DNA from: a virus | Lineage: Duplodnaviria > Caudoviricetes | IMG/VR virus record: IMGVR_UViG_3300037466_003648 | Span: 1 to 64,000 of that record | DNA: 64,000 nt | Direction: 5' to 3' (one strand) | Shown here: piece after piece, positions 1-64,000 of the stretch | Position numbering within the stretch: position 1 is the first letter of the stretch | How the letters are laid out: each line of letters begins with the position of its first letter | Program-made: the position numbers and the translations under genes | Notes under the pieces: model-generated | Databases searched by the model: none | What the model was told of the DNA's origin: nothing | What the model saw: only the letters and a program-made list of their open reading frames with translations

Positions 1-561
1 GACCGCGCGGAGAACAACTGGACCGAGAACGACTCCGTCGGCCTGTCCTACCAAGTGGAGGGTGACCTGGACGCCCAGCTCGATCGCGACGCCAAGGCGT
101 TCGCTGGCTGGTACGTCGAGCAGCACACCGCGCGGTTCGCCTCGCTGGGCAGCGCCAAGCGCTTCGCCCGGAGCGTGACCCGCGACGAGTCGCCCGCCCG
201 CATCCAGCGCAAGCGCGTCGACTACACGGTCGGCTTCGCGCCCTGCGCCACCTGGTCGCAGGGGCGCAGCTGGCGGCTGCACCGCTACGAGTTCGTGGTC
301 ACCTACACGACCCGCGTGTGCTACGCGGTCGAGGGCGACTACGACTTCGTGCCCGAAGAGCGCGTCGTCGAGTACGACTGCAGCGGTCCCGCGTACGTGG
401 AGGCGCCGCACTGGGACGTCGACTTCAGCTCCTACCCGGAGTGGGAGCCGATCGCCCACGCGCCTGCCGACTGGTCGGCCAGCTACCTGGCTGCGGGTCG
501 CGCGCACGTCAAGTGCGCCGCGCAGCACACCACGGGCGCCTGCACGGTGTGCGGGCGCTAA
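1..561 (+). CDS. hypothetical protein, 5'-truncated by the window edge
   Basis: Frame is open from base 1 to TAA at 559-561; high-GC3 codon usage like neighbouring genes. Confidence 0.7.
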   Translation, partial: DRAENNWTENDSVGLSYQVEGDLDAQLDRDAKAFAGWYVEQHTARFASLGSAKRFARSVTRDESPARIQRKRVDYTVGFAPCATWSQGRSWRLHRYEFVVTYTTRVCYAVEGDYDFVPEERVVEYDCSGPAYVEAPHWDVDFSSYPEWEPIAHAPADWSASYLAAGRAHVKCAAQHTTGACTVCGR

Positions 562-570
562 TTCAACCCC

Positions 571-600
571 AGGGCGATCGCCGCGGATGGCGATCGCCCT
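571..600. terminator. perfect 12-bp inverted repeat (AGGGCGATCGCC-N6-GGCGATCGCCCT), no U-tract
   Basis: Directly visible just after the first stop codon; each arm contains GCGATCGC. Confidence 0.45.
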
Positions 601-787
601 AAAGCCCATGGGTGCGTGGGTGCCCTGTTCGTGCTGCAGCACGAAGACGCCCACCCACGCACCCCGAACTCAGCCAGCGTCACTCTGCCACGCTGGTGCG
701 AACTGCTGCCCGCACTCGCGCCAAGCCCTGGAGCTTCGCCAACGAGTTCACTTGTTAGACACCTTGTTAGTTGAGAGGAGCCACACC

Positions 788-1171
788 ATGTCCATCACCG
801 TCATCATCAACGGCCAGCGCGTCCAAGCCCGTGACCTCGCCCACGCGCGCGAGCTGTCCGGCGTCAAGCCCGCTGCTGCACCCACCAACGGCCAGCGCAC
901 CAACCCGTGGGGCGACGAGTCCGATGGCCGCTGCAACCGCTGCCACGGCACGGGCTTCTGGGGCACCCGCGAGAAGGGTGGCGCGTGCTTCCGCTGCGAC
1001 GGCAGTGGCATCGCGCCCGGCTACAAGAAGAGCACGGTCGCCGAGGTGCAGGCGGCGCGCGAGGCGGAGCTGGGTCCGTCCGGTCCTGGCTACACCAAGC
1101 TGGTGACGCCGCGTCGTGAGGCCAAGAAGGCGCACAAGGCCATCGTGCGCGGCGGTCGCAAGCGTGCCTAG
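788..1171 (+). CDS. small protein with two DnaJ-like CxxCxGxG zinc-knuckle motifs
   Basis: SD GAGAGGAG before ATG 788; CNRCHGTG and CFRCDGSG. Confidence 0.75.
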   Translation: MSITVIINGQRVQARDLAHARELSGVKPAAAPTNGQRTNPWGDESDGRCNRCHGTGFWGTREKGGACFRCDGSGIAPGYKKSTVAEVQAAREAELGPSGPGYTKLVTPRREAKKAHKAIVRGGRKRA

Positions 1172-1181
1172 CGTCGGCTGC

Positions 1182-1310
1182 ATGATGTTCTGCCCCGCGT
1201 GCAAGCGGGGCACCTGGCACACCATCCACACCGAGAGTGGGTGGACGTTCTACACCTGCCGTGGTCGGAAGCCCAACTGCGGCAGGACTCACCGCGTCAA
1301 GTACCACTAG
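1182..1310 (+). CDS. small Cys/His-rich zinc-ribbon-like protein
   Basis: CPAC...H...C...C...H pattern; fills the gap between genes. Confidence 0.5.
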   Translation: MMFCPACKRGTWHTIHTESGWTFYTCRGRKPNCGRTHRVKYH

Positions 1311-1330
1311 CCGAGAGGAGACAGCATACC

Positions 1331-1597
1331 ATGCTCAACGCCTATCGTAAGCTCCACCCCAAGTCGCGCCGCGATCTGCTCCTCGCGATCGCCGTCGGCA
1401 TCGCGCCGATGATCGGCTGGCTCACCGGCTTCGTGATCGGCGACCCCATCGCCGAGCGCGCCGCGCGCCAGCACAACCTCACCGTGATCGCGACGGTCGA
1501 GTGCGCCGCCAAGAACTACTCGCGGGTCGGCGCTCCGCGTGACCACGGTCCCGGCTCGCTCATCCCGATGAGCGACCTCGACGACTACTACCGCTAG
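1331..1597 (+). CDS. hypothetical membrane protein
   Basis: SD GAGAGGAG; one hydrophobic stretch (LLLAIAVGIAPMIGWLTGFVIG). Confidence 0.7.
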   Translation: MLNAYRKLHPKSRRDLLLAIAVGIAPMIGWLTGFVIGDPIAERAARQHNLTVIATVECAAKNYSRVGAPRDHGPGSLIPMSDLDDYYR

Positions 1598-1606
1598 GAG
1601 GCGCCC

Positions 1607-1747
1607 GTGATCAAGGTCCAGTTCATCAACGTGCTCACCGGCTGGTCGGCCAGCAACGGTGAGCACCGCTTCTACGGTGACACCGCCACAGAAGCACGGC
1701 GTCGGTTGCGCGCCTTCCTCCGCAACCAGTTCAAACCCAAGCACTAG
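1607..1747 (+). CDS. hypothetical protein (46 aa, below the ORF-track cutoff)
   Basis: SD AGGAGG, GTG start, TAG stop, typical codon usage. Confidence 0.55.
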   Translation: MIKVQFINVLTGWSASNGEHRFYGDTATEARRRLRAFLRNQFKPKH

Positions 1748-1763
1748 CCAAAAGGAGCAACCG

Positions 1764-2117
1764 ATGCACACCACCAAGCGCACCATCCAAGTCCTGACCG
1801 AGGTCGAGTCCAAGGTCATCTACGCCGCCTTGATGGCGGTCATACCCAAGCTGCCCGAGTTCTACCACGCGACCTGCATCCACACCGTGATGTGCGACGT
1901 CAGCCGCACGGTCAGCCTGGACTTCCAGCACTGCTGCCCGTACAGCGTCAGCCTGGCGATCTCCCAGCTGGAGCTGGTCAGCATCGCGATCGACGATCCC
2001 ACGCGCCAGGATCGGCCCAAGCCGGTCGAGGCGCAACTGCTGGAGGTCTTGGACCTCTGTCTTCCCATCCTGCGTAAGGCCAACACCGAGTACCAAGAGC
2101 AGCGCGATCGCCGCTAG
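1764..2117 (+). CDS. hypothetical protein
   Basis: SD AAAGGAG then CCG-ATG. Confidence 0.7.
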   Translation: MHTTKRTIQVLTEVESKVIYAALMAVIPKLPEFYHATCIHTVMCDVSRTVSLDFQHCCPYSVSLAISQLELVSIAIDDPTRQDRPKPVEAQLLEVLDLCLPILRKANTEYQEQRDRR

Positions 2118-2132
2118 AAGGAGACCACACCG

Positions 2133-2462
2133 ATGTCCCACCAGTCGTTCAACCCGTCCATGCACACCACGATCGAGTGCACCACCTGCAAGTCGCTCCA
2201 GAGCGGGCGCGAGGTGCTGTTGGCGATCGTCACGCGCCTGGGCGTCTCGTTCACCCTGGACACCGTCTGCCTCACCTGCGGCACGACCGAAGCCAACGGC
2301 AAGCTGCCGCCGGAGGCCAGCGAGACGTTCTTGCTGCCCAGCGCCGCGGGCTACCAGCACGGCTTCGAGTGCGTGCCTCACAAGACGCGCACACACGATG
2401 CGGCGTACCTGCGCGATCGCCAGCAGCACCGCGGTCCCGACCTGCCCTTCGGGTCGCGCTAG
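2133..2462 (+). CDS. hypothetical Cys-containing protein
   Basis: SD AAGGAG; CTTC and CLTC pairs. Confidence 0.7.
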   Translation: MSHQSFNPSMHTTIECTTCKSLQSGREVLLAIVTRLGVSFTLDTVCLTCGTTEANGKLPPEASETFLLPSAAGYQHGFECVPHKTRTHDAAYLRDRQQHRGPDLPFGSR

Positions 2463-2549
2463 CACTGCCGTCTGGAAGTTGTCCCGTTGGGATCTGATGG
2501 TCTTCGATTGACCGGTTGGGTTCCGTTACTTGAGAGGAGCTAAACACCC

Positions 2550-2711
2550 ATGGAAGAGCAAGTCTGCACCTACCCTTTGTGCCCGGATCACCACCCGGAC
2601 GAGAACGAGATCGCGTACCACGAGAGCGGGGCGATGTACGACAGCACCTTGGAAGACTACCAAGAGAGTCACCGCACGCGTTGCACCGCCCCCGAAACCG
2701 TCACCCACTAG
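2550..2711 (+). CDS. hypothetical protein (53 aa)
   Basis: SD GAGAGGAG, ATG 2550, TAG 2709-2711. Confidence 0.55.
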   Translation: MEEQVCTYPLCPDHHPDENEIAYHESGAMYDSTLEDYQESHRTRCTAPETVTH

Positions 2712-2732
2712 CCGAGAGGAGCCTACACACCG

Positions 2733-3530
2733 ATGTTCAAGAACGCTGACAACCTGTCCAAGCTCGCCGCGCCGCCGATCGCGCCCGTGGTCGAGCCCTT
2801 CAAGCCCACGGTTGTGCCCGCTGGGTTCGCGGGTGTCCACACGTTGGCGATCCAGATCGCCATCACCCAGTGGCGCGGCAAGCTCACGGGTGCCTTCCCC
2901 AACACGATGAACGGCAAGGCGCACCGCCTCGACGTCTCGCGGATGGTGGCCTTCGATGACTGCACCGAAGACGCCTTCGCCTGGCTCAAGACGCGCCTGG
3001 GGCCGAAGCACGAAGACCGCACGCTGCGGCCGGACGATCGCCACTCGCTGGTGATGTACCGCGGCGGTCCGCACGGGCTCAAGGATCTCAAGCCCTGGTT
3101 CCTGATGTACAAGGAGGTCAGCGAAGCGATCGCCTGGTGCCAGGAGCAAGTGGTCATCAGCCGCGGGCAGGATCACTTCGCGCTGGTGATGCTGGTCAGC
3201 ACCAGTGATTGGGACCTCAAGAAGCCGGGCAACCCCAACTTCGACCCCTTCTACGAGGCGGTGCTTCGTGGAATCTCCGACTTGGAGGTGGTGAAGTTGT
3301 CCCCGGAACCCAGCATCGAGCTGCCGGATGGCTTCCCCGAGAAGGAGCTGGTGCAACCGGTAGAGACGCCCAAGCCGCGCATCATCGTGAGCGCGGCGGA
3401 GCAGGTGCGCCGCAAGATCGACACCAGCCACGAACAGCCGGTCGCACCCGGCGCCAAGCCCGAGTACGTCGACAGCAAGGAACGTCCTGGCGTGGTCGAC
3501 GAGCTGATCGCCGACTTCGTCGAGCGCTAG
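2733..3530 (+). CDS. hypothetical protein immediately upstream of the RNAP genes
   Basis: SD GAGAGGAG; 265-aa ORF, 15 nt before the beta-like gene. Confidence 0.8.
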   Translation: MFKNADNLSKLAAPPIAPVVEPFKPTVVPAGFAGVHTLAIQIAITQWRGKLTGAFPNTMNGKAHRLDVSRMVAFDDCTEDAFAWLKTRLGPKHEDRTLRPDDRHSLVMYRGGPHGLKDLKPWFLMYKEVSEAIAWCQEQVVISRGQDHFALVMLVSTSDWDLKKPGNPNFDPFYEAVLRGISDLEVVKLSPEPSIELPDGFPEKELVQPVETPKPRIIVSAAEQVRRKIDTSHEQPVAPGAKPEYVDSKERPGVVDELIADFVER

Positions 3531-3545
3531 AGGAGAACACAACCG

Positions 3546-5510
3546 ATGTCCAACGAATCCAACATCAAGCACGTCCTGGTGATCGGCCAGCCGACCCAGA
3601 TGGTGGAGGACTTGTTCCCTCACCTGGACCCCAACGAGCCCAAGGCGCCCGACGAGGTGTTCAAGCGCTTCGGTGGCTTCACCTACGTGGATGCGCCCAG
3701 CGAGTTGGTCGACCCTAACAACTGGACGATGATGGGTGGGCAAGGCGACGTGGACGTGCTCACGGACACGCTGCTCTGCTTCGTCAAGAAGGGTGGCGTG
3801 ATCTACCTGGGCAGCGCCCTGGAGCGCACCAGCGATGACCACAAGGCGCTCGTCCAGCTCGACGAGGTCTGCCCCAACGCCATCCTCGACGAGGCCATCG
3901 AGCTGCTCAAGTTGCAGCTGGGCAAGGCGATCGCCGACCCGCTCGACTTCGAGACCGCGGTCATCGAGGCGATGGACGTCCACAACGTCGCGGGTGAGAA
4001 GGTGATCTTCGCCGGTGCCGAAGAGGACAACGTGGCCGCCTTCCACGCGCCGCTGCGTGCCAGCAAGACGCACACGCTCAAGTGGTGCCCGGACGGCACG
4101 ATCGAGCTGGACGGGGCGATTCTCCGGCGCACGGCGCTGATGGGGATCGGCCACCTCAAGACCGAGGTGCTGGGCGGTCGCGTGCTGGAGCCCGGCGAGG
4201 TCGTTGGCTTCATCGCCAACCGGATGGCGCTCAACGGCGTCGACGACCTGGTGGGCTACGGTCGCGCCTTCGGTCCCGGCAAGGAGGACCACACCAACGC
4301 CACCCTCACGGACGAGGGGCGGCAGTTCCGTGCGCACGGGATCGTGGGCGTGGTGAGCGTGCACGGCAACTTCGTGTCGAAGGCCAAGCCCGCGATGGTG
4401 GAGCTGGTGGCGCAAGCGCTGCACCAGCTGGACCCCAAGCAGCCCTTGTTCCTGCACCAGCAGGTCAAGGAGATCTACGAGGGTGAGGAGGCGATGAAAG
4501 CCTTCCGCGCCCAGATGGAGAAGGACGGCCGCGTCACGCTTTTCGGCAAGAGCACCAAGCACACGCGCGTGGACGCGGGCGCTTACTGCCTCTACACCGA
4601 GGATGGGACGGGCACGCTCACCCGCAAGGCGGTGATCGGTAACTTCGAGGTGGGCAACGATGGGTCTATCTACGCTCCCAAGAGCCTGATGGACGGCATC
4701 GCGGGCTACCTCAAGGAGTCGGTGGTTGCCAAGCGTGACTTCGGCACGATGAGCGAGGACTTGCTGTCCCGCTACTACAACGCCGAGGTCGTGGTCAAGG
4801 AGGGCGATCGCCTGCTGCCGGGCGACGTGGTCTTCACCATCGACGGCATTCCGCACACCTGGGAGTCCAAGGCGGACTACGGGATCGTGACGGGTGTGAC
4901 CGACACGATCAGCACCAAGCTGGTGCACTGCGAGGTGCGCATCGACGCCTGGTTCGAGGGCGACTGCAAGATGCGTGGCTTCGGCAAGGGCTTGATCGCC
5001 CCGATGGAAGCCTGCGGCATCACCTGCAACGTCAAGGACGCCATCATCATCGGTGCCGCGGGCATCATCAAGGACAGCGCGGCTGCGAAGTCCAAGATGA
5101 GCAACGAGCGCCGCGAGCGTGTGGTGGTCACCATCGAGTACTGCGAGCGTGACTTCGAGCTGGCGATCGCCAAGCACAACCCCGAGTGGGACGAAGACAC
5201 GCACCAGACGGGTTGTATGACCAAGGTCTACCCGGATCTGTGCGTGATGAGCTTCGACTGCGGCAACCGCACGGTCACCATCATCGACGAGAACGCGCTG
5301 GTGGCCGATGTGACCTTCATGATCGAAGCGTCACCGGTGGGACAGGCGGTCGGGTCGTCTTCGATGACCTTGCCGCAGATGGGCTTCCTGTCCAGCTTGC
5401 CCACCGGCAACGCCTGGCTCAACCAGGAGGCACTGCCCGGCGTCGTGCGCCGCGTGGATGCGCTCACCTACCTGCACGCCGTCAGCAACGGCATCCCTGT
5501 CGAGTTGTAA
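3546..5510 (+). CDS. divergent RNA polymerase beta-like subunit (double-psi beta-barrel carrying the two catalytic-centre lysines)
   Basis: GNDGSIYAPKSL aligns by eye to RpoB YNFEDSILVSER; VKEGDRLLPGDVV to the VxGGDILV region; GDCKMRGFGKGLIAPME (nt ~4959-5006) to GDKMAGRHGNKGVISKI; DAIIIGAAGI to DIVLNPLGV. Confidence 0.8.
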   Translation: MSNESNIKHVLVIGQPTQMVEDLFPHLDPNEPKAPDEVFKRFGGFTYVDAPSELVDPNNWTMMGGQGDVDVLTDTLLCFVKKGGVIYLGSALERTSDDHKALVQLDEVCPNAILDEAIELLKLQLGKAIADPLDFETAVIEAMDVHNVAGEKVIFAGAEEDNVAAFHAPLRASKTHTLKWCPDGTIELDGAILRRTALMGIGHLKTEVLGGRVLEPGEVVGFIANRMALNGVDDLVGYGRAFGPGKEDHTNATLTDEGRQFRAHGIVGVVSVHGNFVSKAKPAMVELVAQALHQLDPKQPLFLHQQVKEIYEGEEAMKAFRAQMEKDGRVTLFGKSTKHTRVDAGAYCLYTEDGTGTLTRKAVIGNFEVGNDGSIYAPKSLMDGIAGYLKESVVAKRDFGTMSEDLLSRYYNAEVVVKEGDRLLPGDVVFTIDGIPHTWESKADYGIVTGVTDTISTKLVHCEVRIDAWFEGDCKMRGFGKGLIAPMEACGITCNVKDAIIIGAAGIIKDSAAAKSKMSNERRERVVVTIEYCERDFELAIAKHNPEWDEDTHQTGCMTKVYPDLCVMSFDCGNRTVTIIDENALVADVTFMIEASPVGQAVGSSSMTLPQMGFLSSLPTGNAWLNQEALPGVVRRVDALTYLHAVSNGIPVEL

Positions 5511-5524
5511 GGAGAGTATCACCG

Positions 5525-7039
5525 ATGTCCAACACCAGCCTGCTGACCGAGTCCACGGTCACCATCCACTACATCGGCCACGAGGCCCTCAACCTGCCCA
5601 CGGTCGGGCTCACCGACCACGAGCTGCTCAAGGAAGCGGCCAAGGAGTTCCCCAAGGGGCTGAACCTGATGGGCAGCAACCTGGGTCCGGTGTGGGTGCA
5701 CCCCACGATGCTGCTCAACCTGGCGCAGCCCGACGGCTTCGGCCTGGAGCTGCAAGGGCTGGCCCACAGCGCGGCGGAGCTGCTGCGCTTGGCGGCCGAC
5801 CCGGAGAAGGCCGACGAGCTGACCGGCAAGGGGATCGACCGCATGATCGCCCTGTTCGCGGCGCAAGCCCACGGGCAGGCGATCGCCAAGCGTCCCAACC
5901 AGCTGCACGCGCACCGCTGGGGTGCCGCGGCCAAGGTGGCCGGTGCCGACCGCGTCACGCCCGGTATGCTGGAGATTCACCCCGAGGGCAACGTGGCCGC
6001 ACGCCTCGCCCAGCTCTTCGGCTGCGTGCCTGGTGCCACGGGCGGTTGGGCCGACCTGGAGGGCCGCCAGCTGATGCTGCTGCGTCACCCGTTCATCCTG
6101 GGCTACGTGGTCACGATCGGGTTCAACGAGAACCTGACCAAGAACCTCACCCTGGTCAACCGCCTGGATGGCCGCCGCGCCACCGGCATGGACTTCGACG
6201 GTGATCAGGTGTTCCTGTTCGCCATCAAGAGCCGCATCATGGCGGCGATGATCGACGCCGAGATCAAGGCAGTCGTGCCGGACAACGACGCCACCAAGCT
6301 CGTGTTGGGCAAGCCCTGCGAGGAGCCCGGCGGCGAGTGGTGGGGCGAGTTGTTGGAGAAGTCCACCGAGCAGAAGCTCGACCAGCACTTCACCAAGACC
6401 ATCGGCGAGTGGATCAACTCCCACATCACAATGGGCGACTACGCCAACAAGTTCACGCCCTTCGCGTATCGGATCTCCGACATTGGTGGCGCCATGGCTG
6501 CCGTGGGCATCCCTGGTGCGCGCGAGATGTCGCTGATCGGCGCCACGATCGAGGAGACCTTCTACCTGGGGCTGTCTGGCGGTCCCAAGGAGCTGGACGA
6601 GGCCATGGAGACCTGGTTCCGCAAGAAGATGAGCGCTGCCAACCAGCGCATCCTCTTCGCGGGGCTGCGCACCGTGGTCAACCCGGACCTGCTCGCCAAC
6701 GCGGATGTCCGCACGGCAATCGCCCGCGGGTCGGCCATCAACGGCGGTCGCTTCGACGACTGCAACCCGCAAGAGCTGCTGGTCCATACCGCCTTCCTGG
6801 TCGGCAAGGGCAAGCTCACCCTGGGCAGCGGCGTGCTGCTCGACCAGCTGGCCCTGATCGCCAGCGAGCCGACGCTGTCGGCCGAGCTGCGCGAGTCGTT
6901 CGTCGCGCGGATGCTCTTCCACGCGGCGCGCAAGCTGCACCAGGTGGTGGGCAAGGGCAATCCCATCGTGGGCGAGACCCCGAGCGACGACTACGAGGCC
7001 GATGGCTTCGAGGAGTACACCTCCGACTTCGAGGAGTAA
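5525..7039 (+). CDS. divergent RNA polymerase beta-prime-like subunit (catalytic DFDGD)
   Basis: SD AAGGAG, ATG 5525; MLLRHP equivalent to RpoC LLNRAP; GMDFDGDQV (DFDGD at nt 6191-6205) equivalent to NADFDGDQM; adjacent to the beta-like gene. Confidence 0.88.
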   Translation: MSNTSLLTESTVTIHYIGHEALNLPTVGLTDHELLKEAAKEFPKGLNLMGSNLGPVWVHPTMLLNLAQPDGFGLELQGLAHSAAELLRLAADPEKADELTGKGIDRMIALFAAQAHGQAIAKRPNQLHAHRWGAAAKVAGADRVTPGMLEIHPEGNVAARLAQLFGCVPGATGGWADLEGRQLMLLRHPFILGYVVTIGFNENLTKNLTLVNRLDGRRATGMDFDGDQVFLFAIKSRIMAAMIDAEIKAVVPDNDATKLVLGKPCEEPGGEWWGELLEKSTEQKLDQHFTKTIGEWINSHITMGDYANKFTPFAYRISDIGGAMAAVGIPGAREMSLIGATIEETFYLGLSGGPKELDEAMETWFRKKMSAANQRILFAGLRTVVNPDLLANADVRTAIARGSAINGGRFDDCNPQELLVHTAFLVGKGKLTLGSGVLLDQLALIASEPTLSAELRESFVARMLFHAARKLHQVVGKGNPIVGETPSDDYEADGFEEYTSDFEE

Positions 7040-7050
7040 GCCGGTCGATG

Positions 7051-7074
7051 CCCCAACTGGTCCGCCGGTTGGGG
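7051..7074 (+). terminator. 10-bp hairpin with UCCG (UNCG-type) loop after the beta-prime-like gene
   Basis: CCCCAACTGG-TCCG-CCGGTTGGGG; no U-tract. Confidence 0.45.
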
Positions 7075-7370
7075 CGCCTGCGGCGCCGGTTGCCCCACCC
7101 GCCTTCCCCCGTTTGATCTTCTTTTGGTTGGCCCACCCTCTGACCCCCGTTTGGCGGTGGTGGGGTTGGGCTGGATGGACATCGGTTGGTCCACCTGGGC
7201 GGTTGTCCGGGTGGGCCAGTCGGACATCGGTTGCGCTGGCCGGGTGGCCGGGGCGGTTGCCAGTTGGCGATCGCCCCGGTTGGCCGGTTGGGGCGGTAGG
7301 ACATTGGTTGTCCCCGTTGGCCCGTTGGGTCCGTTGGGACAGGGTTGACCAGAGCGGTTGACCCCGGCTG
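7075..7370 (+). repeat. non-coding, strand-biased (C/G)GTTG(G) simple-repeat tract
   Basis: Roughly 15 GGTTG/CGTTG units counted by eye in a ~300-bp intergenic region. Confidence 0.6.
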
Positions 7371-7441
7371 TCGCTTGCACTCCTACGCTGGAGTGAGCGG
7401 CACCACAGACAGGCACGACCCGTGCCAAGGAGACCATTCCC

Positions 7442-7963
7442 ATGACCACTCGTGTGACGAACGTCAAGCGCGACGAAGAGCAGCCCACCGAGGGCGCGAC
7501 CCCGGAGACCACGGCCGAAGCCAAGACCGAAGTGGTCGCTTCCGACGAGTTCCCGGTCCAGGGCCGCATCGCGGTGCGCGGCGACGGTGGCCCGCAGGCC
7601 AGCTACAACCTCCTGGTGCTCAGCACCGAGTCGGTCTTCGCGCTGGAAGCGCTCAAGGCCGAGTACCCCGACATGGAGTTCACCGACAACCAGGGCCAGC
7701 CCTGGATGCAGGTGACCATCGACCCGGCCGGTAAGGCCAAGCTGCGTCAGGCTGCCCGCCAGGGCGCCACCAAGCTCGTGGTCGAGGGCATCGTGACGGT
7801 GGTCGACCTCGTCAACGGCAAGCCGCAGGGCTTCATGCGCGTCACCAGCGCGCGTGCGGCGACGCTCAAGGACGGCGGCCGGGTCATCCAGCGCGAGAGC
7901 CGCGAAGCGGCGCCCGTGGCTTCGATGCCCGCGTTGAGCCTGCGTCGCCAGGCTCGCGCCTAA
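7442..7963 (+). CDS. hypothetical protein, possibly OB-fold/SSB-like
   Basis: SD AAGGAG; acidic N-terminal extension and beta-strand-rich core; fold is a guess. Confidence 0.75.
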   Translation: MTTRVTNVKRDEEQPTEGATPETTAEAKTEVVASDEFPVQGRIAVRGDGGPQASYNLLVLSTESVFALEALKAEYPDMEFTDNQGQPWMQVTIDPAGKAKLRQAARQGATKLVVEGIVTVVDLVNGKPQGFMRVTSARAATLKDGGRVIQRESREAAPVASMPALSLRRQARA

Positions 7964-7980
7964 CCCGTTGACGACCTGCT

Positions 7981-8004
7981 GGGAGCTAGCGTAAGCTAGC
8001 TCCC
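7981..8004 (+). terminator. perfect 10-bp hairpin with GUAA (GNRA) loop
   Basis: GGGAGCTAGC-GTAA-GCTAGCTCCC, 17 nt after the stop; no U-tract. Confidence 0.55.
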
Positions 8005-8040
8005 GGTTCTGCCGAAAGGAGCCGATCGGTGCCTAACACC

Positions 8041-8196
8041 GTGACCAACAACGCGCCGCACCCCGTGAAGTCCAACGACGACGTGTTCACGCAGAGTGCG
8101 CAAATCGACAGCCTGTGCCAGTCCCAGATCTTCCAGGTCTGCATGGCCCAGGTCAACTGCACCACCTGCCCCGGCAAGATGGTGTGCCCGCTGTGA
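8041..8196 (+). CDS. small Cys-rich protein (51 aa)
   Basis: GTG start downstream of GAAAGGAG; CQ..C..CTTC..C; GTGA overlap with the next gene. Confidence 0.45.
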   Translation: MTNNAPHPVKSNDDVFTQSAQIDSLCQSQIFQVCMAQVNCTTCPGKMVCPL

Positions 8197-8792
8197 GGCA
8201 CGCGGGCTGGGCCGTGGTGGGATTGGCCTTCTTCGGACTCACGTTCGCCGTGGGTCACCAACCCGTTGCCCAGCCCACCCACTGGGTCCAGGGCAACGAC
8301 CTGCTCGACGAGCACAGCACCCACGGCGAGGGCAACCTCCAAGCCGTGCGCGGTACCGTGGACCGGGTGGGCACCAAGGTGACGGGCAGCCGCACCATCC
8401 ACCTGATTGCCGATGATGGTGCGCCCATCCTGATCAGCGTACCACCCACCGTAAGCGTGCGGATGCCCAAGAGCGGCGATCGCATCGGTGTGGTGGGCAG
8501 CGTCATCACGCCCGGCACGCTCACCCTCAACGGTCGCGATCAGCTGCAGTTCCTGCCGCCCGCCACCAACAGCTCGCGCCGCCGCGAGTACTTCGCCCAG
8601 CTGGAGAACATCGAACGTCTCCCGTCGGGTGCGCACCGCGCCACGGTGGTAGGCGTGCACGGCGAGTTCGTGACGACCGCCCTGATCCAGGCTGGCATCG
8701 CGATTCCCCACAAGAAGTGGGCCGACTCCGGCTACATGATGAAGGGCTACGTCGGCAGCGACGGCACCTACGTGGTGGAGTCGCTGGAATGA
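8193..8792 (+). CDS. membrane-anchored protein with N-terminal hydrophobic segment and possible OB-fold-like domains
   Basis: GWAVVGLAFFGLTFAV at the N-terminus; ATGA overlap with the next gene. Confidence 0.65.
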   Translation: MRHAGWAVVGLAFFGLTFAVGHQPVAQPTHWVQGNDLLDEHSTHGEGNLQAVRGTVDRVGTKVTGSRTIHLIADDGAPILISVPPTVSVRMPKSGDRIGVVGSVITPGTLTLNGRDQLQFLPPATNSSRRREYFAQLENIERLPSGAHRATVVGVHGEFVTTALIQAGIAIPHKKWADSGYMMKGYVGSDGTYVVESLE

Positions 8793-10027
8793 TCGCCCTC
8801 GTCCTGGCCGCGGCCTTCGGTACGCTCGCAGGACTGCTGTCCGCGCTGCCGGGGCTGCACATCTCCATCCTGCTCATCGGGGCGTTGCCCCTGCTGGGTG
8901 TCAACGGGCCAGTGGGTGCCGTGGTGTTGGTCACGGCCATCGGATCGGGTCTGATCGCGAGCAACCTCGCCAAGACCTTTCACCCGGCCACGGCCGACAC
9001 CATCCGCTCGGCCACACCCGAGCAAATTCTTGCATATCGGGGGGACGGTCTCAAAGCGGTGGGCATCCAGCATCAGGCGGTGTGGGCAGGCGTCCTCACC
9101 GTTCTGATGCTGGCCGCTGTTTTGCTGCCGTTGCGCACCCTGATCGGGACCGGCTTCGCTGCCGTGATCACCATGGTCACCGGCTGGTTGGTCCTGCCCC
9201 TGCTGCTCCTGTTCACGGGGCTGGTCGTGCGCCAGGCGAAGCACAAACTTCCCACGGTGGCGGTCATCATCCTGGCAACAGGGCTGGGGTTCTACACCCT
9301 CAACTGTGCTGCCCTCACGGGCAACCACAACGCGCTCGCCCCTCTTTTGGGTGGCGGCTTCGCGCTTCCCGCGCTTGCGATGGTCGTGCTCCATCGCGGA
9401 AGGGTCCAACCCTTCCCCAAACAGCGTGTGGTCAACAGCGCTGCGAAGCCTGCCCCCGAACAAGTGTGGGGCGCGCTCGGTGGGATCGCGACGGCGCTGA
9501 CCGCGGGCTTGGGCTCCGGCGGCGCCGTCTCGGTCTTCGCCGACCAGGTCAACCACGAAGAGTACCTGGGCATGCACACCGCATCGGAAGCCGCGAACCA
9601 TGTGTTCGCCGTGCTCCTCTTCATCCTGGTTGGGACGACCCACTCGGGTACCGGCGTTGCCTTGCGGCAACAACTGGTGAGTCCCGGCCTCGCCATGAGC
9701 TTGCTGCTCCTCGTCGCGCTGGCGTTGAGCACGTTCGTGGCGCACTACGTTGCACAACAAGTAGTAGGGAGGTACGTATCATGCATTGGTAGGATTCCCC
9801 AACGGTCGGCCGCGATGGTCATCACCGTTGTGACCTTGGCACTGCTCTTCACCGAGACCGGCCTGGCAGGGATCGCTGTTGCGATCGCCGCTGCCGCGTT
9901 GGGCTGGTGTGCCAAGACAAACTTCGTTCCGAACCAGGCGATGACTTTCACCCTCACGGGTCCGGTCCTCGTCTACCATCTGGGTCTCTCCGGGTGGCTG
10001 GCATCGGTTCTCCACGTCCTCCATTGA
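8789..10027 (+). CDS. TctA-family (tripartite tricarboxylate transporter large subunit, COG1784-like) polytopic membrane protein
   Basis: About 10-12 hydrophobic helices; PGLH near the N-terminus; TIRSATPEQILAYRGDGLKAV, LAPLLGGGFAL and EEY...AANHVFAVLLFILVGTTHSG resemble TctA conserved blocks. Confidence 0.72.
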   Translation: MIALVLAAAFGTLAGLLSALPGLHISILLIGALPLLGVNGPVGAVVLVTAIGSGLIASNLAKTFHPATADTIRSATPEQILAYRGDGLKAVGIQHQAVWAGVLTVLMLAAVLLPLRTLIGTGFAAVITMVTGWLVLPLLLLFTGLVVRQAKHKLPTVAVIILATGLGFYTLNCAALTGNHNALAPLLGGGFALPALAMVVLHRGRVQPFPKQRVVNSAAKPAPEQVWGALGGIATALTAGLGSGGAVSVFADQVNHEEYLGMHTASEAANHVFAVLLFILVGTTHSGTGVALRQQLVSPGLAMSLLLLVALALSTFVAHYVAQQVVGRYVSCIGRIPQRSAAMVITVVTLALLFTETGLAGIAVAIAAAALGWCAKTNFVPNQAMTFTLTGPVLVYHLGLSGWLASVLHVLH

Positions 10028-10146
10028 GCGACAAGCGAGTATTAAACCGATCCGCACCAACGCGTCCAAGACGTGAGACCAGGAGCACGTAACAACAGGT
10101 GCTCTCCAAATGGCTGTGCAAGCGCGGTGAGATGCCGTGCAACCTT

Positions 10147-10180
10147 GGTTGGGTGGTTGGGTAGGTTGGGCCGTGGTTGG
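10147..10180 (+). repeat. four GGTTGG units (G-quadruplex-like or promoter-like tract)
   Basis: GGTTGGGTGGTTGGGTAGGTTGGGCCGTGGTTGG in an intergenic region. Confidence 0.6.
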
Positions 10181-10245
10181 CCTCTTGTAGGGCGATCCCA
10201 TCGGAGGGGTCGGCCACGCGGCGAGATGCCGTTACGGGAGACACC

Positions 10246-10635
10246 ATGACCAACCAGCAACCCTTCATCCCGGCGGTGTTGGTAAACACTGCCAAGCTGC
10301 GCGAGTTAGCTCTTGAGCGAGCTGGCACAGTTGCCGATCAGCCGGTGACCCTGCTCGAACGAGTGGTGGTTGCGATCTTGGTGAACCGAGAAGTCAAGAG
10401 CCCGACGCATCCCTTGATGGATACCATGCGCGAGGACTTGCAGACCTGGAACATCCCCAAGTACACGGCCCTGGTGGGTTGGTTGGCTCCCTACTCGCTG
10501 GTCTCCCAGTACCCGTCTGCGGTCAGCCGCGTTGCCCAGTACCTGCTGGGCACGACACGGGATCTGGAGCACGCCAGCATCGACTGGGAAGCCGTCCGGT
10601 ACCACTACCCTCAACTCAAGCCGCCCATCTGGTAG
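10246..10635 (+). CDS. hypothetical protein
   Basis: SD GGGAG, ATG 10246. Confidence 0.65.
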   Translation: MTNQQPFIPAVLVNTAKLRELALERAGTVADQPVTLLERVVVAILVNREVKSPTHPLMDTMREDLQTWNIPKYTALVGWLAPYSLVSQYPSAVSRVAQYLLGTTRDLEHASIDWEAVRYHYPQLKPPIW

Positions 10636-10691
10636 GTGGGCGCACTTGTCACGTCGGTTACATCCCTCCGATGCTCGAAAGGAGCTACCCC

Positions 10692-11252
10692 ATGACCACG
10701 CGTTCCACCCGCACCGCCAACACCGGCACCGAGATCGTCAAGGAGTCGGCCGAGAACATCGAGGCTGCCCCTGCCACCGACGGCCAGGTTGCCGCCACCG
10801 AGAAGGACGCCGAGAAGAAGGCGCCCGGCCCCAACGCCTACGTGGGCAACATCATGCACCTCAAGCGCGAGACCAAGTCCACCGGCAAGGCGTACGCCTT
10901 GGTGATGGTGCGCTTCGTCAACGGCCAGGAGATCGCGCAGAAGGCCGTGCAGGTCTTCCCGCGCACCGAAGGCTTCACCAGCCAGGTCGGCGACATGTTC
11001 GGCTTCGAGGCCAAGCGCCTCGTGGAAGCCTACGACAACGACGACAAGCCGATGAAGCTGGAGGACGGCACGCCCGTCTACCGCGCGTCCGGCGTGGGTC
11101 CCGAGCTGAAGCACTTCACGGTGCGGGCGACCGGCAAGGCCGCCAGCGTGGAGCCGACCGGCGAGATCAAGTCCAACGGCTTGCGCGAGCGCCTGGCGAA
11201 GGCGTCCCCGCTCATGGCCAAGTTCTTGGGTGTCAAGTTCGAGAACTCGTAA
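10692..11252 (+). CDS. hypothetical protein, possibly SSB/OB-fold-like
   Basis: SD GAAAGGAG; very strong codon bias; fold is a guess. Confidence 0.75.
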   Translation: MTTRSTRTANTGTEIVKESAENIEAAPATDGQVAATEKDAEKKAPGPNAYVGNIMHLKRETKSTGKAYALVMVRFVNGQEIAQKAVQVFPRTEGFTSQVGDMFGFEAKRLVEAYDNDDKPMKLEDGTPVYRASGVGPELKHFTVRATGKAASVEPTGEIKSNGLRERLAKASPLMAKFLGVKFENS

Positions 11253-11262
11253 GCTCCACCTT

Positions 11263-11292
11263 GAGTAGGGTCGTGGTAACATGACCCTACTC
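11263..11292 (+). terminator. 13-bp hairpin with GUAA tetraloop before the tRNA array
   Basis: GAGTAGGGTCGTG-GTAA-CATGACCCTACTC. Confidence 0.55.
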
Positions 11293-11302
11293 TCCTCTTC
11301 AA

Positions 11303-11374
11303 GCCTGGCGAGTCAGTGAGGAACGACATGCGGTTGAAACCCGCAGGGACCACGTTCGAGTCGTGGGCCAGGCA
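11303..11374 (+). tRNA. trnF: tRNA-Phe(GAA), CCA not encoded
   Basis: Acceptor GCCTGGC/GCCAGGC, D-stem GTC/GAC, anticodon arm TGCGG-TTGAAAC-CCGCA, T-arm CCACG-TTCGAGT-CGTGG; G instead of U at position 8. Confidence 0.8.
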
Positions 11375-11380
11375 CTAGAT

Positions 11381-11433
11381 CACTCTGTACCAACTAATCT
11401 CCTTCGGGAGGGCAGGTGGGCTCCTACAGAGTG
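11381..11433 (+). ncRNA. 53-nt long hairpin with cUUCGg apex between tRNAs
   Basis: CACTCTGTA/TACAGAGTG basal stem; TCTCC-TTCG-GGAGG apex. Confidence 0.45.
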
Positions 11434-11445
11434 GTCGACCTTCAT

Positions 11446-11521
11446 GGGTAGGTGGTCCAGTAAGCAGGACGCGAGTGTGAAAAGCTCGGGGCACCGTGTG
11501 CAATTCCGGTCCTACCCACCA
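11446..11521 (+). tRNA. atypical tRNA, anticodon GAA (Phe), with encoded CCA
   Basis: Acceptor GGGTAGG/CCTACCC-A-CCA, D-stem GTCC/GGAC, CGAGT-GTGAAAA-GCTCG; G32 and a non-canonical T-arm (ACCGTGTGCAATTCCGGT). Confidence 0.6.
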
Positions 11522-11524
11522 TTT

Positions 11525-11598
11525 CCTCGGGACGCCGAAGGTCGGCAGGCGCTACCAGAACATGCGCCCTCTAGGTGGTTCGATTCCATCCCCGAGGA
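11525..11598 (+). ncRNA. tRNA-like RNA with an expanded 11-nt anticodon loop
   Basis: Acceptor CCTCGGG/CCCGAGG-A, D-arm GCCG-AAGGT-CGGC, stem GGCGC/GCGCC around TACCAGAACAT, T-arm GGTGG-TTCGATT-CCATC. Confidence 0.65.
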
Positions 11599-11612
11599 CT
11601 TACACAACTCAC

Positions 11613-11783
11613 GGGCGTGTCAGCACCCTATCCGGCGGGTGCACCCGTGTCGTGACCCTAGCAGGATGACACCCTGCGAAGGTCTAAGCTACACTGTCCC
11701 AGGCGGTGTGAAAGCCGTGTTCTGGGGTGTTAACAGCGTAGTGATGGCACGGGAGGTGGCGGGTTCAAATCCCGTCGCGCCCA
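11613..11783 (+). ncRNA. tRNA-like RNA whose anticodon loop is replaced by a ~90-nt two-hairpin domain
   Basis: Acceptor GGGCGTG/CGCGCCC-A, 6-bp D-stem GCACCC/GGGTGC, 10-bp stem CCCGTGTCGT/ATGGCACGGG, variable AGGTG, T-arm GCGGG-TTCAAAT-CCCGT. Confidence 0.7.
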
Positions 11784-11792
11784 CCCCTTTCT

Positions 11793-11941
11793 CTGGAAGT
11801 AGCTCAGCGGTAGAGCACGCGCATTTCGCCCATAGCTCAGTGGTAGAGCGCACCCCAGTTAAGGGTGAGGTCCCCGGTTCGAATCCGGGTGGGCGAGCCA
11901 ACGGCGCGCGGGGCGGTGGTTCAAGTCCATCCTTCCAGACC
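11793..11941 (+). ncRNA. split (outer) tRNA body enclosing tRNA-Asn in its anticodon loop
   Basis: 5' half CTGGAAG-TA-GCTC-AGCGGTA-GAGC-A-CGCGC (11793-11822); 3' half GCGCG-GGGC-GGTGG-TTCAAGT-CCATC-CTTCCAG-A (11906-11939); all stems pair across the insert. Confidence 0.7.
11826..11900 (+). tRNA. trnN: tRNA-Asn(GTT) with encoded CCA; A instead of U at position 33
   Basis: Acceptor TCGCCCA/TGGGCGA-G-CCA, D-arm GCTC-AGTGGTA-GAGC, CACCC-CAGTTAA-GGGTG, T-arm CCCGG-TTCGAAT-CCGGG. Confidence 0.9.
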
Positions 11942-12051
11942 TTTTGAACCTTGGGGGTTGAGAGCCCCGAGCGTGCGGCTGCAGCGTCACGAAGCGGCAA
12001 GTCCGCTGGTCACCGAGATCTCTAGGTGGACCAGCACCAGGACGGCAACGG

Positions 12052-12093
12052 GGTGGGGAGTGCCCAGACGTGGGTCCCCACCGCTTTGTTTTT
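12052..12093 (+). terminator. intrinsic terminator ending the tRNA transcript
   Basis: GGTGGGGA...CCCA-GACG-TGGG-TCCCCACC followed by GCTTTGTTTTT. Confidence 0.55.
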
Positions 12094-12247
12094 CGGGCGG
12101 CGCGCCATCGATACAGTCACGACCTGTGCCAGTGTCACCGGTGCAGCGATGGGCTTCTTTTGTGTGGCTTCGAGCCTTTAATGTGCTTCTAGCGTGCATC
12201 TACAGGCTCGATCCGTGTCAGAAGAGCCTTGTTGCTGCAGGGGTGGG

Positions 12248-12267
12248 CTAGTGTCATTTGACACTAG
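12248..12267. promoter_or_regulatory. operator/iteron-like inverted repeat CTAGTGTCA-TT-TGACACTAG
   Basis: Perfect 9-bp arms; same TGACA core as the neighbouring repeats. Confidence 0.55.
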
Positions 12268-12296
12268 CTTTGGCACTGCCAAGTATGGTAGACTCG

Positions 12297-12332
12297 AAAA
12301 AGAAGAGCGATCCCGTTGCCGCGGGATCGCTC
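12297..12332 (-). terminator. intrinsic terminator oriented for minus-strand transcription
   Basis: GAGCGATCCCG-N6-CGGGATCGCTC preceded on + by AAAAAGAA, which is the U-tract on the minus strand. Confidence 0.5.
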
Positions 12333-12370
12333 GGTGACAGAACCTACCTCGGACGAACAAGGTGACCTTG

Positions 12371-12934
12371 ATGCTACCACAGAACAACAGGGGTGACAAG
12401 CCCTATGACGTTCCACGGAACCTGCAGTCCAACTACACCAACATCCACTGGGACAAGTTGCCTCCGGGAGCTGTGGCGGTGTTGTCACTGGGTAGTGACA
12501 CTGCTAACTTCGAGACGTTGTACTACTTGGCAGCGTGTATGGCACGTCTACCAGGTCGACACCGACCCCGTGTCGAAGCTGCATTGGATCTTTGGGTAGC
12601 GGGCAACAAACGCCTCGAACCCCTAGTGACACCTGCAGTACGTCGTGCGTTCGAGACGGTCTTCGCCAACAGCAAAGGAGCACCCCCTGTGTCCAAGAAT
12701 CTCACCGCTAATGAGAAACGTATCTTCGCGGCCCTGACTAATCTTCAGCCATCGCCCCACGAGATCTTCGAGGTTAGCTATAAGCAAATCGCGGAAGAAT
12801 CTGGTGTTCCCATAAGGAGCGTGATTAGGTCCGTCAAGAAGATGGCAGAGGTGCGGGGTGCCATCGAGATGGCTCCACCAGAACCCGGTAATCCGCACGC
12901 CAGCAACGCTTACAGGATTCCCGAGGAAAAGTAG
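12371..12934 (+). CDS. winged-HTH DNA-binding protein, replication-initiator-like
   Basis: C-terminal SYKQIAEESGVPIRSVIRSVKKMAEVRGAIE followed by a wing ending SNAYRI; lower GC than flanking genes; start could be GTG 12362. Confidence 0.65.
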   Translation: MLPQNNRGDKPYDVPRNLQSNYTNIHWDKLPPGAVAVLSLGSDTANFETLYYLAACMARLPGRHRPRVEAALDLWVAGNKRLEPLVTPAVRRAFETVFANSKGAPPVSKNLTANEKRIFAALTNLQPSPHEIFEVSYKQIAEESGVPIRSVIRSVKKMAEVRGAIEMAPPEPGNPHASNAYRIPEEK

Positions 12935-13009
12935 CAGTGACAAAGCCAGTGTCATTTGACAGAGGGGGTTTGTGAAGACCCCTTAACTTTGACACTGGCT
13001 TTGTCACTG
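12935..13009. repeat. cruciform: perfect 20-bp inverted repeat with 35-nt spacer
   Basis: CAGTGACAAAGCCAGTGTCA (12935-12954) is the exact reverse complement of TGACACTGGCTTTGTCACTG (12990-13009). Confidence 0.8.
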
Positions 13010-13178
13010 GGTAGCAGTCCTGGAGATCCTGTGTGGGTGCGGGCCTACAGGCTTAACTTGACAGAAATATGGGGTTGCATACAAGATCCCATTGGTAGCC
13101 GGAGGCGGTCTGTGGGAGAGGCAATGCTGTAACCCTGACCTAGGGATCGAACCTCCGGCACCCACCTGCCAACTTCTT

Positions 13179-13214
13179 AGAGCCCCTGACACTGCTGCTA
13201 GTGTCAGGGGCTCT
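13179..13214. repeat. perfect 15-bp inverted repeat with 6-nt loop
   Basis: AGAGCCCCTGACACT-GCTGCT-AGTGTCAGGGGCTCT. Confidence 0.8.
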
Positions 13215-13378
13215 CACTGTCTGTCACTACCCAACCACCGCCTCAATCTTGTAGATCCCGGCCAGATACCACTCACTTCCGTCCAACCCACGCCTACTGA
13301 CAGCATGTGCAAGTTCATGCGATCATGTGTCACATGTCGACGTTACCCCACTGCCAACCACCCAGAAAGGAATTGCTC

Positions 13379-13714
13379 GTGCTGACCGACCCCGAACGTG
13401 AAGCCATGGTCTACACGCTCGTCGCCGAGCACAAGTTCACCTTCAAGAAGGTAGCGAACCTCATGGGCTGCTCACCGCCTACTGCCAGCAGGCGCTACTT
13501 CGCTCACGTCACACGGCTAGCCGAACAGGAAGCACGAGAGAAGCGGGCAGAAGCCAGGCGCCTCCGCGAGCAACGCTTGGCAGACGCGCCGCTGACACCT
13601 GCCGAACTTCAGGAGCACATCCTCAAAGCCGACCTGGCCTTCGCACAGACCACGCTCAGGCAGGCAGCGTACATTCACCACTTCCTCACGGCAGCTACTG
13701 CCAAGTCAGACTGA
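13379..13714 (+). CDS. HTH protein (sigma-70 region-4-like)
   Basis: SD GAAAGGA; LTDPEREAMV...FTFKKVANLMGCSPPTASRRY. Confidence 0.6.
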   Translation: MLTDPEREAMVYTLVAEHKFTFKKVANLMGCSPPTASRRYFAHVTRLAEQEAREKRAEARRLREQRLADAPLTPAELQEHILKADLAFAQTTLRQAAYIHHFLTAATAKSD

Positions 13715-13823
13715 CTGTCACTGGTGCGCTCGCGGTCTATCAGGCTGGACCTAGACCTTGCTCACGGCGCGGCGGCAATCACGCCGTGCACCTGTTCGCG
13801 CAGGTGGAGCGCACCACTGACAG
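13715..13823. other. four-way cloverleaf inverted-repeat structure
   Basis: 16/17-bp closing stem CTGTCACTGGTGCGCTC/GAGCGCACCACTGACAG enclosing GGTCTA/TAGACC, CACGGCG/CGCCGTG and CACCTG/CAGGTG hairpins. Confidence 0.7.
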
Positions 13824-13861
13824 CCACTACCCAACTACCACCCCGCCGAAAGGAGCCACCG

Positions 13862-14113
13862 ATGTCCGACGCCTACAACTACCTGTTGCGGTTCCGTGAC
13901 CCCATCAACGGCGAACGTCTGGAGTTCAAGATTGGATCTGACCGCCAGGTCTGCACGAGTGAAGCCGTGCGCTTGAAGCTGGACCACGGTCATCCCTACA
14001 ACGATTCGTTGGTGTTCATCGGTGCCATCGGCGGTCCCGGCAGCACTGAGAAGCACATTGTCCTCCACGGGACCCTCATCGCCGACTCGACCCCAGTATG
14101 GTTGAACGAATAG
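13862..14113 (+). CDS. hypothetical protein
   Basis: GCCGAAAGGAGCC RBS, ATG 13862. Confidence 0.7.
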   Translation: MSDAYNYLLRFRDPINGERLEFKIGSDRQVCTSEAVRLKLDHGHPYNDSLVFIGAIGGPGSTEKHIVLHGTLIADSTPVWLNE

Positions 14114-14190
14114 GAGCCACCCATGCCTCGCCCCACGAGCCGTATGACCCGCGAGCAGTTCATCGAGAACCTGCACCAAAGGAGCAACCC

Positions 14191-14388
14191 GTGATCATCC
14201 ACCTCAAGACCCTCATCGATGTCGCCTGCGTCATAGCCGCCCTTGCTGGGCTTAGTTGGCTCACAGTAGGTCTCACCAGTGTAGGCGAGTATGGCTACAA
14301 GACGGCCATCTTCATCGGGATTGTCCTGTTGGGTGGGGCGTTCTTCGTGACGGCCTTAACGATGGGGATCATCACCTTCGTCTGGTAA
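14191..14388 (+). CDS. small two-TM membrane protein
   Basis: SD AAAGGAG, GTG start, two hydrophobic segments. Confidence 0.6.
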   Translation: MIIHLKTLIDVACVIAALAGLSWLTVGLTSVGEYGYKTAIFIGIVLLGGAFFVTALTMGIITFVW

Positions 14389-14421
14389 CCATCAGCATCC
14401 ACCGAAAGGAGCCCACCCACT

Positions 14422-14781
14422 GTGCCCACTCCCACCATTCCCCAACACAACCCCGAAGCTGTTCGCACCTGGCTGAAGGCCATCAAGACCGGCCTCTACA
14501 CCAAGCGCGACACCGAGCTGGTGGCCGACATCGACCCCACCGACCTGCGCTGCTGCAGCTTGGGCGTTGTCTACAAGGCGGGCTTGATGCCTACCACGCC
14601 TTTCAAGAACACCGCAGACCTGAACACGGACGGCTACACCAACATCCGGTACTACCTGGACATCACCAGCGACACGCTTTGCAGCATCATGCTCTACAGC
14701 GACAATACGGCCCGAACGTTCGAGGACGTGGTCGCCTTCTGTCGCAAGTTGTTCAATGTCCAACAAGGAGACTTGGTATGA
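14422..14781 (+). CDS. hypothetical protein
   Basis: CCGAAAGGAG RBS, GTG start. Confidence 0.7.
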   Translation: MPTPTIPQHNPEAVRTWLKAIKTGLYTKRDTELVADIDPTDLRCCSLGVVYKAGLMPTTPFKNTADLNTDGYTNIRYYLDITSDTLCSIMLYSDNTARTFEDVVAFCRKLFNVQQGDLV

Positions 14782-15035
14782 GCTTCCTGCGTGAGCAGTA
14801 CGACGCCCTTGCCAAAGAGCGAGCCAGCGTCATCCAGTTGCTGGAGCAGTCCGGTTGGAACCTAGAGGTCGTCACCCGCGGCAAACTGCGGGTCGAAGTC
14901 CATCTCTACTTCGGGCAGATGGGCATCGTCTGCGAGACGCTGGACGAGCTGCGCGTGTTCCTCTTCGCGTACGCCAACGGCCAGGATGACGGTCAGCGCG
15001 CAGTGCGCAAGCAAGCCCTGTTCGCAGGCACCTAG
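14778..15035 (+). CDS. hypothetical protein
   Basis: SD AAGGAG; ATGA overlap. Confidence 0.7.
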   Translation: MSFLREQYDALAKERASVIQLLEQSGWNLEVVTRGKLRVEVHLYFGQMGIVCETLDELRVFLFAYANGQDDGQRAVRKQALFAGT

Positions 15036-15056
15036 CCCACCAGGAGAACCCATCCA

Positions 15057-15143
15057 ATGCTACTCAAGAGCGGCAAGCAGTTCCCCAAGGAGATCTGGCG
15101 CTGGAATGGCAGCATGTGGGTCTTCTTCATGCGGCTGCCCTAG
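15057..15143 (+). CDS. 28-aa peptide
   Basis: SD AGGAG, ATG, TAG; fills the gap. Confidence 0.35.
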   Translation: MLLKSGKQFPKEIWRWNGSMWVFFMRLP

Positions 15144-15164
15144 TCAGGAAGGAGCCACACCACC

Positions 15165-15356
15165 GTGACTGTAGCCCAACTCATTGCGCTGCTTCAGCAA
15201 GCGCCGAACCAAGACCGCGAAGTGTGGGCCGACTTCACGACGGTCACCGACGATCCCAACAAAGCGTTGGGGGCCATCTTGGGTCTGCACATCGACGCGC
15301 GTGACACCGACGTCGTGCTCGTCACCAACGAGATGGCTGTCATCCACATCAATTAG
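15165..15356 (+). CDS. hypothetical protein
   Basis: SD AAGGAG, GTG start; MTVAQLIALLQQAP. Confidence 0.65.
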   Translation: MTVAQLIALLQQAPNQDREVWADFTTVTDDPNKALGAILGLHIDARDTDVVLVTNEMAVIHIN

Positions 15357-15372
15357 CCGAAAGGAGCCACCC

Positions 15373-16221
15373 ATGTCCATCAGCTACACCATCCAGACCG
15401 AAGGTCGTGCGGCCGAGTACCCCACCACCCATCCTCTGAGCGCCAGCCAGCGTGCCGCTTACGATGAGAGCAACCAAGAACTGGCCCGTGCCCAGTGCGC
15501 GTTCCACAGCCTCCGCCACACGCGCTGGAGCTGGTTGTACTGGAAGGACTTGAAGTCCTCCTACGAGAAGGTGATGGCGCTGCGCCAGATGCCCCATTAC
15601 ACCGACCCCGATCTGATCGACACGCTGTTGATCGCCGCCGAAGACATCCGCCAAGCCTGGATGAAGTACCGCCTCTTCGGCAAGCAGCTGGTCCCGTTCG
15701 ATGGCACCTACCGCATGGGTCAGGTCAACGCGGACGGGGCGCACATCGCGATGACCCAGCTGCGCGACACGGCCCACGCCAACGCGTTGCTCGCCTACCA
15801 AGAGCAGTTCAAGGGCGAACGCGCCCTGGACCTGTTCGCGGAGCCCAACCACAACCTGTCCTACAGCCCCAACCACGCCAAGTCCGATGGCAACGGGATC
15901 GAGCTGCAGGATGTCTTCATGGGTCGCCTCATCGGCATCCTGCTCCTCCCCATCTTGGTGCCTATGCAGTTGATCCTGCAGTCGCTGCCGGGGGTCATCA
16001 AGCGTACCGAAGACACGTTGGCGAAGGTCAACACGCGCTTGGAGGTCTACGACAGCCCGTTGATCTTCTTGCTGCACCTGCGCAACGAGTTCGGCACGCC
16101 CGAAGAGAAGACCAGCATCTCCAAGCAGGAAGAAGCCTGGCTGCGCACTATTCAGCCGCAGATGGTGCAGACCATCGAGAAGCTGAAGTGGCGTAAAGCC
16201 CACGGCATGTTCTGGTTGTAG
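15373..16221 (+). CDS. hypothetical protein with one late TM segment
   Basis: GCCGAAAGGAGCC RBS, ATG 15373. Confidence 0.75.
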   Translation: MSISYTIQTEGRAAEYPTTHPLSASQRAAYDESNQELARAQCAFHSLRHTRWSWLYWKDLKSSYEKVMALRQMPHYTDPDLIDTLLIAAEDIRQAWMKYRLFGKQLVPFDGTYRMGQVNADGAHIAMTQLRDTAHANALLAYQEQFKGERALDLFAEPNHNLSYSPNHAKSDGNGIELQDVFMGRLIGILLLPILVPMQLILQSLPGVIKRTEDTLAKVNTRLEVYDSPLIFLLHLRNEFGTPEEKTSISKQEEAWLRTIQPQMVQTIEKLKWRKAHGMFWL

Positions 16222-16223
16222 TC

Positions 16224-16637
16224 ATGACGACCACCAACCGTCTTATCGACCTTCGTACCAAGCTCTGGCCGCTCAGCAACGACCAGAGCAATCGTATCAT
16301 CCAGCGGCAAGTAGAGCTGATCCTTGCTCGGGTCGAGGACAATCTCCACTACCAGGAGAAGTTGGAGCAGCTGATCGAGAAGCACGGGCGACCATCACAG
16401 CTCAGGCACATCTACGTCATCCGTGCTAAGTTGGAAGCATGGATTATCAACCCCAAAACCACGACGCCCTATCCACAGATCAGCAAGATCGGTGAGTACG
16501 AGAGCCTGGATCGCGAGAGCACCCGCACCAAGCTCAATGAGATCGTGGACGTTGTGAACGGCCTGCTTCAGCGCGAATACGAACGCGATCTTGCTACCCA
16601 GCGTGGTTTGTCCCCGACCATCAACGGTAAGGACTAG
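16224..16637 (+). CDS. hypothetical protein
   Basis: ORF abuts the upstream stop. Confidence 0.65.
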   Translation: MTTTNRLIDLRTKLWPLSNDQSNRIIQRQVELILARVEDNLHYQEKLEQLIEKHGRPSQLRHIYVIRAKLEAWIINPKTTTPYPQISKIGEYESLDRESTRTKLNEIVDVVNGLLQREYERDLATQRGLSPTINGKD

Positions 16638-16668
16638 ATCCACACCGAGCCGAAAGGAGCCTAACTCC

Positions 16669-16914
16669 ATGCTGAATAAGCGTTACACCAACACCATCAC
16701 AGGTTACACCTCGGCTGTCAGCATCTTGCAGCTGGTGGCCGAGATCGTGATGGTCCTCGCTGCCTGGCACCACCAAGCCATCTGGTTGGTGATCGTCCTG
16801 CACTTCGTTCGCACCTCGTTCGAGGAGTGGGAGTGCCGCACGCGACTCACCAAGCTGGACCAGATGCACGCCGACGAGATGAATGAGCTGGACGAACAGC
16901 TCGCGCGGGGTTAG
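16669..16914 (+). CDS. hypothetical membrane protein
   Basis: GCCGAAAGGAGCC RBS; hydrophobic N-terminal half. Confidence 0.65.
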   Translation: MLNKRYTNTITGYTSAVSILQLVAEIVMVLAAWHHQAIWLVIVLHFVRTSFEEWECRTRLTKLDQMHADEMNELDEQLARG

Positions 16915-16917
16915 CCC

Positions 16918-17283
16918 ATGATGTACAGCTTCCAACAGTTCGACAAGACGTGGGACTTCGACATCGAGTTCGTCGGCCCCATCAAGCTGCCACGCTTCCG
17001 CGAGCGCATGATCGGCAACTACTACGCCACGCGTGGTCAGCCTATCCTCAGTCTCAAGGACCCGTTCGCCACCTACACCACTCGCAAGGTGCCACCGGCC
17101 AACCGCATCAACGTTCGGGGTCTCCCCGAGGTACTGGACCTCAAGGTGATGTTGGAGCGGACTTTCAGCGGTCAGCCCATCTACATCAAGGGCATGTGCA
17201 GCAAGCCGATGCGCTGGCGCCGCAAGGCACGCGCCCTTCTGGATGGGTTCGACAGCGACGGTACGATCTTCGTGTTGACCTAG
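16918..17283 (+). CDS. hypothetical protein
   Basis: ORF, codon usage. Confidence 0.65.
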   Translation: MMYSFQQFDKTWDFDIEFVGPIKLPRFRERMIGNYYATRGQPILSLKDPFATYTTRKVPPANRINVRGLPEVLDLKVMLERTFSGQPIYIKGMCSKPMRWRRKARALLDGFDSDGTIFVLT

Positions 17284-17365
17284 ACCCATGCTGGACAAGA
17301 ACCGCGAGACGCTGCTTCGCAACCTCGACATCGTTCGCCAGTTCAACAGCCGAAAGGAGTCTCCA

Positions 17366-17716
17366 ATGGAGCAAGTCCCCACCCCTAACACGGTGCCCAG
17401 CTACGATCGGGGCATTCTCCTGCGCGACGACGAGCTGACCCATAGCCGCAACCGTGTACCCAAGCTCTTCAAGTTGTTCATGCGCAGCTACCCCGGTGGT
17501 CCCGAGATCCAGCCCACGATCGTGATGGCGCTGAACATCACCCAGGCTCTCGCTCGCTACACCAAAGAGTACGATCTGGGCCATGTCTACAAGATCGAAG
17601 AGATGGAGGACGTGCAGGTGATGCTCTACCCAGACCCTGCGCTCATCGCCTGGGCCAGCAATGGTCGTCCCAAGAGCCTTCACACCTTGACTGATGAGCC
17701 GACCGACGAGGTGTGA
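17366..17716 (+). CDS. hypothetical protein
   Basis: GCCGAAAGGAG RBS before ATG 17366; in-frame upstream ATG 17288 also possible. Confidence 0.65.
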   Translation: MEQVPTPNTVPSYDRGILLRDDELTHSRNRVPKLFKLFMRSYPGGPEIQPTIVMALNITQALARYTKEYDLGHVYKIEEMEDVQVMLYPDPALIAWASNGRPKSLHTLTDEPTDEV

Positions 17717-17766
17717 CCAATTCCTCGTGTCCCTCCAAACCGTCTAGCCGAAAGGAATTTAACCCC

Positions 17767-18006
17767 ATGAACCATATGCGTATGTCTCTTGCTGCCGCCG
17801 CCCTGGTTGGCACCTCGATCGCCAGCGGCCCCGCTCCGCACTATGTGGAGCCGAAGAAGCCCCAACCCGAACCCAAGGTTGACTCCACGTACGAGCGAGC
17901 TTGGCGCAAGTCGTCTCTGCAGGCACGTAAGCCGGACTACACGCCGGGCAACGTGGGCAGCTTGCCCAAGAAGAAGCAGGCGAAGTACAAGCGCAAGAAG
18001 CGCTAG
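17767..18006 (+). CDS. small basic protein
   Basis: GCCGAAAGGA RBS; Lys/Arg-rich C-terminus. Confidence 0.6.
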   Translation: MNHMRMSLAAAALVGTSIASGPAPHYVEPKKPQPEPKVDSTYERAWRKSSLQARKPDYTPGNVGSLPKKKQAKYKRKKR

Positions 18007-18021
18007 GAGGAGCCACCCACC

Positions 18022-18402
18022 ATGAACCCCGAACTCCAGAAGCTCATCGATGTGGTGACCCAGCAACTGGGCATCGCCCGTGACCACTTCTATCCCATCT
18101 TCGTGCGACAGATCTACAACGAGGGTCTGTACTTCTTCATCATCACCTTGGTGGAGCTGTTCGCCTTCCTCACGTTGGCTGTGTGGGCATCCGGTAACGC
18201 CCGCCGCCTGTGGGCGAAGGCCAACGCGACCACGCACAAGGGCGATCCCTTCTACTTCCTGTCCGCGGGGTGTGCCGTGCTCACCCTTGCCGGGATCTTC
18301 GGCGTCTGGACCGAGATGATCGACCTCGTGCGCAATGCGCTGCTCATCGCCAACCCGGAGTACTACGCCGTCGAGCGTGTGCTGTCCCTCATCAAGCACT
18401 AA
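18022..18402 (+). CDS. two-TM membrane protein
   Basis: SD AGGAGGAG; two hydrophobic helices; ends NPEYYAVERVL. Confidence 0.75.
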   Translation: MNPELQKLIDVVTQQLGIARDHFYPIFVRQIYNEGLYFFIITLVELFAFLTLAVWASGNARRLWAKANATTHKGDPFYFLSAGCAVLTLAGIFGVWTEMIDLVRNALLIANPEYYAVERVLSLIKH

Positions 18403-18412
18403 GGAGCCATCC

Positions 18413-18820
18413 GTGCCCAGCTTGACCTTCCGCATTCACTATTCTCCCCTGCTGCCCAATGTGCAGCCCAACACCACCGAAGCGCAGTTGGCGCAGACCT
18501 TCGAGCACATCCAGAACCTCATTCGTGGGATCGCTGCGCTCGACAGCAACATCACCTGCGTTCAGCTCGAACGCTATGACGTGCACGAGCAGTTCATCAA
18601 CGACGAGCCGGCGATCACGGACTTCAGCGCGATGCTGAACGACGTGATGCTCTTGGGTCTCGTCCAGACCCACAACATCAAGCAGTTCATGACCGACCTG
18701 GGCGACGCCCTGCGTTGGCTCATCGAGGATGAGAACAACCCATTCGACGCCCTCCCCTTCAACGAGGAGGAGATCCAGCAGATCGTCGGCGCTTACCGGG
18801 AGCTGTACGGTGAAGGCTAA
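18413..18820 (+). CDS. hypothetical protein
   Basis: SD AAGGAG, GTG start. Confidence 0.7.
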   Translation: MPSLTFRIHYSPLLPNVQPNTTEAQLAQTFEHIQNLIRGIAALDSNITCVQLERYDVHEQFINDEPAITDFSAMLNDVMLLGLVQTHNIKQFMTDLGDALRWLIEDENNPFDALPFNEEEIQQIVGAYRELYGEG

Positions 18821-19163
18821 GTTCAAGGGGTGCACGCCACCCACCCGCCAACAACTGCTGGACGCGGGCTTCGATCCCAAGCGCCCCATCCAGTCCAGCA
18901 TCCAACGCTGGAACGACGAGAAGCACTGCACCTGGGTCTTCACCCAGGACGAGAAGCCCAAGTTCGACTACGACTACCGTCGTGCCGTGCGCAAGGTCTA
19001 CCCCAAAGCCGACGCCTACGACTACGGCGGGCGCGATGGTTGGTTGGTGCTGGTGCCCAGCGAGGACGACGACAAGCCCTCCGAAGCCATAGGGCAAGGC
19101 AACACCGCCGCGCTCGCGTGGCTCGACGCGTTCAACCAGTTGCCGAAGGAGAAGAAGTCATGA
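18810..19163 (+). CDS. hypothetical protein
   Basis: GTG start overlapping the upstream stop. Confidence 0.6.
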   Translation: MKAKFKGCTPPTRQQLLDAGFDPKRPIQSSIQRWNDEKHCTWVFTQDEKPKFDYDYRRAVRKVYPKADAYDYGGRDGWLVLVPSEDDDKPSEAIGQGNTAALAWLDAFNQLPKEKKS

Positions 19164-19519
19164 CCTTGGAGTGTAACCCCGCCCAACCCACGGAGCAGCT
19201 CTACACCATCTACTGCCGCGCTCAGCGGAGCCTGCAGGATGGTCACGGCCCCAGCTTCGCGGTCCAGATGGATCTGGCCGAGCATCGTGCCCCGAAGATG
19301 GGAGACCACCTCTTCCTGGACGGCAAGCTCCACCAGATCGAGAGCATCAAGGGCGCATTGCCTTCCACGGTTCCGTGGAGAAACGTGGAAGTGATCTACA
19401 GCTTCGACCCGCCCAAGTGGGGTCCAGACCCCAACCATTGGTTCGTGGACCTGCCTGACGTCATCCTGGTCTGCGTGCCCGTACGTGTGCCCAACGCCAC
19501 GAGCAAGTTCAACCGCTGA
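19160..19519 (+). CDS. hypothetical protein
   Basis: SD AAGGAG; ATGA overlap. Confidence 0.65.
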   Translation: MTLECNPAQPTEQLYTIYCRAQRSLQDGHGPSFAVQMDLAEHRAPKMGDHLFLDGKLHQIESIKGALPSTVPWRNVEVIYSFDPPKWGPDPNHWFVDLPDVILVCVPVRVPNATSKFNR

Positions 19520-19532
19520 AAGGAGCCAATCT

Positions 19533-19691
19533 ATGTTCGCTGCCTACCTCCGTGCGGAGGGATCGAGTCTCGGCCAGGAGTGGCTGTGGGTGGTGACCGC
19601 CCTGACCCTCTTCGGACACTGGATGGGTTACACCTGGGGCTCGTCCTTCCTGACCGCCCAGACCGTCGCCTACTTCATCACGCCGCGGTAG
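19533..19691 (+). CDS. small hydrophobic protein
   Basis: SD GAAAGGAG. Confidence 0.55.
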   Translation: MFAAYLRAEGSSLGQEWLWVVTALTLFGHWMGYTWGSSFLTAQTVAYFITPR

Positions 19692-19693
19692 CT

Positions 19694-19891
19694 GTGCGCG
19701 AGAAGTGCCCGCGCTGCTCGCGCCGCAACGAGCACAACGCCACCAAGTGCGTCGAGAACCTGCTGCAAGACTTCCGCAGTGCCCAGAAGACGATGGAGCG
19801 CGCCAAGCGTCAGCTCCAATCGTTCGGCGCTCAGGGTCTGTTTAGTGTTCAAGTTAAGGTCGCCCTCCAAGAGATGGGCGTGAGGGGGTAA
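19694..19891 (+). CDS. small zinc-ribbon-like protein
   Basis: CPRC...C; start uncertain. Confidence 0.45.
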   Translation: MREKCPRCSRRNEHNATKCVENLLQDFRSAQKTMERAKRQLQSFGAQGLFSVQVKVALQEMGVRG

Positions 19892-19894
19892 ACC

Positions 19895-20236
19895 ATGGAA
19901 GTTGTCATCGCGAGCCTGTCCCAACAGGACTACGACGGCGAGACGCTCGCCAACATGCGCATCGTCTTCGAGGGCGAGCCCACACCCATCGCGGTGCGTG
20001 AAGCCTTCCGGCAAGAAGCCGAAGACCAGCTCAAAGCGATCCCGTTTACGGACCCCCAGCGCGATGACTACATGCGGGGCTACGCGTTGTTGATGGATCG
20101 GTTGGGTGGGTTGTCGCCTGCGGCCGGTGAGATGTTCGCCGAGCACGATGACTGGTACCACAAGCAGCTGGACAGGTTCATCCTCTCGTTCACCAGGTGT
20201 CACACGTACCCCGCCAAGTTCAGAGACCACACATAG
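19895..20236 (+). CDS. hypothetical protein
   Basis: ORF, codon usage. Confidence 0.65.
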   Translation: MEVVIASLSQQDYDGETLANMRIVFEGEPTPIAVREAFRQEAEDQLKAIPFTDPQRDDYMRGYALLMDRLGGLSPAAGEMFAEHDDWYHKQLDRFILSFTRCHTYPAKFRDHT

Positions 20237-20247
20237 GAGCTACGCGT

Positions 20248-20982
20248 ATGTTCGACTACGGCGACGATCCTTGGGATGACCTGTTGGACTTCGCCGCCTA
20301 CGAGCGCGACCAACAGCTCTACCTCGACCTGGAGAACAGCCCCATCGACATGGAAGTTGATGTCGAAGACCGCATCTTCGACCAGTGGTTGGACGAGTGG
20401 TGGGGCGACTTTGACGAGAGCGACTACACCTACCGCGAGCCGCAGATGGACGATCCGTACCATCCGGCCGACGCGTTGGTCTACGTCGGTGGACCGATGA
20501 TCTTGCCTCGCCAGTTCATCAACCAACGAGATGTCAAAGGTCATCGACACCCCACACGCAGCAAGCGCAACCACCGGCGCCAGAACGGCCATTGGTTGTG
20601 GGTGTTCAACTACGAAGCTACGGTCGTCTTGCCGCACAGCCCTCGACGCCGCTGCTGGCAGCGGCGGCAAGACCAGCGCTTCAAGCACCGGAACGTCAAG
20701 TTCTACGCCGACGCGCCGGACTTCACGCCCGACCCGTACCAGGTGTGCTCGTTGTTCGGGTACAACACGCCGTCGCCTGAACACCGTGCGGACCTCAACC
20801 GTACCACCAGCTACGATCCCAGCGACTACGACGAGTACGCCTACGAGAACTACGACGGTTACTCGTACTACTACGACGAAGCCGAGGACTGGGCGGCGTT
20901 TCTGGGTCCCGAAGACGACCCGTACGAACGCGATCGTCAGTTCGACATCCTCTACGATCGCCTCATCTACGGCGAAGCCTAG
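20248..20982 (+). CDS. Asp/Tyr-rich acidic protein with a basic central segment
   Basis: SD AGGAG, ATG 20248. Confidence 0.7.
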   Translation: MFDYGDDPWDDLLDFAAYERDQQLYLDLENSPIDMEVDVEDRIFDQWLDEWWGDFDESDYTYREPQMDDPYHPADALVYVGGPMILPRQFINQRDVKGHRHPTRSKRNHRRQNGHWLWVFNYEATVVLPHSPRRRCWQRRQDQRFKHRNVKFYADAPDFTPDPYQVCSLFGYNTPSPEHRADLNRTTSYDPSDYDEYAYENYDGYSYYYDEAEDWAAFLGPEDDPYERDRQFDILYDRLIYGEA

Positions 20983-20999
20983 CCGAAAGGAGCCACACC

Positions 21000-21638
21000 A
21001 TGACCATCGGATCGTGGGAACCCAACGAAGAGCAGTTCCAGCTGGACCTGCGCAACATCATGGTCCGAGCCACGGACAACCCCGCACCCGATGCCAAGGA
21101 CGGCACCGCAATCGCCTACATGACACGTACGCGTGGTGACAAGGAAGTCGGCTTCACGATGTACTTCGAGGGTACGCCCACCCCCGACGAGATCAAGGAG
21201 ACCGCTCATCGTCTGATGAAGAGCGGCGCGTGGGGTGTCGACTACCATGCCATCAAGGTGCTGGTCCAGGCATTGAAGTTCAGTGCCAAGCAGTATGCCG
21301 AGTGGGACCGCAAGAAGTGGTTGCAGATGTGGGTCGACGACGGCTTCCAGGGCTACCACGTCGAGCCCATCAAGCTCGTCCCCACCGCCCAGGTGCAAGG
21401 GCAGTCGGAGAAGCCACCGTCCGAGGATGCGAAGTGCTACGCCTGTCGTCTCACCGGTCCGCTGTGTCCCGCGTGTGGCTTGCCCATCTTGCAGCACACC
21501 AGCCCCTACGAGAACTTCGCGACCTGTGCGGACACCATCAACTACCGCCTCAAGCGCGCGGCGGCGTACTGGGAAGAGAAGCGCGTCAACGACCTGGTGG
21601 AGATCTTCGAGAAGGCAGAGGAGAAGAAGGATGTCTGA
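21000..21638 (+). CDS. hypothetical protein with CxxC motifs
   Basis: GCCGAAAGGAGCC RBS; CYAC and CPAC. Confidence 0.75.
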   Translation: MTIGSWEPNEEQFQLDLRNIMVRATDNPAPDAKDGTAIAYMTRTRGDKEVGFTMYFEGTPTPDEIKETAHRLMKSGAWGVDYHAIKVLVQALKFSAKQYAEWDRKKWLQMWVDDGFQGYHVEPIKLVPTAQVQGQSEKPPSEDAKCYACRLTGPLCPACGLPILQHTSPYENFATCADTINYRLKRAAAYWEEKRVNDLVEIFEKAEEKKDV

Positions 21639-21873
21639 GGGCACGCCCTACACCCCGCGCAAGAGCGATCCCAAGCCCTGCAGCTACTGCGGCAAGGCAT
21701 TCCACCCGACGCTCGCCGCGGGGTGGGGCACCAACCTCGGTCCTGGCAAGCTGGACGACAGCCATTGCCCCGACCCCGAGTGCCGCGACAAGTCGCACGC
21801 GGCGTGGGATGCAGCGCTCAAGGAGTCCCGCACGGCGCACATGCGATCCCTCTTCCCGGAGTTCAAAGGCTGA
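21631..21873 (+). CDS. small Cys-rich protein
   Basis: SD GGAG; CSYC...CPDPEC. Confidence 0.65.
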   Translation: MSEGTPYTPRKSDPKPCSYCGKAFHPTLAAGWGTNLGPGKLDDSHCPDPECRDKSHAAWDAALKESRTAHMRSLFPEFKG

Positions 21874-22217
21874 TGGAGTATACCTACAGCGAACACGAGC
21901 ATGCCGACGAAGTGGAAGCCGTAGAGCAGTGTAGCACTTGTGGTTGTGGCGTTTACAGCTGCATCCATTGTGGTACACTCTACTGCCCCGCGCAGAGCGA
22001 GCGGTGCCCCGATCGGTGGAAGGCCAAAGCCAAGCGCTACGAGTCGGTGGTCTTCCACTACTCGCAGCCTGACGGTGTGCTACACCGCGAGGACTTCACA
22101 CCGGAAGAGCAAGTCGAGGTGGAAACCTTGGAGCGGGAGCTGGGCGAAGCCGTCTGTAAGCTCGTTCAGCAATTCGCGTCGTGGGACGACATCGAGGCAG
22201 CACGCAATGTACGGTAA
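21873..22217 (+). CDS. Cys-rich hypothetical protein
   Basis: TGATG overlap; CSTC, CIHC. Confidence 0.6.
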   Translation: MEYTYSEHEHADEVEAVEQCSTCGCGVYSCIHCGTLYCPAQSERCPDRWKAKAKRYESVVFHYSQPDGVLHREDFTPEEQVEVETLERELGEAVCKLVQQFASWDDIEAARNVR

Positions 22218-22354
22218 AGCTCTGGTCCCCATCTACAACGCGCTTGGACCCTTCTGGTACTTCGCGATGGTGGTTGTCCTGTTGGGTGGGGTTGCTTACC
22301 TCATACACAGGTATGACCGCTAAGTCTCATACCAGCCGAAAGGAGCCCATCCTC

Positions 22355-22594
22355 ATGAGCACAAAAGACATCGATGTCAGCACAACTTCGCAGCGTGCCG
22401 TACACATGAACCAAGTCGGCGATACCCTTGTGGTAAAAGAGACGTTGTATAACTGGCGAGGTCCCGATGTGACACAAACCGTCAATGTCACACCCCAGGA
22501 GTTGGCCTACATCGTGCTCTGCGCCTCCGGCCAGTTCGTCGAGGCGTTTGACGCCGAGATGGAACGGTTGATCAAGAACCACGGGAAGCGTTAG
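22355..22594 (+). CDS. hypothetical protein
   Basis: GCCGAAAGGAGCC RBS. Confidence 0.65.
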   Translation: MSTKDIDVSTTSQRAVHMNQVGDTLVVKETLYNWRGPDVTQTVNVTPQELAYIVLCASGQFVEAFDAEMERLIKNHGKR

Positions 22595-22927
22595 ATGTCG
22601 CCGCGCTACTACCAGTTCGAGGACGAAGACGAGACCCGCAGGAACGAAGAGAAGCAAGCACTTGCCGAACAGCGCTTCGCGGCAGCAGTCGATGCCTGCA
22701 AGCTCATGGCGCTTCAGAACGGCGAGGGCTCGACCCTACACATCGGGGTCGAGCAAGAGCGCTACTACGCGCGCGAAGGCACGCCGCCCACGCACATGGT
22801 GGCGATGTGCAACATGATCAGCGTCCTGCGTGATCCCAATGATCACGAGATGCGGTACCCCACCTGCAAGCTGTGCAACAGCAAGCACCGCAAAGCTCTG
22901 GAAGAGCGAGGAGATTCGTCGTGGTAG
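22595..22927 (+). CDS. hypothetical protein
   Basis: ATG directly after the upstream stop. Confidence 0.65.
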   Translation: MSPRYYQFEDEDETRRNEEKQALAEQRFAAAVDACKLMALQNGEGSTLHIGVEQERYYAREGTPPTHMVAMCNMISVLRDPNDHEMRYPTCKLCNSKHRKALEERGDSSW

Positions 22928-23379
22928 CCATTTCTTTCGTCGCCTACTGGATCGGCTTCATGGCCATCATCGCTGTCACGTTGATGGCGATCGTCGTGGG
23001 TGTGGGCTTCGTCACCTCCTTCCTCTCGAAGGCAGCCCTTGATGCCAGCGAGCGCGCCAACAACGTGGTGATCTTCGTGCACTTCCTGGCCTGGCGTGCC
23101 TGGCACCGCAAGGACTACCTGGAGCTGGAGAACGTCAACAACTTCATCGCCAAGGCGCGCAAGTTCGATGTTGTCGTCGCCAACCTCCAGAGCGCCTTGG
23201 AGTCCCTGATCGACGTCAACAACCAACCGCCCGGCTCGCTGCCCTACACCTGGGAGCAAGCCGAAGGCTGGGCGCGTCAGGCGCTGGCAGAGACCCGTGA
23301 CTTCTCCAAGTTCGCGCGTGCCCCGCGTCCCCGTCCGGCCAAGCTGTTGAAGGGTGCTCCCAAGAGCACGGAGGTGTAA
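22921..23379 (+). CDS. membrane-anchored hypothetical protein
   Basis: SD GAGGAG, GTG start, N-terminal TM. Confidence 0.6.
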   Translation: MVAISFVAYWIGFMAIIAVTLMAIVVGVGFVTSFLSKAALDASERANNVVIFVHFLAWRAWHRKDYLELENVNNFIAKARKFDVVVANLQSALESLIDVNNQPPGSLPYTWEQAEGWARQALAETRDFSKFARAPRPRPAKLLKGAPKSTEV

Positions 23380-23381
23380 CC

Positions 23382-23966
23382 ATGCGCGGCTTCCATTACA
23401 CCAGCTACCCGCACATCATCGCGGAGAACCGCAACCCCGGTCGTGAAGACGAGTCCCTCGTCATCCGGTACGACCCGGACGTTCACAACCGGCATCTACC
23501 CCACAGCGGAATGCGCGCCGACCCGATGAAGTTGGAGTCGCCTGCAGAGATCCGTTGGTTCATCAAGTCCCTGCAGGAGCTGCGCACGTATCTCCAGAGC
23601 GCCTCGCCGCGCAAGAAGAAGTTCGAGTTCAGTCGGGAGTGGATCAGTCCAGCCGGTCGCTACCCGAGCAAGGTTTACATCGGCTCCTCGCGCCACGGCT
23701 ACGCTGACGTTGCAGATCCGAACCGCATCTTCCTCGATTGGCACTGGGACCACATGTTGATCGACCAAGGGTGTCTGGACGTCATTCTCGATCAGCTCCT
23801 GCCGACGATCATCGTGCGGATGGAAGCCTGGGAGCGAGCAGAAGCCCAGCGTGTCTCCGAGGCTGCGGAGCAGTTGAAGAACGCACCGCCTGTCGAGACG
23901 GACCCTGAAGAAGACGTCCTGACCATCACCAAGAAACCCACCCGCCGCCGCAAGGTGGCTAGCTAG
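23382..23966 (+). CDS. hypothetical protein
   Basis: SD GGAGG. Confidence 0.75.
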   Translation: MRGFHYTSYPHIIAENRNPGREDESLVIRYDPDVHNRHLPHSGMRADPMKLESPAEIRWFIKSLQELRTYLQSASPRKKKFEFSREWISPAGRYPSKVYIGSSRHGYADVADPNRIFLDWHWDHMLIDQGCLDVILDQLLPTIIVRMEAWERAEAQRVSEAAEQLKNAPPVETDPEEDVLTITKKPTRRRKVAS

Positions 23967-23976
23967 GAGAGCCCAC

Positions 23977-24369
23977 ATGGCTGCCACAACCCCCGTGTAC
24001 AAAGTCGGCGACAAAGCCAAAGTCGTCAACGGTCTCTCGTACCACAACCAGGTCGGTGTCGTTCTCGACGTGACGGTTGGAGGCATTCTGCTAAAGCTTG
24101 CAGACAACTCGCTCTACTTCCCGTTCTCGGACGTGGAGCCGGTTGCTGCGACACAGCGAGTTGTGATCGTGCGTACTGATTGCCCCAGGACCAGCATTGA
24201 CTGGCCCGAAGGCAACTACAAGCCGTACGTCGGCATGATCCTGCTGAGCAAAACCAAGTCGAAGATCATCAAGGTCTACGAGGTCAAGGACATCCACTTC
24301 GATCCCGATTGGACGCCGGTCTTGCACCTGACCGAGCGCAGCAATTCCCCTGTGGAGGTGACCCTGTGA
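23977..24369 (+). CDS. KOW/SH3-like beta-barrel protein
   Basis: YKVGDKAKVVNG...GVVLDV. Confidence 0.6.
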   Translation: MAATTPVYKVGDKAKVVNGLSYHNQVGVVLDVTVGGILLKLADNSLYFPFSDVEPVAATQRVVIVRTDCPRTSIDWPEGNYKPYVGMILLSKTKSKIIKVYEVKDIHFDPDWTPVLHLTERSNSPVEVTL

Positions 24370-24593
24370 GCGCCGACATCCTCATCAACTACGATGACCA
24401 GTTCATCGCTCTCTACAACAACGTGCGGGGTAAGAACGACCCCGGCAGTCAGATGATCCTGGCTGCACTGCTGCAGGCGGATGCCAACCACCGCCTGGCG
24501 CAAGCGGTCAACGACCTGGTCACCAAGATCGCCGGGACGATTCCGGTCGAGATCGTGAACGCGCTCCGCATGGAGGTTCCCGATGGCAAGTGA
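24366..24593 (+). CDS. hypothetical protein
   Basis: SD GGAGG; GTGA overlap. Confidence 0.6.
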   Translation: MSADILINYDDQFIALYNNVRGKNDPGSQMILAALLQADANHRLAQAVNDLVTKIAGTIPVEIVNALRMEVPDGK

Positions 24594-24849
24594 AGGTGAT
24601 GTGTTCGCTTCGGGGATCTTGATCACCGTCCTCGCCGTGATGGTGGTAGGCGGCATCTTCCTCTTCGGGAATAGCCTAGGCGCTGGCCCCAATGCTGCCA
24701 TTCCCGGAGAGCTGCGTTGGTTGCAGACCTCTCAAGGTCACGCCTTTCTGGTAGAGAACGCCCACCACCAGCAGAAGATCGTGGTCGACTTCACCAACCA
24801 GCATGTCATCGTGGATGTGCCCGCCAGCACACCCGTCAGCCGACCTTGA
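24583..24849 (+). CDS. single-TM protein
   Basis: SD GGAGG; N-terminal hydrophobic helix. Confidence 0.65.
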   Translation: MASEGDVFASGILITVLAVMVVGGIFLFGNSLGAGPNAAIPGELRWLQTSQGHAFLVENAHHQQKIVVDFTNQHVIVDVPASTPVSRP

Positions 24850-24861
24850 AGGAGTACTGCC

Positions 24862-25221
24862 GTGTCCGACTTGACCCCCGAACAGGTAGCCCAACGCGAG
24901 CTGCGCCAAGACCGTCGGCTTGACGCGCTGAAGGTTGCAGGTTACATCGACCAGGACGACACCGATCCGGTCAACACACGGCGGTACATCATCGTCTACC
25001 ACGCCAGCATCATCGTGACGTGCTTCGGCGCGATCGATGCCGATACGCTCGAAGAGGTGGGCAAGGTCATCGAGCAGATCGACATCCAGCAAGGCAGCAT
25101 CAAGAAGGTGATCGACCTGGACACCAACCAGCCGGTCAAGTTCGTGATCAAGCGCAATGTCTGGGTTGAGTTCCCCGACGAAAAGTCCGATTCCTTGTCG
25201 GACACGGGGGTAGGCCAGTGA
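24862..25221 (+). CDS. hypothetical protein
   Basis: SD AAGGAG, GTG start. Confidence 0.7.
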   Translation: MSDLTPEQVAQRELRQDRRLDALKVAGYIDQDDTDPVNTRRYIIVYHASIIVTCFGAIDADTLEEVGKVIEQIDIQQGSIKKVIDLDTNQPVKFVIKRNVWVEFPDEKSDSLSDTGVGQ

Positions 25222-25445
25222 GCATCCCAGCCCATAAGGTAGGACGCCAATCCGATCCGTGCCGGGACTGCAGCAAGCCCATCGGCAATCAGGGACAGTG
25301 GTACCCCCACCCCTTCCACGGCCACAAGCCCTACGGCCGTTGTCCGTCCTGCGTGCAGGCGGTTTGGGAGAAGATGCTGGCCCAGGTGCCGCCAGCACCC
25401 CCGGAATCCTCACGGAACCAGCTGCAGGAAGGAGGCGAGGCGTGA
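25218..25445 (+). CDS. small Cys/His protein
   Basis: GTGA overlap; CRDC...CPSC. Confidence 0.55.
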   Translation: MSIPAHKVGRQSDPCRDCSKPIGNQGQWYPHPFHGHKPYGRCPSCVQAVWEKMLAQVPPAPPESSRNQLQEGGEA

Positions 25446-25831
25446 CCTCGACGGAAATCAATGAAGGTATAGAGAAGCTGGCGGATGGCCTCGACATGGG
25501 CGAGCCGGTAGCCATCAAGGGCTTGGAGATGACCGGCAAGGTCATCCCATACATTGGCTGGTACTGGCGCGAGGTGAACTTCGACAGTCCCATCACGCTG
25601 GGTCACTGTGGCCGCTTCGCCGGCTTCATGGAAAACAACAAGTGGGGGTACGACGAGCGGACGCTAACAGCCGAACAAAGCGCTGAGGTGCGCCGGCAGG
25701 CCGAGAACCTCGTGCGCCTGGCTGGTCTGGGCAATCCTATCGAGACGGAGTTACAGACCTTCTGCGATACCATCCAGGCGTCCTGGTCGGCATCCCAGCG
25801 GAAGCCGGAAGGAGAGAACGATGCCACGTAA
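25442..25831 (+). CDS. hypothetical protein
   Basis: SD AAGGAGG; GTGA overlap. Confidence 0.65.
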   Translation: MTSTEINEGIEKLADGLDMGEPVAIKGLEMTGKVIPYIGWYWREVNFDSPITLGHCGRFAGFMENNKWGYDERTLTAEQSAEVRRQAENLVRLAGLGNPIETELQTFCDTIQASWSASQRKPEGENDAT

Positions 25832-26030
25832 GCAGGCACAGAAGATGATCTGCGTCGGGTGCCACAAGCCCCTCCTGTGCGACCCGGACGACAATCCGAT
25901 CTGCTGGGACTGCGCTTCGACCGTGCTGGAAACCACGGACGCGGCGATGCCCCTGGACGTGATGCGCGAGGCCATCCGGCTTGGCGAGGCGAAGCGGGCG
26001 CAAGGCAGCGAGGTCCAGCCCAATGAGTGA
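25821..26030 (+). CDS. small zinc-binding protein
   Basis: SD AAGGAG; CVGC...CWDC. Confidence 0.6.
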   Translation: MPRKQAQKMICVGCHKPLLCDPDDNPICWDCASTVLETTDAAMPLDVMREAIRLGEAKRAQGSEVQPNE

Positions 26031-26376
26031 GCGTTTGCACGAGATCGCAAACCGGCTGAGCGCGGCAACTCCAGCCCCGTGGGAGGTGCGAGACATGCAC
26101 AGCACCTTCCATAGCGCCGTCGTGTTCCACGGTCGCCACGAGAAGAACCAGACCATCATCCAATGGCTCAATGGCTACAACCGGCCTGCCGACCTGGCCC
26201 TTGTTGTCAACGCGCCTGCCGACCTGGCGGATCTCGTCCGGGTAGCCAAGGCCGCCAAGGATGTTTGCTCCCAGGTGGCGGAGTTCGGCCAGGTCGTGGA
26301 CAGCGAGACGATGGATGCTCTGTTCAACGCGCTGGCCGCGCTGGACACCCCGGTAGCCAACAAGGACCGGCCCTGA
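26023..26376 (+). CDS. Ead/Ea22-like phage protein
   Basis: RLSAATPAPWEV...ADLALVVNAPADL pattern. Confidence 0.6.
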   Translation: MSERLHEIANRLSAATPAPWEVRDMHSTFHSAVVFHGRHEKNQTIIQWLNGYNRPADLALVVNAPADLADLVRVAKAAKDVCSQVAEFGQVVDSETMDALFNALAALDTPVANKDRP

Positions 26377-26591
26377 TGCCCCAAGCCTGCTACAAGTGCT
26401 ACCGATGCGGCAAGGACCTAGAGCCCGGCTATACGGGCTATTGCGGGATGCGCTGCTACAAGAAAGGACCTGTATTCATGGCCCCGTGGAACGCTGCGGT
26501 GATCGGCAAGGTGATGGACGACGAGCGACGGGCGGCCAATCCGTTCTGGGACCAGCACGGCCCGGTATCCACGCAGGACATGACCAAGTAA
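26376..26591 (+). CDS. small Cys-rich protein
   Basis: TGATG overlap; CYRC...CGMRC. Confidence 0.55.
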   Translation: MPQACYKCYRCGKDLEPGYTGYCGMRCYKKGPVFMAPWNAAVIGKVMDDERRAANPFWDQHGPVSTQDMTK

Positions 26592-26614
26592 CCACAGCCG
26601 AAAGGAGCCCTTTC

Positions 26615-27280
26615 ATGACCCATCTCCAGGAAGTCACCCACCCGCTCTGGTTCCATCACGGTAACACGACAGGTACCGAGTTGTTGACCATCCGGTACCC
26701 CGCTCTCGACAAGTGCCCAGCCTTCGCCCGGTCGTTCCAAGCAGTGACGTTCACGGGTGAAGAGCACATTCTGCGGCTGTTGACCGCCGTGGATGCGTTG
26801 TTCTCCTACGCGACGAAGTACCCGAACGCGCAGGCTACGCACGAAGGTACCTGGGGATCGGTCACCAGCAAGAACGATGGCCTCTTCTACCTCCAGGACA
26901 ACCAGAAGAATGTGTTCCCGGTCAACCTGTTCGGGCTGTACCACATCGTGGACAGCTTCTGTACGGGTGAACACTCAACAATGCAGCGGCTTACCAGGGT
27001 GGTCAACGCCCGTCAGGAGCGCGCGCTGTACCCACCTACCCAGCAGTTAATCGACCAACTCGTGAAGGTGACCGAGGATGTGGGTGCTCGTCTGAACGGC
27101 GTGAGGTTGCGCGCCGACTTCGCTGATACCACGGCGCGTTTGATCGAACGCGCGGGTCAGCTCGACTCGCTCAATCGTGGGTTGCTGGACCTGATCGAGG
27201 CTTACGGGCTCAAGCCTTCACCCAAGTACAACAACTACGATGCCTGGCGCATCTCCAAGATCATCGCGGAGGCCAAATGA
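26615..27280 (+). CDS. hypothetical protein
   Basis: GCCGAAAGGAGCC RBS, ATG 26615. Confidence 0.7.
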   Translation: MTHLQEVTHPLWFHHGNTTGTELLTIRYPALDKCPAFARSFQAVTFTGEEHILRLLTAVDALFSYATKYPNAQATHEGTWGSVTSKNDGLFYLQDNQKNVFPVNLFGLYHIVDSFCTGEHSTMQRLTRVVNARQERALYPPTQQLIDQLVKVTEDVGARLNGVRLRADFADTTARLIERAGQLDSLNRGLLDLIEAYGLKPSPKYNNYDAWRISKIIAEAK

Positions 27281-27738
27281 GTGTTCACCTGATCGCGGAG
27301 TTCAAAGGGAAGTACCACTTCCTGAGCAACTTCTACATCGCGCCGGTTACCCTCTGGCACCCGCTGTTCGGCGAACAGCGTTACCCCACGACCGAGCACG
27401 CCTACCAGGCAGCGAAGTGCGAGAACCGCGAAGGCCACGATCTGATCCAAGTGGCGGGCACACCGGGCAATGCCAAGCGCATGGGTGCCATTGCCAAGCT
27501 GCGACCGGACTGGGAGCAGATCAAGGACAACGTCATGACGGCGGTCGTCGGGGCCAAGTTCGCCCAGCACGATGCGCTGCACGCGCAGCTACTCGCAACC
27601 GGTGATGCCTACCTGATGGAAGGCAACGAGCACGGCGATAAGATCTGGGGCTGCGTGGAGCACGTCAGCGGCGAATGGATAGGCGAGAACCGACTGGGTC
27701 GGATTCTCATGAAGCTGCGGAAGGAGCTGCGCGGATGA
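27277..27738 (+). CDS. NADAR (YbiA-like) family ADP-ribose/N-glycosidase
   Basis: FLSNFY, YPTTEHAYQAAK, KFAQH..L..QLLATG, DKIWG, GENRLGRILM. Confidence 0.9.
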   Translation: MSVHLIAEFKGKYHFLSNFYIAPVTLWHPLFGEQRYPTTEHAYQAAKCENREGHDLIQVAGTPGNAKRMGAIAKLRPDWEQIKDNVMTAVVGAKFAQHDALHAQLLATGDAYLMEGNEHGDKIWGCVEHVSGEWIGENRLGRILMKLRKELRG

Positions 27739-28064
27739 ACGATCAAGTGGTCCTCCTGGGGTGTTACCATCCCTCTTGTCGGGGTGTCACCCCGGTCGCC
27801 ATCCACAACACGGACCACGCCGAATGGACCTGCGTGGCGTGCGGTTGGTACAACTACCACGACACCGCCTTCAATCGGTTCTACGCCCTCGACCCCAACG
27901 AGGACGCGAAGAAGGACTTCCCTAACGCCACCTGGTCCAGCGAAGCCGTCGTGGCGCAGGTCGAGTCCCACCCGGCCAAGACCCGAAGGGTTGTCCATGG
28001 GGTAGGACTGGTCTTGCTGATCGCAATGTTCCTGCTACTATGGAGGAATGGTTGGGTTAAGTAG
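27735..28064 (+). CDS. Cys-rich protein with C-terminal TM
   Basis: SD AAGGAG; ATGA overlap. Confidence 0.6.
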   Translation: MNDQVVLLGCYHPSCRGVTPVAIHNTDHAEWTCVACGWYNYHDTAFNRFYALDPNEDAKKDFPNATWSSEAVVAQVESHPAKTRRVVHGVGLVLLIAMFLLLWRNGWVK

Positions 28065-28083
28065 GAACGACGCAGGAGGTTTC

Positions 28084-28410
28084 ATGTCACTACCGGCACC
28101 TCGCTTGGAAAAGCGGGACGAGGTTCAGGTCATCGCGGGTGACCAAATCGGCCTCACGGGCAAGGTCATCAACATTCTCCAAGGTGCTGGTAGCAGGATC
28201 GTCGTACAGTTCGGTCCTGCCGTGTTTGGTACTTTCACCAGCAACGAACTCAAACGCGTGTCGAAAGGAGCCGTCGTTGTCCAACCTCAAGTTGTTGAAA
28301 CTGCACAAGTCGAAGAATGCTCTGTTGGAGGATCTTCGGCGCTTGGTGCAGGCGGGAATCACGCCGAAGTCCGGCCCCTGGAACTCCGAAACCTTAGGCT
28401 GGACCCGTGA
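28084..28410 (+). CDS. KOW-motif protein
   Basis: RDEVQVIAGDQIGLTGKVINI; tail overlaps the next gene. Confidence 0.55.
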   Translation: MSLPAPRLEKRDEVQVIAGDQIGLTGKVINILQGAGSRIVVQFGPAVFGTFTSNELKRVSKGAVVVQPQVVETAQVEECSVGGSSALGAGGNHAEVRPLELRNLRLDP

Positions 28411-29386
28411 CACCTGGAATCGCGCCCAAGAACTGGACATCCAGCTCCTCTCGCGCAATCTCTACTCCGAGCGGTTGGGTCCGCTGCGCGAGGTTGTGAA
28501 GCAGCTGCATCTCGAAGAAGGGGTGCCTCACGCGGGCTTCGCCAAGGTCAGCTTGGGCGGCGATGCCCAGGACATGATCAAAGACCTCGCGATCTTCTAC
28601 CTCGTGTACCGGTATTTCCCGGAGCGCGACAAGGCGAACCAAGGTCGAGGTGGGTGGAGTCTGTCTACCATCCGCTGTGCCAAGAACAGCGGCATCTCGC
28701 TTGCGAGCGTGACCAAGTACAAGTACTGGTTCGGCAGCGTCGACGAAGCCGAGCAGCTGGCACTGCAGCTCATCCGCCACGGCTACAACGGTAACCAACC
28801 CGTGACGGGCATCATGTCGCAGCTGAACTTCGTTCCGCCGCACGTCAACAAGCGCAGCTTCATCAACTTCATCCAGCAACACCCACGTTGGAACCTCAAA
28901 CCCAATCAACCTCTACCCATCCCCGTGCTCGCCGCCCCCGAGGAGGAGCCCACCGTGGACCCGACCCCAACCAGCCCCTTCGCTGGCTTGACCAAGCTGT
29001 TCGACCAACCCAAGGAGACCTCACCCGTGGACTACTCGACCGCGAGCAGCCCTGCGCCCGCACCAACTCCCCAACCCACCGAGATGCCTGCTCAGTTGAC
29101 GCCGAAGTACCTGCCTGGCACGATCGTGTTGGTCAGCTACAATCCGGGACAGTGGACGCTTGCTCAGGTGGATGAAGTGGTCGTGCGCTGGACGCGCACC
29201 GGGACTTCCGAGTTCGCCTACAAGGTGACCGACTCGAACGGTACGCAGGAGACCATGACCAAGCGCTCCAGCATCATCAGCCCTGACGAGTTTGTCGACC
29301 AGCTCGCGAGTCTTGCCCAGTTGGCAGAGAAGCGCGAACTGCCGCTCAACGAGTGGCGCGACGAGCACCCTCTTACCAGTACCTAG
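28277..29386 (+). CDS. hypothetical multidomain protein with Pro/Thr-rich linker
   Basis: SD GAAAGGAG, TTG start 28277. Confidence 0.7.
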   Translation: MSNLKLLKLHKSKNALLEDLRRLVQAGITPKSGPWNSETLGWTRDTWNRAQELDIQLLSRNLYSERLGPLREVVKQLHLEEGVPHAGFAKVSLGGDAQDMIKDLAIFYLVYRYFPERDKANQGRGGWSLSTIRCAKNSGISLASVTKYKYWFGSVDEAEQLALQLIRHGYNGNQPVTGIMSQLNFVPPHVNKRSFINFIQQHPRWNLKPNQPLPIPVLAAPEEEPTVDPTPTSPFAGLTKLFDQPKETSPVDYSTASSPAPAPTPQPTEMPAQLTPKYLPGTIVLVSYNPGQWTLAQVDEVVVRWTRTGTSEFAYKVTDSNGTQETMTKRSSIISPDEFVDQLASLAQLAEKRELPLNEWRDEHPLTST

Positions 29387-29416
29387 GCGGGTCTCCGCCT
29401 CGAAAGGACGTGACCC

Positions 29417-29803
29417 TTGACCAGCAACGTGACCAACATCATCGCCTTCAGCCACCGTCTCCACATCGAGGCGGAGAGCCGCTTGGCGAAGTTGTACCCC
29501 GGCGCCGTCTTCCACGAGATGCTGTACCACTGCGAGGACCGCAACGCGCTGGAGACCGACATCGACCGCATCATGGGCGAACTCAAGGCCAAGGGCGCGC
29601 TCGATGGCCGGGTCGTCATCACACCGCCCAGCCTTTCCGCCGCGGCGTCGCTGTTGATCATCGCGATCTTCCGCGAGACCGGCCACTTCCCCGACATCGT
29701 CAACCTCATGCAGACCGGCGCGGTGTACGTGCCTGGCTACAAGACGCCAGTGTTCCGGGGTCAGGCGTTCGGCGATCGTAGGCGCCGCGCACGCGCATCC
29801 TAG
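29417..29803 (+). CDS. Csx15-like protein (CARF-like, type III CRISPR-associated family), stand-alone
   Basis: IIAFSHRL resembles Csx15 ILNFSHPL; VVITPPSLSAAASLLIIAIFRETGHFPDIVNL resembles ILVNPPSL...LLAELHGRMGYFPxILRL; size (128 aa) is also typical. Confidence 0.62.
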   Translation: MTSNVTNIIAFSHRLHIEAESRLAKLYPGAVFHEMLYHCEDRNALETDIDRIMGELKAKGALDGRVVITPPSLSAAASLLIIAIFRETGHFPDIVNLMQTGAVYVPGYKTPVFRGQAFGDRRRRARAS

Positions 29804-29818
29804 CGAGGATCGGCCACG

Positions 29819-30193
29819 ATGACCGACAACGACCTAGACGGCCTAATCCTACTGGCCGAAGCTGGTGTACTGTTTCTCCGTGAGGAAGGTCCGTACACCC
29901 TCTACCTGGATGGCAACGAACCATGGATGTATCTCTGGCTCGACAAGCCCAGCTTCGTCCTCAATTGGTATCGTTGGAAGCTCAGACCGGGCGGTAAGGA
30001 CAAGGGCTATCCCGGCCTGAGCCAAAAGAAACTCCGCAAGTTTGCCAAGGTGCTGCGTGCCGTTGCCAAGGACGCCCGCATGCACAGCCCGCTAAGCAAG
30101 TCGATTGCTGCGGCCGTTGAGCGCCACCAGCGCACCCAGATGGAACGTCTGTACGCTACGACCAAGGACGGTTCCAAGCAGGACGCGGTTTAA
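29819..30193 (+). CDS. hypothetical protein
   Basis: ORF, SD GAGG. Confidence 0.6.
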   Translation: MTDNDLDGLILLAEAGVLFLREEGPYTLYLDGNEPWMYLWLDKPSFVLNWYRWKLRPGGKDKGYPGLSQKKLRKFAKVLRAVAKDARMHSPLSKSIAAAVERHQRTQMERLYATTKDGSKQDAV

Positions 30194-30206
30194 CAAGGAG
30201 TTTTAG

Positions 30207-30503
30207 ATGCCTGGCTGTCCCAAGTTCGTTCAACTCAAGCACCTCCAACTCATCGACGTCCTGCGGGGTGCCGATGAGTTCCACCGCCTGCGCAACAAGG
30301 TCTCGATCGACGAGTACCTGCGCAAGCACTACCCTACGGTCCCGTGGAAGCTGATCAACCTCAAGATCGAGCGCGCCCACGATGAGGGCTACCTGGAATG
30401 CGGCGTCAGCGAACGCACCGGCTGGCTCACCTCCAAGGGGAAGGCCAAACTCCAGGAACTCGAAGAAGCCCAACTGCTGAAAGGAGCCCCCGATGCCGTG
30501 TAA
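30207..30503 (+). CDS. hypothetical protein, possible winged helix
   Basis: SD AAGGAG; KIERAHDEGYLECGVSERTGWLTSKG. Confidence 0.65.
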   Translation: MPGCPKFVQLKHLQLIDVLRGADEFHRLRNKVSIDEYLRKHYPTVPWKLINLKIERAHDEGYLECGVSERTGWLTSKGKAKLQELEEAQLLKGAPDAV

Positions 30504-30972
30504 CATCGTTCTCGCGATGTACGATGCCGATCATCCCGTTGCCAAGGATGCCCAGAAGTGCACGGGCGTCACGGACACCTGCCCCGATCAAGAGTGCCTG
30601 GCGTGCAGCGTGCGGGAGTGTCCCAGCTGCGAACCGCTGCACTTCCACCACGATGGCTGTCCTGCCTGTATTCGCCAGCACGAGATGGCGATGAAGAAGC
30701 TGGACGCCGAGGTCAACCAAGCCGTGTTCCCCGGTGCGGTGAGCCTGGGTAAGTACACGTCGCCGTCCACCGACATCGAGGCGGCGATGCTCGTCCTGTG
30801 CAAGGTTCGTGGCAACCTGGACTTCCTGATCGGCAACACGCCGGAGGGGCAGTACTATTGCTACATCGCCCTCACCAGCAACTACGGCAAGAAGGGCATC
30901 GGCGACACCATCTCCGAAGCCATCTGCCGCTGCGCGCTGCTGGTGATGGAGTCTGGCTTGGTGAAGCTGTGA
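30493..30972 (+). CDS. Cys-rich N-terminus plus phage ABA-sandwich-like domain
   Basis: SD GAAAGGAG; STDIEAAMLVL...TISEAICRCALLV. Confidence 0.6.
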   Translation: MPCNIVLAMYDADHPVAKDAQKCTGVTDTCPDQECLACSVRECPSCEPLHFHHDGCPACIRQHEMAMKKLDAEVNQAVFPGAVSLGKYTSPSTDIEAAMLVLCKVRGNLDFLIGNTPEGQYYCYIALTSNYGKKGIGDTISEAICRCALLVMESGLVKL

Positions 30973-31358
30973 TCCGCGACGACATCAAGATCGAGCTGGA
31001 GGACATTGGCGAAGGTCAGTGCGGTGATTACGATCCCGAAGACCCTGACGATACGCCTCTTCTCCGCTTCTCCTGCTACGTCAAGGGCAAGCTGCGTCAG
31101 CAGATCTTGAAGGATCGTTCGTTCGATCTGGAAGACCTTACCGAGTCGAGCACGATCACCTGGGTGGCGGTCAACAACGCCTCGTTCTGCACGCAGCTGC
31201 CTGCTACCATGGACGCAGCCGATCAAGCCCGAGCCGAAGAGTTGCTGATGAACAAGCTCTACGAGCCCATCACCTCCGGTACCGACTTGAAGCGCACTCT
31301 CGAAGAGGCCAGTTGGATCGATCCAACGTGGCTGTCACCCAGAACAAACCCACTCTAA
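30969..31358 (+). CDS. hypothetical protein
   Basis: GTGA overlap; LEDIGEGQCGDYDPEDPDDTPLLRF. Confidence 0.7.
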   Translation: MIRDDIKIELEDIGEGQCGDYDPEDPDDTPLLRFSCYVKGKLRQQILKDRSFDLEDLTESSTITWVAVNNASFCTQLPATMDAADQARAEELLMNKLYEPITSGTDLKRTLEEASWIDPTWLSPRTNPL

Positions 31359-31374
31359 GCAAGGAGTCTGCACG

Positions 31375-31677
31375 ATGAAGAGCGATCTGCTTCCCCTCAC
31401 CAGCTTGGAGTTGGGAGACATCTTCGAGTTCGAGACCGAACCGACCACGCTCGACGACCACAACGAACTGCACTTCGCCTGGCATCGGCTCGACTACATC
31501 GACCTCAAGCACTCCACGATGGAGTACACCACCCTGGCGCAAGCCGGTGATGGGGTGACCCTGCGCAAGCGCAACACACTCAACAGCACGTTCTTGGCGG
31601 AGTACCAGGTCGTCCGGCGTAGTCTGGACGACAACCCGCTACAGATCGCGCTGGAAAGCCGAAAGGAGCCTTCATGA
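31375..31677 (+). CDS. hypothetical protein
   Basis: SD AAGGAG. Confidence 0.65.
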   Translation: MKSDLLPLTSLELGDIFEFETEPTTLDDHNELHFAWHRLDYIDLKHSTMEYTTLAQAGDGVTLRKRNTLNSTFLAEYQVVRRSLDDNPLQIALESRKEPS

Positions 31678-32327
31678 ACCCTTTGGAAGAGATCCAGCTG
31701 ACCGCCCAAACGATCTACCAGCGTGAGCGGGCTCTGGAGAGCGAGTACTATACTGCCCTGCTGCAGCTCACGCTGGCGGGGCTGAAGCGCTTCAAGTTCA
31801 AGCTGCCCGTGGCCGAAGAGTTGCCTCACCAGGGCGATTGGTCGAGCAAGAACAAGGACACCATTACCCTGGTCGAAGACGAGCAGGGCGTCATACAAGC
31901 CACCTGGTTCGTCTACGACCACAGTGGCGCGACCGAAGGCAGGCGCTACAAAGGTCCGCTGTTCGACATGCCACCCGAGGTGCAGGCGCGCACGTTCAAG
32001 TTGCTCTACTACAAGCACATGGCGCTCATGAGCGAGATACTGGGTCGCATCCGCCATGAGGTTAGCAGCGCCTCGCGCGCCGTCGAGACCGCTCGGGAAG
32101 CTCGGCAACGCGACAAGAACCTGGAGGAGCCAAAGCCGTGCACATCAACCTCATCGTCAACGCCTACTACACCTGCAACCTCGGCCGACAAACCGACATC
32201 CAGGTCGAGAACGACAACGGCCAAGTCCGCCCGCTCTGGAGCGGCTACACCCAAGAGCGCAACGCCGTCGCCGCGGCGCAAGGCTGGGCAGACTTCTTCG
32301 GCGTCGAAGTTAGGCGCCAGTCGCTGA
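31674..32327 (+). CDS. hypothetical protein (low-complexity tail overlaps the next gene)
   Basis: GCCGAAAGGAGCC RBS; ATGA overlap. Confidence 0.65.
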   Translation: MNPLEEIQLTAQTIYQRERALESEYYTALLQLTLAGLKRFKFKLPVAEELPHQGDWSSKNKDTITLVEDEQGVIQATWFVYDHSGATEGRRYKGPLFDMPPEVQARTFKLLYYKHMALMSEILGRIRHEVSSASRAVETAREARQRDKNLEEPKPCTSTSSSTPTTPATSADKPTSRSRTTTAKSARSGAATPKSATPSPRRKAGQTSSASKLGASR

Positions 32328-32368
32328 ACGCACCCTACCCGCCCGTAGCCGAAGGAGCGTCGTACTGA
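32138..32368 (+). CDS. hypothetical protein
   Basis: SD GGAGGAG, GTG start. Confidence 0.6.
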   Translation: MHINLIVNAYYTCNLGRQTDIQVENDNGQVRPLWSGYTQERNAVAAAQGWADFFGVEVRRQSLNAPYPPVAEGASY

Positions 32369-32583
32369 TGCCGCTGCCATGTAAGCGCTGCGGCGGTGAG
32401 ACGTTCAACCACTACCACCAAGTGCTCTGCCGGAAGTGCACGCAGTGTCAGAGCTGTGAGTGCTGTCCGTGCGAGCAGATTGGTTGCCCCGATTGTCCAG
32501 CGGGTGGTCGCCGTGAAGGCGAAGACTCGCTGGACTACTTTGCACGTCGTATGTTCGGCGAGGAGACACAAGATGGCAAGTAA
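32368..32583 (+). CDS. small Cys-rich protein
   Basis: SD AAGGAG; ten Cys residues. Confidence 0.6.
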   Translation: MPLPCKRCGGETFNHYHQVLCRKCTQCQSCECCPCEQIGCPDCPAGGRREGEDSLDYFARRMFGEETQDGK

Positions 32584-32797
32584 ACGGTGTCTCCGGCGTA
32601 AGTCCTGCGAGAGCAAGAAGCGCTTCGAGACGATGGAGATCGCCATCCAAATGAGCGGGCAGCGCATGCGGCAAACACAAGGTAAGTCCGGCACCCTGCA
32701 CGCTTACAAGTGTCAGTTCTGCAGTGGCTACCACATGGGCCACCCACCGGGTTCGGCTAGCACCAAACCCAAACCCAAGATTTGGAGAACACGATGA
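32573..32797 (+). CDS. small zinc-finger protein (AYKCQFCSGYHMGH)
   Basis: SD GAGGAG; C...CxxC...H pattern common in phages. Confidence 0.65.
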   Translation: MASKRCLRRKSCESKKRFETMEIAIQMSGQRMRQTQGKSGTLHAYKCQFCSGYHMGHPPGSASTKPKPKIWRTR

Positions 32798-33006
32798 ACC
32801 TGTGGATTCGCGTCTCACGCCTCTACAAGGAGCAGAATGACCTGGTCATGTTCGGACCTGGCGGCATCACCGCGTTGGAAAAGACCGACGACGGCGAGTT
32901 GACCATCCTGCGTGGTAAGGACAGTCCTGCAGATGGGTGGGAAGTCGAGGATTCGATCAACACCCTGGAGGCCCATATCACCATCGCGATGAGGGGGAAG
33001 TCATGA
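32794..33006 (+). CDS. hypothetical protein
   Basis: SD GGAG; ATGA overlap. Confidence 0.6.
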   Translation: MNLWIRVSRLYKEQNDLVMFGPGGITALEKTDDGELTILRGKDSPADGWEVEDSINTLEAHITIAMRGKS

Positions 33007-33479
33007 GCACCGGGTTGCCCTGCCTCTATTGTCACGCCGACCCCTGCCGCGGCGCTCCCAACTGGTGTTGCCAGGCGCTCAAGGACGTCGTCGAAGCGAA
33101 CGAAGAGACCAACCGTCTCAAGAACACCGGCATCCCGACGATCCTGTTCTGCCCGGAGTGCAAGTACCAGCACGTCGACCGCGGCGAGTGGGCCACCAAG
33201 CCCCACCGTACACACCTGTGTGAGATCTGCGGTCATCTCTGGCGTCCCTTCGAGGTCGCCACCTACGGCACCACAACCCAAGACATCTTCGTGCCCGAGG
33301 TACTCGCCTCCGTCAAGAACACACCACCCTACAAGACTCTTGGCAAGTTCATGGCCGAGGGCTACTGCCCGCACAAGCTGTTCGGCGAGGCTTGGTGGAA
33401 GACCCGTACGGCCGAATACGTCAACACCCACGGCTGCGACATCTGCCGTGTGGCTTCACGGAGGGAGCGGCCCTTCTAG
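33003..33479 (+). CDS. Cys/His-rich hypothetical protein
   Basis: IPTILFCPEC..QHVD...PHRTHLC..CGHLW. Confidence 0.7.
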   Translation: MSTGLPCLYCHADPCRGAPNWCCQALKDVVEANEETNRLKNTGIPTILFCPECKYQHVDRGEWATKPHRTHLCEICGHLWRPFEVATYGTTTQDIFVPEVLASVKNTPPYKTLGKFMAEGYCPHKLFGEAWWKTRTAEYVNTHGCDICRVASRRERPF

Positions 33480-33487
33480 GAGATCCC

Positions 33488-33700
33488 ATGAGCACCGTTC
33501 TCAGTCCCACCCACCAGTGCGCCTACGTGGTCATGCAAGAGCCCGTGACCTCGTGCAACGCACCCTGCTTCTCGTGGAGCTTCACCGGCCCCAACGGTCC
33601 GTGGGTCTCCCTCTGCCTGGATCACATCCCGTTCTGGCCGTTCAAGGGATCGGGCGAGTTCGCGCCGCTGATTCGCCTCCCGGAGGACACCAAGTCATGA
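33488..33700 (+). CDS. hypothetical protein
   Basis: SD AGGAG. Confidence 0.6.
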   Translation: MSTVLSPTHQCAYVVMQEPVTSCNAPCFSWSFTGPNGPWVSLCLDHIPFWPFKGSGEFAPLIRLPEDTKS

Positions 33701-34071
33701 CCGGCACGCACACCCATCTCTACTGCCTGAACTGCAAGGCAGTCACACAACACGACGACGCGGGCGACTTCCAGTGGTCCTGTGTGGGCTGTCAGCGTCT
33801 CATCCACGCACCGGACGGCGCCCATCTGCAGGAGGTCTTCAGCGAGGTCAAGATCGCATTGATGATCGCTTGCGAGTTGCCGATCGCACGTCGCTACGAG
33901 CGCTGCCGTCTTCAGCAGCTGAATGACCCTGACGGGATCATCGCAGTCTGGAACGACATCATGCAGCCTGTCGTGTATGTCAACCGCCTGCGAGCAGAGT
34001 TGCTGCCCGATCGTGTCCTGCACACCCTCTTCACCAACGCGTTGATCGACATGGTCAACACCCGTCCGTGA
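33697..34071 (+). CDS. zinc-ribbon hypothetical protein
   Basis: SD GGAGG; CLNC...CVGC. Confidence 0.6.
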   Translation: MTGTHTHLYCLNCKAVTQHDDAGDFQWSCVGCQRLIHAPDGAHLQEVFSEVKIALMIACELPIARRYERCRLQQLNDPDGIIAVWNDIMQPVVYVNRLRAELLPDRVLHTLFTNALIDMVNTRP

Positions 34072-34269
34072 GCGCGGAGCAGGCACGCCGCGTCGGCGTT
34101 GGTTTGGTGGGCATCGTTGACACGCTCTTGGCGCTTGACGATGCCCGTTTTCTTGCCGCTCTCCAGGAACTGCCGGAGACCGCCCTAAACGGGCTGTTGA
34201 CTGGTTGGAGGGGCGGTGCATTCACCCGCCGTTACACCGATCTGGTTCTCGAAAGGAGCCCTTCCGCCC

Positions 34270-35421
34270 ATGAGCACCCCCACCATCGTTGACAACAAGG
34301 TCGAGGTCCGCGTCTGCTTCGACACGACGGGATCTATGTCCCCGTGCATCATGCAAGTGCGGCGCGTGGCCCGCGAGATGCTGACCCGCCTTGCCAAGGA
34401 CGTCCCCGGCATCCGCATGGGCATCACCGCGCACGGCGACTACTGCGACGATCCGGCGAGCGCCAGCGGTTACTACAGCCGTGGCAGCTACGTCACCAAG
34501 CACTCCGCCATGACCAGCGACATCAACTCGATCGTCAGCTTCATCGACAACGTGGGCAACACCGGCGGCGGCGACTCCGACGAGTGCTACGAGCTGGTGC
34601 TGAAGGAAGTCCAGGACCCCGCGATGGGCTGGACGCCTGGCTACAAGCACATCCTCGTCATGATCGGCGACGCCGAGCCGCACGAGCCGGGTTACCGCTA
34701 CGGCGGCAAGACCTACGACATCAACTGGCGCCACGAGGCCAAGAAGCTGGCCGACCAGGGCGTCAAGATCTACTCCGTCCAGGCGATGAGCTACAGCCGC
34801 TCGCGCAACTTCTGGTCGGAGATCGCGAAGATCGGTGGCGGCCACCACATCACGCTGGACCAGTTCGCCTACATCACGGACATGTTGCTCGCGATCTGCT
34901 ACCAGCAGCAAGGCCCCGAGGCGCTCTCCAAGTTCGAGACCGAGCTGCGTACGGCGGGTCGCTTGGGTCGCAACATGGCCACCGCGATCGGCACGCTCGC
35001 CGGGCGGTCGGTCGAGGCCATCAAGGAAGCCACCACCAAGACCTTCGGCGATCCCGGTAAGCTGCGTGCTTGCGACCCCAGCCGCTTCCAGGCGTTGGAG
35101 ATCGACGCGGATGTCCGCATCGACCAGTTCGTCGAGGGCAACGGCATCCCGTTCATCAAGGGCCGCGGCTTCTACGAGTTCATGAAGCGCGAGGAGATCC
35201 AGTCCTACAAGGAAGTCATCCTGATGGACAAGGCGTCCGGCGACCTCTTCGAGGGCGACGTGGCGCGCGAGATGCTGGGCCTCCCCAAGGACAAGACCGT
35301 CAAGCTCAGCCCGAAGGAAGTGGACCTGGGCAAGTACACGGCCTACATCCAGTCGACCAGCTACAACCGCAAGCTGATTGGCGGGACAAAGTTCCTGTAC
35401 GAGGTTGACCGCACGCGCTAA
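34270..35421 (+). CDS. von Willebrand factor A (vWA) domain protein
   Basis: SD GAAAGGAG; MIDAS-type FDTTGSM, GDYCD, GGGDSDECY, MIGDAEPH. Confidence 0.85.
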   Translation: MSTPTIVDNKVEVRVCFDTTGSMSPCIMQVRRVAREMLTRLAKDVPGIRMGITAHGDYCDDPASASGYYSRGSYVTKHSAMTSDINSIVSFIDNVGNTGGGDSDECYELVLKEVQDPAMGWTPGYKHILVMIGDAEPHEPGYRYGGKTYDINWRHEAKKLADQGVKIYSVQAMSYSRSRNFWSEIAKIGGGHHITLDQFAYITDMLLAICYQQQGPEALSKFETELRTAGRLGRNMATAIGTLAGRSVEAIKEATTKTFGDPGKLRACDPSRFQALEIDADVRIDQFVEGNGIPFIKGRGFYEFMKREEIQSYKEVILMDKASGDLFEGDVAREMLGLPKDKTVKLSPKEVDLGKYTAYIQSTSYNRKLIGGTKFLYEVDRTR

Positions 35422-35508
35422 GCGTCACCAACGTGTCGGCGGAGAGGCTTCTCCGTCGACACGTCCACACATCTTGTCGATCCCATCGACACGCCGAAAG
35501 GAGCCACC

Positions 35509-35802
35509 ATGCGATTAGGAGATACGACGGGTTCCAAGCCTGTCTACGTACACGATTGCAAACGTTGCGTCTACTTGGGTACCACACTGGTCCCACCCAA
35601 CAAAAGCGGCAAGGAAGGCTACACACCTGCCGACTGGTATGGCTGCAACAACCACGACAACGCGATCATCATCACGCGCCACAGCAGCGAGCCCAGCGAC
35701 AACCGGACGATCGATGCCCGTGACATCGGCCCCGCCTACGACTCGTTCAGCATGCTGCGGGCAGGTTTCGCGGCGCTGTACGCCGAACTGCGGGCATCCT
35801 AG
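35509..35802 (+). CDS. hypothetical protein
   Basis: GCCGAAAGGAGCC RBS. Confidence 0.65.
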   Translation: MRLGDTTGSKPVYVHDCKRCVYLGTTLVPPNKSGKEGYTPADWYGCNNHDNAIIITRHSSEPSDNRTIDARDIGPAYDSFSMLRAGFAALYAELRAS

Positions 35803-35914
35803 ATGCCCGGCCGCAGTCTGGAAGACATGGAAGAGCGCGCTCATGATGGGTACGCCGATCCCGAGGATGTTCTGACCCTGGTGGGCTGGATTCGCCAGCT
35901 CACGAAGCCGAAGG

Positions 35915-36403
35915 ATGATGCCCATGCAAGCGACGATTAACAAGCGCACGCCCTTGGTTCGGGTTCACATGGTACGCGAAACCATGGTAGAGTACCCCAT
36001 CGGCGAGCTGATGTCCGGTCCTCGCTACATCGGTCACGCTGCAAAGGTCATCCTCGACACCTACGACCGAGAAGCCTTCTTGGTTGCACACCTCAACGCC
36101 AAGCACAAGCTCATCTCGATGGAGGTGGTCGCGGTCGGCACCATCAATGCCACCCTGGTCCATCCTCGCGAGGTGTTCAAGGGAGCCGTGCTCGCCAATG
36201 CGGTCTCGGTCTGCCTGGTGCACAATCACCCCTCCGGTGATCCCACACCCAGCGCTGACGACATCGCACTCACAAAACAGCTCCTGGAAGCCGGGGAGAT
36301 CCTGGGTATCCGGGTCCTCGATCACCTCGTGTTGGGGTACGACCGTTCGGTCAGCCTCCGCGAAAACACCTCGCTGTGGCGAGAGCAATCCTTCCACCGC
36401 TAG
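35915..36403 (+). CDS. radC: RadC/JAB-domain protein
   Basis: REAF...GTINATLVHPREVF...HNHPSGDPTPS.DD...VLDH. Confidence 0.9.
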   Translation: MMPMQATINKRTPLVRVHMVRETMVEYPIGELMSGPRYIGHAAKVILDTYDREAFLVAHLNAKHKLISMEVVAVGTINATLVHPREVFKGAVLANAVSVCLVHNHPSGDPTPSADDIALTKQLLEAGEILGIRVLDHLVLGYDRSVSLRENTSLWREQSFHR

Positions 36404-36413
36404 GAGGTAGCCC

Positions 36414-36854
36414 ATGCAACTCGAACGCGTGAACATGTGGGACAGGCACCAGTGGGCGGGCGTCTACGTTGCCACCACGACCAACAGCATGATCAAGGCC
36501 AATGGTCGGGCGGCCATGGGCAAGGGCAACGCACTCGAAGCTTCCCAGCGCTTCCCCAAACTCGCCACCGGGCTGGCCGAATTGCTCAAGCTGCGGGGCA
36601 ACCACGTCTTCTACTTCCCGGACTACAAGCTCTTCACCTTCCCCACGAAGCACAACAACCCGTGGGCCAATTCGGACCTCGCGCTCATCGAGCAGTCCGC
36701 TCAAGAGCTGCGTATGTTCCTGGATGCCTACTCCCAGGTCAAGACCGTCTACCTACCCCAGCCGGGGTGTGGCAACGGTCGCCTCGACTGGAAGGACGTC
36801 GAACCCGTCCTGGATCGCCACCTCGATGACCGCGTGATCGTGGTCTACCAGTAA
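36414..36854 (+). CDS. macrodomain (DarG/Appr-1-p-like ADP-ribose processing) protein
   Basis: TTNSMIKANGRAAMGKGNA, FPTK, YLPQPGCGNGRLDW. Confidence 0.8.
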   Translation: MQLERVNMWDRHQWAGVYVATTTNSMIKANGRAAMGKGNALEASQRFPKLATGLAELLKLRGNHVFYFPDYKLFTFPTKHNNPWANSDLALIEQSAQELRMFLDAYSQVKTVYLPQPGCGNGRLDWKDVEPVLDRHLDDRVIVVYQ

Positions 36855-36882
36855 CCCTCCCTCTGCTGAAAGGAGCCTCATC

Positions 36883-38937
36883 ATGGCCTCGATCTCCACG
36901 TCCCTGGACTTCCTGCCCTTCAAGCTCGCGGTCGCCGCCCAGTTCAAGAAGATGCAGGCGCACCCGATGCTCCGCATGACCGCCACCAAGGATGGCATGT
37001 GGGAGACCTACCTGGGCAGCTTCCCCGTGGGCACCGACCCGATCTTCCGCGAGCGCACGGAGCACAACTGCAACTGCTGCCGCTCGTTCATCCGCCACAT
37101 CGGCAACACCGTCGCCATCGTCGACGGTCAGCTCGTCTCGATCTGGGACAACCTCCAGAGCATCGACCCCGCCTACGCGACGGTCGCCGCCGCGATGTCG
37201 GCGTACGTGAAGGCCCAGGCGATCGACAACCTGTTCCTGCACAACGAGCACCGCATCGGCACGGACAAGAACTTCGAGCAGATCATGAACTCCGCGAAGG
37301 AGTGGCAGCACTTCTACGTGGACCTGCCGAAGGAGCTGGTCGTGGAGAAGGGCAAGACTGTCGAGGCGGCGCTGTCCGACCCGCGTGCCACCCACGACGT
37401 CATGCTGCGCGGCTTGAAGGAGCTGACCATGGACGCCGTGGACACGGTCCTGCAGCTGATGGCGCAGGGCTCGCTGTACCGTGGCGACGAGTTCAAGTGG
37501 GCGGTCGCCGAGTTCAAGAAGCTCAAGACCGACTTCGACAAGCTCACCACGGACCTGGATCGCGAGATCTTCGTCTGGTCGCGCGTCAAGAGCGTCAACC
37601 AGGCGGTCTCGCGCATCCGTAACTCCGCGATCGGCACCTTGCTCGTGGACCTGTCGGAGAACCCCGGTCTCCTGGAAGAGGCGGTGGGCTGCTACGAAGC
37701 CAAGGTTGCCCCGGTGAACTACAAGCGCACCACCGCGCTCGTGACGCCCAAGATGCTGGAGTTGGCGAAGCAGGAGATCGAGAAGTTGGGCCTCATGTCC
37801 GCTTTGGATCGCCGCTTCGCGCACTTGGAGGACATCACGATCAACAACGTGCTGTTCGCCGACCGCTCCAGCAAGGCCAAGATGGCGGGCAACATCTTCG
37901 ACGAGCTGGCCGCCAAGGCGAACACCACGCCGAAGAACCTCGACAAGGTCGAGGAGGTCACGATCGAGAAGTTCATGACCGACATCCTGCCCACGGCGCA
38001 GTCCCTGGAGATCATGGTGGAGAACCGCCATGTGCCCAACCTGATGACGCTGATCACCGCCGCCAACCCGACGGCCGGTCAGCTCTTCAAGTGGGGCAAC
38101 AACTTCTCCTGGGACTACAACGGTGGCGTCACCGACGCCATCAAGGAGCGCGTCAAGAAGGCGGGCGGCAACGTCGAGGGCGAGCTGTCCTGCCGCCTGG
38201 CGTGGAGCAACACGGACGACCTGGACTTCCACATGATCGAGCCGGGCGGCTACGAGATCGCGTTCCCCAACAAGGGTCGCAAGTCCCCTAACGGGGGCAT
38301 GCTCGACGTCGACATGAACGTGTCCGGCGAGAGCACGACCCCGGTGGAGAACATCTTCTACACCAACCGGAACCAGATGCGCGAAGGCGTCTACACGCTC
38401 AACGTGCACCAGTACACCCTCCGCAACCCGAACAAGAACGTCGGCTTCCAGGTGGACATCGACTTCTTGGGGACGGTCCACAGCTTCGTGTACCCCAAGA
38501 CGGTACGCCAAGGCGAGACCATCACCGTGGCGCGGATCGAGTACAGCAAGAAGGACGGCGTGAAGTTCCTGCCGGGTGGTCTGGACTCCAGCCAGGCGAC
38601 CAAGACGGTCTGGAACGTGCCGACCCAGACCTTCCAGAAGGTCAACGTCGTGTCGCTCTCGCCCAACCACTGGGACGGCGAGGGCATCGGGGCCAAGCAC
38701 TACTTCTTCTTCATCGATGGTTGCCTCCACGAGGGCGACGCGCGGGGCGTCTACAACGAGTTCTTGAAGAACGAGTTCACGCCGCACCGCAAGGCGTTCG
38801 ACCTGGTGGGCTCGAAGATGGTGACCGGCCAGTCCGATCGCCAGCTCTCCGGCCTGGGCTTCTCCAGCACCGTGCGCAACGACGTGCTCGTGCGCGTCGG
38901 CGGCGTGTTCACCCGGACCCTCAAGGTCACCTTCTAG
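36883..38937 (+). CDS. conserved large phage protein with C-terminal DUF2135/YfaP-like region
   Basis: HNCNCCRSFIR near the N-terminus; LAWSNTDDLDFHMIEPGG...GGMLDVDMN; very strong codon bias. Confidence 0.8.
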   Translation: MASISTSLDFLPFKLAVAAQFKKMQAHPMLRMTATKDGMWETYLGSFPVGTDPIFRERTEHNCNCCRSFIRHIGNTVAIVDGQLVSIWDNLQSIDPAYATVAAAMSAYVKAQAIDNLFLHNEHRIGTDKNFEQIMNSAKEWQHFYVDLPKELVVEKGKTVEAALSDPRATHDVMLRGLKELTMDAVDTVLQLMAQGSLYRGDEFKWAVAEFKKLKTDFDKLTTDLDREIFVWSRVKSVNQAVSRIRNSAIGTLLVDLSENPGLLEEAVGCYEAKVAPVNYKRTTALVTPKMLELAKQEIEKLGLMSALDRRFAHLEDITINNVLFADRSSKAKMAGNIFDELAAKANTTPKNLDKVEEVTIEKFMTDILPTAQSLEIMVENRHVPNLMTLITAANPTAGQLFKWGNNFSWDYNGGVTDAIKERVKKAGGNVEGELSCRLAWSNTDDLDFHMIEPGGYEIAFPNKGRKSPNGGMLDVDMNVSGESTTPVENIFYTNRNQMREGVYTLNVHQYTLRNPNKNVGFQVDIDFLGTVHSFVYPKTVRQGETITVARIEYSKKDGVKFLPGGLDSSQATKTVWNVPTQTFQKVNVVSLSPNHWDGEGIGAKHYFFFIDGCLHEGDARGVYNEFLKNEFTPHRKAFDLVGSKMVTGQSDRQLSGLGFSSTVRNDVLVRVGGVFTRTLKVTF

Positions 38938-38946
38938 GAGAATGTC

Positions 38947-39126
38947 ATGAGTGAGATCAACTTCCTGCTCACGGCGCACATCGAAGGTGACGTCGAGGAC
39001 ATTCCTACCTTGAAGGAGAACATCTTGGCAGCGTTGGAGCGGACCCGCTCCAACGATGGCATCTCCTCCGATAAGGAAGCCCATGGCTACGTCATGGGCT
39101 TCAGCGCCCGACACATCGACACGTAG
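38947..39126 (+). CDS. hypothetical protein (59 aa)
   Basis: SD AGGAG, ATG, TAG. Confidence 0.55.
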   Translation: MSEINFLLTAHIEGDVEDIPTLKENILAALERTRSNDGISSDKEAHGYVMGFSARHIDT

Positions 39127-39134
39127 GAGAATCC

Positions 39135-39542
39135 ATGGCTCAGACCATCATCCCGGCGGGGTACCGCATCCACGTCACGTCGTGGGAGAACGACGCTGAC
39201 AACTACCAAACCAAGACGCTCGAAGGGGTTGTGAAGGAGCACATCCCCTTCATCTTGGCTGCTTGTGATCTGCTGGACGACTCCTGCAACAACAGCAGCA
39301 AGTTTGGCAACATCTACGAGGGCAGCCTCGACGGGTTGCGCGAAGCTCTCGACGACCTCCTCAAGGAGTACCCCGACCGCCCAGCGGGGTGCGACTCTGG
39401 TGAAGCCATTGTCGAGGGTCTGTTGAGCAGCCTGGGACTCACCTACACAGGTGAGTTCACGACCCGTGTCTTCGATAACGTCAAGATCGAGTACGTTCCC
39501 CAGGAGATCCTCCTGGAAGACGTCACCTCCCAGTTCATCTAA
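39135..39542 (+). CDS. hypothetical protein
   Basis: SD AGGAG; IPAGYRIHVTSWENDADNY. Confidence 0.75.
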   Translation: MAQTIIPAGYRIHVTSWENDADNYQTKTLEGVVKEHIPFILAACDLLDDSCNNSSKFGNIYEGSLDGLREALDDLLKEYPDRPAGCDSGEAIVEGLLSSLGLTYTGEFTTRVFDNVKIEYVPQEILLEDVTSQFI

Positions 39543-39579
39543 TCCCCACCCCACGATCAGAAAGGATCGGTTCAACACC

Positions 39580-40002
39580 ATGGCCAACGAGAACATCTTC
39601 GAGCAGGCGTCCCGCATCAAGCTGCGTTTCGCCACGTCCAGCGCCAAGGGCTCTGGCGTCGTCTCCGTCGAGGACTTGTGGGATCTGCCCCTCAAGTCCG
39701 AGGCGGGTCGCCCCAACCTCTACGACATCGCCACCGCGCTGAACAAGCAGGTGCAGTCGGTGGGCGACGTGCCCGCCTTCCTGCAGGACGAAGCCAAGCC
39801 CGCCGACACCCAGGCGGCGCTGGCGCTGGACATCATCAAGCGCGTCATCGAGGTCCGCAAGGCCGAGGCGCTGGAGCGCAGCCAGGCTGCCGACAAGGCG
39901 GCCCAGAAGCAGAAGATCCTGGCGCTCATCAACGAGAAGGACGACGAGTCCCTCAAGACGAAGAGCAAGGAAGAGCTGATGCTGGAGCTGGCGAAGCTCT
40001 AG
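39580..40002 (+). CDS. conserved phage helical protein
   Basis: SD GAAAGGA; IFEQASRIKLRF...SVEDLWDLPL; strong codon bias. Confidence 0.8.
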   Translation: MANENIFEQASRIKLRFATSSAKGSGVVSVEDLWDLPLKSEAGRPNLYDIATALNKQVQSVGDVPAFLQDEAKPADTQAALALDIIKRVIEVRKAEALERSQAADKAAQKQKILALINEKDDESLKTKSKEELMLELAKL

Positions 40003-40009
40003 TCCGGTT

Positions 40010-40037
40010 GGGGCGGATGGCTTCGGCTGTCCGCCCC
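40010..40037 (+). terminator. 12-bp hairpin with cUUCGg loop
   Basis: GGGGCGGATGGC-TTCG-GCTGTCCGCCCC; no U-tract. Confidence 0.55.
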
Positions 40038-40062
40038 GCTTCATGTAGAAAGGAGCCGCCCC

Positions 40063-40284
40063 GTGGACGTCGCCAAAGACTTTGCTCGTGCCAAGAGGCA
40101 CTTGCAGGAAGCTTACAAACAAGTCATCCAGGACTGCCAGGCCAACTTGGAACGGCTGGAGTCTGCGCCTAAAGGTGACAAGCGTCCGTGGGATCTGATC
40201 CCGTTGGAGGGTAAGATCGGCAACGTGATCGTCTGTCAAGCCAAGTACCAGATTCTGGCAGAGGTCTCTACTACCAAGAACTAG
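40063..40284 (+). CDS. hypothetical protein
   Basis: SD GAAAGGAG, GTG start. Confidence 0.65.
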   Translation: MDVAKDFARAKRHLQEAYKQVIQDCQANLERLESAPKGDKRPWDLIPLEGKIGNVIVCQAKYQILAEVSTTKN

Positions 40285-40301
40285 CCGAAAGGAGCCGCCC
40301 C

Positions 40302-40505
40302 GTGGGTCTTTATCAATCCTTGTTCTTCAAGTCGTGGTCTGTGGTCGTGAAAGACGTCCGCGAGGCCAGCCAACCCCACATGCCGACCCACACGTTGCGG
40401 CGGATCGTTACCGCCAACACAGCCGAGGCGGCCATCGACAAAATGAAGCAGTACCTCACCAACGAGGGCTTCATGTTCGGTGTTGTCACGGCAGAGCTGG
40501 GCTAA
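40302..40505 (+). CDS. hypothetical protein
   Basis: GCCGAAAGGAGCC RBS, GTG start. Confidence 0.6.
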   Translation: MGLYQSLFFKSWSVVVKDVREASQPHMPTHTLRRIVTANTAEAAIDKMKQYLTNEGFMFGVVTAELG

Positions 40506-40507
40506 CC

Positions 40508-40678
40508 ATGCGTCCCAGCGAACTAAGAGACATGCAGGACTACCTGCAGATCGCGGTCGATGTACCGCTACCCGCTCGTGACGCCATGTACCGCCTCATC
40601 GATGAGGTGAAGCGTTTGGCGAACCGCCTGGCAAAAGTCCAAGGACTGCCAGAGCTACCCTATCCACCCAACAGCTGA
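40508..40678 (+). CDS. small hypothetical protein
   Basis: ATG after the upstream stop. Confidence 0.5.
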   Translation: MRPSELRDMQDYLQIAVDVPLPARDAMYRLIDEVKRLANRLAKVQGLPELPYPPNS

Positions 40679-40689
40679 AGGAGACTCCC

Positions 40690-41418
40690 GTGAGCAAGCC
40701 CATGATCAACCTCAAGAAGACCGAGGTTGAAGACCTTCGCAAGTTCTCCGTCGAACCTGTTCTCACCAACATGAAGGTGCTGGACGTAGTGTGCAACGTC
40801 GTGTTGGTGTTGGACGACTCCGGCTCGATGGAGCACGAGTACGAAGAGGGCCACGTCCAGCTCGTCGCCGAGCGTGCGCTCGCCCTGGCCATGGTCTGGG
40901 ACGCCGACCAGAAGGTCGACATCTTCACCCTCAACCGCGGCTTCATCGGCACGATGTCCCCCGACTCGTTCAAGGGCTGGGTCGGTCGCAATATCCGTGC
41001 ATTCGGCGGGACCCCGTACTCGACCGTCATCCGCCAGATCGTGGAGCGCTACGGTCAAGTCTTCCTAAAGGGCTTCTTCGCCAAGTTGCGCACCCTCTTC
41101 GGCGCCAAGGAAGCTCCCGTACTCCCCACCTACGTCCTCTTCGTGACGGACGGTGACTGTACCGACCAACCCGAAACGACCTCGATGATCGCCCAGCTCA
41201 TTGGCGGTCCCATCTTCATCCAGTTCGTGGGCTTGGGTGAAACCACCTTCTCGTACCTCAAGACCATGGACCGCCGCAACACCAGCTTCTTCATCCTCCC
41301 CTGCGAGGAAGAAGACGCGGTCGTGGACGATGGCTGGCTCTACCAGAACCTCGCCCGCGGCTTCAGCAACTGGCTGAAGAACCGTCAGGGCACGGGCAGT
41401 GTGGTCGGGAAGGACTAA
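40690..41418 (+). CDS. vWA domain protein (TerF/ter-cluster-associated type)
   Basis: VLVLDDSGSM, GGTPY, LFVTDGD, IFIQFVGLG. Confidence 0.8.
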   Translation: MSKPMINLKKTEVEDLRKFSVEPVLTNMKVLDVVCNVVLVLDDSGSMEHEYEEGHVQLVAERALALAMVWDADQKVDIFTLNRGFIGTMSPDSFKGWVGRNIRAFGGTPYSTVIRQIVERYGQVFLKGFFAKLRTLFGAKEAPVLPTYVLFVTDGDCTDQPETTSMIAQLIGGPIFIQFVGLGETTFSYLKTMDRRNTSFFILPCEEEDAVVDDGWLYQNLARGFSNWLKNRQGTGSVVGKD

Positions 41419-41421
41419 CCG

Positions 41422-41874
41422 ATGTCCGACCTGTCCCCCTCCTTGAACAACGTTCCTGCGGGTGGTGACGCACCCGCGCTGGGTTTCCGTCCGACCGATC
41501 TGCCCAAGCTGTGGGCGGAGGGTGACGAGCTACCGCACCGCGACGTCAAGCGGAGTCATCGTGACCCCGAACCCGAACCGAAGGTTGGCATGGGTGTCAC
41601 AATGGGCTACGGTTCCGACTGTTATCCCGGCACGATCGTCAAGGTGTCGCCGTCCGGCCACGCCGTCTGGGTGGTGGACGACCGGCACACCTATACGGGT
41701 CCGCCGCGGCCCTACGGCGATCCCGGCAAGGACGAGGACTGGCACTACTTCCGCACCGCCGACAACGAGGGCAAGAAGGCCACCCGTCGCCAGAATGGAC
41801 GCTACGCGTTCGTGGGCAGTCACCAAGCTCTCAACTTGGGTGCCCGCCGCTACTACCAAGATCCCCACTTCTAG
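41422..41874 (+). CDS. hypothetical protein
   Basis: PKVGMGVT...GSDCYPGTIVKV. Confidence 0.75.
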   Translation: MSDLSPSLNNVPAGGDAPALGFRPTDLPKLWAEGDELPHRDVKRSHRDPEPEPKVGMGVTMGYGSDCYPGTIVKVSPSGHAVWVVDDRHTYTGPPRPYGDPGKDEDWHYFRTADNEGKKATRRQNGRYAFVGSHQALNLGARRYYQDPHF

Positions 41875-41888
41875 CCGAAGGAGCTACC

Positions 41889-42290
41889 ATGTCCACCAAG
41901 ACCGTTACCGTCAGGGAAACTTACGTTGCCCGCTTCTTTACGGAGACCACTCGCACCGAGGTCGAGGGCCGCGACGTAGCTGCTGCCGTAGCTGCCTTGC
42001 AGCCCTACGAGATGGGCTTCTCGTTCTTCGACCAGCAGGTGGAGACCCACAAGACCACCTGGGGCGAAGAGAAGACGGACTATGGTCCCAGGCTCGATGA
42101 AACCGGCATCTACTACCCTGGCGGCACCCTCTACATGCGAGATCAAGTGCTCGATCCCACCGGTGAATTTGCTGGTGAGAGCTTCGACATCTTGCGTAGC
42201 AACGTCGAAAACAACAACGTCCAGGCACTCGTCAAGACGCGCTCTGGCAACCTCATCCAGTTCCACCCCGATCGCGACCACATCATCTAG
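41889..42290 (+). CDS. hypothetical protein
   Basis: GCCGAAGGAG RBS. Confidence 0.75.
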   Translation: MSTKTVTVRETYVARFFTETTRTEVEGRDVAAAVAALQPYEMGFSFFDQQVETHKTTWGEEKTDYGPRLDETGIYYPGGTLYMRDQVLDPTGEFAGESFDILRSNVENNNVQALVKTRSGNLIQFHPDRDHII

Positions 42291-42304
42291 CCGAAGGAGC
42301 AACT

Positions 42305-42583
42305 ATGTCCTACCAACCGCCCCACAAGCGAGGTACCCACAGGTTCGACCGTCCCCGCTGCGTCGCGTGCAACGGTTCCGGTTATGCCGAGTTCCCACGC
42401 GCCGTCGAGCGGGTCGAGGTGATGTTGGGTGACAGTGGTCTCTCCGTCACGCGCACCGTCTACGAGGGCGTGCGTCAGATCGGCACGGGCGCCTACATCA
42501 AGTTCAGCGGCAAGCACGTCGCCGTGAAGAAGGTGGACGGCAAGTGGGTTACCGAAAACCCGGAAGAGGCGGTGGTCAGGTGA
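42305..42583 (+). CDS. hypothetical protein with CVACNGSG motif
   Basis: GCCGAAGGAG RBS. Confidence 0.65.
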
Positions 42584-43206
42584 GTCGCGCGTTCCTGAAC
42601 AACGAGATCTACATCAGCGTCGATGTCGAGACCGACGGCCCCATCCCCGGCCCCAACTCGATGTTGTCGCTGGGCGCCGCCGCGTATCGGATCGAGATCG
42701 TCAATGGCAAACTCGTGCCCGTGCTGCTGGACACCTTCAGCATGAACATCGAGCAGCTGTGGGATGCCAAGCCCGATCCCGAGACCGAAGCCTGGTGGAA
42801 GACCCAACCTGCTGCTTGGGAAGCTTGTCGCAAGGACCCACAGAAGCCTGGTGTCGTCATGAAGCTGTTCAGCCAGTGGGTCGAAGAGACCTCGAAGGAA
42901 GCTAATGCGAAGCCCGTCTTCGTGGGCTACCCTGCGGGCTTCGACTTCCTCTTCGTCTACTGGTACCTGATCCGCTTCGTGGGTAAGAGCCCCTTCTCGT
43001 TCTCCGCGCTGGACGTCAAGACGTTCGCCATGGCCGTGTTGGGCACCGAGTACCGCAACTCGACGAAGCGCAACATGCCCAAGGGATGGTTCCCCAAGGT
43101 CCGCCACAACCACATCGCGGTCGATGATGCCGTGGAGCAGGGCGAGTTGTTCTGCAACATGTTCATCGACAACTACCGCCGCCGTAAGCCCAACACGACC
43201 CTTTAG
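42580..43206 (+). CDS. DEDDh 3'-5' exo(ribo)nuclease (Rv2179c/RNase AS-like)
   Basis: SVDVETDGP (ExoI), AGFDF (ExoII), HIAVDDA (ExoIII). Confidence 0.85.
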
Positions 43207-43215
43207 GAGGTCTCC

Positions 43216-44025
43216 ATGCTACTTGGTTGTCCCTACTGTCGGACCGTGCTCACCAAGCACTGGTTGTTCCGCACGCTGAAGTGCCCCACGCACGGCAAGA
43301 TCGAGCCGTACCGCGCGATCAACCTCGCGACCACGCCACCGCCCAAGCCGCCCGCGGCTCCGATCAGCAAGACGGCGCCTGTACCCACCCCGCGCCCGCC
43401 GCAGCCCTCGCGGACCCACCACAACCCGCCGCCCCCGGCTAGCCGCCCGGCTCCTCCTCGTGGTGTCCAGCATGTCCACCACGAGCACGAACACCACGAG
43501 CATCACCACCACACCTACATCCAGCCTTCGCCGCCACCCGTGGTCATCGAAGACCTCGGTGTTACGGCCAGCGGCAACTGGGGCACGGACACCCTGGCCC
43601 CTGCTGACAGCGGCGTGACCGCCAGTGATAGCTGGGGCACGACGGGTGCGGCAGGTGGTAACGGTGGTACGCCGGACAACTCTGGTTCTGGTGTGGACGC
43701 CAGCGGCAGCTGGGACACGGGCAACACGTACAGCCCGCCTCCCCCGCCTCCGCCGCCGTCCTACGAACCCAGCTACAGCCCGCCTACGCCGCCTCCTCCG
43801 GCTTCGGATTACAGCTACAGCCCGCCGCCTCCTCCCCCGCCTCCGCCGTCGTCGGACTACGGTTCGTCTTCGTCTTCCTACGACTCCGGCAGCTCCAGCA
43901 GCTCGTACGACTCCGGCAGCTCCAGCAGCTCGTACGACTCCGGCAGCTCCAGCAGCTCGTACGACTCCGGCAGCTCCAGCAGCTCGTACGACTCCGGCGG
44001 ATCGTCGGGCGGCGGGGACTGGTAA
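43216..44025 (+). CDS. zinc-ribbon plus Pro/Ser-rich intrinsically disordered protein
   Basis: SD AGGAGG; CPYC...CPTH; SPPPPPPP and YDSGSSSSS repeats. Confidence 0.75.
   Translation: MLLGCPYCRTVLTKHWLFRTLKCPTHGKIEPYRAINLATTPPPKPPAAPISKTAPVPTPRPPQPSRTHHNPPPPASRPAPPRGVQHVHHEHEHHEHHHHTYIQPSPPPVVIEDLGVTASGNWGTDTLAPADSGVTASDSWGTTGAAGGNGGTPDNSGSGVDASGSWDTGNTYSPPPPPPPPSYEPSYSPPTPPPPASDYSYSPPPPPPPPPSSDYGSSSSSYDSGSSSSSYDSGSSSSSYDSGSSSSSYDSGSSSSSYDSGGSSGGGDW
43879..43998 (+). repeat. 27-bp in-frame tandem repeat x4.4 (TACGACTCCGGCAGCTCCAGCAGCTCG)
   Basis: Four exact copies plus a 12-nt partial copy; no spacers. Confidence 0.95.
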
Positions 44026-44026
44026 G

Positions 44027-44353
44027 ATGCCGACCATCGTCAAGCAGCCTTGGGCTGAGTACGACGCGTGGTCGGGCTGCAAGCCGGATGGCTACTCGGT
44101 TCACCTCAGTGAGTCGGATCGAGTAGCCTTCGTTGATGGGTTCGACAAGACCTTCAACAACGAGGCGCAGGTCCCAGACAACTATGACAAGGCAGTTGGC
44201 AACCCCACGGTGATCGACGTTCCCGATCACGTACATCAGGCGCTGGTCGCGGTCCGGGAGGACAAGACGCACGACTACCCTTGGCGTGCATTTGGGATCT
44301 TCGTCCCCAACGACGCCGCGATCATGAAGTTGGGCATCAACCCCAACCCATAA
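44027..44353 (+). CDS. hypothetical protein
   Basis: ATG 1 nt after the upstream stop. Confidence 0.7.
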   Translation: MPTIVKQPWAEYDAWSGCKPDGYSVHLSESDRVAFVDGFDKTFNNEAQVPDNYDKAVGNPTVIDVPDHVHQALVAVREDKTHDYPWRAFGIFVPNDAAIMKLGINPNP

Positions 44354-44363
44354 GGAGTCCGCC

Positions 44364-44615
44364 ATGGACGCCGAATCCGCCTGGGCGATGGATCGTCACT
44401 GGGACGCGCCACCGCCCGAACCTCACTACAACTTGGGGATGTTGATCCTGTTCGTGGGTAGTTCGGTCCATCAAGCAGAGTCGCGATTGGCCGAAGCGAT
44501 TGCCAAGGCACCTGAAGGCGACATCAAGAACCGCCTTGCTGCTTGGGGCGAGCAGTTGAAGATCCTGGCTCAAGATCTTGACACCATACAATCCCTAGAA
44601 TCCCCCTTTAAATAA
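44364..44615 (+). CDS. hypothetical protein
   Basis: SD AAGGAG. Confidence 0.6.
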   Translation: MDAESAWAMDRHWDAPPPEPHYNLGMLILFVGSSVHQAESRLAEAIAKAPEGDIKNRLAAWGEQLKILAQDLDTIQSLESPFK

Positions 44616-44626
44616 GGAGCACCGCC

Positions 44627-45748
44627 ATGAGCACCGTCCGCACCACCATCGAGCGTCTGGTCAACGTCCGGCCGCACACCAACTCTGACAACCTGAACCT
44701 CGCCATCGTGCGTGGCTGGCAAATGGTCATGAACGACCGCAACGCGGAGAACCCGCGTAAGACCGGCGACCTGGTCGTTTACTTCGAGGCGGGCACCGTG
44801 CTTCCGTTGAAGTGGGCCGAGAAGTTCGAGGTCGTCAACTACCTCTCCAACAAGACGGACATCGAGGGCAACAAGGTCTTGGTGGTCGGCAAGGTCCGCT
44901 TGCGGGGCGAGCCCAGCTTCGGTCTCACGGTTCCCGTCGCCGAGGCGCTGGCCCTGATGGACGAGCCGGACACCGCGGTTCTGTTCGAGGGCGACGACGT
45001 GTCGCACCTCTTCGGCACCAGCAAGTACCGGCCGCCGGTCAAGGCGAGCGCGGGTGACGCCGAGGAGGATCACCCGCACTTCCAGCCCTACACCGACATC
45101 GAGAACCTGCGCAACTTCCCCAACATCATCGAGGAAGGCGAAGAGGTCACCTACCGCGAGAAGCTGCACGGCACGAACTGTCGCGTGGGCTTCGTGCGCT
45201 GTGACGAAGATCCCAACTGCATCGTCCGCATGGCGGGCTCGCGCGAACTGCGGCGCAAGGCGCCCAAGACCGACGACGAGATGGCCGCCAACACCTACTG
45301 GTTCCCGTGGACGCTGGAGTCGGTCAGCTTGATGCTCAGCCACCTGGGTATTCAAGGTAACCAGAGCGCGACGCTGTACGGTGAGGTCTACGGTGGTGGC
45401 GTCCAGAAGGGCTTCGACTACGGCCACAAGCGTCCGCAGTTCCGCGCCTTTGACCTGTCGGTCAACGGCAAGTACCTGGACGATCCCGAGTTCGAGGCGC
45501 TGTGCCAGGAGTTCGGTATCGAGGTGGCGCCGCTCGCGTACCGCGGTCCCCACAACATGGCCAAGCTCAAGGAGCTGGCTGAAGGCAAGACGGCCATCGA
45601 GGGTGCCACGCATATCAGCGAGGGCATCGTCGTAACCCCCACCAAGGAGCGTGTCCACCCGCAGGTGGGTCGCGTGATCCTCAAGTACGTGTCGGATGCC
45701 TACCTCTTCCGCAAGGGCGGGGATGACGACGACACGACCGACGTGTAA
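44627..45748 (+). CDS. ATP-dependent RNA ligase, DRB0094/Rnl2-type
   Basis: N-terminal HTNSDNLNLAIVRGWQ and GDLVVYFE; ligase motifs EKLHGTN (I), YGEVYG (III), FRAFDL (IIIa), EGIVV (IV), ILKYVS (V). Confidence 0.88.
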   Translation: MSTVRTTIERLVNVRPHTNSDNLNLAIVRGWQMVMNDRNAENPRKTGDLVVYFEAGTVLPLKWAEKFEVVNYLSNKTDIEGNKVLVVGKVRLRGEPSFGLTVPVAEALALMDEPDTAVLFEGDDVSHLFGTSKYRPPVKASAGDAEEDHPHFQPYTDIENLRNFPNIIEEGEEVTYREKLHGTNCRVGFVRCDEDPNCIVRMAGSRELRRKAPKTDDEMAANTYWFPWTLESVSLMLSHLGIQGNQSATLYGEVYGGGVQKGFDYGHKRPQFRAFDLSVNGKYLDDPEFEALCQEFGIEVAPLAYRGPHNMAKLKELAEGKTAIEGATHISEGIVVTPTKERVHPQVGRVILKYVSDAYLFRKGGDDDDTTDV

Positions 45749-45755
45749 TCACCAA

Positions 45756-45779
45756 GGGGCCAGCCTTCGGGTTGGCCCC
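45756..45779 (+). terminator. 10-bp hairpin with cUUCGg loop
   Basis: GGGGCCAGCC-TTCG-GGTTGGCCCC; no U-tract. Confidence 0.55.
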
Positions 45780-45797
45780 TCGCCGAAAGGAGCCACT

Positions 45798-46259
45798 ATG
45801 CCCCGCCCCAGCCGACGTACCCCGGAACGGGTCGTGGGTCGCGCCCACAAGGAACAATGCTTTGAACTGGCTCGGCAGCTGGCCACCGAGTTCAAGTTCA
45901 CGATGCCCTACTACAACGAGAAACAGTCTCTCTACCCGGAGACGTACTACGCCCAGCGGTTCATCGTGGTCAAGCGTCACACCATCTACAACAACGATGA
46001 CGACGGCCACGGCGCATCGGTCAAGGACGAGAACGCTTACGGCGAGTGGGCGGCTACTCCTGAAGACGCTGTCGAGAAGGTCCGTGAGGAGCTGAAGCAC
46101 TACGGCTACCGCCACGTCGAGGTCTACGATGTCGAGCGCCAAGAACAGTGCGACATCGACTTTGCCATCGTGTTGAAGTACAACGCGGTGGTGACCCAGG
46201 TGGCAGTGGCAGGCGGTGAGTACCTGGGCAACGCGCCCACAGTGAAAGGCAAAGACTAA
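45798..46259 (+). CDS. hypothetical protein
   Basis: GCCGAAAGGAGCC RBS. Confidence 0.7.
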   Translation: MPRPSRRTPERVVGRAHKEQCFELARQLATEFKFTMPYYNEKQSLYPETYYAQRFIVVKRHTIYNNDDDGHGASVKDENAYGEWAATPEDAVEKVREELKHYGYRHVEVYDVERQEQCDIDFAIVLKYNAVVTQVAVAGGEYLGNAPTVKGKD

Positions 46260-46732
46260 TGGGCATGTTCGATTCGTTCTTCGCACCGATCACCTGCCCG
46301 CGCTGCAAGCAGCATTTCCCGAACGGCGAACTGCAGACCAAGCACGGTGTCTGCCACCTGGAGAAAGTGCGCATCGGCGAGTCCTCTCGCAAGATCGACA
46401 GCGGATTGCAGACCGGTGTGATCGACGACATTCTCTGGTTCTGTCCCAACGACGCGTGCCGCAAGGCCACCGCCTGGAAAGACACCCCGCGTGTCAAGGT
46501 CTTCATCCGCGACTTCGTGTTCATGGGAGCCAAGGTCGAGGACCAGACCAACCCCGACGACGACTTCGCAGACTCGCCGGTACCGTTCCGCGTAGAAGTT
46601 GCCCCGAAGGACAACTACGTGGAGCAGCTGGAGCAGGTCATCGCGCGCGTCAAGGACGCCTTCGAGAATGGCGACTACAGCAAGGTCTACGACGAGTTGA
46701 AGGACTACGGACACCTGTCCGTGAAGGAGTAA
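46259..46732 (+). CDS. hypothetical protein with N-terminal zinc ribbon
   Basis: MGMFD...CPRC...QTK..VC pattern; TAATG overlap. Confidence 0.75.
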   Translation: MGMFDSFFAPITCPRCKQHFPNGELQTKHGVCHLEKVRIGESSRKIDSGLQTGVIDDILWFCPNDACRKATAWKDTPRVKVFIRDFVFMGAKVEDQTNPDDDFADSPVPFRVEVAPKDNYVEQLEQVIARVKDAFENGDYSKVYDELKDYGHLSVKE

Positions 46733-46734
46733 CG

Positions 46735-47193
46735 ATGCACACTCAGATCCGCGAACTGGCCGAAGCTCTGCTGAACCGCCGGAATGGTGGTGGCGGTGAA
46801 CTAGATGGCCCCGTGCGTAATCTGCTAGCAGCAATCGCCGAAGAGCACACGGAGTTCGCTGACATCATCTACGAGTACCTGCCGGACATTGTCACCGGTA
46901 CCTACGATCGTCGCTTCGAGCTGGTTGAGATCAAGGAGGGCGACTTGCCGCGGCTAACGGTCGCCACCAACCGCATTTCGCTCAAGATGCCCAAGGGGTC
47001 GTCTCAAGCGATGATCGACCATTACACCAGCTTGGCACATACCATTGCTGATCAGGTCGACAACCCGCACACGGTGCGCGGCACGTTCATCGGAACAGGT
47101 ATCCGCCTACGCGACGTTAAGAACAAGACGTACGGCCGCTTCGATGAGAACGGTCAGCGCAAGGTGCCCGATGTTCAACCCGACGAGGCGTGA
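46735..47193 (+). CDS. hypothetical protein
   Basis: SD AAGGAG. Confidence 0.65.
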   Translation: MHTQIRELAEALLNRRNGGGGELDGPVRNLLAAIAEEHTEFADIIYEYLPDIVTGTYDRRFELVEIKEGDLPRLTVATNRISLKMPKGSSQAMIDHYTSLAHTIADQVDNPHTVRGTFIGTGIRLRDVKNKTYGRFDENGQRKVPDVQPDEA

Positions 47194-47197
47194 CACG

Positions 47198-47842
47198 ATG
47201 CCGGACCGCATGCAAGACCTGGGGGACCTGCGAGACGCCTGCATGGGTTGTCGCAACTGCGATCTAGCAATTGCTAGAACCAACGTGGTCTTCGCTCGCG
47301 GCAACCCCTACGCACACGCGATGATCGTGGGCGAGGCGCCCGGCGCCGACGAAGACGCCACGGGCAAGCCCTTCGTCGGGCGCGCCGGTCAGCTCCTCGA
47401 CCGGATGTTCAAGTCCGTGGGGCTGGACACCGAGGAGCACTTCTACCTCACTAACACCGTGCGCTGCCGTCCGCCGGGGAACGCCAAGCCCACGCCCGAC
47501 CAAACTGCCGCCTGCAAGTACTGGCTCATCGACCAGATCCATCTGCTGCAGCCGCGCTTCATCGTGGCCGTCGGCGGCGTCGCCACAAGCTGGTTCAAGG
47601 GCGAGGAGGCCAAGATCACGCACCTCCGCGGACGCTGGTTCACCTGGAGCCCGCCGGACAGTTCGCTGGTCATCCCGGTCTTCCCCATCCTGCACCCCGC
47701 GTATCTGCTGCGCCAGAACGACCCACGTTGGGAAGACCCGACATCGCCGCACAGCTTGACCTTCCGGGACATGAAAGCCATCCGTCGTGCCTACCAGAAT
47801 CGCGGGCTCATCAACACCGCCGACCTTCCCGCAGAGGAGTGA
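47198..47842 (+). CDS. uracil-DNA glycosylase, family 4 (Fe-S)
   Basis: CMGCRNC, GEAPG, FVGRAGQLL, CRPPGN, HPAY. Confidence 0.93.
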   Translation: MPDRMQDLGDLRDACMGCRNCDLAIARTNVVFARGNPYAHAMIVGEAPGADEDATGKPFVGRAGQLLDRMFKSVGLDTEEHFYLTNTVRCRPPGNAKPTPDQTAACKYWLIDQIHLLQPRFIVAVGGVATSWFKGEEAKITHLRGRWFTWSPPDSSLVIPVFPILHPAYLLRQNDPRWEDPTSPHSLTFRDMKAIRRAYQNRGLINTADLPAEE

Positions 47843-47845
47843 TCC

Positions 47846-48037
47846 ATGCAGAAACCCAACTACGACAACCTGACACCTAATGAGAAAGCAGCATTTCTCG
47901 CGGGCATGCAGTACGGCGCCGATCGCGTTGGTAGCGAGATCAGTGACAACGCTCTGCACTACTTCGATGCTGCCTACAAGCTCGTGGAGAACGAGATCGA
48001 GGAAAGTCAAGCCGAGCTGAACAAGGAGCAGAGGTAG
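47846..48037 (+). CDS. hypothetical protein
   Basis: SD GAGGAG. Confidence 0.6.
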   Translation: MQKPNYDNLTPNEKAAFLAGMQYGADRVGSEISDNALHYFDAAYKLVENEIEESQAELNKEQR

Positions 48038-48039
48038 TC

Positions 48040-48498
48040 ATGGGTCAGAAACTGCAAGAGCACTGGATCGAGCCGCCCATCCAGATCGCCTCCGAGATGG
48101 CGTCCAGCGTCCACTGGTTCCAGGTGGGCATCGCCAAGGATAACCGCGACGAGAAGCCGTACCTCCGCATCAGCATCTGGCAGAAGGTCTTCCGCCTCGA
48201 CAACCACGAAGCGATCGCCGCCGTCGCCAAGGTCGCCTTGCGGTGGGTGGAACTGTACACCCCGAAGAAGGAAACGATCGGCGTCGACCTCTGGCGGGAA
48301 GGTTTCTCCATGACGGGGGAGTCCGGTACGGCCGAGTTTCTGGGGCACTACCCGGAAGCCAAGACCGTGCGGGAAGCAGCGGACGCTCACGCAGCGGCGA
48401 ACCCCCAATTCGCCAAGCTGTACAAGCCCGAGCACCTTACCTACTGGGGTTGCCGCTTGTACGACAACGAGGCCGATGCACGCAAGAGCTTCGGTTAG
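48040..48498 (+). CDS. hypothetical protein
   Basis: ORF; ends YWGCRLYDNEADARKSFG. Confidence 0.7.
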   Translation: MGQKLQEHWIEPPIQIASEMASSVHWFQVGIAKDNRDEKPYLRISIWQKVFRLDNHEAIAAVAKVALRWVELYTPKKETIGVDLWREGFSMTGESGTAEFLGHYPEAKTVREAADAHAAANPQFAKLYKPEHLTYWGCRLYDNEADARKSFG

Positions 48499-48559
48499 TT
48501 GACGACGTCCCGGTCTTTTGACCAGTTGGGTTGGTTGTCCACTGCTGAAAGGAGCCCCC

Positions 48560-49009
48560 ATGCACACGCTTACGGCTGCCCCGCTTACCATCACCTTCGG
48601 GAAGCATGCTGGCATCCCGATCACCCGCGTCCCGCCGGACTTCCTCGTCTGGCTTGCCAGCAAGAGCGAGTTCGTCATGGACGGCATCGAGTGGGTCGCG
48701 ATCGCCGAAGCCGAGTTAAAGCGCCGCGGCACCCGGCGGGAGGGTATCCTACCCAGCCACCACGCCATCGACCGCTTCAGCCAGCGACACCTGGACAAGT
48801 TCCTCCAGCGGGAGAACCCCGACGAGGGCTTGTCCAGCTTCGTCGGCCGCTTGGCAACCACCGCGTGGGAGCTGGGCGAGGTCATCAACTACGAGGAGAT
48901 CGGTGACATGATGACCGTCGTCAAGGCGCTGGGCAACATGGGCTTCGTGTTCGCCTGCACCTCCGAACCGCGACCGCTCACGGTCAAGACCGTCTTGGTT
49001 CTGGAGTAG
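48560..49009 (+). CDS. DUF3820-like N-terminal domain protein
   Basis: SD GAAAGGAG; ITFGKHAGIPITRVPPDFLVWL. Confidence 0.65.
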   Translation: MHTLTAAPLTITFGKHAGIPITRVPPDFLVWLASKSEFVMDGIEWVAIAEAELKRRGTRREGILPSHHAIDRFSQRHLDKFLQRENPDEGLSSFVGRLATTAWELGEVINYEEIGDMMTVVKALGNMGFVFACTSEPRPLTVKTVLVLE

Positions 49010-49018
49010 GTGGCGTAG

Positions 49019-49231
49019 ATGGAAGTTTATGTCTACGCGGGCAATGCTCCGCTGGGTCAGGAGCCCTTGGGCACTGAAGGACGGCACATTTGGCGGGATC
49101 TCACCACCCTTAAGGGAGCCATTCAACGCGCCCGTGCGTTGTACCCCAGCGATGGGTTCATGGTCTACACCTTCACCAACTTCTTCAACGACGCGACGTT
49201 CAAGCTCCAGCACAGGGAGCCGGGCTTGTAG
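49019..49231 (+). CDS. hypothetical protein
   Basis: ORF; EPLGTEGRHIW. Confidence 0.6.
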   Translation: MEVYVYAGNAPLGQEPLGTEGRHIWRDLTTLKGAIQRARALYPSDGFMVYTFTNFFNDATFKLQHREPGL

Positions 49232-49254
49232 GATCGTTACATGCGTGGTAAGGT
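49226..49254 (+). promoter_or_regulatory. sigma-70-type promoter with extended -10
   Basis: TTGTAG-17 nt (ending TGG)-TAAGGT. Confidence 0.5.
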
Positions 49255-49278
49255 ACATGTACTTCCAAGGAGGTACAT

Positions 49279-49572
49279 ATGGCTCCCCGTTGTCATCACT
49301 GCCTGTTGCTCGCCCAGGCAGTCATTGCGATCCCAGGTCAGAAGATCTACACCTGCCCACGGCACGGTAGGATCACAACCATCGTCGAGATGGACGCTCC
49401 CGAACCGGTCCCGGTAGAGGACGAAGGTGATGACGAGGAGCTGGGCGCCTACCGTCGTGTGGTTGCCCAAGCTTACCCGAACGCGCAGCCTGTCGCGAGC
49501 GACGAGCCCGAAGGTTACGAGACCTTCTCCCACATCCCTGGATACACCCGCTTTACGAGGAACAGTGCCTAA
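49279..49572 (+). CDS. small Cys/His protein
   Basis: SD AAGGAGG. Confidence 0.6.
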   Translation: MAPRCHHCLLLAQAVIAIPGQKIYTCPRHGRITTIVEMDAPEPVPVEDEGDDEELGAYRRVVAQAYPNAQPVASDEPEGYETFSHIPGYTRFTRNSA

Positions 49573-50201
49573 TGGCTGGCAAGAAGCACACCGGGTTCGC
49601 CCACGAAGATCGCCGTGCCAAGAAGCACGAGTGGGGAACCCCTGCCACGATCTTCGAGTTGCTGAACATCATGTTCGATCTGGACCCGTGCCATCCCCAG
49701 ATCGCCTACTCCATTCCCATCGACAACTGGTGCCACGCCTGGTACACCAAGGAGGATGATGGGCTCAAGTCGCCGTGGTTCGGGCGGGTCTTCATGAACC
49801 CGCCCTACGGTGACGGCATCATCCACTGGATGGCGAAGATGCACGAGCACGCGAACGGCATCGCGCTCGTGTTCGCCCGCACAGACGTCAAGTGGTACCG
49901 ACAGTACGCGCTCCAGGCTGACGCGATCCTGTACCTCAAGACCCGCTTGAAGTTCATCGACATGAACGACGACAAGGACGAAGAGAAGGCGAAGAACGGC
50001 GCGGGCGCCGGGTCGATGCTCGTTGCCTGGGGCGACGACAACGTGGCTGCCCTTGCCAACCTCGCCCATTTGGGCGACTTTAGGGATCTCCGCATCGAGC
50101 GTCTGTTCAAGTCCTACGCCGGTAAGCCCCTCAACGCGCTCACGACCGCTGCTGCCAAGCTGTTGATCGGGGCGGCAGTCGAGAACTGCGTAGCCGCCTG
50201 A
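49572..50201 (+). CDS. phage DNA N6-adenine methyltransferase (Dam-like)
   Basis: EWGTP, FDLDPC, DDGL..PW.GRVFMNPPYG, ARTD..W. Confidence 0.88.
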   Translation: MAGKKHTGFAHEDRRAKKHEWGTPATIFELLNIMFDLDPCHPQIAYSIPIDNWCHAWYTKEDDGLKSPWFGRVFMNPPYGDGIIHWMAKMHEHANGIALVFARTDVKWYRQYALQADAILYLKTRLKFIDMNDDKDEEKAKNGAGAGSMLVAWGDDNVAALANLAHLGDFRDLRIERLFKSYAGKPLNALTTAAAKLLIGAAVENCVAA

Positions 50202-50217
50202 CAGAAAGGAGCACCCC

Positions 50218-52431
50218 TTGTCCTGCGAGATTCGCCTTCGCACCGACATCTATGACGAGCCCATGGCCGCCTTCTTTAGGATGGTCCCGGCCGTTCACAA
50301 ACAGAACCTGCCAGATGGTCGGCTCATGTACACGTTCTACGGCGACGAGGGTTACCGGGTCTTCGTAGATACCGCCAACTGCCAGATCCAGGTCTGGGAG
50401 CAGTCACAAGAGTTCGATGATGACGACTTCGGCGCCCACATGAGGCGCAAAGACCCTTGGAGCTTCTCGTTCACCAGTATCTCGGCCGACGAGATCGTGA
50501 AGCGTCTGCGCAAGACGGCGCACGAGCTGATCTCCGACACCATCAAGAGCGAGCTGAACCTCGATCCCAAGTTGGGCACCGTCCAGATCACCATGGACAT
50601 CCCCTATGAAGTGGGGACCTGGCTCAAGCGCGGTATGGCGCCTTCCCTCGCAGGTCGCATGACGGGTGATGCTCGCAACGAGGACATCTACAGGTATCTG
50701 GTACCCAAGTGGGTGGCCGAAGGTGCCGTCAACTTCGCCCAGGAGATGCGACACTCGCGTTACAGCTACAGCCTGGCGGTCCTGAACTTCTACTGGGCGC
50801 ATCACGAGGTCATCAAGGAGATCAAGACCAAGTACCCTCGGCTCTACAAGTACCTGCCCGAGTACCTGTCCAACGGGCACGAACGCGCGGGTGTGACGCA
50901 GGCAGAGAAAGACGCTGCCCGCCAGAACTGGGACCGCAAGCGCAAGTCTCTGATCACGGAGCTGCGCAACTACGTGATGTGGAAGTGCAAGCTCACCAAG
51001 AGCGAGTTGGCCGAGTGGTTGGAGCTGGACGAGCAGAAGTTCGTCTGGATGACCAAGTACGGCGCCGACATGGGTTACGGCGTGGCGCTGGACGTGATCC
51101 GGGCAACCGGTCGCACTCCTGCCATGACGGGTCTCGATACCCTCAACCGCTTCTGGCGTGACGTGCACCACCGCTACACCATCGTGGACTCCGCTTTCTT
51201 GCGGCAGCTCTTCGTCGAGGCGCTGAAGCAGTCCATCAAGCGGCGCCACCGCATGGGCATCGCCCAGTGGCTGGAGCTGGAGTGGGGCCAGGTCGCCGAC
51301 TGGTACCGCGCGGCGGGACGGGCATTCCGTCCCGACAAGAACCAGAAGGGCGCCAAGTGGAGCTGGTTCGTCCGTCACTCCGAAGAGTGGCACGACCAGC
51401 AAGCCATCGCCAAGATGGACGCCAGCACGCCCACCGACGAGTGGACGTCGCTGATTCCCCAGCACGTCGCGGGCGACTTCCTGTTCGTGCCGATGCTCTC
51501 CAACAAGGATCTCCACATCGAGGGCGAATCGCAGGCGCACTGCGTCGGCGGATCGACCTACGTGGAAGGCTCCAAGCGAGGCGACATGTTGATCTGGTCG
51601 ATCCGCACGCGCGAGAACAACCGCGTCGCGACACTCCAGCTCAACAAGCGCGTCGACAAGGTCAAGGTGAAGGACGAGAACGGTCAGGACAAGGAGGTCG
51701 ACAAGATCGTCTGGCTCCGCGGCCAGTGCCTCGGTAAGCGCAACTCCCAGATCGAACCGGCTACCAGTGCGGCAGCCGACGACCTGATCAAGCGCTACAA
51801 CCAGCACCAGAGCATCGACTGGGAAGCCGAGCGCGAGCGCGATCAGCTTGCCTACGAAGCCAAGAAGAAGGCAGCCGTCGAGAAGGCACGCAAGGCGGCG
51901 AAGCACACCAAGCGCGTCGAGAAGCTGCTGAAAGAAAACCCGCTGATGCCGCTGGACCAGGCACGTCAGCTCGCAGCCGAGCAGATTGCCACGGAAGAGC
52001 GCGAGAAGGCGGAGAAGGAGCGCAAGAAGGTGGACGATCAGGGCCGTGTGCTCTCGATCGTGGACAGCGAGACCGACGAGGTTCCGCCGCCCATCACCGA
52101 CGCCGAGCCCGGTTGGGTTTGTCCCGGTGTCGAGCCTCCCGAACAGCTCACGCAAGCCGCCCAGGAGTTCCAGGAAGCCGTCGTGGCGCTCGAAGCTCCT
52201 CCGGCACCCCCGGAGGTCGAGGACACCCCGGACGACGTTCCTGACGGCTTTCAACGGCTAGTAGAACAGGCGTTGGGGGACGAGCCCGAACTCGAACTGC
52301 CGCCCGCGCCTGAACGGACCATGGACGAGATGATCGCCCGACACAACGAACAACTCGCCGAAGCGCTGGATGCGCCTACAGCATTGGTTAACCATCCCCA
52401 AGATCCCCAACCGGTTGATGCCGCGGCCTAG
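50218..52431 (+). CDS. PcfJ-domain protein with acidic C-terminal tail
   Basis: SD GAAAGGAG, TTG start; LHIEGESQAHCVGG...IWSIR...VATLQL...QCLGKRN. Confidence 0.75.
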   Translation: MSCEIRLRTDIYDEPMAAFFRMVPAVHKQNLPDGRLMYTFYGDEGYRVFVDTANCQIQVWEQSQEFDDDDFGAHMRRKDPWSFSFTSISADEIVKRLRKTAHELISDTIKSELNLDPKLGTVQITMDIPYEVGTWLKRGMAPSLAGRMTGDARNEDIYRYLVPKWVAEGAVNFAQEMRHSRYSYSLAVLNFYWAHHEVIKEIKTKYPRLYKYLPEYLSNGHERAGVTQAEKDAARQNWDRKRKSLITELRNYVMWKCKLTKSELAEWLELDEQKFVWMTKYGADMGYGVALDVIRATGRTPAMTGLDTLNRFWRDVHHRYTIVDSAFLRQLFVEALKQSIKRRHRMGIAQWLELEWGQVADWYRAAGRAFRPDKNQKGAKWSWFVRHSEEWHDQQAIAKMDASTPTDEWTSLIPQHVAGDFLFVPMLSNKDLHIEGESQAHCVGGSTYVEGSKRGDMLIWSIRTRENNRVATLQLNKRVDKVKVKDENGQDKEVDKIVWLRGQCLGKRNSQIEPATSAAADDLIKRYNQHQSIDWEAERERDQLAYEAKKKAAVEKARKAAKHTKRVEKLLKENPLMPLDQARQLAAEQIATEEREKAEKERKKVDDQGRVLSIVDSETDEVPPPITDAEPGWVCPGVEPPEQLTQAAQEFQEAVVALEAPPAPPEVEDTPDDVPDGFQRLVEQALGDEPELELPPAPERTMDEMIARHNEQLAEALDAPTALVNHPQDPQPVDAAA

Positions 52432-52449
52432 CGGCGAGGAGGACCCACC

Positions 52450-53946
52450 ATGGCAAATGCCACGGACGAGAAGTACAAGCGAGCGCGTGACATCGTTGCC
52501 GCGTACCAGAAGGGCGGCATCTACCGCGCCAAGGACGCGATGACGCAGCAGAACCGTGACACGGAGCTGATGTTCGAGTACACCGCGCACCTGCAGTCCG
52601 AGCTGGACCAGCTGGAGCTGCAGGACGGCGACAGCGGCGGCAAGATCGTCGCCTTCACCGGCATCGCGCCTTCGGACAACAGCCCCGAGATCGCCGAGCT
52701 GCAGACCAAGCTCGACGAGGCGCAGGAGACCATCATGCAGCTTCAGCTGAAGCTGCAGGGTGAAGGCAACAGCGCCGAGACCGACGAGCTGAAGCAGAGG
52801 CTGGCCGATGCCGAGGCGGCGGCGGGCACCAGCGAGAACGCGGACATCTACGACATCCTCAAGACCACCCGTGTCTCGCTCAACAGCACCAAGATCGAGC
52901 TGGCTGGCGCCACGACGAACATCAAGGCGCTGCACGAGCAGCTGGAGACGGCTCGCCAGGAGCTGGACAAGACCATGACCGAGCTGTCGTCCACCAAGGG
53001 CGCCCTCGCGGCCAAGGAGACCCAGCTGACCGAAGCGCTCGACTCGGCCAACAAGTCGATCGGGGACCGCAACACCCAGATCGAGACGCTCACGGACACG
53101 ATCACGAAGCTGGAGTTCCAGCTGAACGAGGCCAAGTCCGCGGTGCCCACGGCTCCTGCGCCCCTCGCGACGCCGCATTCTCACGAGGTGTACCCGCGCG
53201 AAGTCTCGCCGACGCAGCTGCGCGAGATCTTGGCGCTGGTCAATCAGGGCCGCAAGATCGACGCGTTGAAGCTGCACCGCGAGATCACCGGTCTCGGTCT
53301 CAAGGAGGCGAAGGACTTCATCGACAAGCTGGTCTCGTCCAGCGAGATGCAGAACGCGGCCACCTTGGGCGTCGTTTCGCCAGACTCGATCCGGTTCATG
53401 CACGGCGGGACGGAGATGACCCTGACCGCCTGGATGAACGACGTCGACAACAAGCTCAACGGCTTGGGCAAGTACGGCGTGTCCGAGATCCAGGCGATCG
53501 TTCCTCCCAAGGAGGTTACGGGCATCGTCATCGCCGATGGGACCCTCGACTCGATGACGCTGGGTGTCGATCCCGCCGTTGAGAGCGGTGACACCACCAG
53601 CATCTCGATCGTGGACCGCATGCCCGAGGCGGTCTCCCAGCACTTGCCGGAAGCGGTGGAGTCCGTGGACGAAGACGAGGACGAGGTCGATGAAGCGCCC
53701 GAGCTGGCGGTGAAGGCGACCGAGCCCGAAGACAAGAAGCCGAAGACCGGCGACTGGCTCTTCACGTCGGACCTCTTCAAGGCGCTGGGCGGCGACCCCA
53801 AGGACACCTCGTCCAAGGTCACGTTCGGTGGCAAGACCCTGACGTACAAGGCGTTCCGCCAGCAGGAGAACTCCTTCTTCACGAAGGCTGGCCTGAAGGT
53901 GGACACCAAGCGTCAGAGCAAGAAGGAGCCCTGGCTGCAGCGCTAG
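52450..53946 (+). CDS. long coiled-coil protein with an embedded ribosomal bL12 C-terminal-domain-like module
   Basis: Heptad-rich residues ~75-230; KIDALKLHREITGLGLKEAKDFID resembles bL12 KIxVIKxVRxITGLGLKEAKxLV. Confidence 0.75.
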   Translation: MANATDEKYKRARDIVAAYQKGGIYRAKDAMTQQNRDTELMFEYTAHLQSELDQLELQDGDSGGKIVAFTGIAPSDNSPEIAELQTKLDEAQETIMQLQLKLQGEGNSAETDELKQRLADAEAAAGTSENADIYDILKTTRVSLNSTKIELAGATTNIKALHEQLETARQELDKTMTELSSTKGALAAKETQLTEALDSANKSIGDRNTQIETLTDTITKLEFQLNEAKSAVPTAPAPLATPHSHEVYPREVSPTQLREILALVNQGRKIDALKLHREITGLGLKEAKDFIDKLVSSSEMQNAATLGVVSPDSIRFMHGGTEMTLTAWMNDVDNKLNGLGKYGVSEIQAIVPPKEVTGIVIADGTLDSMTLGVDPAVESGDTTSISIVDRMPEAVSQHLPEAVESVDEDEDEVDEAPELAVKATEPEDKKPKTGDWLFTSDLFKALGGDPKDTSSKVTFGGKTLTYKAFRQQENSFFTKAGLKVDTKRQSKKEPWLQR

Positions 53947-53963
53947 GGTAGTACACCCAACAC

Positions 53964-53989
53964 AGGGGCGGGGCTTCGGCTCCGCCCTT
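53964..53989 (+). terminator. 11-bp hairpin with cUUCGg loop
   Basis: AGGGGCGGGGC-TTCG-GCTCCGCCCTT. Confidence 0.55.
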
Positions 53990-54011
53990 GCTTCAGCCGA
54001 AAGGAGCCAAC

Positions 54012-54416
54012 ATGACCGTCGAGTACAACGACGACCTCTCCCATGAGGACCAGGTCGACGCGGAAGAGGGCATTGCCCACATCATCCACGCGTTCGAGTA
54101 CGGCGAGAATGCCGAGATGCGTCCCTCCGAAGAGGACTGCGCCGAGTTGGGTCGCCAGATCCTCCTGTTCGTGCTGGAGAAGTTCCGGCCGGACTTGGTG
54201 GACGGTGGTGAAGAGCCCGTCGCCGAAGAATCCGAGGGCGGAAGCTTCGAGTGCAAGCGGTGCGAGACCGAGTTCCACTTCCCCGCGGAGGAGTACACGC
54301 CAGAAGAGGTTGATGACCAGCTTGCGCAGCATCTGTGCGATGCTCATGACATCAACCTCTCGACAAGCGCGTTCGAGTCGGAGCGGTCGCACTACTTTAA
54401 GCGGATCAACTCGTAG
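54012..54416 (+). CDS. acidic protein with C2H2-like motif
   Basis: GCCGAAAGGAGCC RBS; CKRC...HLCDAH. Confidence 0.7.
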   Translation: MTVEYNDDLSHEDQVDAEEGIAHIIHAFEYGENAEMRPSEEDCAELGRQILLFVLEKFRPDLVDGGEEPVAEESEGGSFECKRCETEFHFPAEEYTPEEVDDQLAQHLCDAHDINLSTSAFESERSHYFKRINS

Positions 54417-54418
54417 GG

Positions 54419-54447
54419 TTGCGATCCTGTACCACATCTGGTACACT
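54419..54447 (+). promoter_or_regulatory. sigma-70-type promoter with extended -10
   Basis: TTGCGA-17 nt (ending TGG)-TACACT. Confidence 0.6.
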
Positions 54448-54490
54448 CCTACCTGCTAAGGAACAACTACGCCGGGGCAAGAGGAGCACC

Positions 54491-55084
54491 ATGACCCAAC
54501 CCATCGAGTCCGAGCTGTACCTGCTCGTCGGCCCCAGTGGTGCCGGTAAGACGTCCGTGATGGACGAGTTGTACCGCGAGGGCACCCTGATCAAGGCGAC
54601 CTCTCACGCCACGCGCCCCATGCGGGAAGGCGAGTCCCAGGGCAACCCGTACCACTTCATCTCGGTGAACGAGTACAAGGGGTTGGATCTCGAAGGCCAG
54701 TTCATCGAGAAGATCGAGTACAACGGCAACCACTACGGCTTCACCCGCGGCGAAGTGCTGAACGCGTTGGAGCGGGGTGACGTTGGTCTGATCGTCGAGG
54801 GTCACGGTGCGGCGCAAATTCGCAAGCTCTTCCCCGGCCGGGTCACCACCATCTTCCTGGACCCGCCACCCCGCGAAGAGCTGGTGCGTCGGATGCGTCA
54901 GCGCAAGAACACCCAGGCGGAGATCGAAGAGCGTCTAGCGCTCATGGTGGACGAGATGAAGTTCGGTCCCGAGGCCGACTACCACGTCGACACCAACGAC
55001 TCGTTCGACCACGTTCTTACCAAGGTGCGCACGATCATCAAGATCACCCGTGCTCGCCGTCAGAACAAGGCGGAGGGTCTGTAA
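54491..55084 (+). CDS. gmk: guanylate kinase
   Basis: GPSGAGKTS P-loop; SHATRPMREGESQGNPYHFIS; YNGNHYG. Confidence 0.9.
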   Translation: MTQPIESELYLLVGPSGAGKTSVMDELYREGTLIKATSHATRPMREGESQGNPYHFISVNEYKGLDLEGQFIEKIEYNGNHYGFTRGEVLNALERGDVGLIVEGHGAAQIRKLFPGRVTTIFLDPPPREELVRRMRQRKNTQAEIEERLALMVDEMKFGPEADYHVDTNDSFDHVLTKVRTIIKITRARRQNKAEGL

Positions 55085-55085
55085 G

Positions 55086-55526
55086 ATGACGTCGCCCAAG
55101 CTCATCTTCGTCGCCTCGCCCCTGCGCCCCTTCATCCCGCCACACGTCCTGCAGATGTTCCCCGACCCGGATTGTTGGCAGCGTCAACAGTACTACCACG
55201 AGGTGTTGCAGAAGAACCTGCAGCACGCACGGGAGTGCTGTCAGAAGGTGCTGGCCGAGGGCCACACACCCATCGCGCCGCACCTGATCCTGCCGCAGCT
55301 TCTGGACGACGCCGACCCCGCCCAGCGCGAGCAAGGCATCAACGGTGGTTTGGTCTACCTGACCCGTGCCGACGAGCTGTGGTACTGGGACGACCCCACG
55401 GAAGGGATGATCAAGGAGATCCAGACGGCGTACCGCTTGGGCATTCCGGTGGTCTATATGGGCAACGTCCCCCTCACCCGCGTCATCCCCCAGGCCACTT
55501 CTACCGGCCAACTCAAGGAGTCCTAG
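55086..55526 (+). CDS. nucleoside-deoxyribosyltransferase-like (DUF4406-type) protein
   Basis: IFVASPL...PIAPHL...LDD...R..G....L.RADELW...TEGM..EI..A..LGIPV. Confidence 0.65.
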   Translation: MTSPKLIFVASPLRPFIPPHVLQMFPDPDCWQRQQYYHEVLQKNLQHARECCQKVLAEGHTPIAPHLILPQLLDDADPAQREQGINGGLVYLTRADELWYWDDPTEGMIKEIQTAYRLGIPVVYMGNVPLTRVIPQATSTGQLKES

Positions 55527-56468
55527 ATGTTCGAGCGGTACACCGAGAACGCCATTAAGGCGATCATGCTCGCCCAGGAAGAGGCTCGCCGTCTCGGCCA
55601 CAACTACGTCAGCACGGAGTTTGTCCTGTTGGGATTGATCGGTTTGGGTGAGAACAGCCCGGTCTACCGCGCCTTGGTGAAGTTGGGCGTCAGCTCGCCT
55701 CTCAAGACTGCGCGTCTTTTGGTCGAGCAGAGGGTCGGCAAGGGCTCCGGCTTCGTTGGGGTCGAGCTGCCCTTCACGCCACGCATGAAGCGCTCGATCG
55801 AAGTCTCGTGGAACACCGCCCGCGAGCTGGGCCACAACTACATCGCGCCGTTCCACGTCCTGTTCGCCATCATCGCGGAGGAAGAGAGTACAGCGCGTGC
55901 CGTGCTGTTCGATATGGGCATCATCGACCTGGAGACGTTCAAGTCGCTGGTCGTGGACGAGGCTTCGCGTGCTGCAGTTGCCAAGACCGACAGCATCTTG
56001 CAGGCGGTCAACGAGAAGCGTACCGCCGACGAGCGTCGGAACGAGAAGCAGCGTGCGTGGGACAAGAGCTACATGGCGATGGCCCATATCATCGCTGGTC
56101 ACTCTCACGACCCCAAGTTCAAGGTCGGTGCCATCGTCGTCAACGACCTCAACGGCGCCATCGTCGGTCTCGGCTACAACGGTCGCGGCAAGGGTCGTCC
56201 CAACGACCGTCTCTCGATGGAAACGGGCCAGAGCGGCTTCGTCCATGCCGAGATGAATGCCATTGCCCGTGTCTCGTGGGAGATGACGTGTACCTACACG
56301 CTCTACACCACCCTGGCGCCCTGCATGGTCTGCGCGGGTCTGGTTCTGAACAACCCCATCAAGCGGGTCGTCTACGGCCAGATCTACAACGATGACAAGA
56401 CCGGCGTCGAAGAGCTGATTGGCGGCTTGGGGGCGCATCTCGTCCACCATTGTCCGCACCATTCCTAA
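55527..56468 (+). CDS. fusion of a ClpC-type N-terminal (Clp repeat) domain and a dCMP deaminase
   Basis: [26 protein letters not shown]...[14 protein letters not shown]...ARELGHNYI; then [26 protein letters not shown]. Confidence 0.88.
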   Translation: [313 protein letters not shown]

Positions 56469-56480
56469 AGGAGCACTCCC

Positions 56481-56591
56481 ATGAAAGTTTGGCATGTTCT
56501 CGCTGGTATGGCGGGTTTGTTTACCGCCGGTCTCGCTGTTTGGGATGGTATCGGCTATGTGGCCTGGCACTTCATTCACAAGCTGTGGTAG
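56481..56591 (+). CDS. 36-aa membrane peptide
   Basis: SD AAAGGAG; hydrophobic. Confidence 0.5.
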   Translation: MKVWHVLAGMAGLFTAGLAVWDGIGYVAWHFIHKLW

Positions 56592-56627
56592 TCAGCTGAA
56601 GCACACGCTGCTTCATTTCTTCCACCG

Positions 56628-57263
56628 TTGGCAGTGGGCGCTGGCCGCCCTCTTGGATGCGCTGTGCTAGAACCGATCATCATCGACCATGACGCGAGCA
56701 TCTCGTTCACCGGCTACTGGCAGGCGGACGAGATGTACCGGCTCGTGATCGCGCGTAAGCCGGTCACCGGACCGGTCCTTGCGAGCTTGTTGATGGGATC
56801 GACTGGCACGCGCCGTTCCAACTTCCAGGTGCTCAAGACCCCACCAGGCACCAGCCCGGTAGTTCAAGCGATGGGGCTCAACCGGATGTTTGCGATGCCC
56901 CTGGAAGCGCCTGGTGAGCGCAAACCCACCAAGGCGTTCTCGGTGTACGTGTTCGACGGGAACGACACCGAGGGTAGGGGCCGCTTTTCGTGGCTGACGA
57001 GTCTGAACGTCTACCGCTGTGATTGGATGCTAGATGTCCAAAAACAGCGGATGCTCGATCAGATGGATGAAGCCTACGATCGCTGGTTCGTCATGATCGA
57101 CCACCAACTGCACAAGTTGCCGTTTGGGCGCGAAGAGGTCGGATTGTCCAAAGCGTGCGAAAACTGCCCACACCAGTTTTCGTGCATGGCGGGCAATACG
57201 CCCGGTTACCTCATTGGCGACGATCTGCCCGAAAGTGCCCGTCCGCCCCAAAAGCAGGTTTAG
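56628..57263 (+). CDS. hypothetical protein with C-terminal CX2CX5C motif
   Basis: CENCPHQFSCMAG; start uncertain. Confidence 0.6.
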   Translation: MAVGAGRPLGCAVLEPIIIDHDASISFTGYWQADEMYRLVIARKPVTGPVLASLLMGSTGTRRSNFQVLKTPPGTSPVVQAMGLNRMFAMPLEAPGERKPTKAFSVYVFDGNDTEGRGRFSWLTSLNVYRCDWMLDVQKQRMLDQMDEAYDRWFVMIDHQLHKLPFGREEVGLSKACENCPHQFSCMAGNTPGYLIGDDLPESARPPQKQV

Positions 57264-57268
57264 CCAAC

Positions 57269-57958
57269 ATGGACTTTGACGCCCTTTTTGACGCCCAAGC
57301 CAAAGGCACCGTGAACGTCAATGTGAACACCACGCGCCCCGAGGGCTTCTGGTTCGAGCCAGACCCCGAGTGGGACGGTGAGTGGTTGTTGTGGTTCAAG
57401 TGCGGCACCGATGTCGCCTTCCAGCTCATGAGCGACGCGAAGGGCAACCAGCTCGACTACACGGTCACGCTCAAGATGCGCACCAAGACAGGCAAAGACG
57501 CTCCTCGCCGAGCGGTCGTCCGTACGATCGAGAAGACCAACGACAGGGGTGAAACGCAGCAAGTGGCCTACCCCACAATCGTCAACTACTTCGATGTTTC
57601 GTTGATGGAGTCGATTCGGGAGGTCATCGTACGCCAACCCGGTCTGGGCGGCGCCATTCTGTCTCGTGGAAGCGACTACGAGATCGAAGGTACGACGCTG
57701 GTCACGCTCCAGGAGCTGAACGACGAAGCGTACCTGGAGATCGAAGGCAAGGGTTGGGGCTTCGAGCGGGCCATGACGCACAACGGCAAGATGCCGTCTA
57801 ACTTCTCATTCCCCACCACCGAGGTCAAGCGCGGCACCAAGGCCATCTGCGATGTCTGCCCGAACCAGTTCGCCTGCCTCGCCGGACAGCAGAAGATGTT
57901 CGGCATGGAGGAGTACAAGGTGGCGAAATTGATGAAGGGTGGCGATCCCTTCAAGTAG
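57269..57958 (+). CDS. hypothetical protein with C-terminal CX2CX5C motif
   Basis: CDVCPNQFACLAG. Confidence 0.7.
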   Translation: MDFDALFDAQAKGTVNVNVNTTRPEGFWFEPDPEWDGEWLLWFKCGTDVAFQLMSDAKGNQLDYTVTLKMRTKTGKDAPRRAVVRTIEKTNDRGETQQVAYPTIVNYFDVSLMESIREVIVRQPGLGGAILSRGSDYEIEGTTLVTLQELNDEAYLEIEGKGWGFERAMTHNGKMPSNFSFPTTEVKRGTKAICDVCPNQFACLAGQQKMFGMEEYKVAKLMKGGDPFK

Positions 57959-58044
57959 GTGCAAGTACACCTACTTTGGATCTCAGTTTTTCGTCGTCGT
58001 AATTTTTCAAATTCGAGATCCGTGTTTCACAAGGGGCAAGGCCA

Positions 58045-58380
58045 ATGACAACCGACGACGAGACCACACCCGACCCGCTGACCTTGTGGCAGCCGGTCGT
58101 CGAGAACCCCAACGTCCTTCCGTCCAAAGTCAACTACAAGGCGAAGGGCCGTGTCCAGGAATGGCCGTGCTACAAGTACGCCAACTGGGCGCTCGGCAAC
58201 GACGCGGCCTACGTCCGCATCCGTCAGGGTTACAGCCGTGACAGCTTCGTCAAGGTCCCCACAAAAGCCGATCAGATCGGTACTTCGGAGGTCTGCAACC
58301 ACTGCTCTCAGCAGTTCGCGTGCCTGGCAGGCAATGTCACGTCGTTGACGTCTCGCACCCTCCTCTTACCTCCCCCTTAG
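58045..58380 (+). CDS. small protein with C-terminal CX2CX5C motif
   Basis: CNHCSQQFACLAG. Confidence 0.65.
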   Translation: MTTDDETTPDPLTLWQPVVENPNVLPSKVNYKAKGRVQEWPCYKYANWALGNDAAYVRIRQGYSRDSFVKVPTKADQIGTSEVCNHCSQQFACLAGNVTSLTSRTLLLPPP

Positions 58381-58381
58381 C

Positions 58382-58410
58382 TTGTCCACGGACGAGGTTC
58401 GTGGTATAAC
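58382..58410 (+). promoter_or_regulatory. sigma-70-type promoter with extended -10
   Basis: TTGTCC-17 nt (ending TGG)-TATAAC. Confidence 0.55.
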
Positions 58411-58426
58411 CCATAAGGATCAAACC

Positions 58427-58840
58427 ATGAGCAAGCGTTCAGTAGATCCCGTGAAGCCGATTGACGGGTACCAGACCCTTCCGGCGGACCCCGGACCCGG
58501 CACCTACGAGGTGGACATCGAGGTCACACACCGTATTGATGATGTCGTGACTCCCCTGCACAAGGAGACCGTCACCGTCGAGACTGCCTACGGGCGACCC
58601 CAAGCCAGCGCCAGCGCCCAGCTCCAGCTGTGTAAGACGCACCCCGAATTTGCCCGTGAACACGTCTACACCCAAGTAATGGAGGCTCGTCATGTCGCTG
58701 GACCCGCTCAACCCGTCCCCGCTGCAGCCGTCGAGCCAGGCAGTGCTGGAGAACCTGTGGTCGATCCTGAACGCCTCGAAGACGGAGACGAGCACCCCGA
58801 CTACGACTACAACTTCGACAAGCCCTTCGACATCTACTGA
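58427..58840 (+). CDS. hypothetical protein
   Basis: SD AAGGA, ATG 58427. Confidence 0.65.
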   Translation: MSKRSVDPVKPIDGYQTLPADPGPGTYEVDIEVTHRIDDVVTPLHKETVTVETAYGRPQASASAQLQLCKTHPEFAREHVYTQVMEARHVAGPAQPVPAAAVEPGSAGEPVVDPERLEDGDEHPDYDYNFDKPFDIY

Positions 58841-59354
58841 CGAAGGGTCGGTTAGCTACGCGATCACTGTCGGCCCGCCACCTACGGTCGAGGGTTTCAG
58901 GAACGAGATCCTGATGCGCCAGGCGGAGGTGCTGGGCACGGTCGAGGTGTTGACGTCGCAGGTTCATAACCTGCTCGAATCCGTCAGCCGTGAAGTCAGC
59001 TTCCGCACCCAGATGCCCAAGACACTCGCGTTCGGCGACCCTTTGGACCTGCCCGTCACACCGCCTTCGCGGGTACCGGCAGAGTTCATGCGTCCCACCT
59101 CCGCGGCGCACTTCCTGGCGGCACACACGGGCCACAAGTGGACCAACCCCAAGCTGCACGACCTCGCCAAGCGTCTGGGATGGCGGCCCGCCGATGTCAA
59201 GTACGACATGGAGCGCTCCGACCATCGCTACTTCACTGTGGTCACAACGCGTGAAGGGTTCGACTTCGGTGTCTATACCCCCAACGCGCTCGACTACGTC
59301 CTGGATCGGCCTGACGAGTGCTGGCAGATCGCAACCAGCAAGGAGACTCGATGA
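58692..59354 (+). CDS. hypothetical protein (true start probably downstream of 58840)
   Basis: C-terminal two thirds show coding bias; N-terminus overlaps the upstream gene. Confidence 0.55.
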   Translation: MSLDPLNPSPLQPSSQAVLENLWSILNASKTETSTPTTTTTSTSPSTSTDEGSVSYAITVGPPPTVEGFRNEILMRQAEVLGTVEVLTSQVHNLLESVSREVSFRTQMPKTLAFGDPLDLPVTPPSRVPAEFMRPTSAAHFLAAHTGHKWTNPKLHDLAKRLGWRPADVKYDMERSDHRYFTVVTTREGFDFGVYTPNALDYVLDRPDECWQIATSKETR

Positions 59355-60427
59355 GCATGTCTACCACCCCCAACACCACGGCGCTGACCACCCGCTCGGC
59401 CGTCGGCTGGACGGGTGAGCATGCTCGCGTGCGTGTCAAGCAGTACTACGAGGCGACCGGTTTCTTCCCGGAGACGGCCGGTAAGCCCTGGTGGAACGAC
59501 TACACCCGTGCGATGGCCGACCGCCATGGCATCGTGCTTCCGCCCTACCAGGTCGTGCTCACGACCGGCGGGTTGCTGCAACTCAAGAACACCATCCTCG
59601 CAGAAGTGGCCGCGATGCCCCGTGTCGAAGACGAAGTGCTCGCGACCACGACGGCACCGCTCGTGACCGATGCCAGCGTGCCGATTGCCCCGTGCGGGAT
59701 GGTTCACCGACAGAAGGCTATCGAGGCGTACGCGCACATCTCCGAGCGCATCCTGCGGGCGGTCGACCAGGAGCATCGCACGCTGTCAAGTGTGGCGGTC
59801 GAATTGAACGGAGAGGGCATGACAACCCGCACGGGCAGCAAGTTCACCTCCAAAACGATCGGCAACATCTACCGGCGCGCCAAGGGTCTGCCCTCCTATG
59901 AGCAGCTGTTGCTTGCCCGTGTTGGTACACCCCTGCCTACGCTCCCCGACGCCGTGCGCGAGCCGCAGGCGGTCGAGGCGGAGCTGGTCACGGACGACGA
60001 CACGCCGACGAGCATCTTGACCCAGGCGCCCGACTACTCGCACAGCCCACCGCAGATGATCGAAGACGAGCCCCCTGCGTCCCCAGCACCAGTGCTTTCT
60101 GGTCGTCTCGTCGAGGTGCCCGCCGACCAGTTGCAACAGGCGTTGGAACTGGCCTCTCAGGCAGCCGCGGCTCAGGCGAAGGTCGCCCAGTACGAAGCGG
60201 TGATCGCCCAGTACGACGAGAAGTCCAAGGCACTGCTCACCCAGGTCGAGCGCGCTCAGACCATCGTGCAGGAGAACGTCAACCTGCGTGTTCAGGTCCA
60301 GGATCTGAAAGATCAGCTCCAGCAGCTGGAGTTCCGTAACGCGCACTGGCTCAACACCAAGGAGTTGATCCAGGAAGCGTTGAAGAGTGCCCCTTACCCC
60401 CTCCCCCTCCAGAAGAAGGAGTCCTAG
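59351..60427 (+). CDS. protein with serine-recombinase DNA-binding (Recombinase-domain-like) helix and C-terminal coiled coil
   Basis: SD AAGGAG; TLSSVAVELNGEGMTTRTGSKFTSKTIGNI; no resolvase catalytic domain seen. Confidence 0.65.
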   Translation: MSMSTTPNTTALTTRSAVGWTGEHARVRVKQYYEATGFFPETAGKPWWNDYTRAMADRHGIVLPPYQVVLTTGGLLQLKNTILAEVAAMPRVEDEVLATTTAPLVTDASVPIAPCGMVHRQKAIEAYAHISERILRAVDQEHRTLSSVAVELNGEGMTTRTGSKFTSKTIGNIYRRAKGLPSYEQLLLARVGTPLPTLPDAVREPQAVEAELVTDDDTPTSILTQAPDYSHSPPQMIEDEPPASPAPVLSGRLVEVPADQLQQALELASQAAAAQAKVAQYEAVIAQYDEKSKALLTQVERAQTIVQENVNLRVQVQDLKDQLQQLEFRNAHWLNTKELIQEALKSAPYPLPLQKKES

Positions 60428-60429
60428 TC

Positions 60430-61299
60430 TTGCCCGAGTCTGCTATCGTTCTTGCCGACAGCATCAGCCCCAACGGTGTGCGTTTGACCACCTTGCAGGT
60501 CACCTTCGCGCGCATCGTGTTGGCGGAGGTCAACACGCACCGCCAGTTCACCCGCAGCTCGGCCAGCTCGCGAGCTATCCCCGTCGAGAAGATGATCCAG
60601 CGCTGCATCGACGACCCCTTCATCCCCGATGCGTTCGGTAAGAACCGGGCGGGCATGCAAGCCAGCGAGAACCTGAACGACCGGGACGCGCAGGTGGCCC
60701 AGCAGATCTGGCTTGAAGCGCGCGACCAAGCCGTGCGTTCGGCGAGGGCGCTGCTCAACACCGGTGTGCATAAACAGATCACCAACCGTCTGTTGGAGCC
60801 CTTCATGTGGCACACCGCGATCATCACCGCCACGGAGTTCTCCAACTTCTTCGCGCTGCGCTGTCACCCCGACGCCCAGCCCCAGATCCGGGCAGCAGCG
60901 GAGTTGATGCGTGAGGCGATGGCGAACTCGACACCCGTGCACGTCAACCATGGCGAGTGGCACTTGCCTTTGGTTAGTGGTGTCGATCTGCACGAGCTGT
61001 TGGCGGAGGGCTACGCGATGGAGCAGATCGTGCGCATCAGCGCCGGTCGCTGCGCGCGGGTCAGCTACCTCACCCACGACGGCAAGCGCGAGCCCGTCAA
61101 GGACATCGAGCTGTGCGACCGCCTGGTTACGAGCGGTCACATGTCTCCGTTGGAGCATGTCGCCACGCCGGGTGTCTTCCACAACAACGGGGAGACGAAC
61201 GAGCAGGTGCCTTTCATCGGCAACTTCAAGGGCTGGCTCCAGTTGCGCAAGACCATCCCCAACGAGCACGACTTCAGCCTGATCAAGTCGGCTGTGTAG
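60430..61299 (+). CDS. thyX: FAD-dependent thymidylate synthase
   Basis: THRQFTRSSASSRAIP, HKQITNRLLEPF, LRCHPDAQPQI, SAGRCARVSY, HMSPLEH. Confidence 0.9.
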   Translation: MPESAIVLADSISPNGVRLTTLQVTFARIVLAEVNTHRQFTRSSASSRAIPVEKMIQRCIDDPFIPDAFGKNRAGMQASENLNDRDAQVAQQIWLEARDQAVRSARALLNTGVHKQITNRLLEPFMWHTAIITATEFSNFFALRCHPDAQPQIRAAAELMREAMANSTPVHVNHGEWHLPLVSGVDLHELLAEGYAMEQIVRISAGRCARVSYLTHDGKREPVKDIELCDRLVTSGHMSPLEHVATPGVFHNNGETNEQVPFIGNFKGWLQLRKTIPNEHDFSLIKSAV

Positions 61300-61327
61300 T
61301 AGGAGGCGCGGCTTCCGAGGAGTTCTT

Positions 61328-62353
61328 ATGGCCGCACACCTCTCGCGCACGGCGATCGCACTGACCCAGGTACCCACCCCCGACCAGCGTAGTCACATCA
61401 TGGCGACGCTGGACGTGGTGTTCCGTCAGGAGCTGGGCATCTACGTCAGCACGGAGATCAGCCGGATGGCGTGCCACCCCAACATCAACGTCGCGCTGAC
61501 CAAGGCGGGACGGGTGCCCTGGTCCTACGAGTTCACCATTTACAAGATGGGCTTGGAGATCAAGGGCATCTTCAGCCCGTTGTGGGAGCCCACCCAGGTA
61601 ACGGGTAAGCGCGGTGGTGTAAAGGTCGAGCACTTCCTGGTTGATTGGCTCGTCACGGTCTACACGGTCAGCTCCAGCTGGACGGACTTCACCCCGTCCG
61701 ACATGGCCTGGGCCAGCGGTTCGCTGCTGCGCCACATCGAATCCGATCGGCTCAAAGGCTTCGAGTTCGAGTTGACCACCGAGAAGGAGCGGGACGCGCA
61801 AGGTCGAGAGATCAGTGTCCCCCGCTACCGGATCAAGAAGGTGTTCCAGTTCCAGCTGGGGCACCTGCTGAAGGCCGACAGCGAAGAGCCGGACCCCGAC
61901 CTCCAGAACATCGACCACTGGATCTGGTCGCTGGGGTCGCGTGCTGACTCGTTCGTCGTGGACGACCTGATCGATGTCTCGCCCGAGGTGCAGCTCTTGC
62001 TGCCCAGCAAGTTCATGCTTCAGCATCGCACCCAGCGCGTGACCTACAAGGACACGAACGGCAAGGATGCCGAGGAGAACGTGGACTTCACCTTGGTCTG
62101 GATGAAAGACAACTTGACCACTTGGCGCAACAAGCTGTCCACCCCTTGTCCTTACGCTCACCAAGGGGGCTTCCACGACATGAACACCACGCTTACCGAG
62201 GCGATCCTGTTCTGGAATAACAAAGTGTTGGGCAACCGCGAGCTGTGTGCGGGTTGTACCAACGAGTTCACCTGTATGGCACGGGAGTACCGTGGCGGTG
62301 GTAGCAAGTTGGAGTACCCATTGCAACTTCTGGAGCCACCCTTGGCACAGTAG
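61328..62353 (+). CDS. hypothetical protein with C-terminal CX2CX5C motif
   Basis: SD GAGGAG; CAGCTNEFTCMA. Confidence 0.75.
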   Translation: MAAHLSRTAIALTQVPTPDQRSHIMATLDVVFRQELGIYVSTEISRMACHPNINVALTKAGRVPWSYEFTIYKMGLEIKGIFSPLWEPTQVTGKRGGVKVEHFLVDWLVTVYTVSSSWTDFTPSDMAWASGSLLRHIESDRLKGFEFELTTEKERDAQGREISVPRYRIKKVFQFQLGHLLKADSEEPDPDLQNIDHWIWSLGSRADSFVVDDLIDVSPEVQLLLPSKFMLQHRTQRVTYKDTNGKDAEENVDFTLVWMKDNLTTWRNKLSTPCPYAHQGGFHDMNTTLTEAILFWNNKVLGNRELCAGCTNEFTCMAREYRGGGSKLEYPLQLLEPPLAQ

Positions 62354-62370
62354 GTCCCTTGTGGTAATGT
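62342..62370 (+). promoter_or_regulatory. sigma-70-type promoter with extended -10
   Basis: TTGGCA-17 nt (ending TGG)-TAATGT. Confidence 0.55.
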
Positions 62371-62406
62371 AGGATCGTCACCCACCTCAGAGGGAGAAGC
62401 GATCCA

Positions 62407-62775
62407 ATGAGCCAGAAGAACAACAAGAAGACCTACAGCCCCGGCGATCCGAACTTCGACGCCTTCAAGTTCGGGCCGACGGCCCAGCCCCTGACTCCCA
62501 TGGTGTTCCACGGTGACTGCGTCTGCGGCCAGCGCATCTTCACCGTCAGCGGCTTCGGCATGGCCATCGACGTGCCCATCGGCATGGATCTGGTCTGTCG
62601 CTGCAAGTGCGGTCGCGAGTACTCTGCCAACCTGCAGAGCGCCGCGGCGCTGGAGAAGCTGAAGGCCCAGCAGGCCGGTCAGGCGCCTGCCGAAGGACAG
62701 CCCCCGGTGGACAGTGCGCCTGCTGCACCGGCCGAGGCTCCCGTCGACCCGCAGGCTGCGAACAAGACGATGTAG
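62407..62775 (+). CDS. zinc-ribbon protein
   Basis: SD GGGGAG; CVCG...CRCKCG. Confidence 0.7.
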   Translation: MSQKNNKKTYSPGDPNFDAFKFGPTAQPLTPMVFHGDCVCGQRIFTVSGFGMAIDVPIGMDLVCRCKCGREYSANLQSAAALEKLKAQQAGQAPAEGQPPVDSAPAAPAEAPVDPQAANKTM

Positions 62776-62777
62776 CC

Positions 62778-63200
62778 ATGGCAGAGGGGCGGTGCCAAGC
62801 CTGCCCTCACGAAGGTAAACTGACCAAGCACCACATCATCCCCCGTAAGGTGGGTGGACCGGATCGGCGGTGGAACATCGCCTACCTGTGCATGGACTGT
62901 CACGCCCTCGTCGAGCGCTACTACTGGCGTCAGCTCTCTCGCCGTCAACCGCTGGCAGCACGCACGATCAAGGAGATCGCCAACGCCTTCAAGGCCAAGC
63001 GCATTCCCATCGAGTGTGTTGCCGAAGCGCAGAACCGGCAGCAGCGAGCCTGGCGCAAGATCCTGGAACGACCGGCCCCTTGGGTCGACTGGTACAAGGA
63101 AGCTTGCGCTTGGATCACAACGGTCGAGATCACCGAACACAAGCACGTCGCGGACGCCATCACGAGCAAGCCGTGGTGGCATGACAAGAAAGAGGCATAG
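62778..63200 (+). CDS. HNH endonuclease
   Basis: CQAC...HHIIPRKVGGPD..WN...LCMDCH. Confidence 0.8.
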   Translation: MAEGRCQACPHEGKLTKHHIIPRKVGGPDRRWNIAYLCMDCHALVERYYWRQLSRRQPLAARTIKEIANAFKAKRIPIECVAEAQNRQQRAWRKILERPAPWVDWYKEACAWITTVEITEHKHVADAITSKPWWHDKKEA

Positions 63201-63201
63201 C

Positions 63202-64000
63202 GTGGGACTCCTGGTACAAGCCGTCATCTTTGATCTGGATGACACCTTGATCGAGACGGCGGTCGTCTACCAGGCCACGCTGCGCGAGGCCATCGCCTTG
63301 TGCGCCTCGGCGGGGTTGGACATCAGCACCGCCCACGATGTGTTCCGGGACATCGAGATCGAGATGATCGACCAGTTGGGCTTCGCCAAGGAGCGCTACC
63401 CGCTCTCCTTGGCGCGGCTCGGCACGACGCTGGCCGAGCAACAGAACAAGACCCTCGACCCCGCGCTGGTCAAGCGCCTGGGGCAGCTGGGTTGGGACCT
63501 TTACGAGTTTGACCACGAGGTGAAGGTAGGTGCCGAGCGAGTGCTGCGTGTGCTGCGCTTCGCCGACTACCGGCTTATCCTGGTGACCAAGGGAGACGAA
63601 GAGATCCAGCGTGCCAAGCTGATCCGCAGTGGCCTGGCCGAACTCTTCCACGAAGTCTACGTGCTGGCCGACAAGACGCCCGAGACCTGGGCGGAGGTCG
63701 CCCGCGTCGCCGAACTGCGACCCCACGAGTGCTTCGTGATTGGCGACTCCGTGCGCAGCGACATCAACGCCTCGATCGCCGCGGGCTTCAACGCCATCCA
63801 TATTCCACCGCCCAGCGAGTGGTTCTTCGAGAAGGCCGAACCGCACGCCGCTGCAGTCGTGAAGACCCACCTCGACGATCTGTTGGACGTGTTCCGCGTG
63901 CAGCACCTGGTCCGTGCCGAATGGACCTATCGCAACCAGCCCGAGCGCGATCTCATGCGCGCCACCAACGACGACCGCATGACGATGGTGCAGCATCATC
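63202..64000 (+). CDS. HAD-superfamily hydrolase (nucleotidase-like), 3'-truncated by the window edge; absent from the ORF track
   Basis: GTG 63202 frame reads VIFDLDDTL (I), LVTKGD (II), K (III), IGDSVRSDI (IV); open to the end of the window. Confidence 0.85.
   Translation, partial: MGLLVQAVIFDLDDTLIETAVVYQATLREAIALCASAGLDISTAHDVFRDIEIEMIDQLGFAKERYPLSLARLGTTLAEQQNKTLDPALVKRLGQLGWDLYEFDHEVKVGAERVLRVLRFADYRLILVTKGDEEIQRAKLIRSGLAELFHEVYVLADKTPETWAEVARVAELRPHECFVIGDSVRSDINASIAAGFNAIHIPPPSEWFFEKAEPHAAAVVKTHLDDLLDVFRVQHLVRAEWTYRNQPERDLMRATNDDRMTMVQHH

What the first reader, a model, noticed from the sequence alone, without database searches (positions are those of the whole stretch)
11613..11783. 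tRNA chassis carrying a ~90-nt folded domain in place of the anticodon loop
Seen: a 7-bp acceptor stem, a 6-bp D-stem, a canonical T-arm with TTCAAAT and discriminator A. The anticodon stem is extended to 10 bp and ends in a junction with two hairpins: GACC/GGTC plus GCAGG/CCTGC (11654-11684), and CTACACTGT/ACAGCGTAG plus CCCAGG/TCTGGG plus CGGT-GTGAAA-GCCG (11689-11741). It lacks the G3-U70 pair and tag ORF of tmRNA and is too short for a group I intron. Inference: either a novel tRNA-scaffolded ncRNA (an aptamer or decoy stabilised by tRNA processing) or a protein-spliced intron that would restore a CGU (Thr) anticodon.
Basis: partly seen in the sequence, partly recalled or inferred. Interest (0 to 1): 0.85.

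Follow-up and report, generated by a model that had tools for sequence, protein, structure and literature searches.

The report
tRNA-shaped phage RNA with two anticodon-arm look-alikes
A soil jumbo phage carries a real tRNA-shaped gene whose anticodon loop is replaced by about 90 bases folding into two hairpins that each resemble an anticodon arm; it almost certainly cannot read codons, it is found only in this phage lineage, and its job (perhaps a decoy for a tRNA-cutting host enzyme) is untested.

Summary
Window 11613-11783 (+) folds as described: 7-bp acceptor stem, 6-bp D stem, canonical T arm (UUCAAAU), A73, and a 10-bp "anticodon" stem opening into two hairpins (MFE -86.4 kcal/mol, z about -4.8; + strand better than - strand). 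It sits in register in a small operon of odd tRNA-like genes in a 205-kb soil phage with strong Shine-Dalgarno usage, so the host is probably bacterial.

It matches no Rfam family and is neither tmRNA nor a group I intron, and it has no bulge-helix-bulge motif. The "spliced tRNA-Thr(CGU)" reading is not supported:
- Position 37 would be G, not A.
- The body is non-canonical; 0 of 42 in-silico spliced forms are called a tRNA.
- The phage already has a normal tRNA-Thr(CGU).

New here:
- Both insert hairpins have anticodon-arm geometry, with loops AUGACAC and GUGAAA (U-G-A-M-A; 0 of 3000 shuffles give two such loops).
- The operon is conserved in three related phages as GAA (Phe)-type tRNA look-alikes carrying other insertions.
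- No relative has this element, and no expression data exist.

Best reading: a lineage-specific, non-decoding tRNA-derived RNA, possibly a decoy; decaying recombination debris remains a serious rival. This scan's unchecked notes describe comparable anticodon-less tRNA look-alikes in other phages, and Lak megaphages have published "enigmatic tRNA introns".

The parts
11613..11619 (+). Acceptor stem, 5' strand (GGGCGUG)
   Evidence: Pairs with 11776-11782 (7 bp, one U-G)
11623..11642 (+). D arm. 6-bp stem GCACCC/GGGUGC and 8-nt loop UAUCCGGC, preceded by a 3-nt connector (11620-11622).
   Evidence: MFE fold. The geometry is non-canonical, which explains the failure of ARAGORN and Rfam.
11644..11653 (+). 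Extended 'anticodon' stem, 5' strand (CCCGUGUCGU)
   Evidence: 10 continuous bp with 11744-11753, including 2 G-U pairs
11654..11684 (+). Passenger hairpin 1. Stalk GACC/GGUC, internal loop CUA/GAA, then a 5-bp stem GCAGG/CCUGC with the 7-nt loop AUGACAC. This is anticodon-arm geometry (U33-like U, GAC, A37-like A).
   Evidence: Fold (z -4.2 alone). Loop motif test. A 10-mer UGCGAAGGUC is shared with the anticodon-stem/variable-loop junction of tRNA-Asn at genome 84550. A strain SNP, G11676A, breaks the C11662-G11676 pair.
11688..11742 (+). Passenger hairpin 2. A rod of about 19 bp with 3' bulges, ending in a 5-bp stem GCGGU/GCCGU and the 6-nt loop GUGAAA. The tip resembles the anticodon arm of the neighbouring tRNA-Phe(GAA).
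   Evidence: Fold. Local alignments to Phe#1, Phe#2 and the main-array tRNA-Phe. The three Phe tRNAs rank 3rd to 5th of 36.
11744..11753 (+). Extended 'anticodon' stem, 3' strand (AUGGCACGGG)
11759..11775 (+). T arm (GCGGG-UUCAAAU-CCCGU)
   Evidence: Canonical T loop with a G53-C61 equivalent. The 24-mer from here to 11782 is identical to the T arm/acceptor of real tRNA-Arg(CCG) genes of haloarchaea.
11776..11783 (+). Acceptor stem 3' strand (CGCGCCC) plus discriminator A73. It is followed by CCC, not CCA.
11303..11375 (+). Operon member Phe#1, a tRNA-Phe(GAA)-like gene with loop UUGAAAC
   Evidence: ARAGORN. Conserved in relative L002 with compensatory changes at three acceptor pairs and in the D stem.
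11446..11521 (+). Operon member Phe#2, a tRNA-Phe(GAA) with loop GUGAAAA and an encoded CCA
   Evidence: Rfam tRNA, 43.9 bits; ARAGORN -ps
11524..11599 (+). Operon member C, a tRNA-like gene with an 11-nt anticodon loop UACCAGAACAU
   Evidence: Among the phage's tRNAs its nearest is tRNA-Phe (score 21 against 11 for the next). ARAGORN does not call it even after loop trimming.
11793..11939 (+). Operon member E, a tRNA shell whose anticodon loop holds a complete tRNA-Asn(GUU, A33)-CCA gene (11826-11900)
12050..12094 (+). Intrinsic-terminator-like hairpin plus U run that closes the operon
   Evidence: Sequence and fold. The U run and the block after it are conserved in L009 and L010.

Best explanation
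The element is a real, tRNA-derived RNA gene that does not decode.

It lies in tRNA-array register (12 nt after the previous member, about 9 nt before the next) in a short operon that runs to a terminator.

Inferred processing: its intact acceptor/T-arm minihelix and elbow nucleotides should let host RNase P, 3' trimming enzymes and the CCA-adding enzyme mature and stabilise it like a tRNA.

In place of an anticodon loop, a 10-bp stem carries two hairpins, each built like an anticodon arm:
- a 5-bp stem with loop AUGACAC;
- a 5-bp stem with loop GUGAAA, at the tip of a long rod.
Both loops read U-G-A-M-A, as in tRNA-Val(GAC) and tRNA-Phe(GAA). The sequences that follow them resemble tRNA variable loops. 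The passenger was therefore probably assembled from the 'bottom halves' of tRNA genes.

The apparent anticodons sit far from the elbow, so the RNA cannot work on the ribosome.

Most likely function (inference, not shown): within an operon devoted to remodelled GAA-type tRNAs, it acts as a stable decoy or competitor for a factor that reads U33-G34-A35 anticodon arms. An example would be a host anticodon nuclease or a tRNA-modifying enzyme.

My odds: a functional non-decoding tRNA-like RNA about 0.55; the decoy mechanism specifically about 0.25-0.3. The confidence given below (0.4) is for the statement as a whole.
For: Shown:
- Fold and statistics.
- The frame is unique to the two tRNA regions genome-wide.
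- No protein gene was called across 11253-12370 by the JGI or Logan annotations of the identical contig.
- Array-like spacing and a downstream terminator.
- It is not a canonical tRNA in any spliced form. The control shell E passes.
- Both apical loops of the insert carry UGA[AC]A. Among 3000 dinucleotide shuffles of the insert, 1.4% have one such loop and none has two.
- The hairpin 2 tip aligns with the anticodon arms of all three phage tRNA-Phe genes, which rank 3rd to 5th of 36 tRNAs.

Operon context:
- Related phages L002, L009 and L010 have tRNA-like genes after the same conserved gene. In L009 and L010, where the end is present, they precede the same terminator block.
- Those genes all keep GAA loops (CUGAACA or CUGAAAA) despite compensatory stem changes and different inserted hairpins.
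- L009 also has a free-standing stalked hairpin with an anticodon-loop-like CUGAAAC tip.

Genome context:
- The phage has a full ordinary tRNA set, including Phe, Val, Asn and Thr, so this operon is not needed for plain decoding.
- It encodes an RNA ligase and a 3'-5' exoribonuclease.

Background: phage tRNAs with altered anticodon loops are proposed or shown to evade host tRNA nucleases (PMC10264068, PMC11464382, PMC11555353; abstracts).
Against: - The element is a singleton. No homologue exists in L009 or L010, or in IMG/VR, JGI metagenomes or the phage records searched, so there is no covariation support.
- No expression or processing data exist.
- The only strain polymorphism inside it (G11676A) breaks a base pair in hairpin 1.
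- The UGAMA motif was defined after seeing the loops.
- The hairpin 2 tip has a 6-nt loop, not 7 nt, and it aligns equally well or better with tRNA-Leu(CAG) and tRNA-Ser(CGA), the latter apparently via its variable arm.
- The insert folds equally well on either strand.
- No nuclease or other partner is known, and the host is unidentified.
Confidence: 0.4

Rival explanations
1. Evolutionary debris. A tRNA gene in a recombination-prone array was disrupted when fragments of other tRNA genes (anticodon arm plus variable loop of a Val- or Asn-like and a Phe-like tRNA) were inserted into its anticodon loop. It is transcribed only because it lies in the operon and has no function of its own.
For: - It is lineage-specific and absent from L009 and L010.
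- The insert shows patchy similarity to tRNA bottom halves.
- The neighbouring members C and E also have wrecked anticodon loops.
- Relatives show other rearrangements, such as a duplicated D arm in L009 unit 2.
- The SNP G11676A breaks a pair.
- SNP density in the element is no lower than in its flanks.
- This scan's unchecked notes describe tRNA genes split by small cassettes in other genomes.
Against: - All 56 predicted pairs are intact, with no mismatch inside the helices other than the designed bulges. The T loop and elbow nucleotides are intact.
- Both passenger tips keep anticodon-loop-like sequences.
- Phage genomes usually delete useless DNA.
- The cluster is retained unchanged, apart from 3 SNPs, in a strain whose adjacent 140 nt were replaced.
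- No copy of the insert exists elsewhere in the genome, so it is not a repeat or MITE.
Confidence: 0.3
2. The tRNA frame is a scaffold for a passenger with an unrelated job, such as an aptamer or protein-binding or regulatory RNA. The frame only supplies processing and stability, as in engineered tRNA scaffolds. The anticodon-loop likeness of the tips is incidental.
For: The architecture is the same as engineered tRNA scaffolds: anticodon stem kept and extended, passenger in place of the loop. The scaffold literature is listed (e.g. PMC3753655). The passenger fold is stable. It has a 3x3 internal loop and a three-way junction typical of protein-binding RNAs.
Against: There is no Rfam motif and no complementarity of more than 14 nt to anything in the phage genome. 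Nothing is conserved that could point to a ligand or partner. The loop motif coincidence would go unexplained.
Confidence: 0.12
3. An intron-bearing pre-tRNA. The ~90 nt are removed by host or phage nucleases, the halves are resealed by the phage RNA ligase, and a decoding tRNA results.
For: - The phage encodes an RNA ligase (PF09414 plus OB domain) and an exoribonuclease.
- The neighbour E would be cut into two annealed halves by ordinary tRNA processing of its nested tRNA-Asn.
- Lak megaphages are reported to have tRNAs with 'enigmatic introns' (PMC6784885).
Against: - There is no group I, group II or ribozyme signature.
- There is no bulge-helix-bulge.
- The host is probably bacterial.
- No RtcB is encoded.
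- Position 37 would be G for a Thr anticodon.
- The body is non-canonical and is not called a tRNA in any of 42 spliced forms.
- A normal tRNA-Thr(CGU) is already present.
Confidence: 0.07
4. Not an RNA gene. The palindromic structure acts at the DNA level, for example as a recombination, replication or packaging signal.
For: The insert folds equally well on both strands. Inverted-repeat-rich, origin-like DNA lies just downstream, according to an unchecked first-reader note.
Against: The whole element folds 13 kcal/mol better on the + strand and has 7 G-U pairs. It has a canonical T loop, an acceptor closure and array register among tRNA genes, all on the same strand.
Confidence: 0.03

Closest known systems
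'Enigmatic introns' in tRNAs of Lak megaphages (Devoto et al. 2019, PMC6784885)
   Same: They are phage tRNA genes, in large phages with big tRNA sets, interrupted by inserted sequence of unknown nature. One insert is itself predicted to be a tRNA, like neighbour E here. No Rfam classification was reported in the passages I read.
   Different: Those were recognised as tRNAs by tRNAscan in eukaryotic mode, and alleles with and without the insert were available. Here the frame is non-canonical, no insert-free allele exists, the insert consists of two anticodon-arm-like hairpins, and the phage is an unrelated high-GC soil phage. No sequence comparison was possible because the Lak sequences are not held.
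Phage T4 RNAC and RNAD (species 1 and 2 RNAs) from the T4 tRNA region
   Same: They are small stable RNAs co-transcribed with phage tRNAs whose roles are unknown (PMC3014915).
   Different: Nothing here tests sequence or structural relatedness. From my own knowledge, not tested here, the T4 RNAs are 119-140 nt and are not a cloverleaf with a passenger in the anticodon loop.
Engineered tRNA scaffolds for recombinant RNA (Ponchon and Dardel approach; e.g. PMC3753655)
   Same: The architecture is identical: an intact acceptor, D and T frame, an extended anticodon stem, and a structured passenger replacing the anticodon loop. The presumed benefit is tRNA-type processing and nuclease resistance.
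   Different: Those are man-made. This is a natural gene with unknown purpose.
Phage tRNAs with altered anticodon loops that evade host tRNA nucleases (PMC10264068; PARIS, PMC11464382; retron Eco7, PMC11555353)
   Same: They are extra phage tRNA copies with unusual anticodon-loop positions. The same operon here holds two GAA tRNAs with odd position 32, 37 or 38 and a tRNA-Asn with A33.
   Different: Those are decoding tRNAs that replace cleaved host tRNAs. This element cannot decode. A decoy role is my inference and has no experimental precedent that I found.
Intron-containing tRNAs: bacterial group I introns in anticodon loops, and archaeal or eukaryal BHB introns
   Same: The insertion is at the anticodon loop, and the anticodon-side nucleotides pair with the insert to lengthen the stem.
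   Different: The insert is too short for a group I intron and has no group I core (no RF00028 hit). There is no bulge-helix-bulge, and the product would not be a canonical tRNA.
Anticodon-less tRNA look-alikes noted earlier by this scan in other phages (unchecked AI notes, e.g. e1-3805043, e1-4045479, e1-3432050)
   Same: They are tRNA top halves kept, with a variable folded module or rod where the anticodon arm should be, often inside phage tRNA arrays.
   Different: There is no sequence overlap with this element. Those notes describe Leu- or Ala-type frames with conserved families. This one is a singleton that keeps the anticodon stem.

Membership tests
Canonical tRNA (Rfam RF00005) | Scores above the family threshold as a cloverleaf with a 7-nt anticodon loop | tested here: not met
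   There is no RF00005 hit over 11613-11783 at the gathering score or at E <= 10. ARAGORN does not call it, with or without intron mode.
Intron-containing tRNA (any splicing type) | Removing the insert leaves a canonical tRNA with a sensible anticodon loop (U33, purine 37; A37 for ANN codons) | tested here: not met
   0 of 42 spliced variants are called by ARAGORN, even at -ps90. The control shell E is called in 54 of 84. The CGU reading gives G37.
Group I intron in a tRNA anticodon loop | A catalytic core of about 200 nt or more (P3-P9), matching RF00028 | tested here: not met
   The insert is about 90 nt and gives no Rfam hit at E <= 10.
Archaeal/eukaryal BHB tRNA intron | A bulge-helix-bulge (3-4-3) at the exon-intron borders, and a splicing endonuclease in the host | tested here: not met
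   The stem is a continuous 10-bp helix running straight into a three-way junction. Strong SD usage (15 of 16 genes) and a bacterial-type tRNA-Asn point to a bacterial host. The host's endonuclease content cannot be tested.
tmRNA | G3-U70, a tag reading frame, pseudoknots | tested here: not met
   ARAGORN -m finds nothing. The pair is G3-C70. There is no stop-terminated tag frame; the only open frame runs through the whole cluster.
Y RNA-like YrlA (RF02553) | Family score, a Ro60/Rsr-binding stem, and linkage to rsr | tested here: not met
   There is only a 19.9-bit partial hit (threshold 69), spanning this element's T arm and the next element's D arm. No TROVE/Ro60 gene is in the genome.
Self-cleaving ribozymes (hammerhead, twister, pistol, hatchet, HDV-like) | A match to the family covariance model | tested here: not met
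   There are no hits at E <= 10 in 11200-12400.
Non-decoding tRNA-like RNAs of phage tRNA arrays (loose, mostly undescribed class) | An intact acceptor/T-arm minihelix and elbow, no usable anticodon arm, and location in a tRNA array | tested here: met
   for the frame, and for array register. Whether the RNA is made and stable was not testable (no RNA run listed).
Non-decoding tRNA-like RNAs of phage tRNA arrays (loose, mostly undescribed class) | Conservation of the element in related phages | tested here: not met
   The operon is conserved but this element is not. L009 and L010 lack it, and L002 is truncated.

The most novel reading that the evidence does not exclude
A natural 'tRNA scaffold' decoy. 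The phage makes a tRNA-processed, nuclease-resistant RNA that displays two anticodon-arm mimics (GAC and GAA type). The RNA soaks up or jams a host anticodon nuclease, or another reader of U33-G34-A35 arms. It would belong to a fast-evolving RNA-only counter-defence operon that also includes loop-altered tRNA-Phe copies and a tRNA nested in a tRNA.
Probability: 0.2. Interest if true: 0.8.

Novelty: new variant of a known kind. Interest (0 to 1): 0.5.

Why it matters
Phage tRNA genes are now understood partly as weapons in conflicts over the host tRNA pool. The known cases are decoding tRNAs that escape cleavage. A stable, tRNA-shaped RNA that cannot decode but presents anticodon-arm copies would be a different tactic: an RNA decoy. 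It would also be a natural counterpart of the tRNA scaffolds used in RNA engineering.

The operon gives a compact test bed. About 800 nt hold five differently remodelled tRNA-like genes, and three related phages have variants. That allows a test of whether the 'oversized' or 'intron-containing' tRNAs reported in large phages are functional RNAs, spliced tRNAs or debris.

If it is debris, it still documents how readily tRNA arrays in this phage clade recombine.

Tried and rejected
- Rfam at gathering and at E <= 10 gave nothing for the element. The only hits were tRNA hits for neighbours, a 16.8-bit mascRNA hit and a 19.9-bit YrlA hit, both far below threshold.
- ARAGORN gave no call in standard, intron (0-300 and 0-3000 nt), low-threshold or tmRNA modes. 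The -ps90 intron mode floods the genome with false calls, so I ignored it.
- No repeats of the insert occur elsewhere in the 205-kb genome.
- Homologue searches:
  - 'phages' blastn found only ordinary tRNA matches to the nested tRNA-Asn.
  - Four IMG/VR scans and two JGI metagenome scans found no relative. The queries were flanking proteins, an RNAP alignment, the conserved Phe#1 core and the conserved terminator block.
  - The word-index protein search on both flanking genes found only the query itself.
- A structural pattern (GUGUGAAAGC ... GGUUCRANUCC) gave 11 IMG/VR hits. All are unrelated, for example the variable arm of a tRNA-Ser followed by the next tRNA's T arm.
- The 24-nt T-arm/acceptor string hit more than 120 haloarchaeal tRNA-Arg(CCG) genes.
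  - I considered an archaeal virus, which would have made BHB splicing plausible, and rejected it.
  - Reasons: strong SD usage, a bacterial-type tRNA-Asn, soil/rhizosphere origin, and no similarity beyond the minihelix.
- RNA evidence: no RNA holder was listed for the cluster.
- Laying contigs of four DNA runs showed only near-identical strains. The reported 'joint 11600->12084' has a 29-nt side and conflicts with the same contig aligning continuously to 11943, so I treat it as an alignment artefact of a replaced segment.
- Ro60/TROVE, RtcB, CCA-adding enzyme and PheRS were not found in the phage.
- The promoter-like match inside the element (11666-11695) is a weak consensus hit and was not used.

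Full report
**Where it lies.** The window is the first 64 kb of a complete 205,180-bp virus record with direct terminal repeats. The record has about 62% G+C and comes from soil and rhizosphere metagenomes.
- The phage has an ordinary large tRNA array at genome 83958-87783. It holds 32 tRNAs, including Phe-GAA, Val-GAC, Asn-GUU and Thr-CGU.
- It also has a separate small cluster at window 11303-11941, which contains the finding.
- Genes upstream use strong Shine-Dalgarno sites (15 of 16, background 21%). The tRNA-Asn in the cluster has the bacterial U1-A72/G73 form. The host is therefore most likely a bacterium.

**The observation.**
Coordinates are under 'parts'.
- The fold is much more stable than shuffles (z -4.8). 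It is 13 kcal/mol better on the + strand and uses 7 G-U pairs.
- I scanned both strands of the whole genome for a T arm followed by a 7-bp acceptor closure within 60-420 nt. All 30 hits lie on the + strand inside the two tRNA regions. Apart from a few hits that are alternative pairings across neighbouring tRNAs, this element (171 nt) and its right-hand neighbour (147 nt) are the only oversized ones.
- The tRNA frame is real. The JGI and Logan gene calls on an identical contig place no protein gene in 11253-12370.

**What it is not.**
- No Rfam family matches, even at E <= 10. That excludes known ribozymes, group I introns, tmRNA and riboswitches.
- ARAGORN finds neither a tRNA, an intron-tRNA nor a tmRNA.
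- The Y-RNA-like hit is 19.9 bits against a threshold of 69 and straddles two elements. The genome has no Ro60 gene.
- The spliced tRNA-Thr(CGU) idea fails on several counts:
  - Position 37 would be G, whereas the phage's true tRNA-Thr(CGU) has the expected A37.
  - The helix is continuous, with no bulge-helix-bulge.
  - The body has a 3-nt connector and a 6-bp D stem.
  - None of 42 in-silico spliced versions is called a tRNA, while the shell of the neighbouring nested element is called in 54 of 84 versions.
  - No RtcB is encoded, although an RNA ligase (PF09414 with an N-terminal OB domain) and an Rv2179c-like exoribonuclease are.

**The operon.** From the stop codon of a conserved 186-aa gene to a terminator at 12050-12094, the order is:
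- a hairpin;
- Phe#1 (GAA, loop UUGAAAC);
- a long hairpin;
- Phe#2 (GAA, loop GUGAAAA, CCA encoded);
- C, a Phe-like frame with an 11-nt loop containing CAGAACA;
- the finding;
- E, a canonical tRNA shell with a whole tRNA-Asn(GUU, A33)-CCA in its anticodon loop.

**Relatives.** The phage's RNAP subunit has homologues at 41-70% identity only in Logan, ENA and JGI contigs. A profile of the upstream 186-aa protein found further relatives.
- L002 keeps Phe#1, with compensatory changes at three acceptor pairs and in the D stem. Its contig ends 154 nt later.
- L009 and L010 carry complete operons after the homologous gene. The operons end in the same U-run and downstream block.
- L009 has a canonical tRNA-Phe (Rfam 54.5 bits, loop CUGAACA), a stalked hairpin with a CUGAAAC tip, and a second GAA unit with a duplicated D arm.
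- L010 has two GAA units, each with an extra hairpin in the D loop.
- More distant relatives (L011, L012) go straight to a terminator.
- The conserved feature is therefore an operon of GAA-type tRNA look-alikes that tolerate, or exploit, inserted hairpins. Members C, the finding and E exist only in this phage and its near-identical strains.
- One strain (runs X5, X6) keeps the whole cluster with 3 SNPs, while the 140 nt after it are replaced. The one SNP in the finding, G11676A, breaks a C-G pair in hairpin 1.

**The passenger.**
- Hairpin 1 ends in a 5-bp stem and the 7-nt loop A-U-GAC-A-C. That is exact anticodon-arm geometry, with a U33-like U and an A37-like A.
- It is followed by GAAGGUC. 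The 10-mer UGCGAAGGUC is identical to the anticodon-stem/variable-loop junction of the phage's tRNA-Asn.
- Hairpin 2 ends in a 5-bp stem with a U-G closing pair and the loop GUGAAA. It matches the anticodon arm of Phe#2 at 12 of 12 positions with one gap.
- Hairpin 2 also matches the main tRNA-Phe over CAGGC...UGAAA...GCCGUGUU, which includes that tRNA's variable loop.
- The three Phe tRNAs rank 3rd to 5th of 36. tRNA-Leu(CAG) and tRNA-Ser(CGA) score as well or better, the latter apparently through its variable arm, so homology is suggestive and not proven.
- Both tips read UGA[AC]A. Among 3000 dinucleotide shuffles of the insert, 1.4% give one such apical loop and none gives two. The motif was chosen after seeing the data.
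- The insert is not repeated elsewhere in the genome.

**Interpretation.**
- Shown: the element is a tRNA-shaped gene in array register, with an intact minihelix and elbow nucleotides and no usable anticodon arm.
- Inferred from what RNase P, 3' trimming enzymes and CCA-adding enzymes are known to require: it is matured and stabilised like a tRNA.
- Inferred: the passenger derives from tRNA bottom halves and displays two anticodon-arm mimics of the G34-A35 type.
- Speculative: it is a decoy for a host factor that reads such arms. This would fit an operon otherwise made of loop-altered GAA tRNAs, and it fits the literature on phage tRNAs versus tRNA nucleases (PMC10264068, PMC11464382, PMC11555353).
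- The main rival is that C, the finding and E are recombination debris in an unstable array. I cannot exclude this, because the element is a singleton with no covariation or expression data.

**Comparison with what is known.**
- Lak megaphages were reported to have tRNAs with 'enigmatic introns', one of them a tRNA inside a tRNA (PMC6784885).
- T4 makes RNAC and RNAD of unknown role from its tRNA region (PMC3014915).
- Engineered tRNA scaffolds have exactly this layout.
- This scan's unchecked notes list many anticodon-less tRNA look-alikes in other phages. None shares sequence with this element.
- I therefore rate it a new variant of a known but unexplained kind, of moderate interest.

Noticed in passing
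window 11793-11939 (nested tRNA-Asn 11826-11900): A canonical tRNA shell (7-bp acceptor, perfect D and T arms, CGCGC/GCGCG anticodon stem) has a complete tRNA-Asn(GUU)-CCA gene in its anticodon loop. With the inner tRNA removed in silico, ARAGORN calls the shell a tRNA in 54 of 84 variants. Ordinary RNase P and 3' processing of the inner tRNA would cut the shell into two annealed halves.
   Followed up: partly
window 11524-11599: A tRNA-like gene has an 11-nt anticodon loop UACCAGAACAU. Its closest tRNA in the genome is tRNA-Phe. The loop contains CAGAACA, which is the relatives' CUGAACA with A at the U33 position.
   Followed up: partly
window 11826-11897: The extra tRNA-Asn(GUU) has A33 instead of the near-universal U33 (loop CAGUUAA). 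The main-array tRNA-Asn has the normal CUGUUAA.
   Followed up: no
window 11759-11782; loci L026-L105: The 24-nt T arm plus acceptor 3' strand of the finding is identical to that of tRNA-Arg(CCG) genes in more than 120 haloarchaeal genomes. The rest of the molecule is unrelated. This is probably convergence in GC-rich tRNAs; the origin of the frame is unknown.
   Followed up: partly
window 12084-12125; L009 2375-2415; L010 1528-1570: Right after the operon terminator, a block (UUGUUUUU, GGCGGC, CGAYACAGWCACGA) is conserved among three phages whose flanking sequence is otherwise diverged. It could be a regulatory or origin-related site next to the HTH gene.
   Followed up: no
L009 2071-2117; L009 2118-2216; L010 1156-1252 and 1261-1337: Relatives carry a free-standing stalked hairpin with an anticodon-loop-like CUGAAAC tip, and GAA tRNA-like genes with a duplicated D arm or extra hairpins in the D loop. 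Several have a 31-39 mismatch and C37.
   Followed up: partly
genome 86272-86411 and 85800-85922 (outside the window): The main array also holds a 140-nt second tRNA-Ile(GAU)-like gene with a variable region of about 72 nt forming two hairpins, and a tRNA-like element with inserted hairpins and an 8-nt loop AUUCUGUG. The aberrant extra copies in this phage all carry G34 anticodons (GAA, GAU, GUU; the GAC and GAA mimics).
   Followed up: partly
window 44627-45745 and 42544-43203: There is an RNA ligase (PF09414 with a PHA02142 OB-fold N-terminal domain) and an Rv2179c-like 3'-5' exoribonuclease. They suggest an RNA repair or processing capacity, but nothing links them to the tRNA-like operon.
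   Followed up: partly
window 11944-12083: In a co-occurring strain (runs X5, X6) this 140-nt stretch between the cluster and the terminator is replaced by about 114 nt of different sequence, while the tRNA-like cluster is kept with 3 SNPs.
   Followed up: no
window 3546-7039: The two RNAP-like genes (654 and 504 aa) have homologues at 41-70% identity only in uncultivated soil and other metagenome contigs. None is in IMG/VR apart from this phage. The clade is essentially unsampled.
   Followed up: partly

Follow-up and report, generated by a model that had tools for sequence, protein, structure and literature searches.

Does a tRNA that lies within the anticodon loop of a second tRNA-shaped gene form part of a functional arrangement, and what would become of the two RNAs? 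The question is raised by positions 11793-11941 of the window, the whole stretch of 64,000 nucleotides analysed here, which covers the opening 64 kb of a virus record that is 205,180 bp long and bears direct terminal repeats. The best marker of this virus is a 684-aa phrog_1735 protein, a 50-55% relative of its counterpart in Caulobacter phiCbK-like jumbo phages, and by sequence the host of the nested unit is assigned to the soil phiCbK-like jumbo phages.

A tRNA nested in the anticodon loop of a second tRNA-shaped gene

The nested unit is part of an array of odd tRNA-shaped RNAs of ~0.8 kb (11303-12093) in which no coding signal was found in GC3. The features of the array are as follows.

11303-11375, + strand: tRNA-Phe(GAA), called by ARAGORN and Rfam
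11446-11518, + strand: second GAA tRNA with loop GUGAAAA and G32, called by ARAGORN and Rfam
11527-11598, + strand: tRNA body with an 11-nt loop, UACCAGAACAU (ARAGORN and Rfam, folds)
11613-11791, + strand: tRNA body in which a folded insert of ~90 nt replaces the anticodon loop (Rfam, folds)
11793-11825, + strand: 5' half of the outer tRNA-shaped gene (sequence reading, nested fold, ARAGORN after deletion of the inner tRNA, compensatory changes in the ortholog L308)
11793-11799, + strand: acceptor strand CTGGAAG of the outer 5' half (sequence reading)
11802-11816, + strand: D-arm GCTC-AGCGGTA-GAGC of the outer 5' half, preceded by U8-A9 (TA) (sequence reading)
11818-11822, + strand: anticodon-stem strand CGCGC of the outer 5' half, preceded by A26 (sequence reading)
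11823-11825, + strand: linker ATT (AUU) of the outer 5' half, 3 nt (sequence reading)
11826-11900, + strand: complete inner tRNA-Asn(GTT) with U1:A72, G73, encoded CCA and the loop CAGUUAA (A33) (ARAGORN, Rfam RF00005)
11901-11941, + strand: 3' half of the outer tRNA-shaped gene (sequence reading, folds, ACC-TTTT end identical in L308)
11901-11905 and 11906-11910, + strand: linker ACGGC and anticodon-stem strand GCGCG of the outer 3' half (sequence reading)
11911-11914 and 11915-11931, + strand: variable region GGGC (4 nt) and T-arm GGTGG-TTCAAGT-CCATC of the outer 3' half (sequence reading)
11932-11938, 11939 and 11940-11941, + strand: acceptor strand CTTCCAG, A73 and CC of the outer 3' half (sequence reading)
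11942-11945, + strand: TTTT run directly after the outer ACC end, kept in the ortholog; a strain-variable region starts at 11944
12050-12093, + strand: terminator-like hairpin and T-run closing the array (sequence, fold)

Direct reading of the sequence agreed base for base with the nested anatomy that the initial annotation had proposed for 11793-11941. The outer cloverleaf has the arms of a tRNA, 7/4/5/5 bp, in which 21/21 pairs are standard with one G-U among them, and its tertiary-contact bases are complete (U8, A14, G18G19, G15:C48, G53:C61, T54-T55-C56 and A58). Such pairing and tertiary bases are far beyond chance. RNAfold folds the 149 nt at minimum energy into precisely this cloverleaf within a cloverleaf (-61.3 kcal/mol, z = -2.1). 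The insert amounts to 83 nt, the linkers plus the inner tRNA, and is fully explained by a tRNA fold; lying in the anticodon loop of this phage tRNA-shaped gene, it is itself a tRNA ending in NCCA.

Neither Rfam nor ARAGORN called the outer gene in the intact sequence. The comparison of ARAGORN calls with and without 11826-11900 that had been suggested for the locus gave the inner tRNA-Asn from the intact sequence and, after the deletion, a tRNA of 74 nt with the 8-nt loop AUUACGGC and the label 'tacg'. The outer loop left by removal of the insert is therefore one of 8 nt, AUUACGGC, rather than a canonical loop of 7 nt. An isotype for the outer body was sought by nearest neighbours and set aside, the neighbours being weak and mixed (Pro, Ile, Met, Asn). 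An assignment to Pro was likewise rejected: C1:G72 and A73 are Pro-like but the ortholog has no GG anticodon.

A 151-nt unitig from other soil and rhizosphere runs spans 11795-11945 with 0 differences. A strain variant is also represented by 61-kb and 5-kb contigs which carry the nested unit, with no difference reported inside it, and in which the 140 nt just downstream (11944-12083) are exchanged for unrelated sequence. The hairpin at 12050-12093 is thereby exchanged for another hairpin and the T-run is retained. The nested unit recurs on contigs of several separate soil and rhizosphere runs and is no assembly artefact.

The inner tRNA at 11826-11900 scores 63.6 bits against RF00005 in Rfam, where the gathering score is 29, and is called tRNA-Asn(GTT) by ARAGORN. 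It has the features of a bacterial RNase P substrate on reading its sequence, namely a 7-bp acceptor, U at -1 and an encoded G73-CCA, and it retains the AsnRS identity set, G34-U35-U36-G73. Its loop, CAGUUAA, has A at position 33 in place of the canonical U33, by which it differs from the phage's ordinary tRNA-Asn at 84550. Of the 891 phage tRNAs sampled, 834 have U at position 33, 44 have C, 7 have A and 6 have G, and 2/7 of the A33 cases in that sample were inner members of nested pairs. As a lead only, we take colicin E5-type nucleases to need a pyrimidine at 33 before G34-U35, in which case an A33 Asn tRNA would resist them. A33 could simply mark a nuclease-resistant yet working Asn tRNA, which would say nothing of the outer shell.

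A sigma-70 promoter scan upstream of the array found none that was convincing, and because of this the array may be co-transcribed with the upstream genes. The hairpin and T-run at 12050-12093 raised no flag in a simple terminator scan. A YrlA match, the span of which was a neighbouring T-arm plus the outer D-arm, reached 19.9 bits (E = 0.61) where the gathering score is 69, and ARAGORN found no tmRNA. The 11-nt loop UACCAGAACAU of 11527-11598 contains CCA and was considered as a DNA copy of a spliced nested tRNA; this was rejected, since CCA would occur there by chance in ~14% of cases and the two bodies are unlike except in the T-arm. Separate from the array is an ordinary cluster of 32 tRNAs at 83958-87783, in which the Asn tRNA is canonical (loop CUGUUAA) and both Val-UAC and Arg-ACG are present, i.e. 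ordinary Asn, Val and Arg tRNAs. Given this complete cluster, the phage would have no decoding need for the nested pair.

Selection on both folds, drift of both loops and recurrence in other phages

Orthologs were sought by a metagenome scan for a CCA-ended tRNA with an outer-type T-arm at short range on its 3' side. One true ortholog, L308, was found on a 34-kb contig of 60% GC. The contig is syntenic with the window and its flanking proteins are 46-64% identical: upstream are homologs of 8717-10027 and 10177-10635 (46-55% amino-acid identity) and downstream is a phrog_1735 protein (about 60% amino-acid identity). An HNH-like ORF lies immediately 3' of the nested pair in L308.

The nested unit of L308 has 81% nt identity to that of the window. 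All 8 helices are retained and, when the two units are aligned, standard pairs occupy 98.8% of the 84 pair cells. Two-sided changes that preserve the pairing are seen at seven pairs in L308, 2 outer and 5 inner, a covariation that rests on two sequences, the window and L308. The two-sided outer changes are 4:69 from G:C to A:U and 10:25 from G:C to A:U; a further outer pair, 6:67, is changed on one side from A:U to G-U and is still paired. One inner pair is broken in L308. When the pairing partners were slid by 1-3 columns as a control, 30-48% of positions were paired and 0-1 two-sided changes with pairing preserved were seen between the window and L308. The decay of the outer stems in homologs, which had been named beforehand as the outcome that would speak against the nested tRNA, was not observed, all 3 changed outer pairs in L308 still pairing and 2 of them by two-sided changes. 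From this comparison we judge the outer fold to be real and under selection. The nesting is older than the split of the window and L308, at about 50% protein identity.

Conservation within the unit is lowest in the two anticodon regions. The outer linkers are AUU and ACGGC (8 nt) in the window and UU and UGAC (6 nt, UUUGAC) in L308, and no single rule for the cut sites yields a 7-nt outer loop in both. The inner loop is CAGUUAA in the window and CUAAUAC in L308, the latter with the anticodon AAU, which we take not to be a normal bacterial anticodon. Identical in the two are the inner U1:A72, the inner G73-CCA and the outer A73-CC-TTTT. It is in the anticodon loop that a decoding tRNA normally bears the strongest constraint, whereas in this unit the loops are the parts most free to vary. 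Related tRNA genes are known to switch anticodons, however, and given this the loop differences alone are no proof of non-decoding.

Close relatives of the locus are lacking. The array gave only generic tRNA matches by blastn against GenBank phages, and no array homolog was present in any of the five best records among phrog_1735 relatives (identity <=55%). The upstream protein 10479-11252 had no homolog among 5.8 billion proteins. Relatives found via the protein 8717-10027 were 41-71% identical: the array was not found in three of them (L389, L390 and L392), no tRNA or array match came from L388, L391 and L393-L395, all of them short and perhaps stopping before the array, and the 71% relative, L387, retains the Phe ortholog and then ends. 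The ortholog-specific pattern GCCA..GCGCGGNGC..GGTTC in viral contigs gave no tRNA among the 74 matches listed, and a scan of a genome collection gave 2 matches of which 0 were nested. A search for two D-arms 12-24 nt apart returned only L002, a truncated 5' tRNA half beside a tRNA-Lys, which is unrelated. Within the phage genome we found no empty site, no duplicated target and no further copy of the insert.

The layout itself is not confined to the window and its ortholog. Viral and metagenome contigs were scanned for two T-loops 24-42 nt apart, the called tRNA was deleted and ARAGORN was rerun, a procedure which overlooks shells with unusual arms. At least 8 further independent complete tRNA-in-tRNA pairs were obtained in unrelated phage and metagenome contigs of 31-61% GC.

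L092 and L303: inner Ile-GAT with A33; linkers UU and AACAUUCA
L129: inner Phe-GAA
L174: inner Arg-CCT on a 14-bp stem
L221: inner tRNA with a 6-nt loop and G73-CCA
L298 and L300: inner Ile-GAT; L298 is the cultured Cellulophaga phage phi4:1
L299, L306 and L310: inner anticodon AAU
L302: a GCAA tetraloop caps the inner anticodon arm
L304: inner tRNA with a 6-nt loop

Cellulophaga phage phi17:2 is identical to phi4:1 at the nested pair, and the GenBank annotation of phi4:1 gives the inner tRNA-Ile only. In these phages of Cellulophaga baltica (KC821632/KC821609) the pair lies near 143.2 kb. Several nested inner tRNAs have non-decoding loops, with A33, a loop of 6 nt, a GCAA tetraloop or an AAU anticodon. 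Between L092 and L303 the outer tRNA and the linkers are identical but for one D-loop base, and the inner anticodon arm has drifted. Excision restores a canonical outer loop only in L129 among the matches listed: removal of its inner tRNA-Phe and a 4-nt tail leaves CUUCUAA in an Arg-UCU body with A20, the nearest neighbours of which are tRNA-Arg(TCT), and the L129 cluster has no other Arg tRNA. The outer remnants left in L092/L303, L221, L298, L299, L302 and L304 are 4-10 nt, and L174 would keep a long stem and not a canonical loop. Two kinds of nested pair may therefore coexist, one a true 'tRNA as intron' as in L129 and the other with neither loop decoding-like. Enrichment of U at -1 or of an encoded CCA in nested inner tRNAs was also considered and dropped, the background already being 65% and 37%.

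Possible processing and role of the nested unit

The initial annotation had pointed to a ligase gene at 44627 as a source of the activity that would reseal the outer tRNA, and the window does encode such an enzyme.

44627-45748, + strand: phage RNA ligase of the Rnl5/DraRnl type (phrog_968, E = 3e-50; PF09414; PF21189)

The protein has a PF09414 nucleotidyltransferase domain (2.4e-21) and an N-terminal OB domain (PF21189, 4.7e-12; also PHA02142), which together place it in the Rnl5/DraRnl type. It is a possible sealing enzyme for the nested locus. The end chemistry cited in support of resealing is established knowledge: RNase P leaves a 3'-OH on the leader, RNase E and RNase Z leave a 5'-P downstream and ligases of the Rnl family join a 3'-OH to a 5'-P. 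A cut after CCA is made by the RNase Z of some bacteria or by RNase E. DraRnl-type ligases preferentially seal nicks in duplexes, breaks in anticodon loops being the speciality of T4 Rnl1. A general link of nested pairs to phage ligases was rejected. Phage ligases were found in only 1/5 records with nested pairs, and of the two complete records one has a ligase and one, the phi4:1 genome, has neither PF09414 nor PF09511. This gives no support for an obligatory phage ligase.

Our preferred explanation, held tentatively and with a little less than even confidence, is that the inner A33 tRNA is released by host tRNA-end enzymes and that the outer gene provides a non-decoding carrier or decoy, which may be split or resealed. 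All of the processing steps and cellular roles that make up this explanation are what we infer from the sequences. The 149-nt unit would be one conserved transcript segment holding two complete tRNA folds. Host RNase P would cut 5' of the outer body and at 11825/11826, leaving ...AUU-3'OH, and an RNase Z- or RNase E-like endonuclease would cut after the inner CCA to leave 5'-P-ACGGC... on the outer 3' half. One product would then be a 75-nt CCA-ended tRNA-Asn-like RNA with A33. The other would be the outer halves of 33 nt and ~39 nt, annealed by 7 + 5 base pairs and by the elbow of D- and T-loops to form a tRNA body that lacks an anticodon and ends in ACC(A). Sealing of the outer nick seems somewhat less probable than its persistence.

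Selection appears to keep both tRNA shapes and their 3' ends and not the anticodon loops, which argues that the outer gene works through its tRNA body. As a carrier it would give its cargo tRNA-type, nuclease-proof ends, and as a decoy it would engage enzymes, or nucleases of defence systems, that recognise a tRNA by its body or its tail. The element at 11613-11791 would be the same chassis with a cargo of 90 nt. The carrier or decoy reading fits the presence in the same array of chassis RNAs with non-tRNA cargo and of the other tRNA-like RNAs of the phage. It also fits the known tRNA-targeting defences and phage tRNA counter-measures (PMC10264068, PMC12851939, PMC12445682). The initial annotation had offered two outcomes of maturation, a re-ligated outer tRNA or a stable anticodon-less decoy. 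The decoy is the better fit to the data, and the re-ligated tRNA sits poorly with outer loops of 8 nt and 6 nt that are unrelated in sequence.

The outcome in which the outer tRNA is restored and used in translation is the likeliest of the alternatives. The inner tRNA would behave as an intron, cut out by RNase P together with a 3' endonuclease, and an RNA ligase, the phage Rnl5-type enzyme or another, would reseal the outer tRNA by joining 11825 to ~11901. We consider this unlikely. The insert does lie exactly in the anticodon loop and runs from inner +1 to CCA, and its excision would leave ligatable 3'-OH and 5'-P ends with a ligase gene within the window, but the ligase is of a type that seals duplex nicks and not loop breaks, and neither PF09414 nor PF09511 occurs in the complete genome of the Cellulophaga phage that has a nested pair. 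The intact outer tertiary bases also speak for this route. However, the outer body lacks the A20 of an Arg tRNA and has no close paralog or clear isotype, and the loops of the window and L308 are unrelated in sequence, differ by an indel and share no cut rule. As a decoder the outer RNA could be, for example, Val-UAC or Arg-ACG/UCG, its loop departing from the canonical one by a single base, but Val-UAC and Arg-ACG are already present in the main cluster. The perfect Arg-UCU loop of L129, with A20 and in a cluster without other Arg tRNAs, also argues for this route; a real splicing route may exist there and could act on 11793-11941 too.

A selfish element, i.e. a mobile tRNA-shaped insert in a phage tRNA gene, with the outer gene as a target, disabled or tolerated, and with a tRNA shape that serves only for removal from the RNA, would account for the recurrence of the layout in unrelated phages of 31-63% GC, for the HNH-like ORF just 3' of the L308 pair and for the several relatives without the array. 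It is rather improbable given that the nesting predates the split of the window and L308 (about 50% protein identity), that a dead target would not have its stems kept by compensatory change and that the genome shows neither an empty site nor a target duplication nor a second insert. The uncut 149-nt double tRNA could instead be the active form, a tRNA mimic with two elbows and two tails in which the short linkers hinder RNase P at the inner tRNA. Both folds and both 3' ends are indeed conserved together, the 5'-side linkers are only 2-3 nt and the neighbouring chassis RNAs keep non-tRNA cargo that RNase P cannot cut out. Given, however, that the inner tRNA presents all that makes a good substrate for bacterial RNase P and that tandem or dimeric tRNA precursors are normally cut, we regard this as improbable to a somewhat greater degree. 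Chance resemblance, an assembly chimera or a decaying pseudogene could explain the non-canonical 8-nt loop only. With 21/21 pairs and the tertiary bases in place, identity in independent contigs and compensatory changes in L308, such explanations are scarcely credible.

The recurrence of nested pairs and their upkeep by compensatory change suggest that phages make tRNA-shaped RNAs valued for something other than decoding. If excision and resealing of the outer tRNA did occur, it would constitute a third route of tRNA splicing, with neither a ribozyme nor a splicing endonuclease, and would yield two RNAs from one nested gene in phage-infected bacteria. Study of such pairs may reveal a new cutting and rejoining of tRNAs by housekeeping enzymes, or a class of natural scaffolds or decoys made of tRNA, which would bear on how phage defences target tRNAs and how these defences are countered. 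The outer gene escapes annotation pipelines altogether, and the cultured Cellulophaga system puts the nested-tRNA question within bench reach.

Comparison with known systems

The tRNA genes of bacteria and phage are, to our knowledge, intron-poor and their only known tRNA introns are self-splicing. Group I introns in tRNA genes of bacteria, plastids and phage, e.g. tRNA-Leu(UAA), are likewise inserts in the anticodon loop that are removed at the RNA level. They have a conserved ribozyme core (P3-P9 and a G-binding site) and are usually >200 nt. The 83-nt insert in the window, in contrast to these self-splicing introns, has no P1-P9 core and its removal would need protein or RNase P enzymes; no intron family in Rfam matched it at E <= 1. 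The C/D box sRNA in the archaeal tRNA-Trp intron is also a functional RNA nested at an anticodon loop with both products used. Archaeal introns are cut at a bulge-helix-bulge, whereas the nested RNA of the window is a tRNA itself and its borders, read from sequence and fold, are single strands of 3 nt and 5 nt with no 3-4-3 bulge-helix-bulge. We know of no splicing endonuclease in bacteria or their phages. The tRNA halves of Nanoarchaeum equitans and the permuted tRNAs of Cyanidioschyzon also build tRNA bodies from halves broken in the anticodon loop, by an archaeal or eukaryal endonuclease-ligase route that produces canonical decoders. The halves in the window, unlike these, flank another tRNA on one transcript and their joined loop is non-canonical.

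The engineered 'tRNA scaffold' of Ponchon and Dardel (2007) reportedly replaces the anticodon loop with a cargo, the tRNA body giving processing and nuclease resistance. The element at 11613-11791 resembles a natural version of it. The nested unit differs in being natural and conserved and in having as its cargo an RNase P substrate, so that a split is to be expected. For phage tRNAs with altered anticodon loops, evasion of the host's anticodon nucleases has been proposed (van den Berg et al. 2023, PMC10264068), a theme which the inner A33 and the remodelled loops of the array fit. Those tRNAs are free-standing, and a search of that paper for the terms 'position 33', 'U33' and 'decoy' found none of them (PMC10264068).

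A literature search on nested tRNA, tRNA-in-tRNA and phage tRNA introns with RNase P found no mechanistic or processing paper. The statement in the initial annotation that no bacterial or phage example had been described must nonetheless be withdrawn, as the tRNAs of Lak megaphages have 'enigmatic' introns in the anticodon loop which are short and contain no protein gene, and the intron of a Lak tRNA-Thr(TGT) 'itself may encode a tRNA' (Devoto et al. 2019, Nat Microbiol, PMC6784885). The case was left there unexplained and with no mechanism. As in the window, a phage tRNA gene is interrupted in its anticodon loop. The Lak outer gene, however, reads as a normal tRNA-Thr once the intron is removed whereas the outer gene of the window has no canonical loop, and the Lak phages are gut Prevotella megaphages whereas the nested unit belongs to a soil phiCbK-like phage. 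Unlike the Lak intron, the inner RNA of the window has the full size of a tRNA, is of the Asn type and carries CCA and A33, and both folds are selected, as judged with L308. To the known tRNA-shaped inserts in phage tRNAs the nested unit adds a full-size inner tRNA, selection on both folds, drift of both loops and a cultured phage that has the same layout.

Strain variation and neighbours of the nested pair

In a strain variant seen in contigs from two runs, the nested pair (window 11793-11941), in which a tRNA-Asn(GTT) occupies the anticodon loop of an outer tRNA-shaped shell, had no reported differences. On its 3' side, positions 11944-12083 were swapped in this variant for ~114 nt of unlike sequence that includes a different GC-rich hairpin, and the T-run at 12085-12093 was retained. 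Neighbouring members of the array carried the strain-variant SNPs 11539 A>T and 11676 G>A. The features upstream of the nested pair were as follows.

Features of the window upstream of the nested pair
11263-11292, strong hairpin (13 bp, loop GUAA) in the gap that separates the upstream gene from the array's first tRNA
11527-11598, tRNA body whose stems are perfect and whose loop, UACCAGAACAU, is 11 nt long
11613-11791, tRNA-shaped RNA with a folded domain of ~90 nt replacing the anticodon loop

A similar hairpin to the first was also present 5' of the orthologous tRNA-Phe in L387, a 71% relative. The body at 11527-11598 has the same T-stem, GGTGG/CCATC, as the outer shell of the nested pair, and its loop core, CAGAACA, is CUGAACA with U33 changed to A, CUGAACA being the anticodon loop of the tRNA-Phe adjoining the nested pair of L308, the sole ortholog found. 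The RNA at 11613-11791, with an acceptor stem of 7 bp (one G-U), a T-arm with TTCAAAT and an A73-CC end, looks like a natural 'tRNA scaffold' carrying a cargo.

Features 3' of the nested pair in L308 (reversed locus)
3290-3720 and 3734-3938, AT-rich stretch containing an HNH-like ORF (motif ..CPNCH..), followed by tRNA-Thr and tRNA-Lys

The AT-rich stretch lies directly 3' of the nested pair and may be a mobile insertion beside it.

Inserts and position 33 in other phage tRNAs

Inserts of ~85 nt were found directly 3' of the anticodon in three phage tRNAs.

Insert-bearing phage tRNAs
L085:6371-6536, Leu-TAA
L177:2928-3098, Tyr-GTA
L177:3871-4025, Thr-TGT

Common to these inserts are three elements: a hairpin with an AGUAAA loop, the A-rich linker AAAAUC, and a long hairpin with a T-loop cap (GGTTCGAATCC). 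The inserts resemble a conserved family of intron-like sequences with the shape of a tRNA top half.

At position 33, C was present in 44 of 891 phage tRNAs (about 5%; loci L075-L298), a single cluster often holding several of them, as at L113. This frequency is far above the expectation for a 'universal' U33.

Nested tRNAs at other loci

One candidate, L002:1520-1640, was rejected as a truncated tRNA: a 5' half, with acceptor, D-arm and an anticodon stem closed by the loop CTTAAAA, directly abuts a complete tRNA-Lys(TTT), with AT-rich foreign DNA following. Nested pairs do occur at other loci, two of which are described here.

Nested pairs at other loci
L302, about 8390-8560 of the reversed locus, reverse strand, on a contig from groundwater (201 kb, 61% GC)
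L298:7640-7810, Cellulophaga phage phi4:1 (KC821632, about 143.1-143.4 kb)

The inner 'tRNA' of L302 retains its A-CCA end and has a GCAA tetraloop instead of an anticodon loop; it is a molecule that cannot decode. No RNA ligase of PF09414 or PF09511 was found in the complete 145.9-kb genome of phi4:1. In this cultured phage, a tRNA-Ile(GAT) with CCA is nested in a tRNA-shaped shell through the linkers (A)CC and UAAA(A); phi17:2, likewise cultured, is identical at the locus, and the outer shell is without annotation in both.

Follow-up and report, generated by a model that had tools for sequence, protein, structure and literature searches.

The gene at positions 29,417 to 29,803 of the 64,000-nucleotide stretch of phage DNA analysed here (the window) encodes a 128-amino-acid protein related to the CRISPR-associated protein Csx15. 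It was found that this is a real coding gene held under purifying selection, that its product has sequence homology to Csx15 and a matching predicted fold, that most of the residues of the Csx15 ligand site are kept, and that the phage is without cas genes. The protein is probably a divergent, stand-alone member of the Csx15 family that depletes cA4-type signals to blunt the type III CRISPR immunity of the host, a reading that we hold with somewhat more than even confidence.

Csx15 acts on cA4 either as a sponge or as a ring nuclease (bioRxiv 10.64898/2026.01.21.700848; 10.64898/2026.10.26.761840). According to these 2026 preprints, cA4 is bound by Csx15 in head-to-tail filaments and is cleaved by some of the proteins, and type III immunity can be neutralised in vivo. 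PfCsx15 (PDB 9tet) is a cA4 sponge and CliCsx15 (PDB 9teu) is a slow cA4 ring nuclease, both being cA4-specific; CsCsx15 and HaCsx15 are broad ring nucleases that cut cA3 to cA6 as well as 3'3'3'-cAAG and 2'3'3'-cAAA. Csx15 domains also occur as cA4 sensors in Schlafen-nuclease fusions (Cash). With regard to viruses, a screen of 28,114 phage genomes for ring nucleases was carried out by Hoikkala and colleagues, and Chi et al. reported Csx15 in none of the screened phage genomes (bioRxiv 10.64898/2026.01.21.700848). Klimavicius et al. (October 2026) described one homologue from a Lokiarchaeota virus and more than 20 metagenomic viral Csx15 proteins, found that those in IMG/VR are mostly in prophage regions, and proposed the name AcrIII-3 for them with a putative role (bioRxiv 10.64898/2026.10.26.761840).

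The Phage Genome and the Features of the Gene

The window is the start of the record IMGVR_UViG_3300037466_003648, a virus genome of 205,180 bp with direct terminal repeats (127 bp in the exact repeat) and a CheckV completeness of 100%. Because genes encoding the terminase large subunit, portal, head protease, tail sheath, and tail fibre are present, the phage is a jumbo myovirus, and the phage setting that had been proposed from the sequence was confirmed. The sequencing runs that contain the stretch are soil and rhizosphere metagenomes.

The features of the gene are given in Table 1. The open reading frame and its own GAAAGGA ribosome-binding site were found as originally predicted. The motifs FSHRL (residues 11 to 15), PPSL (residues 70 to 73), and GHFPDIVNL (residues 89 to 97) are also present as predicted, although the spacing that had been given from the leucine after PPSL to GHFP was off by two residues. 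A promoter and terminator scan yielded nothing exceeding shuffled sequences.

Table 1. Features of the Csx15-like gene; positions are those of the window.
Feature	Position	Strand	Description and basis
Phage Csx15 homologue gene	29417..29803	+	128 aa, TTG start, TAG stop; ORF, profile match, orthologues, model
Shine-Dalgarno-like GAAAGGA	29402..29408	+	8 nt 5' of the TTG start; direct sequence reading
S12-H13 codons (putative 'head' motif, beta1-alpha1 loop)	29450..29455	+	Aligned to S9 and H11 of PfCsx15 (9tet)
G89-H90-F91-P92 codons (GHFP motif)	29681..29692	+	Aligned to GHFP of PfCsx15 (H82) and CliCsx15 (H90)
Y108 codon (aromatic after beta-hairpin)	29738..29740	+	Aligned to PfCsx15 F106; residue count our own
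R121-R122-R123-R124-A125-R126 codons (putative 'tail' arginine cluster, C-terminal helix)	29777..29794	+	Alignment with P0018

Coding Capacity and Selection

An open frame of this size could have arisen by chance in GC-rich DNA or could be a decaying remnant, and it was noted that two longer shadow ORFs overlap the gene (29353-29781 on the plus strand and 29021-29686 on the minus strand) and that no RNA run was listed as containing the region. However, the GC contents at the three codon positions of the frame (0.60, 0.44, and 0.90) resemble those of the Pfam-supported neighbouring NADAR and RadC genes, whereas both shadow ORFs have an inverted or wrong codon-position pattern.

Furthermore, we found three orthologues in related phage contigs (Logan) with 60 to 74% identity to the phage protein, and two of these contigs have further genes in common with the source phage. 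In contigs L002 and L003, the aligned codon of the orthologue is ATG where the phage gene has its TTG start, which supports the position of this start. The dN/dS values (Nei-Gojobori) relative to the three orthologues were 0.18, 0.18, and 0.09, with synonymous sites close to saturation. The significant profile matches and the structural model with a pLDDT of 94.6, described below, also argue against a chance frame. The conservation and selection data rule out the chance or remnant reading, to which we give practically no credence.

Homology to Csx15

The NCBIfam profile CAS_Csx15 (NF040560) matched the phage protein with an E-value of 2.2e-7, residues 8 to 109 aligning with profile positions 2 to 107 of 125. 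The score was 31.1 bits (30.5 bits in a search of the whole genome), which falls short of the curated equivalog cut-off of 35 bits. By this measure, the protein ranks as a divergent homologue, below an equivalog of NCBI grade. The Csx15 model of PADLOC matched as well (E 2.9e-5). Profiles of the clade matched PDB entry 9tet, named 'CRISPR-associated Csx15' (E 3.5e-5 and 4.6e-9), and PDB entry 9teu, named 'csx15' (E 2.1e-5), and there was a faint profile match to CbCash, a Schlafen-Csx15 fusion. Searches of Pfam and PHROGs yielded no family for the protein, and the Pfam search gave no match to SAVED.

An exhaustive search of 1.84 billion cluster representatives with a profile of the four phage proteins gave 16 matches at E <= 0.001. 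Two of these, P0005 and P0012, were excluded as spurious because they are repeat proteins; the remaining matches, together with P0001 and P0003, make up the 16-sequence alignment used here. CAS_Csx15 was matched by 15 of the 16 aligned sequences, which comprise the phage clade and remote relatives, with a best E-value of 3.7e-36. The remote relatives, canonical Csx15 proteins included, are 21 to 30% identical to the phage protein. One of them, P0018, is encoded in a type III-B locus with Cmr2/Cas10, Cmr3, Cmr5, RAMPs, Cas6, Cas1, and Cas2, where its gene directly adjoins that of a Card1/Can2 effector.

A profile of the remote relatives scored the phage protein at 88.6 bits, compared to 5.1 bits for the best of 2000 shuffled sequences, a test that is partly circular because the remote relatives had been chosen using the phage profile. 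A word-based profile search added one further protein only. There was no match to the phage protein by tblastn among 50,697 phage records, and the clade alignment found no relative in scans of IMG/VR contigs or 185,579 species genomes, nor did a second scan of the species genomes using the nearest remote group.

Taken together, these matches make it very probable that the phage protein is homologous to Csx15. The family call of the original prediction thus holds as homology, with HMM profile matches at E-values of 2.2e-7 and 2.9e-5 and with a structural similarity (TM 0.80) that is described next. The further claim of a 'captured Csx15' stands only in part: the protein is a Csx15 homologue, but one that lies below the cut-off as a divergent relative and not plainly a captured canonical Csx15.

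Predicted Structure

AlphaFold2, run with the 16-row alignment, produced a model with a mean pLDDT of 94.6 and a pTM of 0.87. The model has a five-stranded sheet, a beta-hairpin (residues 97 to 106), and a C-terminal helix (residues 115 to 127), in the order E-H-E-H-E-H-E-E-E-H, and this layout agrees with what has been published for PfCsx15. The best three clusters in the ESM Atlas were of the Csx15 type (TM 0.79 to 0.82, 118 residues aligned, rmsd 2.0 to 2.1 Å), and the top match was a 'CRISPR-associated protein Csx15' with TM values of 0.80 and 0.82 over 118 residues at an rmsd of 2.0 Å. The predicted fold of the phage protein therefore matches the Csx15 fold, with a single Rossmannoid domain of about 125 amino acids, a beta-hairpin, and an Arg-rich C-terminal helix in common with PfCsx15, CliCsx15, HaCsx15, and CsCsx15.

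Among 48,161 PDB representatives, the best fold match was 9r8s, the viral SAVED ring nuclease vSAVED (AcrIII-2), with a Z score of 8.4 and an rmsd of 3.3 Å over 109 residues. It was followed by the SAVED domains of Cap5, Cap14, Cap4, and TIR-SAVED and by several CARF proteins, which is in line with the relationship reported between Csx15 and SAVED. Like Csx15, vSAVED assembles head to tail and has a composite active site. However, vSAVED is a 238-residue pseudo-dimer of two lobes with 7% sequence identity to the phage protein, which corresponds to a single lobe (9r8s residues 114 to 235), so that the phage protein would have to dimerise.

Foldseek searches of the PDB gave only weak SAVED and CARF matches (E >= 0.01), with no Csx15 entry among the matches listed, and a search of BFVD structures gave nothing at E <= 0.001. 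The prediction of a complex of four protein copies with four AMP molecules had a score of 0.03 relative to a mark of 0.42 and is evidence neither way.

The Putative Ligand Site

In Csx15, cA4 is clamped by dimers that are stacked head to tail (bioRxiv 10.64898/2026.01.21.700848; 10.64898/2026.10.26.761840). The same preprints report that the head histidine (H8 in HaCsx15 and CsCsx15, H11 in PfCsx15, and H13 in CliCsx15) is required for catalysis or cA4 binding in HaCsx15, CliCsx15, and PfCsx15. The tail triad R-x3-R-x2-R (R118/R122/R125 in HaCsx15 and R116/R120/R123 in PfCsx15) contacts the cA4 phosphates; in HaCsx15, R125 is catalytic and R118 is required for cA4 binding and filament assembly. 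The central histidine (H82 in PfCsx15 and H90 in CliCsx15) is required for oligomerisation in CliCsx15, and F106 of PfCsx15, which was equated with Y113 of CliCsx15 and has the same role as F106 of HaCsx15, is one of the residues that flank or contact adenine.

We mapped these sites onto the phage protein by means of the alignment and not from coordinates. The head histidine corresponds to H13, which is invariant in all 16 aligned family members, and S12, the equivalent of PfCsx15 S9, is invariant in the phage clade. H90 is the central histidine of GHFP, but P0002 and P0003, two of the four phage orthologues, have glutamine instead, and the residue also varies across the remote relatives. Y108 is at the aromatic position (F106/Y113), which is proline in the orthologue P0004. 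In the tail, the last two arginines of the R-x3-R-x2-R triad of P0018 are aligned with R123 and R126, both of which are invariant in the phage clade, whereas the position of the first arginine is occupied by G119, a glycine that is likewise invariant in this clade. There are additional arginines at R121, R122, and R124, the first two of which are invariant in the phage clade.

What the phage protein has in common with known Csx15 proteins is thus the serine and histidine that follow beta1 in the head, the GHFP sequence, an aromatic residue past the hairpin, and, as far as the alignment shows, all but the first of the tail arginines. It differs from them in the glycine and in the extra arginines, as well as in a PPS motif where most relatives have PGxS. 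Judged from the alignment, the ligand site appears to be largely kept, with one notable change, from the first tail arginine to glycine.

This change may bear on which signal would be bound. It is conceivable that the protein acts mainly as a nuclease or sponge against CBASS signals (cA3 and cAAG), or against another cyclic-oligonucleotide defence, and not against type III CRISPR, because the altered tail triad (G119 with the extra R121 and R122) could shift specificity, CsCsx15 and HaCsx15 have the broad activity on cA3 to cA6, 3'3'3'-cAAG, and 2'3'3'-cAAA noted above, and the CBASS SAVED domains of Cap5, Cap4, and Cap14 are among the top PDB folds. However, PfCsx15 and CliCsx15, the solved relatives that were matched by sequence, are both specific for cA4, Csx15 is found together with Cas10 much more often than with CBASS cyclases, and cA4 fits a symmetric dimer. 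We regard a mainly anti-CBASS role as unlikely, and depletion of cA4-type signals is the reading that we carry forward.

Genomic Neighbourhood

The Csx15-like gene is located in a long same-strand run of small genes, mostly without any family, in a variable block of early-type genes. The downstream neighbour is different in every relative, and so the gene stands alone in this variable block. Upstream by 1.7 kb there is a NADAR-domain gene (27277-27738; Pfam E 1.6e-29; phrog_1017), the product of which may counter DarT-type ADP-ribosylation, and in the relative L002 a NADAR gene is likewise found two genes upstream of the Csx15 orthologue. The relative L003 has an upstream gene of 348 codons in common with the window, the products being 61% identical.

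Several other genes nearby were noted. Downstream, 30493-30969 encodes a 159-residue, Cys-rich protein with a C-terminal Phage ABA sandwich domain (Pfam E 3.7e-7), and the gene downstream of the Csx15 orthologue in L003 encodes a Cys motif resembling that of this protein. Further downstream, 35915-36400 encodes a RadC-like JAB domain protein (E 3.5e-39), and the product of 36414-36851, earlier called a DarG-like macrodomain, has no Pfam family at E <= 0.001.

As originally predicted, there are no cas genes nearby: no Pfam cas family was found among the neighbouring ORFs scanned (20.2 to 38.9 kb), and the whole 205-kb genome gave no match to the Cas10 palm. [quoted passage not shown] The whole phage genome contained one Csx15 match only, and there was no match to AcrIII-1 (PF08960), 2H phosphodiesterase (PF13563), or Tad2. 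A search of the genome for SAVED gave no match, a result of little weight because the same search was blank in every control genome.

The occurrence of a quarter of cellular Csx15 genes apart from type III CRISPR, together with cA4 sensing by the Schlafen-fused Csx15 domains of Cash and the position of the phage protein on a divergent branch under the equivalog cut-off, would also fit a small nucleotide-binding sensor or regulator of the phage's own programme, for example one that senses a nucleotide of the host or the phage and acts through a partner in trans, with no part in counter-defence. We consider this improbable, because the phage protein is not fused to an effector and its gene lacks a conserved neighbour, each relative having a different downstream gene, because neither Cas10 nor SAVED was matched in the phage genome, and because the residues that have been kept belong to the site of ligand clamping and catalysis. 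These same residues are in keeping with the preferred reading, depletion of cA4-type signals.

Hints to the Host and Remote Relatives

The portal gene of the phage (194255-195943 on the minus strand, in whole-genome coordinates) belongs to phrog_113 (E 1.1e-42), and the best cultured relatives of its product are those of Microcystis Ma-LMM01-type and Microcoleus phages, at 29% identity. The similarity points only weakly to a cyanobacterial or related host. The HIP1 palindrome GCGATCGC is present in 32 copies in the phage genome, a modest number, compared to about 7 expected from base composition; the first 10 kb together with the last 1.2 kb contain 20 of the 32 copies, and there is none near the Csx15-like gene.

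When positions 20000 to 40000 of the window were compared with cultured phage records, there was only one substantial DNA match, covering 5% of the query: 925 bp at 37940-38865, within an ORF of 684 codons without a family (36883-38934), are 72% identical in nucleotides to a hypothetical gene of the phiCbK-like jumbo phages of Caulobacter (CcrRogue, CcrBL10, and BL64).

The remote Csx15 relatives nearest to the phage clade are P0006, P0008, P0010, P0013, P0014, and P0016, on contigs L004:8001-8522, L015:3408-3851, L011-L013, and L017. Their genes are found in runs of small, unannotated ORFs on the same strand with no cas genes, and a TctA-like gene of 410 to 420 codons is located a few genes downstream of Csx15 in the contigs of both P0006 and P0016. 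This nearest group was absent from the 185,579 species genomes scanned, and it may be a second group of Csx15 proteins of mobile elements or viruses.

Discussion

The results are consistent with a model in which the phage protein, by analogy with the solved Csx15 proteins, would form a Rossmann-like dimer, with one cA4 molecule clamped between two dimers. The 'head' of one dimer (S12, H13, and Y108) would face the Arg-rich 'tail' helix of the next (R123 and R126 with the extra R121, R122, and R124), giving head-to-tail stacking. During infection, the second messenger made by Cas10 would be removed, either by slow cleavage in a composite active site formed by H13 and R126 or at least by stoichiometric sequestration, and the cA4-activated effectors of the host type III CRISPR system would remain off. 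CBASS signals may be affected too, since Csx15 enzymes also cut cA3 and cAAG.

The oligomerisation of the phage protein, its ligand, its mode of action, and its anti-defence role are steps that we infer, and they differ in strength. Binding of a cyclic oligoadenylate is likely. Within the anti-defence reading, cleavage and pure sponging appear to be roughly equally likely, because PfCsx15, the closest solved relative by sequence, is a sponge, and because H90 is not fixed in the phage clade. The anti-type III role is plausible: it is credible as a putative function and presupposes that the phage would meet a cA4-signalling system in its host.

Several observations stand against the depletion of cA4. 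The score of 31.1 bits is below 35, identity to canonical Csx15 is 21 to 30%, and the position of HaCsx15 R118, the first tail arginine, is G119. In addition, H90 is glutamine in half of the four orthologues, and Y108 is proline in one. Both Csx15 preprints argue from slow turnover that Csx15 would be a poor viral weapon (bioRxiv 10.64898/2026.01.21.700848; 10.64898/2026.10.26.761840), and Csx15 domains can be sensors, as in Cash.

A more far-reaching possibility, which we consider rather doubtful, is that the phage protein is a re-tooled Csx15, the remodelled arginine tail of which (G119, R121, R122, and R124) would allow fast or broad action on several cyclic oligonucleotides, so that one protein of 128 residues would shield a jumbo phage from type III CRISPR and CBASS alike. 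If this were true, it would be the first Csx15 shown to be a true viral anti-defence weapon, contrary to the published view of its kinetics.

Three known or proposed kinds of viral ring nuclease can be compared with the phage protein, as a putative cA4-depleting protein. AcrIII-1 (the DUF1874/STIV B116-like ring nuclease) has the same proposed job, destruction of cA4 by a virus, but its fold and family are unrelated, the phage protein having no Pfam match and the phage genome no PF08960 match. AcrIII-2 (vSAVED) is the best PDB fold match, but the phage protein is without the Pfam SAVED match. The phage protein also resembles AcrIII-3: both are viral Csx15 homologues from metagenomes and putative cOA-degrading anti-CRISPRs. 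Because this name had already been proposed for viral Csx15 proteins (bioRxiv 10.64898/2026.10.26.761840), the suggestion of a new anti-CRISPR type in the original prediction does not hold, and the phage protein instead adds a fairly divergent new member to a kind that had been proposed before. Unlike the cases in that preprint, it is encoded in a complete 205-kb myovirus genome with direct terminal repeats, and at least three related phage contigs have conserved its gene.

The characterisation of Csx15 dates only from 2026, and the copy in a complete jumbo phage is a cleaner test object than the rare, mostly prophage-linked viral copies: purifying selection maintains it within a small lineage of phages, and its putative ligand site is mostly intact, one residue of the triad being changed. 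Assay of the phage protein would show whether viral Csx15 is a true anti-CRISPR (AcrIII-3) and whether it is a sponge or a cleaver, and also whether the altered tail changes the speed or the specificity of its action.
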